Assembly: GCA_910592345.1 (NCBI GenBank) | Contig: CAJVPI010000073.1 | Span: forward strand, 1 to 60,881 | Reading direction: 5' to 3' | DNA: 60,881 bases | From: Paraglomus brasilianum | Taxonomy: Eukaryota | Shown here: positions 1 to 60,881 of the stretch, piece by piece | Position numbering within the stretch: position 1 is the first letter of the stretch | Layout of the letters: each line of letters starts with the position of its first letter | Position numbers and translations under genes: made by a program | The notes under the pieces: model-generated | Told to the model about the DNA's origin: nothing | Databases searched by the model: none | Seen by the model: only the letters and a program-made list of their open reading frames with translations

Positions 1-105
1 GCTCATACATGTAATGATGTGATAAAAACAGCTTTAGAGGTCCACCTTAGCTGTGCTTAATAAAGGACACACAAAATTAAAAACAAAATAGAATCTGATA
101 AGCAC

Positions 106-1167
106 CTTCAAGCTTTCCATCGTAATTTTTGTATTCTTTAACATATCTATCAATAATCAGCATACGTGTACCTGTTATTCTGCAGACGCGGTCAAATTTG
201 CCTTCAAGCTCTTTGCATTCTTTTTTAAATAACAAATACCATTATGTGAGCCCTCAGTACATATAAATAGATGGGTTCAGTAAAGACATACCATATCGAG
301 GAAGAACATGCTTTTCAAAATATTCTTTGGCTTCCTCCTTGCTCAAATCTCCAACAACATATGGGGTTGCATGTGGGATATGTAAAACTAAGCAATAAAT
401 GTGGATTAGAGAATAATAAACATTTACATTGCTATCAAATATGATTATAAGAAGGACTTACGATTTACGATCCAATTAAAAAAGAATGAATCGGAAGAGG
501 TAAGCACTACATGAAAGCGACCCATTTCTTTTGTATTTACCACCATCCAGTTCAGAATTGATTTAAGAAGAATTTTTCCCTCTTCCGAATGCCCAAGTTG
601 GCTAAACATGTTTGCTTCATTGATGACCAAAATGGGTGGAGGCACCTTGTAACCATCCCAGTGGGTCCAATTCGGGAGAGCATTACCAATACCATCAAGC
701 AACTTACGGACATTGTTAGAAGTAATTGGATCCCCACCAAATGGCTTAATTTTTAACTGGATATCATTCATAATGTAATTGATTTCTCCCCGTTCAAATA
801 ACTTTTTAAAGATATCCGTATATTTTTTGAAAAATGGCGCGAATTGCGAAGATATTGAATCGTATATCATCTTTGGTGTGTCAAATTGTCCTCCACGACA
901 GTTGATAAAAATAGGGTTGAAATCGCCTCTACTCGTTACCTCACGGATCAGTGCGGTTTTCCCAGTACTAGGAGGACCTAGAACGACATGAAGCTCCGGT
1001 TCGGCACTAAATGCATTTTTAAACTTGACAAGTTCTCGTTTCCGATTGAAAATGATCTTTTCACGAGTAGCTTGTGTTGTATAACGAGCAACACGACCAG
1101 TTCTAAGTGTATTTGAGATACAAATACCGCCGGTAGGCAGGCGTTTAGTTAAACCGAAAATGAGCAT
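106..1167 (-). CDS. P-loop ATPase (ATPase_2/archaeal-ATPase-like); 3' end runs off the window
   Basis: Exons 1167-462, 387-292 and 219-106 join in frame via GT-AG introns. Walker A GPPSTGKT follows IFNRKREL; the Walker B-like motif is LVINEAN; then HVVLTSSD and YVVGDLSKEEAKEYF. Confidence 0.85.
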
Positions 1168-1237
1168 GGCTGTGTTGCAGTGTAAAGATTTTTAGATATA
1201 ACCGTGCAACAAATTTGACATGGTGCACCAAATCTAT

Positions 1238-1397
1238 ACTCGACAATAAAACAAAATCTTTCAGCTCAACGCAGAAACGTTTTTTTAGAAAATCTGCCGG
1301 TAATTATGTTTATTGTGATATGCTTTACAAAGTTACTAGCTGGTTTGTCATAAAAATGTCTCTACGCTGAGTTGAAAGGTTTTAAAGTCGGAGTACT
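1238..1397. repeat. Degenerate inverted repeat (possible MITE or TIR remnant)
   Basis: aaaatctttcagctcaacgcagaaacgttttt (~1253-1285) matches the reverse complement of aaaaatgtctctacgctgagttgaaaggtttt (~1352-1383) with transition mismatches. Confidence 0.55.
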
Positions 1398-1399
1398 TT

Positions 1400-1568
1400 T
1401 TATAATAATATATGAGTTCTATACTTCTTTACCGCCCATTCAGCCATCCTTCCTTCTAAGCCTTTATCATATGCATCCATATACCTCCATGACTTTCTTG
1501 CAAATTTTCGGATTGTTGTAATGGGAATACTATTCAATACTTCTGGGATTACTCTTACCAAATCATCG
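1400..1568 (-). mobile_element. IS630/Tc1-mariner-like transposase C-terminal relic
   Basis: Minus strand reads LVRVIPEVLNSIPITTIRKFARKSWRYMDAYDKGLEGRMAEWAVKKYRTH, a C-terminal motif I recognise from fungal DDE transposases. No upstream catalytic core is visible. Confidence 0.7.
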
Positions 1569-2750
1569 TATTTATAACTACATCTTTAAATTCTCCATTC
1601 TCCGAATTTTGCACTTGACCATCATCATTATTTCTTGTTGTTGCTCTTGAAGTTTAGAAAAACAACCATCTGTATTTTGCTACTTGTAGTCGACGTTTAT
1701 TAAGACGAAGCATTTTATGGATGATTATAAAACTTATCAGTTAGTGTACTATCAATATCAATGCGATTAATGGTATAACTAACGATTTGTGTTATATCAC
1801 ATGATATTAAATTGTCGGATTTTATTGGGCGGTTTTTCCGTCACACTGCATCTAGCACCATGTTTAACAGGGTCTCACATGATTACAAAATTTATATCTA
1901 AGCCACCTTATATGATAGTTGGTTTCACGTGACAATTTGTAAGACGTACACATGATTAATTGTCCACTCTTGTTAGTGAAGCATTTCCTGTGATATGGTT
2001 TATATATTGAAAATATTTAGCTTACATTTAAAAGCTGTTAGATGAGCAATGAGAATTATATTTAACTATTCTCTTGGACGAATTTGAGAAAGTAAAAGAG
2101 GAAACAGTAATGTTCGTTTATCATTAAAAGAATAATTGAATTTAACTTCACCGATTAGTAGGGAGAAAAGATCGCATACTCGATAAATAGGTCATGCATG
2201 ATATGCATTAACAATATACTTGATTGTCGCCTACCAAGTTACACAACGTCAATATAGCGATATCTAATTGCCAATTTAAATATGGCCCGCAATAAAAAAG
2301 GAAATACTAATAGTCAGTGGTGAGTTGACGAAAACGCTTGTGTTTAACATAATAATGAAATGCAATGTTTCTAAAGTTTGCAAGAGTAAGGTCGCAGGAA
2401 AAGGTATTCTGTAATTTACTTTTATCAATGGCAATTCTTGCGCTATTTCAGGTTGACGACTTAACAACATGATGGCGTCTAATTGGGACACAGTGAATAA
2501 CTCCCATTTACCAATAAAACAAACAACCCGAAGAAGTAACTATATTCTCTACGTCATTCAAACAATATTCGAAACCAGCAGAACAAACGGATTGTTTTAT
2601 ATTGAAATTGATAACAAGCCACAATGTTTATGGTACAAGGAAAAATAAACAAACTCTACATAATTGAATTGCAAACACTCCAAGTTGCTTCATTATTTAT
2701 TAGTATTATTACATTAAGTATAATTTTGGTGCGAGCCAGCGCCCCTACGT

Positions 2751-3345
2751 CTAATTAAGTATGGTAGCAAGGCCCATCTGTTTCTTTATTCGACGAGCGG
2801 ACTTGCGCTGATAGTTGTAATAGTAATTTCTTACTTGTAACGCCGTTCGTCCTTCCATTTCGTCGGCGATGAGTTTCCATCTTGATCTTGCGGAATTATG
2901 TAGGTGAAAAAGTTTCCAGAAGGTTTTCTCTTCTTCTGGTGTGAATTCTCCTAGTTTAACTATGGAAGATATTGGAGTTTACACATAAGTAAACGGATAA
3001 AATTACAGGCATGATATCGTATCGTTATACTTACTACCATCGGCCAAATGGTTGGTATATCTAGTAAAGATTACACAAAACCATGAATATGGAGAAGCTA
3101 CATTGGACTCTTTTCTTGTAAGGGCTCACGATAATTACTTACCGTTCTCTTAGCTGTTTGGCGTTGCGTGAATTTCTCATAACTGCAGCTATTTTCTTGT
3201 AGTCGTGTTTATATTTCTTCACCAATTCAATAATGCGTTCATCTTCCTAATGTGAACAGAAAATTATCCATCAGGACGCCGAGTAAACTTGGACAAAATC
3301 ATTTGCTAGAATTGTTATGCGCACTTCTTTACTGAAGGAAGTCAT
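2751..3345 (-). CDS. Small two-repeat Myb protein, cluster copy 1 (119 aa)
   Basis: Exons 3345-3325, 3246-3143, 3060-3035, 2959-2751, all GT-AG, 360 nt in total. MTSFSKE/EDERIIELVKKYKHDYKKIAAVMRNSRNAKQLRER/YTNHLADG/KLGEFTPEEE...WKLIADEMEGRTALQVRNYYYN...QMGLATILN*. Absent from the ORF track. Confidence 0.9.
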
Positions 3346-6300
3346 GTTGAAAGAGCGTCTAGGCGTTCTTCGTCGATTGCAGGGGATTTTTATATCTCGA
3401 CTGTGTCGATCCAAATACGAGAGGGAGCGGAGTTATTTTACTTAAATAGGTCAATGTGTATTGTTTATATGCCACGTATTCCGGGGGGAGGGGGGTGGTG
3501 GCAGCGCTTTCAGCAACTACCAAAAAATGAACGCTAATCTTGATATTTATAAAGCAGTTTCCTGTAACGTCTTTTCTGTTAATACTTTAATCAATATTAA
3601 TATTAACAGCAATGCTCTTTTTCTTATCATTATCATCATCGATACGGGCATCATGCAACAAATATTCCTATTTCAAAGATGGGGGTCATTTAGGATGCGT
3701 TTGTTTTCCACTCTTTGTAAAATACCTTATTAATACACGCTCACAATGATATCATATGACCCCCCGATTTGTATGCCATGTGGGCTTAAAATAGCGAAAA
3801 CCCCTGTTTCGTCATGTAGGTATCTGACGAATAGAGTAAAGTTTTTCTATCGTAATCTGTATGCTTTTTTGCTCTAGATAAGAGAATATCGAATAATTCC
3901 ACGTGATCATGGGTATCCATCAAGTAAAAGGTTTGGCTATAGTATATAGTAATAGCACAATAGTACAATACCATTAACTATGCAATTTGTTTGTAAACAG
4001 TACTCTCGATTCTTCATAAACTTTAAGTTTACTGCAAAATGATTTGATGGGGGATATTAAAGTTCTATTAAAAGATTTTTATTTATGATGCGATGTAAAC
4101 TGATAGCTATTAATGCAGCCAAGTCATAATCTTCTACCTCCCCGCTTACCAAAAAGTTTGGTTTTTTTTCAGTACGACGACTCCCTGCGTATTTGCGCCC
4201 AATTCAGACTAACTAATTCAAGTAATGACCTTCATCGTGCATACTTAATATTCTTATGCAACCCCTCCTTCCATTATTCATTAGAGGAAAAACTTTTGTG
4301 TGTCTTCCTATTAACCGGCTAAGTTACTTGGCCATTCCACATGGCCGCACGGATCGAGTCTGTTGTATGCTCACACGGACCCATCGTATTTTGTTCAAGG
4401 ACAGGTCTAAAACTTGCGGATAAATAAAATTTCAAGAAACAATATTAATATATCGCTTACGTTATATGCGTATGCAATATGCATGAGGCTGGTGTGGCTG
4501 AATATCAGTGTATCGGGTAACTTCATTTTGTAGAAACTATCAGAATTCTTTGTAGTCCAACATCATCAGATATCATATCAAGCATTGCAAGTTTTCGGTC
4601 AGCAAGCCCCGCAACATCTCTTCCTCTCCTTACAGCCGTCTTAAACTTTCGCAAATCTTTCGATTCTCCCTTCTACTTCTACGCATCCCCCTAGCCATCA
4701 ATGTGTAACATTCAAAAATCTATATTGAGCCTTCTTTGCTTGATGACAAATAATGTGCGATATTCTAATAGGCTATATCCTGCAAAATTGAGGCATTCAT
4801 GACTTGCAATTGTGCTTCAACTGTTGTGTCCATGATGCAGACGTTCAGGTCAAAATTGCAAATATTTGGAATAAAATGTACAAAAGTATACGTTGTTTCA
4901 TTGCCCAATGACAATTGCAACAATTACATTTTGCTAACGAGAATTTTGCCTGCAAATATTTCCATAATGACTGTTCAAATAAAAACGCTACTGCTCTAGT
5001 ACTAGGTTATCTGTCAACTCTGATTATGGTTCTTGATTGCAAAATGCATTATCTCTAAACTCAATGTAGATAACAGTGCATCACATTGATTGTTTCTACT
5101 CATAGTTTTATTGAAGCTGTCTGACAGTTGGCTATATGAAAATCATTAGAGCCTTGACCGCGTTAATCATTATGATCGAGACTTTTCTCGCCCATGTCAG
5201 AGCTCAACTAGCTGGATACGGTGGCTCGATCAACGCATAAAGACAAATTATCCTGCAAAGTCGACAGCAGTAGTAACACCAATAATCGCCTGTATGTGCA
5301 ACCGTTGGCATTTTTTGTAGATGTGACCTCCAAAATCGCCAGTAGATAAAACCTCTCTTCAATAGACGCTGACTCCTTCGGACTTGCCAAAAATGTGCGC
5401 AAAAGTTGTAGAAATTTGAGTATTTTGTAGAGTATTTTGTCACGTTCTCACCCAGTCAAAAAACTTTATATGCAAAATTTCAGAGATTTCATGGTTGTGC
5501 TAAATGCAACACTAAGCAGTGTTCAATTATTGAGCGCCTCTTACTCTTAAAGTGGTTTGACTTTAATATGTTATGCTAAATACTTCCATGATACTTTAAT
5601 TCTTCTATAATCTGGCAAGCTAAAAAAATTTAACAGAGTATTGATAGGTGCCCTCGTATATATTAGTATGTCAAATATTTCCAAAACATTAATCATGCTC
5701 TCTGAAAATAATTAATTAGAAAAACGTTTAATTTTTATAACAAGCAATTATTCATTCTTATCATTGTTGGAATTGGTTTATGTGGAAGTCATTGAATACG
5801 GATAGGTAATAAATAACACGTGAATTTACCAGTCTGGCAAAATAAAGAAAAACAAAGACATACGGCATTTGTAAAGTCGCCTGCATTGTTTACTGGGAAG
5901 TTTGCACATCTTTCAAGTTGTCTGAATATTATTGAGACCTTGCTTAAATACCACAGCGGTCCATCTGCAAAGCATTAAGCTGAGATTAGGCACTAATTTT
6001 TGACATTAAGCCAACTTCCTGAGTAACACCGACACTATGTTTGAATCCTGCTTTCATAATATGTCACGTTGCTTATAGTAATAATAATAGTTGTCAATCA
6101 TCTGTCAAAACGTTTGTAAATCGCGCTTGCGCTATCCATTGAGAGAAATATTATGTGGCGCGATTGATATGAAAAATGTTATGTAAGGTTAACTCCAATT
6201 TTCTAACAGACAGATAATAATTTATGTTATTTAAGAATAAATATTTATGAAACACATGGTTCGTATAATATGGTTAGATAATTAATGGCCACCCAGCTCG

Positions 6301-6699
6301 GTTCAAATTCGAAGAACATTATTACTTAAAAGACACCATTAACCATGTCTCTCTATCAGGGTCTTTATATAATAGTTAAGTTGGGATACCTGACTAAGTC
6401 ATGTCGTTGCAAGACGATCGTCGACATTTCATATCAAATTAGATAAGAGAAGCATGAATAGACCAGGCATCTACCCATATACCGCAGTGGTACCCAGGCA
6501 ACTCATAATATTTATTAGTCAAGTATGGAGATGACGTACAGTGTGAAAGGCAATTACATATTTGATCATTGACCATAGCAATCAACATTATTAATACCTC
6601 TTTAATAGCTAAAATCAGTAGATTGTTGGCAAATTTTTAATATGCTATTCTTTCTCCATTGCTCTCAATAACTAACTAATATCTGTACTTTATCAATTG

Positions 6700-6835
6700 T
6701 ACTAATTAATTAACATGTTTTCTGGAATAGCCTCTACCATAGAACGACTTAAATCTTGCTGATCTTGTGGCATTCTTTTTTCGACGTTTCTTTTAACAAC
6801 ATTCTAAAGATTTTCTATTGGGTTTAAATTGTGGA
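6700..6835 (-). mobile_element. Tc1-like (DDE_3) transposase relic
   Basis: Minus strand reads NLNPIENL*NVVKRNVEKRMPQDQQDL, matching the Tc1 SPDLNPIENLW motif with W mutated to a stop. Confidence 0.7.
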
Positions 6836-8207
6836 ATCACAGTATGATCTATGCTGTCAACCTTTTTAAGTTATTATAGATAGTCCGCATTGGAATCTTT
6901 GTGTCTTTGTGAATGAATATCTTTGGCTGAGTGGACTTTTATGTTCCAAAAATGTAATATAGTTTTTCGCTGGTTTTTTAAATCGGACTTGTCACTTTGT
7001 TAAATAAGTGACTTCTAAAGACATTGCACCATTTAATAAAAATAAAAAGTAGGTTTTCGTGATCAAAACAAAAACAAGTTTACGTAATTGGTTTATTTTT
7101 GGGAAAGTTATGCGAACTTAAGTCTATGCCAATAATTTCTTTACAATTCAAATTCCACAAACTCTATTTTTGATATATATATTTGAAAATAACATGATCG
7201 AAATGAATGGTTGGACAATATTCTTAGTAGAGCATTGTGCTTCAGTGGGCTGTTCTCATTAGAATTTAGGAGCAGAAGATCGAGAAGCTTATTTTATAAA
7301 CACTGTCATTATGCTACTGGCTAAGCGATGGCTGTGTGAGAAAGTATCTCGGCATATACATATATCACTGATTCATTCAAGCATACTATTGTCCTTATTG
7401 GTTATGTCAATGACGAATAGAGTTCATTACGGATTACTTCTAAAGCAACATTCGGTATATTATATATGATTCATAATAGATTCCAATTTTTCTGCTCAAT
7501 GGAAATATATCACTGCATAGTCATGAATTGCAATAAAGCATATTCAGATTTGGGTTGCTAAGATGCCGCTATCATCTAGCACAAGAAGCATAATCACGTA
7601 CTAATCCGGTAGTTGGCCACTGGTTTTGGTACCTTGTTTAATCGAATAGTTATTATTGACTTGTTATATCTTAACATGGACTAATATAAAATATAAGCGA
7701 ACACACTAACAGACATATTATAATACTTATATGAACCTCTATGTACTGTTGTCAAACTATCTGAACCAACAGCTGACATCTCCCTTGAAACATAGCGCCT
7801 TGTGGATGCTCACATCAATGTATCATCGCAGAATTTACATGTACATTTGATTCTAACGAGTAAATATGGCTTTTAGTTGTACCATTTGTCGATGAGCTGA
7901 TGACAAGGGCAAAGGTTAGCAATATTTGTCGGTTGTAGTCACATGATTTGTGATTGTCTTTCAACAACGACTGGTAGTCTTTTGGGAAAGTGAGATCGAG
8001 GAGGGGGAAGAGCCCGAACAACTGGATGTTCTAGCTATATCCGAGTTAGGTCAGCAATGAAATGTGAACTTTACATGTGTAATAAACAGTCTTACACAAA
8101 TCTATCCCAAAAAGAAATAATGACACGAATTATACGAAACATCTCACATGCATGCATTGCAGTTGTTTTACGAAAAATTTATTCCTTTGTGGAATTTGTA
8201 TGGTAAG

Positions 8208-8287
8208 GTGCGAATTGTGCGAATTGTGCGAATTGTGCGAATTGTGCGAATATTGTGCGAATTGTGCGAATTGTGCGAATTGTGCGA
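8208..8287. repeat. 9-bp tandem repeat (GTGCGAATT), about 8-9 copies
   Basis: Directly visible, with one 2-nt insertion mid-array. It lies ~200 bp past the stop codon of Myb copy 2. Confidence 0.95.
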
Positions 8288-8487
8288 GTGTTGAAATCGA
8301 AGCCTTTGCGTTCGAACGAATAACGATTCATATTTGCAAATTATAAATTAGCTTAATTATTGAGGAGGGTGTTATACTATAGTTACAAAATTAGCTTACT
8401 GAAAAGAAAAAGAATAAAGAAAAGGGAAGTGTTCGATCAAAAGTCTTTGTCATCGTTCTCGTAATATTGCGCGCTAAAAGATGTTTA

Positions 8488-9144
8488 TCAATTAACGATG
8501 TAGTCAATCGACATTTTTTCCGCTTGGTTACGATGGCTATTATGCCAGAAATTTTTTACTTGAAGTGACGTTCTTCCTTCCAACTCCTTTGCTATTGTTG
8601 ACCACTGGTGACCATATTTCTTGGTCAGTTCAAGTATCTTCCGACGCTCTGCGATCGTAAGAGGTTTCGTATTGACTGTTTAGAAAAGAGAACAAAATTG
8701 AATAAGCGTGTGTTTGCAAATTACGATCTGTATGTTGGCTTTATGGGCTATATCGTTGGTATGTACTGTATGTAAATATATACTTACTTCCGGGACATAA
8801 ATGAAATAAATAACTAATGTGGACATATTTTTGGGAAAAGAAAAAGAGAGGGTAAGAGGTTAGACCCGTTGGCAAGTTTTTATAACTTTATATATTATAT
8901 AATTTCTAATACGACTGCACTCACCGTTGCCTAATTGACTTTGGTGAACGATGGGGTTTCGATATACAAGAAATCTTCTGCCATTGAGAGCCATGCGTCT
9001 CGTAATGTTTCAACAATTCATTATCCTCCTGTGTTTGTATACAAAGAGGAAGAAAAGGCAAGGGTCAACACATATGAACCCCCTTTAAAACATGTCGTAT
9101 AGATCATATATGTAAAAGCCAAGTACCTGGGATGTCCAACGCAT
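8488..9144 (-). CDS. Small two-repeat Myb protein, copy 2 (111 aa)
   Basis: Exons 9144-9127, 9028-8925, 8813-8788, 8675-8488 (336 nt). MRWTSQ/EDNELLKHYETHGSQWQKISCISKPHRSPKSIRQR/YLFHLCPG/NTKPLTIAERRKILELTKKYGHQWSTIAKELEGRTSLQVKNFWHN...KMSIDYIVN*. Confidence 0.9.
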
Positions 9145-10531
9145 GTCCACTCAACAAATATGGCGTATAAAAGAAGACCGTAGTGATAATAATTCAAAGT
9201 AAGGAAGGGAAACAAAATGTCAGTTATTTGAGGCGGAGGTTGTGTGGTGGTTGATGGTAGTGGTGTTTGGTGGGGGTTTGCGGATGGCAGAGTTATTTAT
9301 ATTAGGGTGACTAAGACATGTATTCCGATTTGATATTTGGGTTTGCGCATTGACAGTCAGTTTAGTAATTCCGCGTATTCGGTTTGGATCAATAGAAAAC
9401 CACCAATGACTAATATAACACCTTTTCCAAATATTCCTGTATTACAAGTAATCCTTAGCTTCCATGTCTGTCAATGTGCATTCATGTCATTTAAAGTAAA
9501 ATATGTCAACTGTTCAGGAGAACGGATCATTGTTTTCGAAACATGGCTGACGTTGTGAAACAGACATGCTGCCGATAATTGTTCCTCGGCTCCGGACAAT
9601 GCCACCAGGAAAAAATTATGGCATAAAGATTATATATCTTTTCTTTACCGAAATTAACTGAGACTAACTTTAATAAACCCGGATTAGATAATTAATTGTG
9701 CTTAAAAGTACAAGGAATAGGGAAAAAGGATTCCCTCATTATTGTTGATTACGTAGCACCTTTGGACTAAGGGGTAATAAAATGGCGATGGTATCGTGAA
9801 CGTCAACGGTACTAGGCACGTGCCTGTACTAGTACACACACGCTGTGTGAGACGTAATCTATCTATCAATCTGTTATCTATCTGTGTATCTTACAATGTC
9901 TGCATGCACCCCATCTAACTTTGCCTCTCCCCCGCCTTTTCCCCACTCTCCCACGTTTGACAAATATTTTTATTGTCTCGTGACCGATGAAAACCAATTT
10001 GTTACTCGAATGATGGGTTTATCAATCGGAGCGCTAAAAAATAACGGACCTACAGTAACATTAATTTACATACATACAAAACAAAAAGAGTGATAAGGTT
10101 TGAGAATACAACAAGGCAAAAAGCGCTTATTGATAACTCAATTAAGTAATAGCATTGAAATGCTCCCTTCCCCATATTAAATGTGAACACTAATGCCATT
10201 TCCAAAAAGTACTAATCGGGTAAGATATATCTGCATGCTCCTTATATATTTTATTTTTTTTTACTGCCGGGCCACTTCTTTTGAGCAGCCGGGCAATTAT
10301 GTACAAAAAAAAATAAAAATAAAATAAAATAGCGAGTGTTATGTTAATGGACCGTGTTCTTATAGTCACGTGATGTGACGTAAATGGTGTTTGTTATCTC
10401 CAAGGTCAGTCAGAAGACTGTGTGTCGTAAGAGGAGGCAGCATTAAAAAATTAATTACATATGTGTTTTTGTACAATGTGGATGTGACTCGAGTGAAGAA
10501 TAAGATGAAGAGATTTGTCCCGTTTGTCCGG

Positions 10532-11223
10532 TTACGGGTTAGGGTTGGGATTAAGGAGATTTTTAATAGCCATTGGATCATATGATTCTTGTTGCCGCTT
10601 TGGCCGTACTGGACGCTCGTGGTTTTTATGGACACGCTTCCGCTTCTCGGAATACCAGAAGTTACGGACTTGTCGATCAGTTCTGCGGTTGTTTAGGAGA
10701 GAAGCGATGTAGGCCCACTTGTTCCCGTGTACCGACTGATATTCCAAAATGAGCTGCTTTTCCAATTCCCCGAGAGGAGTACGGTTGACTAGTAAAAAGA
10801 AGGAAAGCAAACAAATAAATAAATAAACAAACAAACAAGGAGTTGTTAATTTTGCTGCAATAAATTATACGAATTGCTTACTTGTAGGGTTTAAGAGATA
10901 GACGTACCTAACAAAAACACATTGGAAAACCAATAATTGGATTAATATATAGCTATTCTGTTTAGAAACCTTTAAATATATCAATTAATACTAACCTATC
11001 TCTACAAGCCTTGGGATGAGCGCCAATGGCTTTTCCAATCTCTTTCCAATTGTTCTTCTTCTCACTCGCCATATCGATGAGCATACGCTCTTTCTATGTG
11101 TTTTCAGTGGGCAGATGTAATTGAGTAAGACAATAGGCGTTGGCTAACCATTCACAGTTAATTCAACAACAGCTTTCTAACCTTGTTGGTCCATTGACAT
11201 TCTCCGCTCGCAAATTTGCTCAT
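10532..11223 (-). CDS. Small two-repeat Myb protein, copy 3 (140 aa)
   Basis: Exons 11223-11182, 11093-10996, 10907-10882, 10788-10532 (423 nt). ...QWTNK/KERMLIDMASEKKNNWKEIGKAIGAHPKACRDR/YVYLLNPT/NRTPLGELEKQLILEYQSVHGNKWAYIASLLNNRRTDRQVRNFW...PMAIKNLLNPNPNP*. Confidence 0.9.
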
Positions 11224-13741
11224 AATTAAATGCTTATAATGCTAGATGACTTGTGTGTGTAGGGGTCTTTTTATGTCCATGAGATGTATTGTTATGTTTC
11301 TTTAAAGTGGTTGTTTATACATTGTATACATGACTCATTGAGATCTTCTAATCGTTCGGCAATAATGGTAGTTTTTGCAGCATTTTGTCCAATCGCATCT
11401 CCACGAAAAAAAGCTCAATCGATATACAAAAATCGGCTAGACCGTCGACTATAGACAACCCAATGACGTTCTTGTGGCTTGAATGAATTCACACGTTTGT
11501 GTTAATTCAAAAATAAAGTTACTATTGTTTCGAACAATCTAATCGGCGGCTGTCACAAGTTTTTGCGTCTACGAAAGATATTAGTCGCATGTGAAAAAAT
11601 TGACAAATGTTATTGTTAATAATGTATTAATATCCCTATATTCAGATAATCTAATGTCGTATGACTTATATTTGTATGCACCTGTTCATTTTTTACTCTC
11701 ATATCATGCGCCCTGATTAAAGAGGGTAATATTCATAGATTCGACAACACGGATTATTGGTTAAGGGTACCATTGGTGAATAAATCGGGCGATGATTATC
11801 TTGGGCTCGCGAGTTTTCGCAAGTTTTCTGATACAGTTGGCCCCTTGCGCATACGCCATGTATCAAGAATGTTAATTTTCAAACAATAGGCATGCATCAC
11901 AAACATAGCCGTCTTATCATTTGTAATCGCGTTCTAGGCATCGGGTGCTTACTAAAAAGGAATGCCAAAAGATATCTGCATCGTTATCCATTGTTAAACG
12001 ATATCATCTTTTTTTTTTCTGACGGGAACCCTGCGTATCCAGGGTTCGGGTACCGTTAACGGAAACACGTTTGTATTAGCGCATAGTTTTAAATAAGCAT
12101 ATATCCTGTTCAATTATCTCTCTGCTTTTCTCATTGCTTTCCATGCTCGTTATGTTTCTTCATAGTTAGTCTCATCCGGTAAGGTTAAATTTCATTCAAT
12201 TCGATTACCAGTACCGTTACCGTCACTGTCACTTTTACGAGATACTTTCGCAGGCAGTTGAACACCTTTTCTCTAAATCCGTATTTTGAATCACAAATAC
12301 CGTTCGCTGACGTTCTTCCGCTTGTTGACAGGAAACAAAGAATGCAGGAAATCGATTGTATGCTTCTGAAGGGAACATAGAAGTAGATGGGATTCTTAAC
12401 TAGAAGGCAACTCGGACGTCGTTAATGATTCAGCTTCTTCCTTCTCTTGTGCGGCATTTGGAAAGGAACTTTGGATGAAAGCTTGTGTTCTAGTTTTCAA
12501 TCGAAGGTTGGTATTATATAAAGTTGTTCTGGGAAAGCAAGAGATTGAAATCAATACACAAGGGCAGCATCTGTCATCATTTAGATACGCTGGAAATGAC
12601 CATGAGTAAATGTCTCTCATCATAACAAATGAATCATAGACAGGCAAGATCTTGTTCCTGATTCACAATAAAAGAACACAAACTTCTTGTTCCTGATTCT
12701 CATTTACTCAAATCGGTTTGATTTCGTGGTAGATGTGTAACGACTAATTCAATAATATCGTTTACTAATCAATCAAGTTGACAATAGATCGGCATCTTGG
12801 AAAACGAAACAAGTTATTCGGTCAATAGGTGAATAGTCATGGACAAGATCCCCGTCTGAGATGGTTCGAACAATTGCGTCTGTATTAACATCATTTAATT
12901 TTTGAACAGCATTCAACGTATCAAGTTTAGACACACTTTGAGGGACGTTCGAATTTGTAAAATCATTGACAAGAATGAAATCGTGCATTGATCATTTATA
13001 ATGCAATGTCTATGTACGCTCGGAGTAATCGATGCCGATCAAAGAGTGAGTAATTTGAATGACGTTGTGCTTAAAGACGACGAAATGTTACTGACCCTTG
13101 TTTGCTGATTGAAAGGTAACGAGATTCATTTAAAGCAACTACTACAAGTAAGAGGCTATTCGTCGCACAAGGTTGGGGGTTTATTCCGTGCAAACTTGAT
13201 CTATTTTCAGACAACAATAACATGAATCAATATAATACAAAATGCCATATAAAGTGTGGAAATGTGCGAACGGGGGGAGATGTTAGTGCATTGATAAAGA
13301 TTCTATGATGGCGTTTGTCAGCTGTTATAAACAATGATCGAATATGGAAGTATCTATTGATGTTAATAACGATTGGAGAACAATGGCAATATACCGAGTC
13401 AGGAATTGGCCCATTCCACCTGCATGAGATATATTCCTCATCACACACCCCCTCTCCTTCAAGCCTAATTGGTTTGTCACGGGACTTCGAGCTAAGTACA
13501 TGTACGGTCGAGATGTTTTAATATATAGATTTCGTATGAACAAAAAAGAAAAGCATAGAGCATAGAAATAAGGGAAGCTTATATAAAGGATTTCATAAAT
13601 TTGTAGGTATTTGCGCCGTAATAATGTTCGAAGAAATGGTTGATATGGATTGGCGCACATAAACTTAAACGAAAGGGTGGGTGATCAAACGAATGAAGTT
13701 GTCGGTACTCGAAACGTAACGAAAATTCACGAAAGATGCTA

Positions 13742-14432
13742 CTAGACTCTGCCGCAGATGTAAGATACCGACATCTTTCTTGCAGGGTCACGTCTTTTGG
13801 CTATACGAAGGACATTATAATAAAAATTACGGATCTGTAACGAGGTTCTTCCTGGAAGTTTTCCCGCAATCAATGCCCATTTTGGTCCGTGTATCTCGTA
13901 TAATCTGTAGATTTCTGTTTGTTCCGATAAACTGAGTTTGCTATGGTTTACTGTAAAAGTTAAAAGGTAGAAGGCAGATTTTAGTATACAAAAGTTTTTT
14001 CGAAACGCTTGACAAAATACGTTATTCACTTACTGGTATTGTCGAGATGATTTCTGTATCTAAAGTATTTTAATTGGATTAAAAAGACGTTATTTTACAT
14101 TTACAACTTTTCGTGTCTTCAATAAACAAAATCTGCCAAACTAATTTCGTTAATCTGACCTTTCCCGGCACTGCTTTCCAGTCACATTATTGCCAATAGC
14201 TCGCGCAATGTCTCCCCAACGTGGGCCGTTTTTCTCAACAAATTCTTTCAATAGATAATCTTGCTGTAACAAATTATTAATTTTAATACGAGATTAAAGG
14301 CGGGCATCCGCTCAGACTGTACTACATTGCTGAATATGGCAATGTTTATAAGAGAGAATATGGAAAACTCTAAATTTATTTATTTATTTTTTTTTCACGT
14401 ACAAAAGGCGTCCAATATCTTCTCCTAGCCAT
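13742..14432 (-). CDS. Small two-repeat Myb protein, copy 4 (122 aa)
   Basis: Exons 14432-14403, 14263-14160, 14059-14034, 13950-13742 (369 nt). MARRRYWTPF/QDYLLKEFVEKNGPRWGDIARAIGNNVTGKQCRER/YRNHLDNT/NHSKLSLSEQTEIYRLYEIHGPKWALIAGKLPGRTSLQIRNFYYN...KMSVSYICGRV*. Confidence 0.9.
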
Positions 14433-15849
14433 CTCGTTACAGTGGATGGCAACGAACTAAATCTCGGTTGGGCCTTTTTTTTTTACTCGATATCATAAAT
14501 GTGTCTGGAAAAGCGCTGTCTGTAAACTCGGGATGAGTTGGGTTGTATATATACACGTATCCATATATACGAGACTCATTCAATATTATGGTTAAATACG
14601 TTTATAATAACCTGATTTAGGCTCAAATATGGCTTAGACAGCTTACGCACTGCTGCTAGTAACGCTTTCGTAAAGATTTTCTTTGCCGATGAACAACGAC
14701 TCGCTTACAAATGCCAATTAGAATTCATCTACATACAGACTCATATGACCTTTAACAGAAATAAAGTTATTTTTCCCCACCTACGATGGGCTGATAAGCG
14801 AAGCAAGTTATACGTCTAATTTAGACTTCCGATGCATGCGGATGATTATCAGGAGAGAAAAAGTTTCAGAGGGTAAAAGAATACCCAATAAAGGAACTGA
14901 GCGTTGCTGCAAGAAGACTTTATGATTGTTGCCCAGAAGCATCTTTTCCCCCAATTAAAAAAACTTTGAGAAAGCCAAGCCCTCTTGCATATGATCAACT
15001 ACCAGCTTGGGACGATCGCCAACTTGAAGTGAGAATGAATCGTTTACATTAACTATTATTCATCTATGCATGTGATGGTTCTTGTTCCCACAGAAGAAAA
15101 CGGTTCGATGCGCCTAACGAATCTTGTATGAATATTCTTAGTCTACTTGACAATTGTCGAGGAATAAAACTTTTCTTGTCGTCTGTCGAGGAGAGGACAA
15201 CCCCACACTTTAATAAACTTGTTAAGAACCATTGCTTTCCCGTTCAAGCTTTTAAGCAAGGTTCTTTGTCTGGAGAGAAGCAAGTCGCGGGCGTACTTGC
15301 AACGGCTACATAATCGCGCAGGGCCATTAATATTAATGGTAAATTTTTTTTCGGTTTGATATCATATGATCATATATTTGTAGATCATTAATCATAGGTT
15401 ATTTATATACAGTATTTAGTATTAGGGATGGGAAAGACCATTTAATTTGTTCCCTCGACGACAATAGCGCAAAAACGATGACATAATGCGGAACCCCATT
15501 TGTAGATCTGATCGGCATTTCGAACCTGCTTTGTGCATGAGAAAAGAATTTTGCTTGGCCACTTGGTCAAATGGTAAAGAAACATTTATTCTTCTCCTTT
15601 ATCGTTATTTTTTTTCTTTTGACGCTAGTATTAACCCGCTATTTACAATAGTGGGAGAGTGTGGGAGACGCTCATGATAATCTCTTGAATGAGACATGCC
15701 TGTACGTATTTTTTTTTTCATGTATGCTGTGCAATCTCGTTCTACTTTTAATGGTTCTCTCTCTATCTGAGTGGATGGATAGGGTAATTTGCTGCGCCGC
15801 CATGGATATGTGTCGTACTGACGCTTTTATACCCCACAAGAAACTGTTT

Positions 15850-15903
15850 GTTTGTAGAATGTCCTAGATAGTTTGTGTGTAGATGTTTGTAGAATGTCCT
15901 AGA
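15850..15903. repeat. Short direct repeat (gtttgtagaatgtcctaga x2)
   Basis: Two copies ~35 bp apart, upstream of Myb copy 5. Confidence 0.8.
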
Positions 15904-16113
15904 CGTTATGATGACGTACAGTTACTGAATACATGTGCTACATGGGACGCCTAATACATCAAATATCTAATAATAATAATGGTTTGACCCGAACTTGCAA
16001 GAACATTCTCGAGCTATAATTCTTATATCCGCAGAGGGTACGTACAAGCTTAAATTGCCAGAATCATCCATTCTTGCGTCTTTGTTGCTAACGAGTCAAT
16101 ATTACGTTTACTT

Positions 16114-16829
16114 ATGATGCCGTGTATCTCTGTTTCTCGCAAAAAAGACTCATGCGTCGAGTATTGGTCTCCTACGGTAAATGGTTCGCATATACTGGTC
16201 CACTAGTATGTGTTAGGGTAACTGAAACATTCACTTGTAATAGGAGGATAAAGAGCTTCTGAAGCTGTACGAGATCCATGGTCCGAAATGGATGGATATT
16301 GTCAACAAGATGAAGACAACGCGTAATCATAAACAAGTGCGCGAAAGGTAATTATTATGTGTGTTTATTAATACAATCGGTATTTGTGTTTCTCCCGAGT
16401 CAGTCGATGTTTTATGGTCCAATTCAATCAATTATTAGATATATAAATCATCTTAGGCCAGGAAGTTAGTTTTCTTCAATCGTAGGCAAATCATTCCATA
16501 ACTTCATTGATGCTTCGTCAAATGGTGCATTAGTGCAGTAATGGTCATATTATTTAAGTTGATATAACGTGCAGTACTCTAACAGAATTTATGTTCTTTT
16601 TTTACTAGTCAACTTTGACCCTCTGACCAAGGTTGAGGGAGAAGCAATTATAAACCTGTACAACGAAATCGGTGGCAAGTGGACCGAAATTGCTGGGAAG
16701 CTGGGACGCACCCAATTACAAGTACGCAATTTCTGGTATAATAAGCGTCGAGGCGAACGATCTCGCCGATTGCATAGACGAACCGCGAGCAAACTTTCGC
16801 GTATGTCAATTGACTTTTTGTTGAATTGA
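16114..16829 (+). CDS. Small two-repeat Myb protein, copy 5 (137 aa), inverted relative to the others
   Basis: Exons 16114-16176, 16244-16347, 16439-16464, 16609-16829 (414 nt). ...YWSPT/EDKELLKLYEIHGPKWMDIVNKMKTTRNHKQVRER/YINHLRPG/NFDPLTKVEGEAIINLYNEIGGKWTEIAGKLGRTQLQVRNFWYN...RMSIDFLLN*. Confidence 0.9.
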
Positions 16830-19800
16830 TTTTATGGCTATTCGGAGCAGCATTCGTACCAGATCAAGTCCATTGCTCTGCATGTTGACTTTAAACTGTT
16901 ACATACGTTAAGATTAAGATATTTATTGTATTTACATGAGTTTTGTTTATGTATGAACATAATAACAAGTAATCAATACTTTATTCTATAGAAATTTTGT
17001 TTATAATACTAATACTAAACTTAATAAATTCTACACGCGATAAGTTGTAAGTATTGACATGATTAATGATTGGTTGATTGCAATTAGCTCAAGCTCATGT
17101 GATTAAACAATGCCTACGAATGACAAAGTTCTCCTTGCATCGATTTTATCTTCTGAAGTAATCCGTGTATTGAAACAATGCTCAGAATGGTTACATGCGT
17201 CCCAAAAGACGACAATGAATCGGAATGCTCGTCGAATTGCAAAGTGATATAGAAGGCGTCTCTGAACAGAGCAGATGCTTTAGAGCCATCGAAGGTGGAT
17301 GTCTCATTCTCTAGCTCAACCATGAGATCAGGTTTTAATACTTTTAACGAATTTAGTCTCTCTCTCTCTCTCTTCCCTCCCTCCCCCACTCTTCTTTAAG
17401 GTCAATGTGATGTCAAGCTAGCCACTCATTTTCCAACAATTATTTCGAAAGTAATTTTTGTCAGTATTAAATTCGGGGATTAGAGCTTTCGTCCTTCACA
17501 ACTTACTATAATCCGTAAAAAGAGTTTTTCACCGACCACCAAATCAGCACGCTATCGGTATGATAGATCAATTAATTACGGTACAATTTTTTTTTTCATA
17601 TAAAGATGATGACAAGTCTAATTTCCTGGTCTATTTCAAAATATTTGATTTTACCCTATACAATTTTTTCTGCTATTTGGAAATCTACTTAGGCCGTTGT
17701 AGTTGGAAGTGGAACACATTACCCACGCTCATCAAGCTTGATTTCATTCAATGTCTAGAAACGTATCGCTGCACTCCTGGAGGAAGCAGATGCATCTTGG
17801 ATGTAATAGCAATAATTATAGGACACCTGACTGGGTGGTGTTGGTTGTATTGCATCAACGTGGACTGCACTTCAGATTGGTTCGTTGAAGACAGAAACAG
17901 ATTGCACAACAATTTTCACGTTATTGTCGACTGCCCAATGTTTATGCATATGCTGTACATACAGATCGATATCTCATAATGGTCCCCGCATATGATTATT
18001 GGGAATATCTATTGTAACGTGAGCAATTCGTTCATAATACGAATTCGCAAGAACATCAAGAGGACATGCATCATGGTAATGTTAGGAAAGAAGAAATAAT
18101 GACTGATTTCAAGTTTTTATTGCTCTCTTCATACATTCTTATTGGATCTTTCCATAATCATTCCCCCACGTAAAATTCGTTCGGCTGTACTGTTTCATGC
18201 ATCTGCAGATACTGTATATTGGCGGTTACATCCTATCACGAATATGCAACTGCCTAATTAAGGGCAGCCTTAGTCCGAATCTTTGAAATCTATCTGGATA
18301 TCGCGGTATTTCGTGCTCGCCAATGTAGACTTGGTGATACAGCGATCCCGATGTAGATCAGATGCGACTATGCGTCAGCGATCCACTGCTCTAATACTAG
18401 ATTCTGGGTAGTCGATATAGTCTATAATGAGGACTGGGAAGTGTGTAATGGGTTCTGTAATGGTGTGGGTGAGTTGACCTCTAACGGCGATGTCATCCCA
18501 GAAAATATCGAAGAGGAAGCAGTACTGCCGATACTCCTTTGCAAACAACTTGATAATAAACTCGGAGCAATTAAGAATAATAATAAGGTTTAAAGATTTC
18601 AGGGGTTCAAGACTGTTGAACGCCACAGATTTGTCTTACAACCTAATTTTCTTTCTTTGCACTAATTAATCTCGTGATTAAACTAGTAATGCTACTTGTT
18701 ATTAAGATTGTTTGAGATTTGGTGGGGGTAATCTTGCCGTTATAGCAATTCTTGTTGTTATTGCAATAGTCTACTTTGCAAGGGGTGATGGATAAATAAC
18801 GCGACTCGCATTCATTGTCATCTTGGAAAAATCGAATAAAACGAACGGTTTCATTGTATCGGCCACGCCTAATTCTTTAAAACAATTAACAATCCAATCC
18901 TAAACAATAATCCCATTCATCTCTTGGACCCTAACACTACCTGTCCCATTATAGGCTTTTACATCTCTGTCTTTTCTTATATAAGCCCTGTTAGCTAACC
19001 TTTTTTTTTTGACATAAATATTTTTTACCAGGGAAAATTTCCATACTTTGAGCCAAGTACTATCACTAAGGCAATATTAGCACAAATTACCTTTGTTTAA
19101 TAAAAACATTTTAATTTACTGAATAGAAAGTTCCAGTTATGGCGTATGGAAATTTGTCAAATACCTGAAAGTGCAATGGGCAGGCGCAGAAGACAAGCTC
19201 TCAAATATGCATCTAGTATGCAATCATGCAACTTTAATGATACCGGAATGATGAACTGGAAGCAGCATACATCATCACAATCACAGATTGTCATTGTAAA
19301 CCCTGTCTCGTTGATAGCACAAGAGATACAGTTGGCCGATTACCGTGAATGATTACTTCCGGACAATTTTTAATCTCTACCTTTGACTGAAAGCGCATTA
19401 AGCTTGTTGAGTTTATTCGCGTGCATTTTGCTGGTCTTTGTTGACAATGCTCCGCACGAAAGGGAAGGCTAAATTACTGCACATGACAATTATTAATAAA
19501 ATAGTGTAATCATCATCAGTTTCCAAGTCCCGGGAAGAAGTATTTTATATTTATCGCATAGCCCCAATTTTTACCAGCAGAGAATCACGTTATACACATT
19601 GCGCAATAGTATGTTAAATATGATGCGTTTTCGCACCAAGTCGTATTAGGAGCATAGCGTCGCGTATTTACTATATTTACTTTCCAACCTCCTGTTCACA
19701 GTTGATTGAATTCTCCATCCGATGTAAATACTATCGAGTATGTTACTATCCTCCATTCGCGAGCAAATTGTTTGTTATACAACATTTGTTAGCCCGCAAA

Positions 19801-20286
19801 CACCTGACATCATGATGTCCTTTGAGAAATCGTCTTTTTCCAGAATTGTAATAGCCTATTTATCTGCTTCCCGATATTTTGGGACCAAAATTTTCCCCGA
19901 GAATATTAGTCTATCGTATAGTCCATGTTTGTAGGCTGTCCTTGTTTTGGGTAAGGTGTAAGGTATGGAAATATGGAAGCAAGGTTTCTTAAACCCGTTG
20001 CAAGATAATACCATAACTGGGGGGGCGCAATATATACAAAGTGCATATCAAATAGATTAAACACGAACTTTCAAACTTAATTTTCATTGGCCAAAGTCTA
20101 TAAATGTGTGTTCTATAGAAGATAATTACAAGTTCCACCTCATAACGATAATCCAAAAGTCCATAAAAAAGTTATCTTCTATTTTTACAGTACAGCCCAG
20201 CTGCAATATATGATGGGGGCTACACTTTACTTTACAAGGCCCCTCTGCTTTTTTCACCCACGTCAAATTCACCGTATGCTCGGCAC

Positions 20287-20883
20287 TTAGTTCAGCAACT
20301 GCGAAATCTCCATTTTGGATGAGCGTGTGTAAGCCGGGGGCTGTAGAGGATGGGTTACACGTCGAAAGCGATTATAACAAAAGTTCTTGACTTGGAGACT
20401 CGTCCTGCCAGAGAGATATCTCGCAATAAGAACATATTTAGATCCGTGTATTTTGTGCAATTGGCGAATTTTGTTCTGTTCGTCGAATGTTAGTGGGCTC
20501 AAATCAACTATATCAGATAAAACTAGTATTAGACAACACAAAGTATATATTTATTTACAACCGAAAATGCTGTACCTACTTCCAGGACTCAGGTGATGAA
20601 CATATCTGTTAACAATGAATTAATGTATAAGTAAAAGACAACTATGTAACAATGACATGATTATCAAGACTGTTTTACCGTTCGCGAATGGATCTAGCAC
20701 TTCTCGTCCTCATTAATGCAGCAATTTGTCGCCATCGAGAACCAAAGACTCGAAACAAATTGATTAATTGAGCATCTTCCTATAGAAGAAAATGACGATA
20801 ATGAGGCAAAATTAACGGTAAATGTCACTAGCCTTTTTCTCTTTACTATTGCGACTTACAGCCGGCGTAAAATGCGAACTCAT
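20287..20883 (-). CDS. Small two-repeat Myb protein, copy 6 (123 aa)
   Basis: Exons 20883-20860, 20779-20679, 20605-20580, 20507-20287 (372 nt). MSSHFTPA/EDAQLINLFRVFGSRWRQIAALMRTRSARSIRER/YVHHLSPG/DLSPLTFDEQNKIRQLHKIHGSKYVLIARYLSGRTSLQVKNFCYN...KMEISQLLN*. Confidence 0.9.
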
Positions 20884-21924
20884 CTCCAAGCTTATCAATT
20901 GGTGATGATATAGTGTATCTCATTTATAAATGAACGAGCGTTAAAGTCACTGTGATTAGCCCATCACCTTTATCCTGTTGCAAAACCTGATTTCCTCCAT
21001 TCTTTTGCATGGTGTAAAATAAAGGTTCCCGAGACTATGGTCAGATGATATCATCGACGACAATACGCTAACCAATGAGCGTGGAGTGTTGATGCTATAG
21101 TCTTTTTGCGATTGCCTAATCTTGGCGATGATACCAACAGAACGGGTTGATAATGACGACAACAGACTTTCGATGGTGCAGAATAACTGATCAATTTCGG
21201 TAATCAAATGAATGAATGTGATATTTCAAAACCGGTTTCCCAAATTAAAAATTTTTTTTTTCCTTCCCAAAGAGGCTTTTCATTGATTCAAGAAGCAGTA
21301 ATACATTTTCATTTGTGTAAAATACAGTAGTAGTTTCCTATAGTACTTTTTTTTTTCCTTTCTTCTTTTTAAACAATTACAGTACGGAGAACTACCAATA
21401 ACATTAAAGTTTCCGATACGCAAAGGACGGATAATAGAGTAATTTTTTTCCTTTTTAAATTATCATCCCGTCTACGATACCCACTACTCCCAGGACGAGG
21501 AGATTGAACTGGGTATTTATTATAGAGCGATGAGCAAGATGTCTCCTATTTGGGACTCGTAACTAATAAATAAATCACAGATCTAATTGTTCTCATAGTA
21601 CAGCGCCAAGTATTTGACCATTGCAACAAGGGGAAATCAAAATACAAAATAAAAAATAAAGCAAAACTATAATTGTCACCACTTGTCAATTGCTCTGTCC
21701 GACAAGTAACACTCCAAGGAAAGCAAATCCCATCAAGCAACAACGATTGACAGATAATGCGTTCAGTATGTAAAACAGTATCCAAGAAACAGTCGAGAAA
21801 TCAAAAACCAAAACTCAAATGGAACAAAATTACACAGCAAACAAGAAGAACATACATATTTCGTATCTGAAAAAGAAAAAACTATAAAAAACGAAAAAAG
21901 AGAAAGAGAATACATCTGAGAGAA

Positions 21925-22749
21925 CTAGTTCAACAAGTTTCTAATATTCATCAAACTCTTGATTCGCCCACGGGGTTTCTCTTCGCCTCGTACATTCTGA
22001 GTCGAACTTGCTCCTGACCGTCCCTCGTAATTAGGTCGCTCATCAACTGCAGCCTGCTGTTCCATAGGAGCATCCTTTTGACGTTTGTTCTTTCTGCAAG
22101 CGGTACGGTGGAAGAAGTTTTTTACTTGTAATGCCGTGCGTCGAAAACCATCCCCATTTCGCATACGACGAGCAAATACGGCCCACTGCGGGCCTTCTAT
22201 TTTATTCCATTTGACCAATGCACGCTCTTCTTCAATCGAAAAACGGTCATGGTTTACTATATAATAGCAGGGAGATGTACAAAACGAGAATAAGTAATCG
22301 GATTCGGATGGACATGAAAAGAATACTAGATTAAAAGATTGATGAGAAAACATACTCGAAGGGTCTAAGTGGTTGACGTATCTATAAAGCAGACGTTGAA
22401 AATAGATATTCATCGTTAGTGATGGTCGGGTTTTCATCGTACGAGAAACAGAAAAGAATAATATGGAGAAAAAAGGTGTCGACAATAATGACGACGACGA
22501 CGGCGACGACGATGACGAAAACACTAACCGTTCTCTAACTTGTTTGTGGTCTCGTGCCCCGTTCATAGCTGCAGCGATGCCTTTCCAGTCGCTACCATGT
22601 CGTAAATGTAGTTCGAGTACGAGCTTGTCTTCCTGTAATTTGCACATAAAAATTCAGCCAACATGTCGCAAATAGCAATGCCTCTTTTCGCTGTGCTCTG
22701 GTAAAAGACTTACAGTTGCTGACCAATGCCCTTTCTTGAGCGATGGCAT
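21925..22749 (-). CDS. Small two-repeat Myb protein, copy 7 (165 aa)
   Basis: Exons 22749-22714, 22632-22529, 22381-22356, 22256-21925 (498 nt). MPSLKKGHWSAT/EDKLVLELHLRHGSDWKGIAAAMNGARDHKQVRER/YVNHLDPS/NHDRFSIEEERALVKWNKIEGPQWAVFARRM...RTALQVKNFFH...LMNIRNLLN*. Confidence 0.9.
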
Positions 22750-23703
22750 TTTTAATTATTTCTCGAATAAAGATTTGAAGACAACGCCCTGGTAGCGAAG
22801 CAGTCTGAAGTCGAATAGTTAATGGGCCGAGTGATCGATGGTCAACGAGTTGAAAACGAGTAACTGACGAATGGACAACCCTGGTGGAAATTGCTGGTAT
22901 GAAGTTGAGCGGCAAGTATGTTTCAGATTGACAGTGCTGTTACGCCGCAGTAGGAGACTCGTTTTAATTTGGGTGCTTGAGGGAGGACGAGTGTTACGAG
23001 TAAGAAGAGGAGAGAGGAGAGAGTATGTGGGGTTTCGTCTTGTTGGTGAAAAGTTGAAGGTTACAAACGACCAAGGAGAGGAGGTAAGAAAGCGAGGAAG
23101 GGGGAATGTGTGTTGTAAATAGGCAATTAATCTATGTGGCAGGAATTTTTTTCCCTCGTTTTAGACTTTATTCCTTTGAAACTTTGGGGGTTTTTTGCCT
23201 TTTTTTTTTTTTTTGTTCAATATTCAAAGTTCATAATTCAACTCTAAAGACGACCACGCGAGGTTAATGAGGGAAGAACAAAAAAATTATATTCGTTAAT
23301 ATGGGATGCACACCAAAGAGTGGGTAATAATAATAAAGATAATAATAATGAACTCAGGAGTTGTGCTGATAAGAAAGGTTGGTTATCTTGTAACAAAAAC
23401 GGGAAATTTGTTGTAGAACAGTGGGGTTTAAATATATAGTCTACAGACCGGGATTAATTCCGAAGTTTGTGTTTCATTCGAAGCGAAACTCGAGGGTTGA
23501 AACAAACCCCAGTTTTTAAAAGAGATTTCCCGTACTGTCTATTCGTGGTTAAGTATTGGTGACACATACATATCAGACTTAACAGGGAAAAGCGTTTAAA
23601 GAGGAATAGCTCGTAATCATGAACGAAAAAGTAAGAATTGAGATAAAGTTGTACAGAGGAGTTAATGGGATTTTCGTCACACGGACAATAGACAGTGACG
23701 CTA

Positions 23704-23800
23704 TTGTTGTTTGTGTGCGTGGTTGTTGTTGTGTTGTGTTGTTGTGTTGTGTTGTTGTTGTTGTGTTGTTGTTGTTGTGTTGTTGTGGTTGTGGTTGTTC
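23704..23800. repeat. Compound GTT/GTTGT microsatellite
   Basis: Directly visible low-complexity tract; it explains the spurious Cys/Val and Asn/Gln/Thr ORFs here. Confidence 0.9.
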
Positions 23801-25069
23801 ATTCGAAATAAAAGGGCAAGATGCGAAAAAGACTGCCAAATTTCACCCAGGGAAATGCGTGCAAGGGAAAATGTTAATAATGCAAACAAACAAGGGAAAA
23901 AATTAAATGTTCAGAATGTCGGATACTCAAGAGGCAGAGTGTGTATACACATATACAAACAGATGACCCTTTGTCGGTTAAGAATGCAAGTAACCAAGGC
24001 ACGACATTCTCTACATTTTTATGCTTTTCCCTCTCACATTTAAAGTTTTAACGTCTTTATTTGTATTTCTATCTGTGTCATTTTGTATATATTAATCATA
24101 TATGCATATTGTATTTTCATTGTATTCATTGTTATTGTTATGAAAATCCTTGAAATGTCGACTTTTTGGAGGAACAAATTTCATTATTGATGCAAATACA
24201 ATACTGATGATGTCATCAGACTTGCGAAATTTATTATTTTTATTGTTGAATTTAAGCATACTCGTCTTGGTAAGATTTACCGGCGACTCTCGAGAGTCCA
24301 AAGTACAGCAACAGTTATTGTGGCTAGTTAACGTGTTCTTTCTTTTTCTTGAAACGTTCAACCCGTCAACTATCAATAACACAAAATTACTATTACGGAA
24401 ACAACCGATTTTTGACACACTCCACGTTGACACCAATAACTGACCCAGGAAATACAAGTTTTTGAGTTGCTTATTATTATAATGTTTTAAACCGTCGAAA
24501 CTTTGTAACGACCCAGCTTTATAACGCTAGACCCTTTTGACGATTTTTATGACGTTATCTACGCACTCTACCAATAAAGCCTTTTTTTTACTAGTCTGAA
24601 ACCACCATCACAATTCGGGTATGCCCTGGTATTATAAAATTAATTTAATACCATCATAATCGTAATTTACCAGTAAAAATAAAAATAAAAAGATGAAAAT
24701 ACACCAAAATGGTGGTATTGTTTTCGTTGCTGCGGGTGCGCTTTTAAATGCTTTCCTCGTCTTTCCAAATCAGCAGACTTTTTCCTACCTCCGATAGAGT
24801 CTTTTTCTCAGAGTTTACTCTCTCTCATGCAGAACTTAATTTGATCACAGACTTGTACCCAAACAAATGTACAGTATTTTGCGAGCATTAAGAATAATAT
24901 ACCCTTTGCCGATCTGTGGATCTGAACGAGGTACATGGACATTTTGGGTTAGTCATTCTGTAAAACGGGCAACTGCATCAATGCTTGCAATAGGGGTCCT
25001 CGGTTATCGAATAAATTCTGGTCTCCATGTTCTTTGGCTAATTAGGTATTTCTTGTCGTAATAATTTTG

Positions 25070-25150
25070 CCCACCCCCCAATCAATCAACCAACCCCAAC
25101 CAACCAACCAACCAACCAACCAACCAACCAACCCCACCAACCGACCCCCC
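25070..25150. repeat. (CAAC)n microsatellite
   Basis: Directly visible. Confidence 0.9.
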
Positions 25151-27043
25151 TTTTACCATTTATCAAAGTTTTCTCCCTTTACATCCTTTGAGCTCCACAC
25201 AAGCGTTGACGGGTATCGCACAAGTTTGTGATTTGAATGTACGAGGTTGATCACGCGGACTATCTTTGAGGCGTGATGCACGCACGGGAACTTGTAATTC
25301 ATTTAAAGATAATTGATAAAGTCGCATGATTGGACATGTTGGTTATCCATATAGACTTGACACACAAATTAAACAAGAAGATTCTTACAAAGTTGGCTTT
25401 TGACTGCGGCATTCTTTTACATTATCGGACATTACGGACATTACGGTCAATGCCGAACATATTTTGACAAATATGTATTACAACTCTCTCTAAAATCTTA
25501 TTTTTGGGGCTTATTCGTTTCTAAAAATAAGAATTTTCTTATTTTACCGAATGCAGTCTACGTATATGCAGAGTTTGACATTAAATATCAACGCACGCTC
25601 TTTTTGACCATGGTATTTTTAATATACCTGACACCAAAAGCGAAAAATAGATACATTGTCTTGATTAACCTTAATTAAGTGTTCGTACTATAGAAGGTTA
25701 GTTATAAATAAATAAATAAATATACCTGTATTTATTTATTCGTTCATTTATTCATTTATCTATTCACTCACTATTATCACCATCTTCTTCTTCTTCTTCG
25801 ACTTCTTCGTCATCCCCTTCTACCGAATTTATTATCGTCCGCTTATCAGTACACATTCTATACAAATATCATCCATTAATTATGCTATTTATGTACATAA
25901 AGTATGCCAAATACATCAAGCCACTTAGGGAGGATGAACGTATCAGTACCACCACAATTGAGTCATTTTTGCTCTTCGTTTATTCTCGCGTCATTTGTCC
26001 TACATCTTACGGTTATCGTTTGTTCTTAATATTAACCGCTAGAAACTCGAGTTGAGGCTATTCATGCTTTTCTGATCATACAACAATGCAGAGTATGCCT
26101 GGCAATCTCTTCATACATTCACCTCAACAACTCGGCCAACTGTTTAAAGGAAACTTTATCTCGCTATCTCTTGAGTTTCACGTGAGACCCTGAGGGGCAA
26201 GCTTTGATTAATATTTCATTTCAATCATTCCAGGTATCAAGCAAGCTTCGCTGGCTTTGTGGCGTGTTCACTGAAACGGTCGGCCTCCATTCAATAGATT
26301 CTATATAATCCATTTTTGGACAAGCAACATAAATTCAAACCCAAATCAAACATTTTAAACCATGGCAGAGCCTCATCCTGCACACATGAAAATTCTCTGC
26401 AAAGGACAACATTCCTCAATGTGAACATTTGCCTCCCCATGCGCAACACACAAACAAGCTCTATGGCTCGGTTGTACCTTTAAATAAGCATTTATTCAAC
26501 ATCACAACGTGAAATATAAAAAAAAAAGAGAGAGAGAATTGCTAAAGTCTCGGAAGAGAGCTATTCTAATGACATCTAAAAAAAGTCCGTAGTGGCAATC
26601 ATCCAAATCTTCCTTGGCACGGTTTAGCCTGTATTTTATCCGCGCTCAGACACTCGTTGTGATGTTGCAATTCGATTGGGTAGGAAGCTTTAATAGCCAT
26701 GATCCCGAATACAGCCCCGAGTGGTCGCCATTAAAAACCCTTTTTTGGGCAAGAAGTGCTACTCCGATTGATTGCTGGATTTTCTGCCCAGACCTTCCAT
26801 TGGAAGGAGCTGACGATGTAGATGAATCACATGGTTACCCTGTATGAAAGTGTATGCTTTTCGGTTGGGACGTTTCGCCGCTGTGTACCAAGGCATGAAC
26901 ACCCATTATAGAATCTTAATATTTGGAGGTTTTGCAGAAAATACGGGTAGGGTAAAGATCTACTGTTCTCTCAGAATTTGTGCATCCCTCAATGATCGCA
27001 AATCCTTCGATCACTATTCGATCACTGTATTAATAAACAAAAC

Positions 27044-27364
27044 TCATGCGGCAGGCAAGTATCCCCTAATATGACCAGTATAATCATCAGCTTGACAGTA
27101 AATGACAGAAGTAACTTTATGACCATAGAACAACATTACAAATGTAAATACCTTTGACTTGTTCTTGTATGTGTCGATCGACCATGGAAAGTATGACTAT
27201 AAATATGAACAAATTGTACGTAAATAGCATATATATATTAATATCTTTGCTCTTATAAAACACTTACCAGCAAGTGCAGGAACTTCAGAACTGTTTACTG
27301 CAACAGCATAGCTTCCAATAACGATGCAAAGACCGAGAATAACTTCAGGAACGAATCTTTTCAT
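27044..27364 (-). CDS. Candidate small secreted protein (62 aa, 3 exons)
   Basis: Exons 27364-27268, 27196-27152, 27090-27044 (189 nt; GT-AG introns of 71 and 61 nt). MKRFVPEVILGLCIVIGSYAVAVNSSEVPALAVILSMVDRHIQEQVKADDYTGHIRGYLPAA*, with a signal-peptide-like N-terminus. Confidence 0.5.
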
Positions 27365-30300
27365 GTTTGTTATCATTCAGTTGTGAATAAAAGTTTGTGT
27401 GTGTGTCATCAAATTATAGGAAAGCTTATTATCCTTCAGTTTTTCAGCAATCCGATTGTATTAGTTTCTTGGATAACAATTTCAACGGCAATGATTTCGA
27501 GATTCCGGCGATGTCCTCCCACAGCAAGTTGGCTTGGAGAAACGCACTTGTTGCTTGATTGATAATTGTTTTAGCATCAGCAATAATTAGGCAAAGCGCT
27601 TCTTGGTTGTTCAACTTTGTTCCTTGAAAATATACAGTAATGTCAGGATATGGCCGCTTTCTAGATAGACGCAACTCAACGATCCCCCACCAAAAGTGCG
27701 TCATAACAGTGAATCCGATTAGTAGATCACTAGCGCCAACCTGCATCCTTGAGAAAAGCTCCTGCTTCTTGTGAGCCCGACAATATCAGTTCTATTGGTT
27801 TACATAAAATTATTAAAGAGATTGATTGATACCCTACTTCCTTACAGCAAGCGATGTTCACGTTTATAAGTGGGATGTGTGAATTTGTTACACTACTCAG
27901 GACAGGACGACTTTGTTGGGCTGCTGGTTATTGTTTTTGTTCTTTGGATTCTGTGCACTACAATTCTCCGTCAAGAGGTCGAAACAGCCGCGATGTGCCA
28001 ATTCCAAAACCAGCCGGCAGCCGCAGGCATGATTTGTGCGTGGTCTACAACATAGTCGCCCGGTCAGCACACCAGGAAAAAAAAAAGTCCTCCAAAGCTT
28101 TTCTTTTATCAAGTTGTGCACGGCGCACCCGACTTATTTCCGATAAACTCGAGGAATGCACTGCATTGGTTTGAGCACAGTAACAAGCTTATCCCAAAAA
28201 GTTAGAGCCTCGGGTAATACTAACCACAGGTAACAGTTGAAGGACATGGCGAAAGATCGATTGTTGGCAAAACGCGACACGGTAAGAATGTGTAAAAGAT
28301 TTCATTTGTGATGTTGCGGATTACCGTTTTAGTATGCTATTACCTTTTTTGTTAATAACAATTATTAAAGGTGAACGAGTAATAATTAATACTCATCAAA
28401 CAAAAGCACATCGTGTACCTTTATAATATGGCGCCGAGTTGGCGTTCTATCAGTATTGCCGACATTCTGATCTATTTCACTATTGAATTGTATGTGAGTT
28501 TTATTCATGGTACAGTGTCTGTTGGCAGAAAGATTAAGATTCACAAGCCTCTTTGCTGTTAAAATAGTACATGCCGTCTACGTAATCGTACATCCTACAA
28601 ATATCATTTACGGTTTGTTTCGTAAACTAAATTTTTATTAGAACTTCAATCAAAATGGTTTAAACTGAAATGGGTTGCCGGCAAGCTTTTATGCATAACA
28701 ATAATGCCGATAGTATTTTATAAGTGAACCGGTGCGCATTATATTGCAGAGCTTATCTTTCTAAATGCTCGGTAATAATGTATTTGAAACACCACTCGCT
28801 TTAGGAGGGACATGCTGTCTGTCTTACTTTTCCTATATTATCCACCGCTATAATATAGCGTTAATAGATTAAACACAATCTTGGCTCTCTCCTCATGGGG
28901 GTAAGGGTAACCGCTATGGAAAAGAGTCTCGGGGAGTGAAATAGACCATTCCAAAGACGGTAGTGAGCAACAGAAATAATTGTATACAAGTCCTAACTAA
29001 TTATTAATAAGAGCTAAATCTTAAACCTTATTTCAAGAAGCCATAAATGATTTGACGATTCGTAGTGTTATTTATCTATATGCAATGTCTCTTACTATGC
29101 ATTTGACTCATAGATCGTCATGTAGAAGCAATGTAATTCGTCAGGCTACCAAACAAAAATGCAGACAGATCTAACCCACAAAGAGAGGAAACGTAGCCAG
29201 CAACAGTCGGGAAACTCTTGGTTACGGAAATAGTAAGAAAGAACAATACGTAAATGACTATATGCTATAGGTGTAAAAAATTTTATTGGCAATTAAATAT
29301 TTGATCGTCGTGTTAACCACCAGTCTCTATTATCTATATCTACTTACTCTACACGCTTATCTATTGCGTTTTGACTGCCAAGATGTCGAGCATACAGTAT
29401 ATGAGAATTTTATATGTCTAAAGCTCTGTCGAACACAAACCCCCCGGATATTCTATTAACGGACCGTGCTCGGGAATTTATAATTTCAAGTTAATTAATT
29501 TCTTTCTTACAAGATTATTTGTTCGTTCCTTTTAAGTGGTTATAAATAGGTCGCATCAAAATAAACTACTTTCTAAAAATATAAAGTTCTAATTGTTTTT
29601 CAGTTAGATTTCTTATTCAACACGTTTCTTTTAACATTACGATTGGGACTATTTTATTCATAAGCTCATTTTTATTGTAACTGCATATTTGTTTACTCGG
29701 TGAATGTCCGAGTCTTTTGAATAACTAAAGTTTTAGTAATTAATCTAGAGACTTTAAGTAATGCACTCCTGGTATTATACTAACCAGTCAATTACTTTTC
29801 TTCCATTGCACAAAATGTCAGCGTACGCGGACTGTAATTTGGCGTGCCTTTTAGAATTAGCGTCGGTACACGTTGACAAGTTTGCGCATAATAGATTATT
29901 ATTTGTGCGCGCTACTATTTTTCTTGAACTTTTCTTTATTAAAAAAATTATTATCCGGCGTACCTCTGATAACAGGAGGGTTGGTATGCTATTTATAACT
30001 AATAAACGTATATACGCAATTTGCATTTCCTACATATTTATAGGGTAGCTTTTAGTCAGCTCATGTTTGGACATTATTGTTATTTAATTATAAAAAATAA
30101 CAAATTGACAAGGATGTCCCCTCCCAGTTTCCCCTCCCAGTTAAACCCACTATTCCAGATTTGTTCGAGACGGCTAAGAAGTTTCACCCGTGAAATCCTA
30201 ATTGGAATCTTGACCTTTATTTTGCAAATTTCAACATACATATTATAGGTGCCCTTGTAGGCTTCTCTCGTAAGTAGCAGTACAAAAGTAGCATTTTTTT

Positions 30301-30559
30301 TATGTTATTGTTTTCTATATCAATTTAATATTTTGAATTTGCTATTTTCTGCCTATCAATGCTTTATATAAGAAGAACATGACATAATAATAAAGGCTAT
30401 AGATGAATTCATCTTTATTAAGAAGTTAAGTTAAAGACACTAATTTCTTAATATGCCACAAAAAAAAATGAGATTTGTGTATTGAATAACTTTTGCAACA
30501 AAAATATTTTAAACTTGAAAATGTATAAATATTGATAATAATGATGATGATATAAATTC

Positions 30560-30950
30560 CCATGCACAAGAAGTCAGTCTCAATTTGTCTTGCTCTTTAA
30601 ACATTAAAATTTAATTATTCAATACATTTTACAGAGTATAAACCCCAGAATTTCATAAATGCTGCCAATACCTAATGCAACTAAATTCTTACACTTTTCT
30701 AAGTATTGTTGAGGATTAGGGAAAGAACTACTGTCGAAAAGGAGTTGAGTTTTTTGTGAATAACTGATTGACATCTTTTTGAGTATACTAAAAGTATAAA
30801 GTATTTCGTCACCCTTTCACTATTTCCCAATAAAAAATAATAAAATCAAACCACTCTTTCTTATAAACCATTATTCTGATGTAAAAATTTCAGAATGTCT
30901 TGTAGATACAAAGATATAGGTTCGTATAATAACATTTTACAAAGCTAAAT
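30560..30950 (-). mobile_element. Possible heavily decayed MULE/FAR1-type transposase relic
   Basis: Frameshifted fragments (LYLCIY...EWFDFII, FPNPQQYLEK, AFMKF..G) loosely resemble the segment after the MULE domain. Weak match. Confidence 0.3.
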
Positions 30951-30959
30951 TTTAAATTT

Positions 30960-32740
30960 GCCAAACAAAAGTAAAAGGTATTGATCTTGGATGTCAATCG
31001 GTATTTCTTCTTATGTAAAATAAACATTAACCCATGACAAACTCTCTTTGACAGAAAGAATTAACACAAAACCCGGTATTTCTTCTTATGTAAATAAACA
31101 AACATCAACCCAAAACAAACAAAACCTACGTACAAGAGCCAAGAGAAACTCTCTTTTGACAAACAAAGATTTGTATGGTACAAAAATAAACATTAAATGC
31201 GCCAAGACGAAAGCAATTGATCTTGGTCGTCAACCAAAATAAACACATCGATCCAAGTAATCAAGTACTGTACCTGTGTATCGAGCCAAGATTAAAAGAG
31301 TTTTTTGCCATCTTGGAATATACGGTTCAAATCAGTTAATCACTGATATCGTACAAAAAGCGACGAACGAGAACGCGTGGTCGCTACTAATTTCCAAGAG
31401 GTTATGCTTTATAAACTTTGCTATGAGTTTCCCATAGCGCATTAATTTTACCATCAAAATGTAAAGCCAAAACAATATTTTCCGCGGTGGTTTTACATTC
31501 TTTTTTTTTTTTTTTTTGCAGGAGAAACGTGATGGAAGAGTAACAGAGAGAGATCTTCAACAAGTGGCCAATAATGCGATGGAGTTTGTATAATGTAAAT
31601 AAATATAGAAATATGCCAAGATAAGTAATTGATCTTGGTATCCTCTTTTTATGTAATGTAAACAAAACAATTATTACCTGTGTACAAAGCCAAGACTAAC
31701 TATAACCCGTCTAGGGGATGTTTTCTAACTCAATCCCAGGCATCGGTGGAGGATATTCTTTAGCTTGGCCCACGGAATTGTTTCTTCTCCTTTATTTGTC
31801 CATGTCAGAGTCTCATCATTCGCTGCTACAGGACGCTAGCAATCATGATGCGCAAAACAAGGCCTGTATAATAGAAGTAAATGCAAGACAAAAATTAATT
31901 GATTTAACAGTCAATCGGGTATTTCTTCTTATGCAGACGACCGACCGTAACAATATACAAAGGATAAACTCCGAAGTGATTGACAAACACAAGGCAGAAA
32001 TGAATAAATACGCCAGGACAAAAAGCAATCGATCATGGTTGTCAATCGGAATTTTTTCATATGTAAAATAAACAAATACCTGCATACAAAGCCCGGATAA
32101 ACTCTCTTTCGGCGAAAAAAATCAACACAAAGACTCGTGTAAATATTTAACATGCCAAGTCTGGTCTTAATCTTGGCCGTCAATCAGAATTTCTTTATGT
32201 AAAATAGAAATACATCGACCCAAAATAATCAAATCCCTGTGTACAAAGACATGGCAAATTCTTTTTGAAGGAAAGCATTAACACAAGGTTTGTATAATAC
32301 AATAAGTATTAAATGTGCCAAGACGAAAAATAACTGATCTTGGCTGTCAATCGGTATTTCTTCTTATGTAAAATAAACAAACACATAAACCCTAATAATC
32401 AAATATTCCTGTGTACCAAGCCAAGAATTAACTTTCTTTTTGCGGAACGAAGGATTCGTCTAAATACAGAAACAAATAAGTGCCAAGACGGAAAATAATT
32501 GATCTTGGCTGTCAATCGAAATTTCTTCTTATGTAAACAATTAACTCACCACAAACTAATAACAATGCACAAAAGCCCAGATAAACTCTCTTTTGGCAGA
32601 AATAATTGACAGCTTATAATACAAAAAATAAATTTTAAACTACGCCAAGACAAAAAGTAATTTCAAGCGGATATCTCTTACAAGCCAACCAAGTCACCCA
32701 CAAACAAACAAATATGTCCAAAGATAACCTCGTTTTTTGA
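30960..32740. repeat. Degenerate array of a ~130-170-bp unit with an internal hairpin
   Basis: Core gccaagac-aaaa-attgatcttggctgtcaatcggtatttcttcttatgtaaaataaac recurs at ~30960, 31200, 31615, 31880, 32010, 32150, 32315 and 32480, with partial copies at ~31075 and ~32645. gccaaga and tcttggc are reverse complements. Confidence 0.85.
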
Positions 32741-35700
32741 CATAAAGGTTAGACATATGCGGGGAATATGCAAAAAGAGGTTATAATACGATCGAGGACT
32801 TGCATGTACAAGCTTGGCGACAGTTTCTTAGAATCACCAAAACATATACAAAAATGCGCTCTCCCTCTAAAGCATCTTGTTTGTAAAATGTACAAAAGCA
32901 AGTATTAGTATATTATACAACACCTTTGTAGACGACATCCCTTATAACGATATCATTTTGTCAAAAAAGATTATTATAATGTCGAACCCCGACCTCGATA
33001 TTATTGACAACATGGTTATTATACGCAACGATACGCCGCTCAGAAAATTTGTCTGTTTGCATTTTAATATTAAAGAGTAAAATTAATATTCTTTAAAATT
33101 CACGATGTGTATAATAATAAGACAAACCCATCGAATATTAAAAATAAATAAATAAAAGGCGGTTTGTAAAACGATATCAATATTAAATTCCGATTTAGTC
33201 TCTATTGATACTCACTTTAACAAAGACACTAGTTTCGCGGTTGTTGGCTGTTGGTTGGTTGGTTGTTGTTGTTTTTTTTTTGTTTTGTTTTTTGCCTTGT
33301 TAATTTAAAAGCCTGCATATTTTACGTGAGGTAAAATATAATTTTTCTCCAAAATGCTTCGCTTACGCTGGTATATGTAAATGAATAAACGCAAAAAGCT
33401 TACATGATAGTTACGTGTGTTATCTTTCTTCACCACAGTTTGCTTCACCACAGTTTTCGGGACAAACACTAAGTTTTCCCCCCTCAAAGCTTAATGGTAT
33501 TGTCGACATGTGGCTAAATCTGTCCTCCTAAACTTTAAAATTATTATTTAATATATTTAAATTAGTGTAACACACAAACATTGTTTGAGTCACCAATCTC
33601 GTAAAATCGCATAGGTGCATGCCAGACATCCATGATACATGCCGTCGAACAGTGGCGAATGGAAAATGCCTTTGAGAAAGACCTATCGATTGCTTGTTTA
33701 AATATATCTTGACATATTCACCACACCTTTTCTTCAATCTGCTAACTGTTTAGGAATGCTGATTCATATGTTTACAAGATTATCAACAAAGACGTTGCAC
33801 TGTTACAATATAATCATTATAGTAAATTATTTTACCACGCCGACAGCATCACTGTACTTTTCTGCTCGTCTTAGATAAAAAACTATGCATGTTATTTACA
33901 ATAGGCGTGTTTTTGACGAGACTTGTTATTGAACTCCCGTTACCCGATAAACCGAGTAAAAAAACTTTAATATTGATAAATAGTGTATAATTATTAAGGA
34001 TGGCTTTTCCGTAGGGTTCCGATTCTACAGTAGAAAAAACTTGAAAATAAGGTTAATTAAAAAAAAAGGATTACATTTGACTTAATTGGCATAGTCAAAA
34101 AGCGTAGACTTGTAGTACTAGAGAATCCTAGGACTTATCTCCGGTAATGAATTGGACAATTTTATATGCATTTTATACATCGTTTGTACTTTTGAAAAAA
34201 AAAAAATTACATATCCGTTCTGTAAAGAGCTCCGGAACGTTTTTACCCACAAAACTTTAAAGAACAAGGAAATTATTATTCTCGGAGTTAACTCCTTTCC
34301 CATTTCTACCAATCTGACAAACCTTCTTTCCAAGAATGAATGAGCAAATTTGCATTATTGATAAGTGACATGTCTAGATAAAAAATTTAGGTTAACGTAT
34401 ACGTTATGATAAGGGACAAATCAGTTTGTTATCTTGTAAACAATTACTTATCTGCTATATTGATTTATAAAATAATTTACTTTCAAAGTGTTTTCAGCAA
34501 TTGGTTTTGCTTAGCGGCAATTGGTTTCTTCCGGTAGAATACAATCGCAATGATCCTTGTCATGACAAAATGCTATTGGATCACTTCTTTTTCAACCTAG
34601 CACTCATATGGAAAAGAATAAGGAGACCAACATAATATATACAACTGAAATAGTTTTCTTAATTTATAATAACGGTTGACCGGAACAGTACAAGGGCTCA
34701 ATTATAGTCTCTGATTATCACATCGTGCACCACATGTCGTCCGTCGGGTTTAAAACCTGTATGAACTTCCCTATCAGATATAAACATGCTCCCATTGGTG
34801 ATTAGAAAACCCCAACAAACATTAATTCGACACGGGCGATTGTTGGGAGAAAAAAAAATTGGATAAAATGAAATGAGAGAAAGCAATCGTAAGCTTGTCC
34901 GGTAGGGCATTTCGTCCGAACCACATGGGTGACCTCAAACGGTATGATATGAGAAATATAATAATGAACGAACATTAATATAAACCAATAAGTAGGCTTA
35001 CTAATATGTTTACCTGTTAGACAAAGAAGTGTTCGGATTGCGTCACCAACAGACGTTGTGCGAGTCAGCACGCCGATGTGCGAGTGAACACGCCGATGTG
35101 CGAATTCTTATATTCGCACATGCCTTCTGACGGAATTTTAGTTCCTTAGGACAAAATGAAGAATGAAGAAAAAATAACTGCTGCATTCTGTGAAATGTCA
35201 CCCTGTGTGGAACAGATTATCCGTATAACGTGTGCTCACGGCAAATTAAAAATATTGGTTGCATAATCGAGTGATCGGAGTCCTTCCCCTCATTTAATGG
35301 GGGTTAAGTTAAAGTTTCCGCTATGCAAACAAATAGAAACTGTTATGAGACGGAACATTGCTGAGTTTCAAGCTTTCTGCCAAGAAGTATATGCATGCCG
35401 TAATGTGACGTCAGTAATTCGAGGGAAAAGACACACAACCATTAGTCAGAAGGAAAAGCTTTGGTTAAACTTTATATTTCTAACGGTTTTTCTAGAACCA
35501 TTTAATGGTAAAAATTTCAAATAGTATGTTCATAGAACTGAAATTGTTGCGTTAGTCATTGGTTCGCTTTTACATCCAGACCCTCTAAAAATAGCAACCG
35601 AATATCCTGTCCCTATACGTCGGGTAAGATATTGCAAAGATGGTAGGGTGATAACAAAGGTTGGTACAAAAATTTATTGAAACAGCGGGTTGTAATAATT

Positions 35701-36581
35701 GGAAGGACCCAGCACATGTTGAGCAGAAAATGGGTTTGTTTGTAGCACGGATGACTCAAAATTAAAGACCTAGAAATAAGGTTACAAACGCCCTGTTTGA
35801 CCGATCATCGAATACTACATATGTATTCGTGTTCTCTAATTATATATTTACTATTTATGTTGTGCTGTATGTCGGTTCAGCAACGTGGTCGTCAACCCTG
35901 TGCGCCTTTGGATTACAAATCGGAAATTAGGAGGCTGCCGTGATTTGCGTGTGTTCAGGATTGTCAGTTGGGCTAGAGAGATGGATTCAGAATTATGCTG
36001 GGGAAAATAATATTTGTAATAAGCCGACGTAAATTGACGCCATGTGGAGTTTGGAATGCGGAATGCGGAATGCGGCATCGGTAGGAAAGAATGCTCACAA
36101 AGAATTGCCCCCCGACAGTGGCGACATTATTCAGTGCAGCGATAATAATAATGCATCGTTAGAAAATGTGATTGTGATACAAAAAGCTTTATGGCAACAC
36201 AATTACTTAATAGAGCGATCGGTGCACCCTTTCGAACAATAGTGACATGATTATACTTTATATAAACATTAATAATTCAACAGGGTCCCGTAGTAACATA
36301 GCAATTGCGTCTCAATGTATGCGATCATTCTGTTTTAACGATGGTTCAACAGAAAATTTCAAAGTAGAGCCCTGTCTCTGGGTAACTTTGTCGGATATTA
36401 AGAATCAAAATTCGATTAGGCATTCTACGACGCAGTTTTAATAGCCGAATGTATTATTCCTTTGGTATAACATATATTGTGCATTGGAATTTCCTCGTTC
36501 TGCTGCTTTTTGTCATCATTTGAAATAATAACTTTGTTATGCTTGAATATTTTAAGAAACACGACTACCCGAAAACTGACC

Positions 36582-36800
36582 ATGAATTCTGAAATGGGAC
36601 TTTACGTCGTAAAAAGAATTGTTGCTGATAAAAAGTAATCTACGAGATGCTCTCATAATATCAATGGTATTCTCAACGTTTTAGAATAGTGTTTCGAAGA
36701 ATTCTATTGTTGACAAAGTTTTGCATCACAGATGGGGATGACAAGTTATACAAAGACTATCATGTATACAGAACCTATGAGGCTGCAAATTACCTTAGAT
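36582..36800 (+). pseudogene. Degenerate chromodomain-like coding relic
   Basis: LYVVKRIVADKK, then frameshifted EEFY-VDKVLHHR...DKLY...TYEAANYL, resembling the chromo consensus Y-x-V-E-x-I-L-x-H-R...T-W-E-P-x-x-N-L. Confidence 0.4.
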
Positions 36801-37412
36801 CGGCCCTGTCGGTTGACTTATTTGTGGGGAACCGTTCATCTTTTGCCGGCAATATTTACGATTACACGAATTAATAATTAAGCTATTGAGCAAACGCAAG
36901 AGTGTGTTATTATCCAACCAAAATTGTGTTTGTTCATTGCAGCTAGACTTGCACAATTGTATTGTTGAGTCTTATCTTTTAAAGCACATTCCCTTGTCAA
37001 TAAGATTTTAAAAAACGGATTCATGTTTTATTATTTGGAACACGCAAGTTGCGTGGGGTTTGCATTCGAGAATGATCAATCGCATGATAACCAATAACAC
37101 AAACACAGTATTAGGACACGTGTTGGTGTTTTGTGATTGTATTGCTGTCACTTGCGCTATGGCAAGCAATGTAACAGTACTACTCCCAATTGTTTTGGCG
37201 GGAAATATGGCTGAATAAAAAAACAAAAGTAATTTGAGAAAGGGGGAGGAAGAGAGGGGGTGGGTGAGTGGTAAAATAATAGTGATGGGAAACGATGATA
37301 GCGGTAACAGCAAAACATGGATATCGGTAATGATGTTGGCTGCTATGAAAAATTACAGAGGGTAGCAATTTAACGGTTTAGTGGTCATATAATGTTAATA
37401 TACACTGTATTA

Positions 37413-37460
37413 CTAGGTAACACATTAAATCGTATTCTAGGTAACACATTAAATCGTATT
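37413..37460. repeat. Direct repeat (taggtaacacattaaatcgtatt x2)
   Basis: Directly visible. Confidence 0.85.
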
Positions 37461-37994
37461 ACTACGTCAATAGCGTATAGGAATTAGAAATTTTCACTAT
37501 ACAGAACAATATATAACGATGAATTAACAATTCAATTAAGAATTACGAAAAGGCCATAACAAGTTATGTTAGTATACACAGATGTCTAACCAATATAGGA
37601 ACATCACATTGATGCTAGTCAGGCCTGGTCTAATCAAATAATTAATGATATTTAATAACATTAAGCATTGTTTAAATATGCTACTTGTGCCTGTTCAACG
37701 TATGGAAGAACCTTAAAATACCAAATGGGATTTCCTTCAACAAAGAACATGTTACAATTTGTACATACTAAAAAACATTGGCCTATCACATGGTCAGTCA
37801 TCGTAAGAAGATAATCAGTTATAATTTTACAGCAGCGTTTTAAAAAAACACTTTAAACAGTACTGTATGAATATACATGTATACATTCGGATATATCTGT
37901 ATACATTTGCATGTATAAAAAAGTCGGCCTGGCTTTATTTTCGCATTCATATTGGGGGGGCACATGACCGTAAAAAGAATTGTGATAATTCAAT

Positions 37995-38162
37995 CTATCT
38001 ATCGCCGTAACTTAGTCGCATCATTGATGGTGACGTAAATTTCATGATATCAGCGACGAAGCCAGCGAAAGGAGACAAGGAGTGAAGCAGTTCTTTAAAT
38101 GCTTGGCTGTTATGGGGAAGATAGTGCACAACAAACAGTTCATGTCAATATAAAAATCTAGT
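37995..38162 (+). pseudogene. HMG-box pseudogene fragment (more decayed copy)
   Basis: IYRRNLVASL...FHDISDEASE...QGVKQFFKCLAVMGKIVH, with deletions relative to the 55.4-kb copy. Confidence 0.7.
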
Positions 38163-40553
38163 CTGGCATGATGGTAAGGGTTGAAGGGCATTTTACTAGT
38201 CTTGCATTCAAGCATCTTTTTGTCTTCGCGCATCCCTTCACTACAAAGCCTTATAAGTTTATTACAAACTGTTCGATAAGATCTGACTGTAATAAAAAGA
38301 ATTCGTTTCTCATAGGCATTTTCTCGTTCGTTAATTGATTTTAGACGTCGAAATACTGTAATCTCTATCCAATGAATAATTCTACGAAACAAGCTGGTAG
38401 ATGCGGTCTGTGGGAAAATGTGTTTAAACCTAATTATTAACATTGTAGGGTTTAAAATTTATCACTCCCAAGGGTATGCTTCAATACTTACGCGAAAATT
38501 TACTAGAAGAGTTTTTTTACTTCGAGTGACTTTATTTAGCTATCTGAGCATAGTAACAATTTCGTATGAAGAATGATGACGTTCTTCTATCTGTTGCTTC
38601 ATCACAAAATTAACGCCTACGTCTGATATTGTGAAGGATTGACCACCCATGACAAATAAGGCCGAATGCTTCTGGTTATTGCAATGTCCGTGTTCGTATC
38701 ATTAATCTACTGATCCCGATCGACACGGTATGGCAAATTTCTCGTCAGATGCCAACTATACTATGTAACTGGGTACTTACTCCTAATATAGACGGTGAAC
38801 TGGTCGCAAGACATTTTGACGGTCCGTTTATTGTCATTATTGTGAATGTCCTGAAAATATTGCACGCTATAATGATAGGCATATAATGAAAGCAGCAGTC
38901 GGCATTGACCTCTCTGATATTGCCGAAGGAAAGCGTATAGACATCTACGCAAACGTACGTGGTCAAGAACAAATACAAGCATACCTTATAAACTAACAAT
39001 CCCACGGAGATCAAATGCACAATGCTCTTTAATAATAGTAAAATAGTCCCCAGTTGTTACATTGGTTTTTTGCCTATTACATCTTCTCCATGTGTGTTTG
39101 ACGTTCTGTTGATGATGCTTACAAAAAGCATATTCGGGATACGCAATAGTCTTGGTAAGATGGAGGATCCATATTGTCCAATAGTGTGGAATGGATTGAT
39201 GAGTTGTTTGAAGTTTCGGTCATTATGCAAGAATAAGAATTCTTATATTAGACAAATCCACCGAGTAATCTGATACCCTCGTTTTTGACGTTTATCATCG
39301 ATGGGGTTATATAAGTGTGTTCCCTCGATGTGCTTCGATTAAAAATGGCTCATGGTATAATTAGACGACGGACTGGTGGCTGCACAATCGCACAAAAATA
39401 CTACTTTTCAACAGCGCCTTGTGCAGTTGTAAGCGTATCATGCGTGTGTGTTTACATGCGTTCGCAAGGATGTATCAAATACTGGATCAATGTCTTTCAC
39501 ATCCTACGGTACAAATCTGTCTTTGTTGGATTATGAGTAGCCGAACGTCATCTTCCGCGGGGGAGGGGACTTGTTATTTCTAGAAACAAGACGTTCTTCC
39601 ATACGATTCTATATTGTGACGAGACCGTAATTGGTTATGAAGTTCTGATACTCTTATCCTCGTCTCGCTGAAGAGTAGTTCATGTTTGCCCATGAAAATT
39701 ATTCTGATGTGGAAGCAAACGATTAAGTTGTGTACTAATAGAATGAGGACATAGAAGATGGTATGGTCTTAAAATACAGTGAACCCTCTCCAAAAGCACA
39801 ATATTTTTCCTCTCTAAATGCAAGCTCTCCCCTGTAAATGCAAACCTCCGTAAAATGCAAGTCATGACTGATTTGGCCATATGGTCCCAATGCATTGCAT
39901 TTAGAGAAGGTTCACTGTACCTACTTAGTATTAGCTCTTTAACGCAAAGCATCTCCAAGACGTTACCATACTCGCATTATACAATACTTTGTGACTGAAA
40001 CGACCGATACCTGTTTTCAGCATCCATAATTACGTTTTAAACAAGATCCAAAGGTGACCGTAAATCGACCTTATTCTTTGAACCAAGACCGAGTAAACAA
40101 ACAGTAATGTTAGAAGTGAGTCTTTTGTAGGATTGCTATTTATTACTGACTGTCGGTGATAAAATGCAAGCAGGAGTCGAAAGATGGTATTCTAAAAATT
40201 TGTCGAATTTGACAAAAGCGGCGGGTAAAGATGATAAGAATGTGAATATAGTAAACAGAGAGCGAGTAGCAACCCAGATAAAGCGATTTTTACTCGAATG
40301 TATTCAAGCTCTACAACTGACTAACCTATATGAGTATTGCGTGATTCCACGCGGCTCTCCATCACTACTCTGTCACTGACATGGGCTTCGTTAATTTTAT
40401 CTAATAGTTTCGATAATTTTTCTAATTTCTTTTCAACTTGCTTCGTTCGTATGTAAGCTGACCCTAAAGTGAAACGGGCAGTACTATATACGCATATCTT
40501 CTTCCAAAAACTGGGCGGTTAACTTTTGTTGTTGCGCAGCATTGAGGATTTGA

Positions 40554-40665
40554 ACGAAGGCAAATGTGTTCACAGGGAGATTCAAGAAGGCAATGTGTTT
40601 ACATAGCTGATAGGAATGGAGATTAAAGAAGGCAAATGTGTTTACATAGGGAATGGAGATTCAAG
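40554..40665. repeat. ~35-bp tandem repeat (aagaaggcaatgtgtttacatagggaatggagattc), about 3 copies
   Basis: Directly visible; the same unit occurs at 57968-58097. Confidence 0.85.
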
Positions 40666-41349
40666 ATTGCGTCGAACAGTATACATTTAAGATGCCATCC
40701 GATGATGGATTTCATCACCAAACCGCCGCCTATAGAAATTTTCATTGACGGTCAGGTGCTAAATCTTGGCAAGCGTTGTTTTACCCGTGACGGACACAGA
40801 TAACCAACCAAAATCTATTTGGGAAAATACTATTAACCAGATAAAATTGTTCCACATTATTAGGAACGTTTTCTAAGTTAGTGTCATGTCCAATATCTAG
40901 TCAAAAGATTTCAGTCCAAGTATTGTATTTGTGAAATCACTATGACGAATGCTTTAATTAGACTGCCTCCATTTAAAAATTATTTCCTTGTAGACGCCAA
41001 CCTTTTTCCAGCGTGCCTTGTAATTAAATTCCCACAATCGCGCATTGCGTTTATATGTTCAGACCCATGAAGTAGACACAATAGCCCTAGACGGATTACC
41101 AGGGAGTTTCTAGACACTGTATATCGTCTTTATTCAGAAAATAGTCGATAATAGAGAAAAATGGCTAACTAACAAAACTATTTTACTCAGGAGGTACGAA
41201 TAAGTGAATCGCTATTCCTACATCCAAGGGAACAAGATATAAAGAAGCAATAAGTTATCTCAGTTCGATATAACTAAATAATAGATTACCCAAATTTACT
41301 AATACCAAAAAATCTGATATATAAAAAACGAAGAACAACCATACAATCT

Positions 41350-41666
41350 CGCAAAGAATCGAATTATAGACATTAAACTTTCCAGGTTAGTATCTGCTTT
41401 CACGATAATTACTGAATCGCAGCGTTTGTCATCGCGCCAGCGTTGTTGGAAGGAGTAGAGGTGGTAGTAGGTGGTGTTTGAACCAATGTTTGATAATGAA
41501 CAGAAGGTGGATTATAGTTGGTCAAATCATAGTTTATAGTTGAACAGTTGACCACATTTTCATTGTTTCCGATATATCCGTAATTTTCGATATTCAACGA
41601 TTCGTTCACACCAATGTAAACGCCGCCGTTATGATCGAAAAGGCCGATATCGGAAGGAAAAGTTTG
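41350..41666 (-). pseudogene. 5'-truncated, frameshifted member of the N/Q/S/Y-rich family
   Basis: FPSDIGLFDHNGGVYIGVNESLNIENYGYIGNNENVVN...SNNAGAMTNAA, then a frameshift into VIIVKADTNLESLMSII. The N-terminal half is absent. Its 3' flank (41115-41330) matches 54035-54245. Confidence 0.8.
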
Positions 41667-42339
41667 AACATTATCTGAAACAATAGCTATTAAAGACTCA
41701 AATGTCTTTCTGTCTTCCTCTAGTCCGGCTAACCTTGATTCTATTGATTCATTACAAGCAAAGACACTTAATTATCTTCATCCATAGGAATCTTCGTTTC
41801 CTCCAACAAAGTTTGACTTGTCTTGGACCAAGGCCTGCAGTTTCAACCGTGCCATATTAATATAATGTTAGAAACTGGCACATAGAAGCATAGAGGATTT
41901 AGAGGAATTTTTGACACGGGAAATGGAATTCTATTTCAGAGCCCGTCTTTAATAATTTAGTAAACCACACGTCGTTGCGACGTCGACGCCGTTTGGAGCG
42001 ATTAATAAATATATAAACTTTATCTAGTATCTTTGTGCGATATATGTGTATAATATAATATAATAAATTTATTATACTGTATAGTTGTTTAGACTATAAA
42101 AGCATGGACGGGTAGTATATGTATAGTATATAAGATTCGCCGCAAAGATTTTACGGTAAACGGGTATTTGAAGGAATCACATGTGACCATGTGATCAATG
42201 GTACATATTCTGCCACATTTCGCAACGCGTTTTTAAATTTCTCGTTCCAACACGCGCTTCTCTTCCCGGGAACACCAACGGCCCAAGTCTTTTACTCTTT
42301 CCAACTTTGACTCGTCCGTCCCTACAAGCCTACATTAAC

Positions 42340-44778
42340 ATGTCGAAGTCTATACCTCTTCTACCGAATAATCTTCATCACAAGGGTAAATTTGGCTTTA
42401 CTACTATATCCTAACCCCCCACATTTTGGACTTATCTAATGACTCTGATTCTACAGATTACTGGACAAGTACTGGTGTCAAGAGCTGGTCCATTGAGTCT
42501 TTCGACCTGTACTGGATTCAGCAAAATCCCCGCCTATGTAAAAAAATTAGTCGGGCTCACACCTCTCTGGGCAAGGAGTTGGATCTTCTTTTTCAGTCAT
42601 CAGATCAACAAGTTGTGGAAAAAGCACAATTGCTAAAAAGGCAGCTTAAGGTCAGTTTTATTCAGTGTAGATGTCAGGCAAATTCTATGTACTACATCCC
42701 TCAATTTTTCGGGGAGGAAGTGATTCTTTCATGTGTACACCTCACTGAAAAATGAACAATCCATTGCCATCAATATTTTTGGAACACTTTTGATACTAAT
42801 CACACATTTATTCTTTCCTTCTTTTTACATAATAAAGAATGGATCATCAACAATTGATAACATCATATGGAATAGAAGTGAGGAGATTGTAAATTCTCAT
42901 GTTTGTTTGACTTACAGTGAATTTCTGGCAAAGGTAATAATCAGATTTTACTATTACAGCTGCAGAATATGTTAGTTGGTATGCAAAGTATGCTAATTAT
43001 TTGTTTCTCTCATTTGATTTTAGATCAATATAAAGACAAATATTGTTGACAATATTACAAATTCTGAGGAAAGAAAAAGGTTTTTCAGAATTCCCACCCA
43101 GATTGATTATCAGTCTTTAACCATCATAATAATTCTAAATATGATATTTTTCCCCCCCAAAAGGAAACATCATAATGATTATGATGTCTCATTTGATAAG
43201 TTCATTGACAGAAGTTCTGAAGAAAAGGAAACAGGGAAAACAGCAGTGAAGGAGAGCTGCAATGATAAACTTGTAGAGATGGCTCTTGGTACAAGAAATT
43301 TGAAGAACATCAAGGGTGATGAAGATGAGAGCAGTGACATTGAGTCTAAGAATCAAAATGACAATGATGTTCCTGCCTCCAGCAACAATGGCCTTGAGAA
43401 GGTTGAGGATGGTGAAAACATAGATATTGACCTAGAAAGCATTGTGGATGAGCTGCAGTGCACACCAAAGGATGTGGTATGCCATATTAATATGTATTAA
43501 AGTTTTAGTTCCATTCACTCTACAGTTTTTACTTATTTTTGTTACAACAGTGGTATGTTGGCACAGTGAATGTGACAGAAAGATTCCGGTGGTATCAAGA
43601 AGAGGTGATAAAGAAGGCAAAAAGTGAAGGCTTAACATATAAAAACATTTATGAAGTCCTGTAAGCATAAAGATTCAACATACACAAAAATCATATCAAG
43701 ACATTTTAACATCCTTTTCTCCTACACATTTAGAGCTTTGTCATCAGTAATAGTTTTTTGTTGGCCATGTCCTTATCCAGTATTTACCAACCAAGAATGG
43801 TTAGAGATAACAAAGAGCAATCCTTACACTCTAAATGAGCTGCCACTTCTGCCAGAGATTTCAAACCATCTTATCAATGGAACCCGTAGACATCTTGCCA
43901 ACAAAGACACTTTCCTGGATGGTGGGAAACCTGGATTAAGTGGGAAAATTGCATGCCTGTTCAATGGCCTGTGAGTTTACAATTCTATAATTTGTTGATC
44001 CATGAGTTTGTTTTCATATGGAACCTTTCATGTTGCAGATACAACAGTCTTCCAGCAGTTGCACCATTAAAAATATCAGAGGTGGAGCACTGCTATAGGT
44101 TTCTTTACCCAATTACCTGTCCATTCTTTCTTGGCCCCCAAAAGGAATATAAAATGTTGCTGAATTATTCCACAGGAGACTCAAGAAAGAGGCTTGGCTT
44201 TGCCTGTGTGGTGAATGATATACCAATTTTGATCTCAGAGATCAAACCACTTGGATATACACCACTACAACAAAAAAAGGACAACTTGAAGGTACAATTG
44301 CAAGCCAGAAAATCTATTAATCAGCAATTGTTGACAAAGGGTGGTCCGGGTGAAGCAGCTATTTTTGTAAATATGGGTATGTATTCTTGGCAAAGAATGA
44401 AAAAATTTTGTAGATGCTGAACTATGGTTTGTTGATGAGTAGGCACACTGATGGAATCATACTTCATGGACCTGAAATATGATGGACTCTACCGCTCATG
44501 GCCATTTCTTACAACCAGATTAGTGACTGACAGAACTACAATCCCATTGATGGAATTTGCTATCAGTCATTTGATGGCTTTAGAGGTATTTGACAGTGTC
44601 TGCTCTGAGCTTGCAGTGACATTGTGCTTACTATTGTTTATCTTTGACAATGATTAGGAACAAGTTGGAAAAATTGCAATGAACTATAAATACCGAGCAA
44701 CAAATTCACACATCTGCACAGATGAGCTTCATGCATGAACTTCCAAACTCTCCACAGATAAAGCTGTTGCTTCAGTAA
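42340..44778 (+). CDS. 10-exon gene with a C-terminal PD-(D/E)xK-like nuclease fold; possibly pseudogenising
   Basis: Exons ~42340-42385, 42457-42650, 42838-42933, 43024-43079, 43164-43476, 43551-43660, 43734-43970, 44039-44376, 44443-44585, 44658-44727 join in frame. Motif RKRLGFACVVNDIPILISEIKP...KDNLKV...MDLKYDGLYRSW. A second frame (QMSFMHELPNSPQIKLLLQ*, ending 44778) suggests a terminal frameshift. Confidence 0.75.
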
Positions 44779-46826
44779 TAATTGGTTTATATTTGGAACC
44801 CAATCTGCCTCAACAGCAGATTTAACAAAACAAACTACAAATAAATGTTATTCAAGAAGCTTCACTGGACCAACAACTCTTGTAGAAAGGTTTATCTTTG
44901 TCATTATCACCAACTTCTTTATCCAAAGATCATTCACAAATTCCAATAGTACAACACAGCCTCAAATGACCAACATTCCCCCAGATTCATCATGGCTACA
45001 TTTCTTTTCATCAGTTTTCCTTTTAGTGATAAATTTATAATATTGTGACACTTGTGTAGCATATTCAGGAAATAAAGCGAGATAGTGTCCAAACAGTTAC
45101 ATTCTCATTATCCTCCCATCATACTACTAACATTATTTTCGAATTATAAACAATATTATCGCTCGAGTCTTCGAATTGTTTCAACGCCATTCACATATCG
45201 CATATACCGTTCTCAATTGACATCTAAGCTGAAACACATCAGCATTTTTTGCTTACAAATACATCGAAGCAATAATGCATATCATACTTGCATCCTATAC
45301 TGCTTTTTTATAAATCCAATTGGCACGTTAGTTTGTCTTTTATAACATATAGAGGTGTCAAATATCTCAAAATTATCCATATTTTGCCAAAAACTATGTT
45401 AGAAATCGTCCTCGTCTCTGTTCACATCATATCAGTCTTCTTATCCAGTTAGCTCGACGCCTCACTTCTACCTATTGTCTTCATCATTCGTCGAAGTACT
45501 CCAAGATTGAGAAGGGTCTCTAAATTTTTTTCTTATCTCGGCGGGTTATGTAATAAGACATACTGTAACAATAACAACAGTACCCTCGTGTTTTCCTACC
45601 AATTATAAACTATATTTATAATATTCACTATTTCGTTGTTATGTAATATACCATTATCAATTACAAAACAAAGTTTTTTTTCTAACATCAATCCAATATT
45701 GGGGGCTCACACGGCATCGATTGTCACTGTCACACTTCTGTTTTGATTTTCTACAACCGCATCGGCCATCAGCGCTCGATGCAACCCCGCTGTACTTTGG
45801 GCTCTTACCGTCTTTCTCAATGTTACTTGTTCCTGTGGTATTCAGGGAACTCAGCTACTTCCAATAAATTCAAGTCATTGCCTTCACAAGTAACATTCAA
45901 AATCCAGACACATCCTAGCCGATACTTTTCATTTGTTTCGATTGATAATAATGTGTCGATCGATATGTGGAATTAGGACAGTGACTATAGATTCAATTTG
46001 AAAGTCCGATTTTCCTTTCGGGAGGAGCCGATCCGTCCCATAATTCTGCATACCGAGTTCTATTACTACAATAATCATATAATACCTGCCGCAATTTAAA
46101 AAACCCCCCCCCCCCAATAAAAATTTTTTTCTATCATATTCTTTTTAGTAACAATTGTGAGCATTATGTTTATTTATTTTTGATCTGGGGAAGACTTTTG
46201 TCTGTAGCCGTAGCCGGTGACGTTTTTGGAAGACGACTCTTATCTAATGAAAGTGGAGCGGATAACATGTTCATTAAAAATATGCACTGTGGTCTTGCAT
46301 TAGTGTTACTATACCTACCAAACTTTTTTATGGCCGAATCTCGTTATTCTTACCGGTTAGACTGCATATCAATGTCAAGCATAATATTTTTAATACCTCA
46401 ACCATCAAGTTTATTGTATCCGTAAATTACAGTATCAATATATCCTATTATCAGTTATTTTACGCTCGTATTTAGTGATGAAAAACACTCTAAGATCTAT
46501 TCTCGAATTGAAAGAGCAAGTGCTAAAAAAGATTTAATGCCAGCTGCAATCTTCCAGATAATAACGATTAGTTATCAAGGAGCTTCTACACGATGTATAT
46601 CGTCTTCATTCAGACGATGGTTAATACTAATAAAGGGGAATTAATTACTAACTTACAAAATTGGAAGGGCACAATAAATTATTGCCAAGTATGCCTGAAA
46701 GCAAACAATAATATACGAAAAGGTATAAAACAAATAATAAAAATTCCCAAAAATTTACTATTACAAAGTCTGATATCTAAAAATGAAAACCATGCTAACA
46801 AATTACATACGTATTCGTTCCACCCT

Positions 46827-47339
46827 CTAACATGATTGAATAATGGACAATAATCTTTCCAGGTCAATATCAGCATTCATAATAATCACTACGTGTGCGT
46901 GGCTCCTGGCGTTTGTCGTGCCAGCGTTGTTGGAAAGAATAGACGCAGGTGGTGTTTGAACTAATGTTTGAGGGGGTAGATAATAAATCGAGGGTGAAGT
47001 GGAATTGGTCAAATTATTGTTTCCAACGTATCCGTAAGGTGTGGTATTCATCAGTTCATTTCCACCTGTGTAGACGTTATTATTGTCGAGATAGCCGGTA
47101 CCAGTAGAGAAAAAAGTTTGACAGAGAGGTTGATGGGATATTTTATTGGGATCATGATAGGAATAGATGTCATTGAAGTCACTAATGGGTTGATTTATGT
47201 TCGTGTAACCCGAGTCCATAAGAATTGTTTGATTTAACGGAAGACTGTTTGTATAGTTAGAGTCCGTCTTATGTATCTGATCGGATGGAATGTTGTATAT
47301 ATAACTTTCGTTAATTGATTGGTTATTAAAACCAGCCAT
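46827..47339 (-). CDS. N/Q/S/Y-rich low-complexity protein, divergent family member (170 aa)
   Basis: Start MAGFNNQSINESYIYNIPSDQ, chosen by alignment to paralogs. C-terminus SNNAG...HVVIIMNADIDLERLLSIIQSC. Confidence 0.75.
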   Translation of the reverse strand: MAGFNNQSINESYIYNIPSDQIHKTDSNYTNSLPLNQTILMDSGYTNINQPISDFNDIYSYHDPNKISHQPLCQTFFSTGTGYLDNNNVYTGGNELMNTTPYGYVGNNNLTNSTSPSIYYLPPQTLVQTPPASILSNNAGTTNARSHAHVVIIMNADIDLERLLSIIQSC

Positions 47340-49053
47340 ATCATATGTATAACGATAAGACATGAAAGCTTGGAAATTCGACAGATGAATGAGCATGGTG
47401 TATTTATAGCCATAAATATATCAGATATATTTTTTAGAGCTGTGTCTGTGTATTGTTTGACAAGTGGCTTTGTCTGTGTAACTATACAATCACCATTCTT
47501 GATAAGTCTTATACTATCGCTATTGGTAAGAAGTCATCGGTTTCTTTCCTATAACCTTTGAGTCACATAAATGTCTTAATAGATAGATTGTAAAGTCTCC
47601 AATTTTGTGAAGAATATCGGAGCGCACCGATTATATTCCGGAAGATTGTAAAATCCGAAACCAGCCGTCTTATGCATTAAACGCTCGATATTTGTCAGAT
47701 GACAAGTCATGTCTAACAAAGAAAAGCGAAAGCTTTGTGGGAAATTTGGCTGTGTGTTTTACCCGCATATAGCGACGTTAGCGTTAAAAATGTTATAGAC
47801 TATATTAATATATTCTTAATTACATACAGCTCGGCGAGTTCCGCTTAGTCAAATTAAGTTGAGCTCTTTCTTTGAAACGTTAAGAGCAACCTGTTTTACT
47901 GCAGAGCTTTGACGTACTTCTTTGGCTACCGCAGTGGGTTATGCTAATAGCGTTACTTATCTGGGGGGGGTTTAATTGCCATAAACGATTAAGGAGAGTA
48001 TAAAAACCTCGAATCTTGATTTCATTGGTTTAATCTAAATGAGGTAATTCTAAAAAAAGATCATGTATATAGTGTATATTAATATGGTGTATGTAATTTG
48101 CGTCACTATGTAATCCCGGATTTACACATTAATTTGCGCCTGATGTCCCAAAAACGTAATTTACATATGAAATTTGTAATCCTATATCTGTTTGTTGATA
48201 TGACGATAAGCTACGATTATGTTAATTAAGACATTCAATATTTTAAGTCAGCGTTCTTCCTGCGTTTGTTAAGTTTTGTGTGCTACAATTTTAAAGTTAT
48301 CGTATTATCTACACATCCATTCTCCACTTTACTATCTATATTATTCTTGCATTACAGCCTCCTTACTAGAGTATAGCTATGTAATTGAACTGTGTGCGAC
48401 GGACTCTATCAATAATTGAATAATATCTAAATCAAACTTCCTGCGTTTGCCAGCTTCCTCAATAAAGTATAGCACTTCACTTCTTTAATCGACAAAGACT
48501 ATTTGTCACTAAACTGTAAGATTGCACCGTATTACTAGCAATTATTTAAGATTATTTATCGACAGTCTACGTCATATTACTATAAAGAATAAATCGTATG
48601 ATGCATGCGATATACCTAAGTATTGTCAGCAATTGTTTGAAGAAGACTATTTATCAACAGTCTACATCATATTAAATACTAATAATCGTACGATGCAATC
48701 AGTTTTCTGTGGGATCAACAAGCCAATATGTGTGCACAACATATCAAACATGTGATCGGTGTTCTTTGATTGTTGAAACATCTTCTGATGTCATCTTCCA
48801 AGGGTCTTATTGCTTTATGTGGTTATCATGGTTCAAATGTTCTACGTATATTAATATTAATATGTCTGGAATGATATACCAATCGAAATGAATTCATGAT
48901 GAAAGTGTGATAACGCAATTAACGATGATTTGAGCAATATAGATGAGGCGACGGATGATGAATATGCTAGTTAAATGTGTTAACCCGAAGTGTCAACCGG
49001 ATAACAAAATCCGATATATTTATATAAACAATTACATGTATATCGTACTTTCT

Positions 49054-49863
49054 CTAACATCCTTGAATAATAGACAATAAATTTTCCAGGTTAATATCTG
49101 CTTTCATAATAATTACTATGCATCCATGACTCGTAGCGTTCGTCATCACGCCAGCGTTGTTGAAACGAGTAGAAGTATATGGCATTTGACTTGATGTTTG
49201 AGGGAGAGAATGATGAACCAAGGGTGAATTGCAATTACAGTTCATATTTGAATAGTTGACCACATTTTCATTGTTTCTGATATATCCGTAACTTTCGGTA
49301 TTCAACGATTCATTCACACCCATGTAAATGCCGTTATGGTCGAGAGGGCCGATATTGGAAGGAAAAGAATCTTGACCGGGAGGTTGGGGAGGCGTTTGAT
49401 TGTGATGATAGGAATGGATGCCGTTGTAGTTCATAACAATCGGTTGATCCATGGTTGTTTGATTTAATAGAAGGTCGTTTGTACAGTTAGAGTCCATACT
49501 ATTCAGCTGATCAGATTGAATATATTTGACCACATTTTCATTGTTTCTGATATATCCGTAATTTTCGGTATTCACCGATTTATTCACACCCATGTAAATG
49601 CCGTTATGGTCGAGAGGGCCGATATCGGAAGGAAAAGAATCTTGACCGGGAGGTTGGAGAGGCGTTTGATTGTGTTGGTAGGAATGGATGCCATTGTAGC
49701 CCATACTAATCGGTTGATCCATGTTCGCGTAACCAAAGTCCGTAATAATAGTTTGTTTTAATGGAAAGCCGTTTGTATAGTTAGAGTCCATACTATTCAG
49801 CTGATCGGATTGAATATTGTATGGATAGCTTTCGTGATTCGATTGGATATTGAGACCGGCCAT
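49054..49863 (-). CDS. N/Q/S/Y-rich protein with an internal tandem duplication (269 aa)
   Basis: Start MAGLNIQSNHESYPYNIQSDQ. A ~90-97-aa module (IQSDQLNSMDSN...YGYIRNNENVV) occurs twice in frame. C-terminus IVIIMKADINLENLLSIIQGC. Confidence 0.8.
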   Translation of the reverse strand: MAGLNIQSNHESYPYNIQSDQLNSMDSNYTNGFPLKQTIITDFGYANMDQPISMGYNGIHSYQHNQTPLQPPGQDSFPSDIGPLDHNGIYMGVNKSVNTENYGYIRNNENVVKYIQSDQLNSMDSNCTNDLLLNQTTMDQPIVMNYNGIHSYHHNQTPPQPPGQDSFPSNIGPLDHNGIYMGVNESLNTESYGYIRNNENVVNYSNMNCNCNSPLVHHSLPQTSSQMPYTSTRFNNAGVMTNATSHGCIVIIMKADINLENLLSIIQGC

Positions 49864-50073
49864 ATCGGAAACGATAAGAGATAACACAGTTCTTGGTTTG
49901 AGATTCGATGGATGATATTCGAGGTATATATACCAGAGTAAATTTATGTGTCTTTTATTTATAGAATGCTCCACTTCCTAAATTAATCCTAACAAAAACG
50001 ACGTGTTATAATTCCTAATGATGTCAAGGTAACAAAAAAAAAGATGGTTTGATTGGGGTCCACCGCTGACTGC

Positions 50074-50719
50074 TGCAAAGTTTCGTTTTTTGATACACCA
50101 GGAGTTTCGTTTTTGCAACACCCCAAATTTTGGTTTTGTTTTTGATACGTTTTTCCCAATACCCAAATTTATCCGAAATACCATGAGCTATTAATAGTGA
50201 TCGTAACGTTGTCAAGCCAGAGTTCTATTTCCTAGCTTCAGACCTTGTCGTCATCTTCCAGTTCTCAAATTTCCAACGGAACTACAGCAGAGGCTCCTGT
50301 ATTGATCCAAAGTCCATATAAATATTCTGCTAAAGGATTGAAGAAGCTCATAAATGACTCTTGACTATTAGCTTCTCAAGAATATGTTCTAGTTAGCGTA
50401 TCTTGCCCATAATTAATCATCGATAGTTTTGATGTCACTAATGCGTAGGTGTCTCATTCATTTTCTAACTATTGAATAAATTTAATGAAATATTTATTTG
50501 CAAGACATTTCAATTTGAATAGATTGAAATACAAATATGTGCACTTGCCGAATGCTACTTGGGCTCAATGTCTAGCACTTTGGCATACCACGTTTACTAT
50601 TAATAGCTTCTGGGTAGTGACGAAAGCGTGACTTTTGCTGCAGTCAAAAAAGTTGGGGTGCTTGCAAAAACGAAACTCCTGGTGTATCAAAAAAACAAAA
50701 AAACAACGAAACTTTTGCA
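50074..50719. mobile_element. Non-autonomous TIR element (MITE-like), ~650 bp
   Basis: tgcaaagtttcgttttttgatacaccaggagtttcgtttttgcaacaccccaa (from 50074) is the near-perfect reverse complement of ~50653-50719. An inner pair gctattaatagt/actattaatagc lies at ~50187 and ~50597. No coding content. Confidence 0.7.
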
Positions 50720-51429
50720 TGATTGCGATATAATCATAGCATACAGTGCACTTGTCTATTGGCATACTGTTGGGACCAGCTCACTTATGCAAATAGACAT
50801 ATTCACGATATGATTTATATAGACGTTACGCTAGAAGATAATGGAAATCAGAACAATGGGAAAGACAAGTTGCCTGTTATTTCTGTTAACAAATGATTAG
50901 AAGCCCTATCTAGGGACTGTTCTGGCGAAGTTAAAAAGTCGACTAATGTAAAGAATACCATGGAAAAACAAAGAAGATGATTTTGTTGATCTTTCTTGCA
51001 TGCATACGTTTGATGGGGGTCTAGACGTACCGGATGCAAAAGCATATGATATGCCACTAGTTAGATTTCTATTGGATAATATGCAGAGTCAAAAGTATTC
51101 ATTATGTGTACTAACTATATATTACAATTACAATACTACGGGCGCTGTAAACAAAAAAAAGTTCCTATATCAAATAGTATGAGTCAATTATACAGGTAGG
51201 ACAAGAAACCCAGATTACGAAATTGTACATTACAATGGTGCGAATCATAAGACAAAATTTATAATAATTGAAATCAACAGGTTTGTTTAAAAAATTAGTA
51301 TGGAATGTGTTCACCGTTACTTTCTGTAACAAGCGTTATTGACCGTACTAACCCAATTAGGAATATTCCCATAAAACGTCGTATTTTCTTCTCTTAGCAC
51401 TACTACAGAGATTTTCTGTTGATTTGTTA

Positions 51430-51640
51430 AAAAGGGCCAGTCTATAACTTCAGACGCATTATCCTAAAGACAGTTTTTAGCGAGGAAGCTAGTATGTTTT
51501 GGGTCGTTGTCTTGTTGAAACCGCCACTCGTTTCTTAATAAGTCTACAATGTCTCCGGAATATGTCTACATGAATGTTTGTATAAAACTGTTTACCCTTA
51601 TGCAGAATCCTATCCAAGCAAAGAGCTTCGTTTGATACTT
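51430..51640 (-). mobile_element. Tc1-like (DDE_3) transposase relic
   Basis: Minus strand reads NEWRFQQDNDPKHTSFLAKNCL*DNASEVIDWP, the second catalytic D motif (QQDNDPKHTS), preceded by KLFAWIGFC. Confidence 0.8.
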
Positions 51641-54303
51641 TGACATAGGGTAATAAATAATTTTGCGTTTATGAATTTTTACACCATTCCTAATGTCTTT
51701 GTCCCTCAACTGCTGTATAACTTGGCGATTAGTCTAGATGTCATCGTTCTAATTGATATTTCTCGAAGAATGGTGAAGGAATTTAGGAATAATATTAGTG
51801 AAAAATACCTATAGACAAGCAGTTCAGATATAACTTTACAATTTACATTGTTTAAATCGACCTAAAATTGGTGGACTAAATGTTGAGAAAATATTCCTGC
51901 TTTTTTTGTTCTACACTGTATTTATATACATCACGTACAGCTATTTTCTATACACTATTCCACCATGTTACTTACTAGCAACACGCTATAAAGAAACCAC
52001 TCTGCTTCTAATATATATTTTCGGGAAGACACATAACAGCCTTGATCGTGGTCAATAAACAGAACATTTCGTATCAAACAATATTAAGGAAGAAAACTCA
52101 CGTACTATCAACGTTACCTAAAATTACTAGTAAGTATAGTAAAATTTTTATTTCTGAAATATCTACTGTTAGAATTTACTACGTAAAAAACAATAATTTT
52201 GGTATCGTTTTGAAGCTAATTGATTATATTTTCAAAAAAAATCAAAACAAAAAACGAAGATATATTTAGTTTGTGATAATGTAGAGCTTTATTGTCTAAC
52301 TACGGTTAACCGCTAGAGCTAGTTTTAACATATATACCAGGCCAGGCAATAAAGAGCTTGGTCTAGGATATATTTAGTTGCAGTTGAGCATATCGATGCT
52401 ACACATGATTTTTATATATTTAGCATAGATACGCCCACACCATCGAACTGCGAAAACTAAATATAATTCATGGTGCTCGGCGTTGTTCGAAATATGCTAC
52501 AATAAACCTTATTGATTTAAAGGGAATAATGGATTTAAAATGTGAAAATTACCAAAGACAAATGTAAAAACAAGTTATCTAAGAAAATGTAAGGTGCGTG
52601 GTCACAAGGAGATGACATAGGAGACGAGGTTAGAAGCCGTATGGCTGTTTGGGTAAAATATGTACTAGGACTTCTTCTTTTTTTGACAATACTAATACAA
52701 TCAATTAGTTTCAAAATTATTATCCTTACGTAGTAAACATTGACAGTGGAGATTTTCGGAAATAACGATAGTAAATTTTATTATGCTTACTAGTAAATTT
52801 TACAAATCATCCGCTATGTAGTCGATAACACTCATTATTATTACGCCAACTATAATCCAACATACGGTTTCTCTCACTTTATCAACACACGGAAATATAA
52901 GATTAGTTAGTAGATAAAAGGGTGTGAAGACATATTGTCACGAGCTAATAGCTCCTTCGGCAATAGAATGAATTTGAATATTATTTTTCAGGATAAAGTT
53001 TTGGCATTTTCTTGTGTTCCGAATTGGTCACTTGTAATAAAGTAAATTTGATAATTTGGAATATTAGACGCTGTATATAAGCTATACTGACTGCATCATT
53101 GATGGCAAACGTAAAGGGCGAAAACTAGAAATTAGCAATTAGGAACGACTCTCATTACTGTTATATTTCCGACGCTTCGGTTACGATGTAACAAAAGACA
53201 CTTTAACTCAAACCTTTTCCTGCTATTAGTGCGCGTGTAATGTACATTTGGTCGTTTTCTGCCTATAGTCGTAATGTCATTTCTGAACGCCGATTGGCCC
53301 CGAAAAAATATTGAGTAAAGGGCGAGTGAGGAGTCAATTTATAACAGCAACGTAAGCAATGTTTAACAAATTATTGTTATAGTAAAAAAATCCCTCAATT
53401 TATTGGATAAATTTGATACAATAGACAACTATTAAAACTAAGCATTATTGCAGGAACTAAAAAGCTACCAATCTTCGTTTGATTTCTTTTTTTTTCTGCG
53501 CTGGCTGTTAAGTTTTTTAAAAGATAAACTTCAATTTTTTGCTTTGTTGGATATAAGCCTTTATTCCCTTTGCATATTTAGAGCATCCAATGTGTTAATA
53601 ATAACAACGTTTAAAATATTTTCATCACTGTCATCTCCAGCGATCGAATTATCCTAATTTTGGCATAAGGTCAATAATTTCGGCATTGTCTTCCTATAGC
53701 GAATAGAAAATGAACAAAAAAAGAGATGTGTCACTCAGATTTGCTAATTTAGTCGACCGTTATATTAAATGTTGGTAGATTCCGATACTTTTTTCCAATA
53801 AGTATTTTTCCAAAAAAAATGTCGTTATACCGGTATAACGAAAATTTATGTATAATGTCGTTACATCGAATAAATAATTTTTTTGTTCTATCGAGACTCG
53901 TATCACACCATTGTTTATGTAATGTTATCGAAATAAAATGTACTTATTATTTCAAACTGGGTCAACCCGATTTAGAATTAGATCAAATTGTAATTTGGGG
54001 TCAGAACATATAAATCGTTGAGAAAATTTAATAGTACGGTATATCGTCTTTATTCAGAAATAGTCAATATTAATATTAATAGAGAATGGCCAACTTAAAA
54101 AAATCATCTACCCTCAAAGAGTATGAATAAGTGTAATCGCTATTTCTACATCCAAGGAAACCGATAGAAAGCAAGCAATAAGGTATCTCAGTTCGATAAA
54201 CAATGAAAACCCAAAATTTACTAATACCAAAAATCCGATATATATATAAAATAAATAAGGTTAAACGGACAAATTACGTGTACTTGTATATTCTTTTTTT
54301 TTA

Positions 54304-54846
54304 TCATTGAATAATAGACAATAATTCTTCCAGAGTAATATCCGCTTTCACAATAATTACTGTGCGTCTATGACTCGCAGCGGTTGCCATCGCACCAGCG
54401 TTGTTGGAAGGAGTAGAGGTAGGTAGTGTTTGAACTAAAGTTTGGGGAAGAGGATAATGAACAGAAGGCGGATTGTAGTTGGCCAAATCATAGTTTATAG
54501 TTGAATAGTTGACCATATTTTCATTGTTTCTGATATATCCGTAATTTTCGGTATCCAACGATTCATTCACCCCAATGTAAATGCCGTTATGATCGAAAAG
54601 GCCGATATCAGAAGGAAAAGAATCTTGACCGGGAGGTTGGAGAGGCGTTTGATTGTGTTGGTAGGATTGGATGCCATTGTAGCCCATACTAATCGGTTGA
54701 TCCATGTTCGCGTAACCAAGGTCCGTAATAATTGTTTGATTTAATGGAAAGCCGTTTGTATAGTTAGAGTCCATGCTATTCAGCTGATCAGATTGAATAT
54801 TGTATGTATAGCTTTCGTGATCCGATTGGACATCAAAACCGGCCAT
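54304..54846 (-). CDS. N/Q/S/Y-rich low-complexity protein (180 aa)
   Basis: Start MAGFDVQSDHESYTYNIQSDQ; C-terminus TVIIVKADITLEELLSIIQ*. Highly similar to 49054-49863. Confidence 0.8.
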   Translation of the reverse strand: MAGFDVQSDHESYTYNIQSDQLNSMDSNYTNGFPLNQTIITDLGYANMDQPISMGYNGIQSYQHNQTPLQPPGQDSFPSDIGLFDHNGIYIGVNESLDTENYGYIRNNENMVNYSTINYDLANYNPPSVHYPLPQTLVQTLPTSTPSNNAGAMATAASHRRTVIIVKADITLEELLSIIQ

Positions 54847-55360
54847 ATCGGTATCGAGCGAGTATAAGCAACGATAAGAGATTGGGCAAAACCTATTATA
54901 AATGCGAAAAATGCGCGAATGGTGCGAATGTGTGCATAATACGTGGAATAGTATATTATTCAAAGAGCTTGAAAGGGAGGGGAGAGTGAACAACGAAACA
55001 AAGTTCGATACTATTCAAGACCGGGGGGGTGTGTATATATATGGATATTCTGTGTAGCACAACTATGGGTTATACAATATTTAGAATTGATATTATTTCC
55101 CCCCCCAAATGAGGAAATAACTGAGGTATGACTATTATTGGTTAACGTATTTGAATTTACTATAAAGAAACCACCTGATCGCGGTCAATTTTTAATATTA
55201 ATGAAGAAAACCCATTTCTTTCTACAAATTCTTATAATCATTCATTCTGACGATATCATCCCAGTTCGCTATGTACTCGTGATTCAGCATACGACTCGCT
55301 TTATCAAATTCAATACCACATACGCAATTCCCAACGTTATCATTATAATACGTACAGTAA

Positions 55361-55597
55361 ATCAACTCGCTCTACAAGCGTACACACTGTAATGCATTTA
55401 TAATCTATCGCCGTAACCTAGTAGCATCATTGAAAGAAAAAGGTGGTGACGTTAAATTTCAAGATATCAGCGATAAAGCCAGCGAAGCCTGGAGAAAGGA
55501 GAGACAAGGAGTGAAGCAGTTCTTTAAATGCTTGGCTGTTATGGGGAAGATAGTGCAACAAACAGTGTGCAAACTTCATATCAATATAAAAATCTAG
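55361..55597 (+). pseudogene. MATA-type HMG-box pseudogene
   Basis: Open stretch KRTHCNAFIIYRRNLVASLKEKGGDVKFQDISDKASEAWRKERQGVKQFFKCLAVMGKIV, then a frameshifted YQYK. In-frame TAA at 55358 and no ATG upstream of the domain. Confidence 0.8.
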
Positions 55598-58160
55598 TCT
55601 GCCATGGCATGATGGTAAGGTTAATGGGCATTTTACTGGGTCTTGCATTCACAGTTCGGTAAGACTGACTAATGAAAAAGAATTCGTTTCTCATAGGCAT
55701 TTTCTCGTTCGTTGATTTATTTTAGACGTTCTAGACCGTCGAATTGTAATCCTATCAATGAATAATTCTACGAAACAAGCTGGTAGATACGGTCTGTGGG
55801 TTTACAGTAGAAAGTGTGTTTAAACCTATTATTAACGTTGTAGGATTTAAAATTTATCCCTCCCTGATTATGGTATGCTTCAATACTTACGCGAAAATTT
55901 ACTAGAAGAATTTTTTTACTTCGAGTAACTTTATTTAGCAATTCGGCTATCTGAGCATAGTAACAGTTTCGTATGAATAATGACGTTCGTCTTCTATCTG
56001 TTGCTTCATCATTAGATAATACAAAATTAACGCCTACGTCTGATATTGTGAAGGATTGACCACCCATGGCAAATAAGGCCGAAGTATATCGAATGCTTCT
56101 GGTTATCGCAATGTCTGTGTTCGGAGGCAGTTGATATCACTAATTACTGATATTTCCCGAACGATACGGTATGGAAAATTTCTTGTCAGATGCCAACTAT
56201 ACTATGTAACTGGGTATTTACTCCTAATATAGACGGTGAACTGGTCCCAAGACATTTTGACGGTCCGTTTATTGTCAACATTGGTACTCTTTACTCATTA
56301 TTGTGAATGTCCTGAAAATATTGCATGCTATAATGATGGCATATGATGAAAGCAGCGGCATTGACCTCTCTGAGATTGCCGAAAGGAAAGCGTATAGACA
56401 TCGTATGCAAACGTACGTGGTCAAGAACAAATACAAGCATACCTTATAATCTAGCAATCTCACAGAGATCTATTGCACAATGCTCCTTAATAATAGTAAA
56501 ACAGTCCCCAGTTGTTACATTGGTTTTTTGCCTATTACGTCTTCTCCATGTGTCTTTGACGTTCTGTTGATGATGCTTACAAAAAGCATATTCGGGATAC
56601 GCAATGGTCTTGTTAAGATGGAGGATCCATATTGTCCATTAGTATGGAATGGGTTGATGAGTTGTTTGAATTATGCAAGAATAAGAATTCTTATATTAGA
56701 CAAATCCACCGAGTAATCTGATACCCTCGTTTTTGACGTTTATCATCGATGGGGTTATATAAGTGTGTTCCCTCGATGTGCTTCGATTAAAAATGGCTCA
56801 TGGTATAATTAGACGACGGACTGGTGGCTGCACAATCGCACAAAAATACTACTTTTCAACAGCGCCTTGTGCAGTTGTAAGCGTATCATGCGTGTGTGTT
56901 TACATGCGTTCGCAAGGATGTATCAAATACTGGATCAATGTCTTTCACATCCTACGGTACAAATCTGTCTTTGTTGGATTATGAGTAGCCGAACGTCATC
57001 TTCCGCGGGGGAGGGGACTTGTTATTTCTAGAAACAAGACGTTCTTCCATACGATTCTATATTGTGACGAGACCGTAATTGGTTATGAAGTTCTGATACT
57101 CTTATCCTCGTCTCGCTGAAGAGTAGTTCATGTTTGCCCATGAAAATTATTCTGATGTGGAAGCAAACGATTAAGTTGTGTACTAATAGAATGAGGACAT
57201 AGAAGATGGTATGGTCTTAAAATACAGTGAACCCTCTCCAAAAGCACAATATTTTTCCTCTCTAAATGCAAGCTCTCCCCTGTAAATGCAAACCTCCGTA
57301 AAATGCAAGTCATGACTGATTTGGCCATATGGTCCCAATGCATTGCATTTAGAGAAGGTTCACTGTACCTACTTAGTATTAGCTCTTTAACGCAAAGCAT
57401 CTCCAAGACGTTACCATACTCGCATTATACAATACTTTGTGACTGAAACGACCGATACCTGTTTTCAGCATCCATAATTACGTTTTAAACAAGATCCAAA
57501 GGTGACCGTAAATCGACCTTATTCTTTGAACCAAGACCGAGTAAACAAACAGTAATGTTAGAAGTGAGTCTTTTGTAGGATTGCTATTGCTGACTGTCGG
57601 TGATAAAATGCAAGCAGGAGTCGAAAAATGGTATTCTAAAAATTTGACAAAAGTGGCGGGTAAAGATGATAAGAATGTGAACATAGTACAGATGGCGGAA
57701 AGAGCGAGTAGCAACCCAAATAAAGCCTTATCAGCGATTTTTACTCGAATGTATTCAAGCTCTACAACTGACTAACCCATATATGAGTATTGCGTGATTC
57801 CACGACGGCTCTCCATCACTACTCTTCACTTGCTCCGTTCGTATGTGAGCTGACCCTAAAGTGAGACGGGTTGCAGTACTATATACGTACGCATATCTTC
57901 TTCCAAAACTGGGCGGTTAACTTTTGTTGTTGCGCAGCATTCTATGGAAAGTTGTTTTAAGATTTGAACGAAGGCAAATGTGTTTACAGGGAATGAGATT
58001 CAAGAAGGCAATGTGTTTACATAGGAATGGAGATTCAAGAAGGCAATGTGTTTACATAGGGAATGGAGATTCAAGAAGGCAAATGTGTTTACATAGGGTC
58101 AAGATTCTATTGTTTGCGTCGACAGTCAAAAGTCCCTTCTGCAAACATATACATTTGAGT
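55400..58160 (+). repeat. Segmental duplication, copy B
   Basis: See copy A; the offset is 17448 bp across the identical core. Confidence 0.95.
57968..58097. repeat. ~35-bp tandem repeat, about 4 copies
   Basis: Unit gaaggcaatgtgtttacatagg(g)aatg(g)agattcaa is repeated. Confidence 0.9.
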
Positions 58161-58165
58161 CACGC

Positions 58166-58333
58166 TGGTATTAAAATAGCGGGACTGTATAAATGTTACC
58201 AAAGCAAAAGAGCACCTGATATTAAAATAGTGGGACTGTATAAATGTTACCAAAGCAAAAGAGCACGCTGATATTAAAATAGCGGGGACTGTATAAATGT
58301 TACTAAAGCAAAAGAGCACCTGATATTAAAATA
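58166..58333. repeat. ~51-52-bp tandem repeat, 3 copies plus a partial
   Basis: Unit tgatattaaaatagcgggactgtataaatgttaccaaagcaaaagagcacc is repeated. Confidence 0.9.
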
Positions 58334-58967
58334 CTAATCAATTCAACTAATGTAAAGCTATATAAATAATAACAAACAACAAAACATCATAATACAATAT
58401 ACAACAAATCTATTACAGACAACTAACGGTTGTTATTATACACTTGCTATTCCATATACAGTGGTTAGCTGTCTATAATAGATTTTATACACTTGCTACC
58501 ATATAACCAGCAAACTTGGTTGTCATCTACGATGTAATAGATTTTATACACTTGCTATTGTATGTTATATACATAATATCTGACATAAAGGCAGTTAATC
58601 TTAAGCACGGACGGATGTTAATACATTATAACTAACAATAAAATAAAGTATCAGAGATTCTATTTAAACATTTATATTGCACTATATTAATATGTAATGT
58701 TTATTCGTTTTAAACTAGTTTGTGTATATTTAATCCAACCACACATATTTTTGTTATCTTTCGTTGATTTATTTATTGATGGATGGGATGAATTAATTGT
58801 ATACTATCTATGCGTGAAGTGACACATCATATTTGTAATGTCGACCACTGTATAAATACTGTATGTTATATTGTATATTTTATTCTATGTTACTGTTACC
58901 TATTATGTGACATGATATACAAATACATTGTATTGTCATATATATAAATTACGCTGTCATAGACACG

Positions 58968-58980
58968 TCTATATATAAAG
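58968..58980 (+). promoter_or_regulatory. Candidate TATA box for the HMG gene
   Basis: tatatataaag ~70 bp upstream of the ATG at 59047. Confidence 0.4.
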
Positions 58981-59046
58981 TCGATTCATCCCTCTACGAA
59001 TGCAAGACACAGCAAACGTGCTTTCCATCAACTGTCTGATAAAAAC

Positions 59047-60054
59047 ATGTCCACTCCTGTTCCGATTAAACCGGCTACCACTTTGTTCATTGATCAATCT
59101 CATACATCTTCTAGCAACACACCTGCCACTCTACTCACTCTTTTTGAAATCAGTCTCTTGATCTACCCACCCTACATTCTTACTCTCTGCCTTGACGTTC
59201 TTCTCGATCCTACATACAATCAACGCAAAAGCCTTCCTCGTTCTCAAAATTCATGGATTCTTTTCCGTAAAGATTTCGAGGGTCGACTTCGGGCACAATT
59301 CCCTGATAAATCATTTACCATTCACGAGGTCTCGAAGATTGCCGGCAATCAATGGAAGGTTCAACCTGGCTTGGTCAAAGCGTACTTTGGCGTCCTTTCG
59401 AAATTGGCCCAAGAGCGACATAAGCGCGCGTATCCTGATTATGTTTACAAACCAAGAAGAACTAAACAGAGAAAAAGGAACGGGGAATACTTGTTCAAAA
59501 ATATGAACAAAGATACGTTTACGAGCCGTCAAAATAACAGAGTGCATGCCTACGGAACTATCAGAGATACCAATACTATTCAGAACGTAGATGAATGCTA
59601 CCGAGTAAATGAGAGTAATGGAAGCATGGATGACGTGAATACCGACGAACGTCTTGTGTGTGAGGCGCATAATGACCCTTGCCTTGAGAGCTCATCCCAG
59701 GAAGACAATAATGATATGTGTCATGATGCATCATCTATTCAAGTGCCTAGCTCAGATAACGTTTACAACGACACGACTGACATCGACAACTCGTCAATTT
59801 ATCTCGTCGATCAAACGATGCCATACTCCACTTACGATCCTTTCACTTTTCCTACCCCCAATCTTTTCTCAAATACCAATATGATGGTATCCGCTCCATC
59901 GAACCGCACATATGACACGGACTTCTTTAATGTCAATGCGCAGCAGACTGACAATAACGGACAAACGTGGCCATACGATATCAACGGGTATAAAGAGAGC
60001 ATATCCTGTTATTCGATAATGTATGATAACAATGGTATGTTTATCAATGAATAA
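59047..60054 (+). CDS. MATA-type HMG-box transcription factor (335 aa, intronless)
   Basis: PRSQNSWILFRKDF...EVSKIAGNQWKVQPGLVKAYFGVLSKLAQERHKRAYPDYVYKPRR is an HMG box. It has a PPYILTL leader, a basic tail and an acidic D/N/S-rich C-terminus. Confidence 0.93.
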   Translation: MSTPVPIKPATTLFIDQSHTSSSNTPATLLTLFEISLLIYPPYILTLCLDVLLDPTYNQRKSLPRSQNSWILFRKDFEGRLRAQFPDKSFTIHEVSKIAGNQWKVQPGLVKAYFGVLSKLAQERHKRAYPDYVYKPRRTKQRKRNGEYLFKNMNKDTFTSRQNNRVHAYGTIRDTNTIQNVDECYRVNESNGSMDDVNTDERLVCEAHNDPCLESSSQEDNNDMCHDASSIQVPSSDNVYNDTTDIDNSSIYLVDQTMPYSTYDPFTFPTPNLFSNTNMMVSAPSNRTYDTDFFNVNAQQTDNNGQTWPYDINGYKESISCYSIMYDNNGMFINE

Positions 60055-60778
60055 GAAAATAGCTGTATCTGTAACCAAACTTCTATTGTAATTGTAAGCT
60101 AGTTGTATGTTATTATGTAATAAGATGTTGGAAGTGTTTTAATGTGTATATTTCGAATTTTGTACTCTTAAATATAGACCTAAGCCTAGTCCAATTTATA
60201 CATTTTAGATATGATAAATTTCTATGCGTATTCTAAGTTGATAAGGGATATATTAATATTGTATTTGTTACTTGTTCTGATATTATTAAAAATAGATGTC
60301 AATAAAAATATTATTAGATTTTAAAAACCCACCCGAGTCTTTTTACTTGTTAAATGAGATACTCTTGACTATATTGCATGAGTTTGATAGCCATCGCTGC
60401 ATATAGTACCGAAGATATATCTACAAATAGCTACCACCGTTGTCATGCAAATGCTGAAATTGTTTACTCTATGGGGCACAAAGATTCGAGTGCTCAGTGG
60501 CTCCTTGTTTTCTTTCTCCGATTTGTCTCATTAGCGCATATTTTTTTTTCTTAATCAAAGAAGAAGTTAAGCTCTTTACGAAGAACTGTTCATACAGATT
60601 GTGTTCAATTAGTGCTTTAAAATAAGTCGGGTGATGAATAATATATATATTTAGTATTTGGTCTTGACCAAAATGGGGGTAGGCTAAAGCGGAGCAGATT
60701 CTGTGCCACAGCTGCAGCAGATCGCCACAATCATCACAAGCGCCACCACACTTTTGGTATCATGTGATATCAGATCAC

Positions 60779-60840
60779 AAAGTTTCATTATTTGTTTTTC
60801 GAAAACAAAGTTTCATTATTTGTTTTTCGAAAACAAAGTT
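60779..60840. repeat. 28-bp direct repeat, 2 copies plus a partial
   Basis: Unit aaagtttcattatttgtttttcgaaaac is repeated. Confidence 0.9.
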
Positions 60841-60881
60841 ACGCGTTCGGTTTTAGATTACGATGATACATCAGCTTTAAC

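What the first reader, a model, noticed from the sequence alone, without database searches (positions are those of the whole stretch)
2751..22749. Cluster of seven diverged miniature two-repeat Myb genes
Seen: seven genes in 20 kb, each 111-165 aa and consisting of little more than two Myb repeats plus a short tail. All have introns at the same three positions (phases 0, 2, 1) and all splice to open frames with canonical GT-AG. Introns and flanks show no similarity by eye and the proteins are very diverged, so this looks like an old array kept under selection rather than a recent duplication. Copies 1 and 2 are missed entirely by the ORF track. Inference: a lineage-specific clustered transcription-factor family. 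I know of no described fungal Myb array like this, but cannot verify novelty.
Basis: partly seen in the sequence, partly recalled or inferred. Interest (0 to 1): 0.85.

Follow-up and report, generated by a model that had tools for sequence, protein, structure and literature searches.

The report
Old array of miniature Myb repressors
A root-symbiotic fungus carries seven very small, long-diverged gene-regulator genes side by side, at least four of them spliced into RNA, and each ends in a short shared tail that likely recruits the fungal co-repressor Tup1 to switch target genes off.

Summary
Confirmed. Seven genes at 2751-22749 encode 111-165 aa proteins made of two Myb repeats plus a tail. All have three GT-AG introns at the same codon positions (phases 0, 2, 1) around a 26-nt micro-exon. 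Database records name the contig's proteins as Paraglomus brasilianum; five of seven are already annotated, without function. RNA contigs from four studies support 12 of 21 predicted junctions (all of g3, g4, g5, g7). Paralogues are 26-51% identical with saturated synonymous sites. Three have 82-98% identical orthologues with near-consecutive locus numbers in P. occultum, so the array is old and under selection. No transposase or terminal repeats were found. The fold is R2R3 Myb and three key DNA-contact residues are kept. New here: every copy ends in M-x-[ILV]-x-x-[IL]-hydrophobic; four match the published fungal Tup1-interaction pattern exactly. Best reading: minimal DNA-binding repressors that recruit Tup1 (inferred, untested). 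'Lineage-specific' is not established, because other Glomeromycota could not be searched properly. No paper describing the array was found. The scan earlier noted a four-gene single-repeat Myb cluster in another fungus. New variant of a known kind.

The parts
2751..3345 (-). g1, 119 aa, exons 3345-3325, 3246-3143, 3060-3035, 2959-2751; two Myb repeats, tail motif variant (L at the first hydrophobic place)
   Evidence: identical to public CDS 2216; no RNA cover in the four runs laid
8488..9144 (-). g2, 111 aa, exons 9144-9127, 9028-8925, 8813-8788, 8675-8488; not in this genome's public annotation
   Evidence: P. occultum 9238 is 99/111 identical; no RNA cover
10532..11223 (-). g3, 140 aa, exons 11223-11182, 11093-10996, 10907-10882, 10788-10532; most diverged copy; strict Tup1-type motif at 10573-10550
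   Evidence: identical to CDS 2217; two junctions seen and the third implied in run X18
13742..14432 (-). g4, 122 aa, exons 14432-14403, 14263-14160, 14059-14034, 13950-13742; not in this genome's public annotation; weakest tail motif (ends in Cys)
   Evidence: P. occultum 9236 is 100/122 identical; two junctions seen and the first implied in run X15
16114..16829 (+). g5, 137 aa, exons 16114-16176, 16244-16347, 16439-16464, 16609-16829; strict motif at the C-terminus; two alternative splice forms seen
   Evidence: CDS 2218; three junctions in X15, exon-3 skipping in X9
16038..16147 (+). extra 5' intron of g5 (GT-AG) in one RNA contig; removes the annotated start, leaving the first long in-frame ORF at 100 aa without the first Myb helix
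   Evidence: (one contig, depth 3.4)
16439..16464 (+). 26-nt micro-exon of g5 (end of the R2 recognition helix and start of the linker); the same 26-nt exon is in all seven genes and skipping it shifts the frame
   Evidence: skipped in one contig of X9 (depth 11.8), included in X15
20287..20883 (-). g6, 123 aa, exons 20883-20860, 20779-20679, 20605-20580, 20507-20287; strict motif at the C-terminus
   Evidence: identical to CDS 2219; AlphaFold model and Foldseek; no RNA cover
21925..22749 (-). g7, 165 aa, exons 22749-22714, 22632-22529, 22381-22356, 22256-21925; most conserved copy; strict motif at the C-terminus
   Evidence: identical to CDS 2220; P. occultum 9235 155/158 identical; all three junctions in 4 of 4 runs

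Best explanation
The seven genes are an old tandem array of minimal two-repeat (R2R3-type) Myb proteins that likely bind DNA through the two repeats and likely repress transcription by recruiting the co-repressor Tup1 with a short C-terminal motif. Shown: gene structures, splicing of four genes, saturation of synonymous sites, orthologues in a second species, conserved tail motif. Predicted: R2R3 fold with a disordered tail. Inferred: (1) one ancestral three-intron gene was duplicated in tandem before the two Paraglomus species split; (2) each copy docks two recognition helices in the major groove, and the differences around the kept K128/K182/N183 equivalents give somewhat different site preferences; (3) the tail folds on the Tup1 WD40 propeller as the Mat-alpha2 N-terminal motif does; (4) with no room for an activation domain, the net output is repression.
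For: Structure and splicing. Selection: mean pS 0.83 against pN 0.44 over 21 pairs, dS not estimable in 17 of 21 and dN/dS 0.28-0.37 in the other 4; 10 of 13 coding differences in RNA contigs are synonymous. Orthologues at 82, 89 and 98% with locus numbers 9236, 9238, 9235, each on a 90,746-nt contig. Fold: mean pLDDT 83, six helices, tail under 50; best solved match Trichomonas Myb2 bound to DNA, TM 0.76, rmsd 1.7; best sequence match c-Myb, E 4.9e-40, against 1.2e-18 for the best Cdc5. K128 is K in 6 and R in 1, K182 is K or R in 7, N183 is N in 7 (residues named in PMC3240579, passages). Tail: the published pattern [VI]xx[IL][LM] (PMC4943189, parts 1-3 of 5 read) lies in the last 14 residues of 4 of 7; tail shuffles give mean 0.16 and never 4 in 20,000. 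A relaxed form fits 7 of 7 and the three orthologues; 0 of 191 other Myb proteins fetched have a similar motif in their last 16 residues. That paper reports Tup1 in Mortierella and chytrids and that Mat-alpha2 binds the Tup1 WD40 domain through IxIxxLL.
Against: No binding or repression was measured. The same paper calls the motif poorly specified without its first aromatic residue and its fission-yeast enrichment not robust (P=0.034). Three copies (g1, g2, g4) miss the strict pattern, and the relaxed pattern was drawn from these sequences. Yeast repressors also bind Sin3 and Cyc8 through similar hydrophobic patterns (PMC10163088, passages). Tup1 was not looked up in Paraglomus. g1, g2 and g6 have no RNA cover, and both g5 contigs are forms that cannot give the full protein. 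g3 leaves the clade in one tree and joins it with unstarred support 84 in another. The third Trp of R2 is Tyr in all seven and the c-Myb N179 position is Leu or Arg, so the bound sequence is unknown.
Confidence: 0.57

Rival explanations
1. They are DNA-binding Myb regulators, but the tail binds another partner (Cyc8, Sin3, a degradation factor, or each other), or they act as passive competitors that block sites of a larger Myb activator.
For: Only 4 of 7 meet the strict pattern; hydrophobic patterns of this kind also bind Sin3 and Cyc8 (PMC10163088, passages); short Myb proteins are proposed to act by competition in fungi (PMC8660761, passages).
Against: The spacing and composition match the Mat-alpha2-type Tup1 motif, and the motif is kept at the free end of tails of 17-60 residues that share nothing else, which passive competitors would not need.
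Confidence: 0.28
2. On the arrangement only: the array is a left-over of local duplication within a small-Myb family that is large across arbuscular mycorrhizal fungi; the clustering has no function and is neither unique nor lineage-specific.
For: Other Myb proteins with a similar R3 helix occur elsewhere in P. occultum (P0023). Spacers are 1.0-5.1 kb with no shared promoter words above chance (10 against mean 5.2, max 12). Orthologues of g1, g3, g5, g6 were not found in P. occultum. I recall, without a call to back it, that Rhizophagus and relatives hold many short two-repeat Myb-like proteins with similar tails. The right half of this window shows other local duplications.
Against: Linkage seems kept between two species (locus numbers in the same order), six of seven genes share a strand, and an E-box-like word is about twice as common across the array as expected (31 against 14.2, sd 3.8; 24 against 23.2 in the rest, pattern picked by eye).
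Confidence: 0.5
3. The genes are Myb-like ORFs of, or carried by, transposons such as PIF/Harbinger.
For: Transposon Myb/SANT-like ORFs exist (recalled) and these fungi are rich in transposons.
Against: No transposase family among 97 flanking and intergenic frames of 61 aa or more in 1.2-31 kb (one weak unrelated hit in a microsatellite); no long clean inverted repeats around any copy among the 25 longest of 86 pairs; domains are PF00249/PF13921 pairs with a c-Myb-like fold; positions appear kept in a second species.
Confidence: 0.03
4. They are effectors sent into the plant nucleus that mimic plant R2R3-MYB repressors.
For: g7 transcripts come from rhizosphere metatranscriptomes and a 162/165 identical protein sits in a plant-labelled record; the proteins are small and basic.
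Against: The first Myb helix starts within 1-17 residues of the start, leaving no signal peptide (by eye; no predictor run). The tail fits the fungal Tup1 pattern, not the plant LxLxL pattern that binds TOPLESS.
Confidence: 0.04

Closest known systems
R2R3 (2R) Myb transcription factors: c-Myb R2R3, Trichomonas Myb2/Myb3, Arabidopsis WER (PDB 1h88, 3osg, 3zqc, 6kks)
   Same: Two tandem helix-turn-helix repeats, same fold (TM 0.71-0.76), K128/K182/N183 equivalents kept.
   Different: Almost no sequence outside the repeats; R2 third Trp is Tyr in 7 of 7; R3 helix reads RTxxQ[VI][KR]N instead of RTDNAIKN; shared three-intron structure with a 26-nt micro-exon.
Characterised fungal Myb factors (Magnaporthe MoMYB1-10, Pleurotus PoMYBs, Aspergillus FlbD)
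   Same: Fungal proteins with one or two Myb repeats that regulate development.
   Different: Magnaporthe has 10 Myb genes whose repeats sit in long disordered regions and that do not group with each other in a tree (PMC8660761, passages); Pleurotus has 20, three of them two-repeat, mean 486 aa (PMC6073129, passages). The passages seen mention no tandem array. Here seven related minimal genes lie in 20 kb.
Mat-alpha2 / eh1-like Tup1-interaction motif (PMC4943189)
   Same: Hydrophobic spacing [VI]xx[IL][LM] in a disordered end of a DNA-binding protein; met by 4 of 7.
   Different: C-terminal rather than N-terminal, preceded by an invariant Met, joined to Myb repeats rather than a homeodomain; binding untested.
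Expanded small 2R-Myb families of protists and tandem plant 2R-MYB arrays
   Same: Entamoeba invadens has 27 two-repeat Mybs, proteins from 103 aa (PMC10887745, passages); the nearest Atlas clusters are 124-181 aa two-repeat Mybs of mostly protist label (scores under 0.9, leads only); plant subfamily S6 forms arrays of three to six (PMC4603784, passages).
   Different: Not fungal; no shared terminal motif among the relatives fetched (0 of 191).

Membership tests
R2R3 (2R) Myb transcription factors | Two tandem Myb repeats (PF00249) | tested here: met
R2R3 (2R) Myb transcription factors | Three helices per repeat, R2R3 geometry as in DNA-bound structures | tested here: met
   predicted model of g6 only: six helices, TM 0.76 to 3osg
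R2R3 (2R) Myb transcription factors | Regularly spaced Trp or other hydrophobic core residues | tested here: met
   aromatic or Leu at the six positions in all copies except Cys at the last position of g6; many are Tyr, Phe or Leu rather than Trp
R2R3 (2R) Myb transcription factors | Key base-contact residues K128, K182, N183 of c-Myb | tested here: met
   K/R, K/R, N in 7 of 7 (numbering counted on the alignment, residues)
R2R3 (2R) Myb transcription factors | Sequence-specific DNA binding | not testable with these tools
   needs DAP-seq, SELEX or EMSA; canonical Myb sites are not enriched upstream of the genes themselves (17 against 18.2)
Tup1-recruiting repressors (Mat-alpha2 / eh1-like motif) | [VI]xx[IL][LM] outside the DNA-binding domain, conserved in orthologues | tested here: inconclusive
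   met in g3, g5, g6, g7 and in the g7 orthologue; near misses in g1, g2, g4
Tup1-recruiting repressors (Mat-alpha2 / eh1-like motif) | Physical binding to the Tup1 WD40 domain and repression | not testable with these tools
PIF/Harbinger transposon Myb-like ORF | Adjacent DDE transposase and terminal inverted repeats | tested here: not met
Cdc5/Cef1 splicing factors | Large protein with N-terminal two Myb repeats and a long C-terminal part | tested here: not met
   111-165 aa; Cdc5 chains score well below c-Myb

The most novel reading that the evidence does not exclude
An ancient, order-conserved fungal transcription-factor array: seven minimal Myb repressors, each with its own DNA preference and a common Tup1 dock, deployed at different stages of the mycorrhizal life cycle and switched off by skipping a conserved 26-nt frame-shifting micro-exon. 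If the array extends to other Glomeromycota it would be a Hox-like regulator cluster in fungi.
Probability: 0.12. Interest if true: 0.85.

Novelty: new variant of a known kind. Interest (0 to 1): 0.52.

Why it matters
Almost nothing is known about how arbuscular mycorrhizal fungi control their own genes. A conserved set of minimal factors, little more than a DNA-binding unit and one docking motif, can be tested outside the fungus (yeast repression assays, DAP-seq), which matters for organisms that cannot be transformed routinely. It would also be a clean natural test of the open question whether fungal Tup1 reads an eh1-like motif beyond Mat-alpha2. Two real genes (g2, g4) are missing from the public annotation. 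The parts themselves (R2R3 Myb, tandem arrays, short repressor motifs) are all known kinds, so the surprise is moderate.

Tried and rejected
No whole genome was held, so copy number outside the window and the presence of Tup1 are open. A degenerate pattern for the R3 helix hit 5 of 7 genes in the window; a slightly stricter form gave 5 metagenome matches, all 54-55% GC and without a Myb domain: chance. The 1.84-billion-protein profile search was swamped by multi-repeat Mybs (37,276 hits, 150 listed, unnamed) and says little about fungal relatives. Single-sequence search with g5 returned only a near-identical fragment (1 of 4 candidates); absence of other Glomeromycota hits is weak evidence, since one search missed two of its own six query proteins. 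Atlas feature hits were all under 0.9. Lack of RNA cover on g1, g2, g6 is no evidence against expression: runs were chosen with 13.5-23 kb as the query, only 4 of 24 were laid, and all are contigs. Rfam: no match. Shared promoter 7-mers and Myb sites upstream: not above chance. An eighth gene at 12.1-12.4 kb was considered (spliced RNA joint, motif-like end) and rejected: no Myb signal, no in-frame start seen by eye, and 2 non-Myb frames of 4175 with that ending is near chance by a rough estimate. No complex was folded, as no Tup1 sequence was at hand. Literature: searches (listings and abstract starts seen) showed no description of this array; most subscription journals are not in the library, and supplements of genome papers were not read and may list these genes.
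Full report
Observation. I read 1-24,000 and enumerated four-exon GT-AG models at each locus. One model per locus keeps the Myb register. Splicing by coordinates gives 119, 111, 140, 122, 137, 123 and 165 aa, with introns of 67-147 nt at phases 0, 2, 1 and exon 3 of 26 nt in 7 of 7. Spacers are 1.0-5.1 kb. Exon 2 and exon 4 of every gene match Pfam Myb_DNA-binding (14 of 14 at E<=0.04). Protein identity is 26-51%; blastn finds no similarity between copies, introns or flanks, and no eighth copy is in the window.

Organism and annotation. Proteins recorded on a 60,881-nt contig are named Paraglomus brasilianum CDS 2216-2220, a glomeromycete. They equal g1, g3, g5 (from its second Met), g6 and g7. 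g2 and g4 are skipped by that annotation. The records carry no function.

Expression. Of 24 runs listed I laid four: two metatranscriptomes on record and two guessed to be RNA, from four studies, all as contigs. Ten predicted junctions appear as joints (g3 two, g4 two, g5 three, g7 three) and two more follow from contiguous pieces (g3 intron 3, g4 intron 1): 12 of 21. g7 is spliced in 4 of 4 runs. g1, g2 and g6 have no cover. For g5, one contig skips the 26-nt exon (product 58 aa) and another has an extra 5' intron that removes the annotated start. Each is a single contig, so these are hints; no contig shows full-length g5. Skipping exon 3 would cut all seven proteins to 42-83 aa.

Age and selection. 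Across 21 paralogue pairs mean pS is 0.83 and pN 0.44; dS cannot be estimated in 17, and dN/dS is 0.28-0.37 in the other 4 (simple counting method, rough at this distance). Of the 32 differences listed, 13 lie in coding sequence and 10 of these are synonymous; the 3 others are in g5. P. occultum CDS 9235, 9236 and 9238, each on a 90,746-nt contig, are orthologues of g7 (155/158), g4 (100/122) and g2 (99/111). Their numbers run in the array's order, so synteny is inferred from numbering, not from coordinates. Orthologues of g1, g3, g5 and g6 were not found there, though one contig with 23 differences in 209 bases points to a g5 relative in another lineage. In a 52-row tree six copies and their orthologues form a starred clade (97/91) and g3, on a long branch, falls outside (bootstrap unsettled). 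With tails removed and the 22 best-scoring other rows, all seven group at support 84, unstarred. The shared intron set argues for one ancestor regardless.

DNA-binding unit. The g6 model has six helices, mean pLDDT 83, and a disordered tail. Best solved matches are DNA-bound R2R3 Mybs (Trichomonas Myb2, TM 0.76; c-Myb; WER); by sequence c-Myb leads. The residues named as key for c-Myb site recognition, K128, K182 and N183 (PMC3240579, passages), are kept or conservatively changed in all seven. Neighbouring positions differ from c-Myb and between copies, so the target sequence is unknown and likely varies.

The tail. After R3 the tails (17-60 aa) share only an end motif with an invariant Met. 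Copley (PMC4943189, parts 1-3 of 5 read) describes Mat-alpha2 binding the Tup1 WD40 domain through IxIxxLL and screens fungi with [VI]xx[IL][LM]. That independent pattern is met by g3, g5, g6 and g7; 20,000 tail shuffles average 0.16 and never reach 4. A relaxed, after-the-fact pattern fits 7 of 7 and the three orthologues, while 0 of 191 other Myb proteins fetched carry a like motif in their last 16 residues. So the motif is real and selected. That it binds Tup1 is inference: the paper itself warns that the pattern is loose, and similar patterns bind Sin3 and Cyc8 (PMC10163088, passages).

Transposon test. No transposase family among 97 frames in 1.2-31 kb (this was 97 frames besides the Myb exons and four scanned), and no terminal inverted repeats around any copy.

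Comparison and novelty. Two-repeat Mybs, small ones in protists (PMC10887745 passages), tandem arrays in plants (PMC4603784 passages) and short repressor motifs are known. The fungal surveys seen describe about 10-20 mostly long, unrelated Myb genes (PMC8660761, PMC6073129, passages). Eight literature searches listed nothing on this array, within a library that lacks most subscription journals. An earlier scan note reports four clustered single-repeat Myb genes in another fungus, so small-Myb clusters may be recurrent in fungi; I did not test it. I recall many short Myb-like proteins in other Glomeromycota but could not confirm this. Verdict: a real, selected, partly unannotated array with a plausible and testable repressor mechanism; new variant of a known kind; interest 0.52.

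Noticed in passing
window 1200-23000: E-box-like word TCAYRTG occurs 31 times against 14.2 (sd 3.8) expected; in 23001-60881 it is 24 against 23.2. Ten lie in the seven 800-nt upstream regions against 3.0 expected (g1, g3, g4, g5 only). Pattern chosen by eye; may mark control by a bHLH factor.
   Followed up: partly
window 12080-12403 (+): A spliced RNA joint (GT-AG, 12178/12332) between g3 and g4 leads into a frame ending in a motif like the Myb tails; no Myb signal or in-frame start found. Possibly a non-coding RNA or a decayed copy.
   Followed up: partly
window 14640-14871 and 18213-18557: Unspliced low-depth contig pieces of run X9 in spacers; could be DNA in the library.
   Followed up: no
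window 8208-8287: Nine-base unit repeated 8.7 times, 200 nt downstream of g2.
   Followed up: no
window 445-1191 (-): ORF with an ATPase_2 / AAA domain (E 3e-12) at the left end.
   Followed up: no
window 58963-60054 (+) and 55361-55597 (+): HMG-box gene and a second HMG-box piece; the second has an 80% similar copy at 37997-38210.
   Followed up: no
window 38268-40377 and 55651-57830; 41.1, 46.8, 49.1, 54.3 kb: A 2.2-kb direct duplication at 91% identity, and four related Asn/Gln/Ser-rich ORFs on the minus strand with no real Pfam match in the three scanned: a second, younger local gene array.
   Followed up: no
window 30946-32655: Cluster of mutually similar 50-240-nt repeats (71-85% identity).
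   Followed up: no
protein P0202: A record labelled as the plant Anthurium amnicola is 162/165 identical to g7; likely fungal RNA in a plant sample.
   Followed up: partly

What the first reader, a model, noticed from the sequence alone, without database searches (positions are those of the whole stretch)
2751..21960. Shared C-terminal motif M-x-[ILV]-x-x-[LI]-[LVC]-N in all seven Mybs
Seen: the tails are MGLATILN*, MSIDYIVN*, MAIKNLLNPNPNP*, MSVSYICGRV*, MSIDFLLN*, MEISQLLN* and MNIRNLLN*. The linker between domain and motif varies freely in length and sequence, and copy 4 is the most degenerate. The proteins have no acidic activation region. Inference: a short linear motif that docks a co-regulator, possibly a Tup1/Groucho-type corepressor by analogy with C-terminal EAR/WRPW motifs, which would make these minimal DNA-binding repressors.
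Basis: partly seen in the sequence, partly recalled or inferred. Interest (0 to 1): 0.75.

Follow-up and report, generated by a model that had tools for sequence, protein, structure and literature searches.

The report
Myb tails carrying Tup1 docking motif
Seven small DNA-binding proteins encoded side by side in a mycorrhizal fungus all end in the same short peptide, which is predicted to plug into the fungal gene-silencing protein Tup1 and so likely makes them compact gene repressors.

Summary
The window (Paraglomus brasilianum) holds seven tandem four-exon R2R3-Myb genes of 111-165 aa, 26-50% identical. All seven end in M-x-[ILV]-x-x-[LI]-[LVC]; the final N is in 6 of 7. The motif is identical in 5 of 6 ortholog comparisons.

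It has the spacing of animal eh1 (FxIxxIL) and yeast MATalpha2 (IxIxxLL), with Met first. EAR and WRPW are the wrong analogues. A Paraglomus Tup1 with the Tup-type pocket exists.

Co-folding its WD40 domain with the copy-7 tail scored 0.71, best control 0.02 (mark reached by 51 of 78 solved and 2 of 108 mismatched pairs; peptides untested; partner pLDDT 46-47). Only the motif touched, on the top face that yeast uses for alpha2. The pass may reflect memory of TLE1-eh1.

Best reading: minimal Tup1-recruiting repressors (0.68). Binding and repression are not measured; range beyond Paraglomus is unknown. It is a new variant of a known motif class.

The parts
2751..3345 (-). Copy 1 R2R3-Myb gene, 4 exons (3345-3325, 3246-3143, 3060-3035, 2959-2751), 119 aa
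   Evidence: Model; identical to deposited protein P0004
2754..2777 (-). Copy 1 motif MGLATILN
   Evidence: 5-residue helix at pLDDT about 58
8488..9144 (-). Copy 2 R2R3-Myb gene, 4 exons (9144-9127, 9028-8925, 8813-8788, 8675-8488), 111 aa; no deposited P. brasilianum model was returned
   Evidence: Model; P. occultum ortholog P0007 of the same length
8491..8514 (-). Copy 2 motif MSIDYIVN
   Evidence: 8/8 identical in P0007, 7/8 in P0010
10532..11223 (-). Copy 3 R2R3-Myb gene, 4 exons (11223-11182, 11093-10996, 10907-10882, 10788-10532), 140 aa
   Evidence: Identical to P0006; introns joined or bridged in contigs of runs X6, X11
10550..10573 (-). Copy 3 motif MAIKNLLN, followed by PNPNP
   Evidence: 5-residue helix at pLDDT 67-70
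13742..14432 (-). Copy 4 R2R3-Myb gene, 4 exons (14432-14403, 14263-14160, 14059-14034, 13950-13742), 122 aa; no deposited P. brasilianum model was returned
   Evidence: Model; spliced contigs in X5, X7; ortholog P0002
13751..13774 (-). Copy 4 variant motif MSVSYICG, followed by RV
   Evidence: 8/8 identical in P. occultum P0002 while the domain is 78/97
16114..16829 (+). Copy 5 R2R3-Myb gene, 4 exons (16114-16176, 16244-16347, 16439-16464, 16609-16829), 137 aa; inverted relative to the other six
   Evidence: Model; deposited P0171 starts at the second Met; all three introns joined in X5
16803..16826 (+). Copy 5 motif MSIDFLLN
20287..20883 (-). Copy 6 R2R3-Myb gene, 4 exons (20883-20860, 20779-20679, 20605-20580, 20507-20287), 123 aa
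   Evidence: Identical to P0001
20290..20313 (-). Copy 6 motif MEISQLLN
21925..22749 (-). Copy 7 R2R3-Myb gene, 4 exons (22749-22714, 22632-22529, 22381-22356, 22256-21925), 165 aa
   Evidence: Identical to P0003; intron 3 joined in 8 of 8 runs laid
21928..21951 (-). Copy 7 motif MNIRNLLN; predicted Tup1 WD40 contact (L157, M158, I160, L163, L164, N165)
   Evidence: identical in P0168, P0169, P0170; both motif variants seen in contigs are synonymous

Best explanation
Seven tandem R2R3-Myb genes encode small basic proteins, each a Myb DNA-binding domain plus a variable linker and a terminal M-x-I-x-x-L-L-N-type peptide, and that peptide is predicted to dock on the top face of the Tup1 WD40 propeller, which would likely make them Tup1-recruiting repressors. 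Shown: the genes, splicing of four of them, conservation of the motif, and a Tup1 with the Tup-type pocket in the sister species. Predicted: the motif is a short helix in an otherwise low-confidence tail; Met1, Ile3, Leu6, Leu7 and Asn8 contact the conserved top-face residues of Tup1. Inferred: R2R3 binds promoter DNA, the linker is a tether of free length, Tup1 (with Cyc8) silences the target gene, and Met takes the first hydrophobic position that is Phe in animal eh1 and Ile in MATalpha2. The motif was most likely inherited from one ancestral gene and kept while the paralogs diverged.
For: (1) Spacing of hydrophobic residues 1,3,6,7 equals eh1 FxIxxIL and MATalpha2 IxIxxLL, whose I4, L9 and L10 are needed for Tup1 binding (PMC4943189; PMC4901127). 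(2) Copley argues that the Tup Y580/L596 pair clashes with the eh1 Phe, so Tup may bind eh1-like motifs without Phe; this pair is Y535/L551 in P. occultum Tup1 and invariant in 85 of 85 aligned fungal Tup1. (3) Co-fold of P0293 311-661 with P0003 131-165: ipSAE 0.71 in three runs, best of 3 controls 0.02; mark reached by 51 of 78 solved and 2 of 108 mismatched pairs; runs agree in at least 60% of contacts; partner pLDDT 46-47; of 35 partner residues only 157, 158, 160, 163-165 are confident contacts. (4) 21 of 22 Tup1 interface positions are at least 90% conserved, against half of all WD positions; they include the equivalents of 4 of the 5 alpha2-contact positions named in 10.1101/2021.05.11.443680 (C348, Y445, N673, I676, mapped by hand). 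(5) Motif 8/8 identical in 5 of 6 ortholog pairs, 7/8 in the sixth; 3 of 4 motif variants in transcript contigs are synonymous. (6) Myb domain pLDDT 85-98, motif block 58-70 in two models. (7) Tails are basic, without an acidic activation region.
Against: No measurement of binding or repression. The co-fold covers one copy only, used Tup1 of the sister species, ignored my alignments, has low partner pLDDT, is uncalibrated for peptides, and may reflect memory of the solved TLE1-eh1 complex (2ce8, named in PMC4943189). The top face is the generic peptide site of WD40 proteins (PMC3419727), and no control is described as another WD40 protein. Y535 (yeast Y580) is not among the confident contacts. 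Only 4 of 7 motifs fit Copley's fungal pattern [VI]xx[IL][LM]; copy 4 has a low hydrophobic moment of 0.13 and may bind weakly or bind something else. All seven also fit the Sin3 PAH1 type I pattern, and yeast repression domains often bind several corepressors (PMC10163088). Linkers of orthologs are also well kept (83-94%), so motif conservation between these close species is weak evidence alone. One contig has L6F in copy 5. Tup1 can also act as a coactivator (bioRxiv preprint above).
Confidence: 0.68

Rival explanations
1. The motif is a repression helix for a different corepressor: Sin3 PAH1/PAH2 or the Cyc8 TPR array. The proteins would still be repressors.
For: All seven fit the Sin3 PAH1 type I consensus Phi-x-Phi-x-x-Phi quoted in PMC10163088; that paper reports single short domains binding Sin3, Cyc8 and Tup1 alike.
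Against: The extra conserved positions 7 and 8 match eh1/MATalpha2 and are the best-defined contacts with Tup1. Extensions after the motif in copy 3, copy 4, P0002 and P0106 argue against a TPR carboxylate clamp. Sin3 and Cyc8 were not co-folded.
Confidence: 0.11
2. The motif is a Phi-x-x-Phi-Phi activation helix that binds a coactivator KIX-type domain (Med15), so the proteins are minimal activators.
For: IxxLL motifs occur in activation contexts such as BMAL1-CBP (search listing only). The c-Myb LxxLL-KIX contact is recalled, not checked.
Against: Tails are basic and poor in acidic and aromatic residues; invariant Met at position 1 fits the eh1 register; the Tup1 co-fold passes.
Confidence: 0.07
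3. The motif is a hydrophobic terminal degron that keeps these regulators short-lived.
For: Exposed hydrophobic peptide at or near the C-terminus; 5 of 7 end exactly at Asn. General knowledge of C-degrons, recalled.
Against: The terminus is not fixed (PNPNP, RV, KPQ, NKEK follow the motif in four proteins); strict 1-3-6-7 spacing with invariant Met is more than a hydrophobic degron needs.
Confidence: 0.06
4. The motif is structural: it folds back on the R2R3 domain (autoinhibition) or mediates dimerisation among the paralogs.
For: It forms a short helix in both models; paralogs are clustered, and several are spliced in the same runs.
Against: Motif confidence is low (58-70) beside 85-98 for the domain; structural matches to solved Mybs cover about 94-102 columns, the R2R3 only; the linker varies from 10 to 53 aa. 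The alignments were shallow (25 rows), so a weak intramolecular contact could be missed. Homodimers were not modelled.
Confidence: 0.08

Closest known systems
Yeast MATalpha2 N-terminal Tup1-binding motif (IxIxxLL)
   Same: Same hydrophobic spacing, same predicted partner and surface (Tup1 WD40 top face; equivalents of C348, Y445, N673, I676 in the predicted interface).
   Different: C-terminal rather than N-terminal; on an R2R3-Myb rather than a homeodomain; Met rather than Ile first; in Glomeromycota; binding only predicted.
Metazoan eh1 motif (FS[VI]xx[IL][LM]) bound by Groucho/TLE
   Same: Short amphipathic helix with positions 1,3,6,7 hydrophobic; Ser at position 2 in copies 2, 4, 5; docks on a WD40 top face.
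   Different: Lacks the defining F/Y at position 1; fungi have Tup (Y/L pocket), not Groucho (F/E pocket); the metazoan carriers named in the paper are homeobox, forkhead and T-box proteins.
Candidate [VI]xx[IL][LM] Tup11/12 motifs in Schizosaccharomyces factors (Fep1, Res1, Scr1; PMC4943189)
   Same: Same core; 4 of 7 copies match it exactly; 5 of 7 Tup11 hot spots for Fep1 (PMC3419727) map by residue and spacing to the predicted interface.
   Different: That pattern has no first residue and is poorly specified; here an invariant Met two residues before and a usual Asn after extend it to 8 positions.
Plant subgroup-4 R2R3-MYB repressors with C-terminal EAR motif
   Same: Architecture: R2R3 domain plus a short C-terminal motif recruiting a corepressor (search listings).
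   Different: EAR is LxLxL and binds the TOPLESS N-terminal domain, an independent solution (PMC4943189); different sequence pattern and partner.
c-Myb / Trichomonas Myb R2R3 DNA-binding domains
   Same: Pfam PF00249 twice; fold match to 1h8a, 1h89, 3osg at rmsd 1.3-1.8.
   Different: No transactivation domain; the R3 recognition helix reads RTxLQV[RK]N where outgroup Mybs read RTDNxIKN, so target specificity likely differs.

Membership tests
R2R3-Myb transcription factors | Two tandem Myb repeats (PF00249) | tested here: met
   Two stretches above the curated cut-off in the 4 window proteins scanned and in orthologs of copies 2 and 4; copy 5 by alignment
R2R3-Myb transcription factors | Two three-helix bundles matching solved R2R3 domains | tested here: met
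   (mean pLDDT 88.0, 86.6); Foldseek to c-Myb and Trichomonas Myb2
R2R3-Myb transcription factors | Sequence-specific DNA binding | not testable with these tools
   Basic recognition-helix residues are kept; no binding data
Metazoan eh1 motif | F (or Y) at position 1 | tested here: not met
   Met in 7 of 7; consensus from PMC4943189
Metazoan eh1 motif | Hydrophobic residues at positions 3, 6, 7 | tested here: met
   7 of 7 for [VIL]xx[IL][LMVC]; 4 of 7 for the strict [VI]xx[IL][LM]
Metazoan eh1 motif | Partner is Groucho/TLE with the F/E pocket | tested here: not met
   The Paraglomus corepressor found clusters with fungal Tup1 and has the Y/L pair; absence of Groucho from fungi rests on PMC4943189, not on a search of this genome
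Fungal Tup1-binding eh1-like motif (MATalpha2 type) | Phi-x-Phi-x-x-Phi-Phi without an aromatic first residue, outside the DNA-binding domain | tested here: met
Fungal Tup1-binding eh1-like motif (MATalpha2 type) | A Tup1 with intact top-face pocket in the organism | tested here: inconclusive
Fungal Tup1-binding eh1-like motif (MATalpha2 type) | Binds the Tup1 WD40 top face | tested here: inconclusive
   Prediction passes (0.71 against best control 0.02; 51 of 78 solved, 2 of 108 mismatched), copy 7 only; a model, not a measurement
Fungal Tup1-binding eh1-like motif (MATalpha2 type) | Tup1-dependent repression lost on motif mutation | not testable with these tools
   Needs a reporter assay
EAR (LxLxL) / WRPW motifs | LxLxL or [WF]RP[WY] sequence | tested here: not met
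   None of the seven tails contains either (patterns from PMC4943189)
Sin3 PAH1-interaction domain, type I | Phi-x-Phi-x-x-Phi pattern | tested here: met
   7 of 7 by inspection (pattern); low-information pattern
Sin3 PAH1-interaction domain, type I | Binding to the PAH four-helix bundle | not tested
   The single complex job went to Tup1

The most novel reading that the evidence does not exclude
M-x-I-x-x-L-L-N is the so far undefined fungal consensus for the Tup1 propeller pocket: a Met-led eh1 that fits the Y/L pocket where Groucho takes Phe. The Paraglomus array is then a natural allelic series of seven minimal Myb repressors with graded Tup1 affinity, and the motif would let Tup1-recruiting repressors be read from sequence across fungal proteomes.
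Probability: 0.35. Interest if true: 0.7.

Novelty: new variant of a known kind. Interest (0 to 1): 0.47.

Why it matters
Tup1 is the general fungal corepressor, yet the papers read here say its recruiting motifs are poorly specified: only MATalpha2 is mapped in detail, and a five-position pattern without a first residue is too vague to search with (PMC4943189, PMC10163088). Seven diverged natural copies with an invariant Met and a testable structural model give a sharper consensus and directly test Copley's prediction that Tup binds eh1-like motifs lacking Phe. It would also assign a direction (repression) to an undescribed transcription-factor array in an arbuscular mycorrhizal fungus, and offer an 8-residue portable silencing tag for fungi. 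The mechanism class itself is known, which caps the surprise.

Tried and rejected
No whole genome was held, so the proteome-wide enrichment test could not be run. The profile search of 1.84 billion representatives gave 24,862 hits; the 150 listed were mostly multi-repeat proteins and added one new motif-bearing relative (P0106). Two word-indexed searches (22 of 22 and 120 of 160 hits listed) returned no named motif-bearing Myb outside Paraglomus apart from one plant-labelled transcript 98% identical to copy 7 (P0170); these searches are insensitive, so absence elsewhere is not shown. Atlas search of the tail alone gave no usable hit; the whole protein gave only generic Myb clusters under 0.9. 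Copies 1, 2 and 6 had no cover in 8 of 8 runs laid (8 of 16 listed), which is no evidence that they are silent. Five look-ups of earlier scan findings gave nothing relevant. Komachi and Johnson 1997 was not held; its positions come second-hand. First gene models of copies 2 and 3 had mis-set boundaries and were corrected. Rejected: chance; recent duplication or assembly repeat (26-50% identity, orthologs in P. occultum); seven convergent origins (shared intron positions; motif-bearing rows plus P0018, which lacks the motif, are split from 17 other Mybs at 95/85); EAR or WRPW identity; strict C-end recognition (extensions after the motif).
Full report
1. Observation. A six-frame scan found all seven quoted tails directly before stop codons, each downstream of a Myb R3 recognition helix. 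The pattern without the last N fits 7 of 7; with N, 6 of 7. It ends 10 of 2752 six-frame segments in the window, 7 of them these genes; tail shuffles give p of 9e-5 to 1.8e-3 per gene. Among 129 other Myb hits, 4 have the Met-pattern after the last repeat, one of them an ortholog of copy 2. The pattern is post hoc and the genes are related, so the point is retention across deep divergence.

2. The genes. Each is a four-exon gene with GT-AG introns at the same three positions (phases 0, 2, 1; a 26-base third exon in all seven), coding 111-165 aa at 26-50% pairwise identity. Four models are letter-for-letter the deposited Paraglomus brasilianum proteins; copy 5 differs only by the first Met. Copies 2 and 4 returned no P. 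brasilianum record, and the five deposited gene numbers run consecutively across them, so they look unannotated. P. occultum has orthologs of copies 2, 4 and 7 on a contig of one length, 90,746 bases. A profile scan found no eighth copy in the window. Contigs from 8 of 16 listed runs were laid (two on record as RNA, six guessed RNA). They join or bridge introns of copies 3, 4, 5 and 7; intron 3 of copy 7 is joined in 8 of 8. Pfam, AlphaFold2 and Foldseek agree on an R2R3 domain. In a tree of 31 rows the motif-bearing proteins, with one long-branch protein lacking the motif, are split from 17 other Mybs at 95/85, and internal order is unresolved. With the shared introns this points to one ancestral gene carrying the motif (inference).

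3. The motif. The linker varies from 10 to 53 aa and is basic; there is no acidic region. The motif is 8/8 identical in 5 of 6 ortholog pairs and 7/8 in the sixth. The 'degenerate' copy-4 form is unchanged in P. occultum although its domain is only 78/97 identical. Linkers in those pairs are 83-94% identical, so this test is weak on its own. Of four motif variants in contigs, three are synonymous and one is L6F in copy 5. In two single-chain models (copies 1 and 3, 25-row alignments) it forms a five-residue helix at pLDDT 58-70, beside 85-98 for the domain. Met is invariant in 12 of 12 aligned proteins. Residues follow the motif in four proteins, so a free C-terminus is not required.

4. Partner. 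The spacing equals animal eh1 (FxIxxIL) and yeast MATalpha2 (IxIxxLL). Copley reports that the Tup pocket pair Y580/L596 clashes with the eh1 Phe and suggests Tup binds eh1-like motifs lacking it. I obtained a glomeromycete Tup1 from a metagenome scan (40 loci; Tup_N plus seven WD40) and from it the P. occultum protein P0293. Its pair is Y535/L551, invariant in 85 of 85 aligned Tup1 (85 chosen from the 120 listed hits plus P0293). A P. brasilianum Tup1 record was not seen.

Co-folding P0293 311-661 with the last 35 residues of copy 7 scored 0.71 in three runs against a best control of 0.02. The mark was reached by 51 of 78 solved and 2 of 108 mismatched pairs (eukaryotes: 71 of 105 and 2 of 126; peptides untested). 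Runs agree in at least 60% of contacts and partner pLDDT is 46-47. Confident partner contacts are only L157, M158, I160, L163, L164, N165. The 22 Tup1 contacts are top-face residues, 21 of them at least 90% conserved. Mapped by hand through the 1erj alignment, they include the equivalents of yeast C348, Y445, N673 and I676: 4 of 5 alpha2-contact positions named, with Y580 missing. They also include 5 of 7 Tup11 hot spots for Fep1 (mapped by residue and spacing only).

Limits: one copy, sister-species partner, alignments not used by the tool, no WD40 decoy described among the controls, and the solved TLE1-eh1 complex may be remembered.

5. Mechanism. Shown: genes, splicing of four, motif retention, a Tup-type partner in the genus. 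Predicted: motif helix on the Tup1 top face. Inferred: DNA binding by R2R3, recruitment of Tup1-Cyc8, repression. Confidence 0.68. Rivals: Sin3 or Cyc8 docking (0.11; all seven fit the PAH1 type I pattern), fold-back or dimerisation (0.08), coactivator helix (0.07), degron (0.06). The R3 helix has Leu (six copies) or Arg where outgroup Mybs have Asn; that this Asn reads a base in c-Myb is recalled, so altered target specificity is an inference.

6. Comparison. It works like eh1 and MATalpha2. It is not a metazoan eh1 (no F/Y; Tup pocket), nor EAR or WRPW. It is a candidate member of the MATalpha2-type Tup1 motif class, with binding and repression unmeasured. Ten literature searches listed no paper on this motif in fungal Mybs, on a Met-led form, or on this array; I saw listings only for most, and the library lacks most subscription papers. 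That similar tails occur in other fungal transcription factors is my recollection, not tested here.

Papers seen: PMC4943189, parts 1-3 of 5 of the text, 2 of 3 supplements searched without hits; PMC4901127, passages; PMC10163088, passages and Discussion; PMC3419727, passages; bioRxiv 10.1101/2021.05.11.443680, passages. Unseen supplements and alignment figures of the first two could hold Met-led examples.

7. Verdict. Real, well supported at the level of prediction, a new variant of a known motif class. Interest 0.47; up to 0.7 if the Met-led form proves to be the general fungal Tup1 consensus (probability 0.35).

Noticed in passing
window 16345-16609: One contig (run X1, depth 11.8) skips the 26-base third exon of copy 5; the frameshift gives a 58-aa product with R2 only and no motif. 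Run X2 has another join, 16481 to 16609. Possible splicing control of the repressor.
   Followed up: partly
window 16038-16147: One contig (run X5) splices an extra 5' intron in copy 5 that removes the annotated ATG at 16114, leaving no in-frame ATG before R2; alternative or non-AUG start possible.
   Followed up: no
window 8488-9144 and 13742-14432: Copies 2 and 4 appear to be missing from the deposited P. brasilianum annotation, though both are intact and annotated in P. occultum, and copy 4 is spliced.
   Followed up: yes
window 12177-13116 and 17579-18208 (+): GT-AG spliced contigs between the Myb genes. For the joins at 12826-13116 and 17579-18208 the longest frames were 62 and 94 aa; the 12177-12331 join was not translated. 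Possibly non-coding transcripts inside the array.
   Followed up: partly
window 41400-60054: An HMG-box gene at 58963-60054 (PF00505) and a repeated unit with related ORFs near 41409, 46827, 49054 and 54304 on the minus strand; an HMG-like fragment near 55361. A second tandem array on the same contig.
   Followed up: no
window 39315-39998 and 56763-57446: Identical ORF translations at both places point to a near-exact segmental duplication about 17.4 kb apart.
   Followed up: no
window 445-1167 (-): ATPase_2 (PF01637) / AAA-type ATPase exon next to the array.
   Followed up: no
window 8207-8288: Tandem array of a roughly 10-base unit (TGTGCGAAT-like) just downstream of copy 2.
   Followed up: no
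P0170, P0175: Proteins labelled Anthurium amnicola are 98% identical to copy 7 or nest among glomeromycete Tup1; likely fungal transcripts in a plant data set.
   Followed up: no
P0106: An unnamed JGI 143-aa R2R3-Myb with tail MSVKRLLN plus NKEK, about 37% identical to copy 7, not assignable to any one copy.
   Followed up: partly
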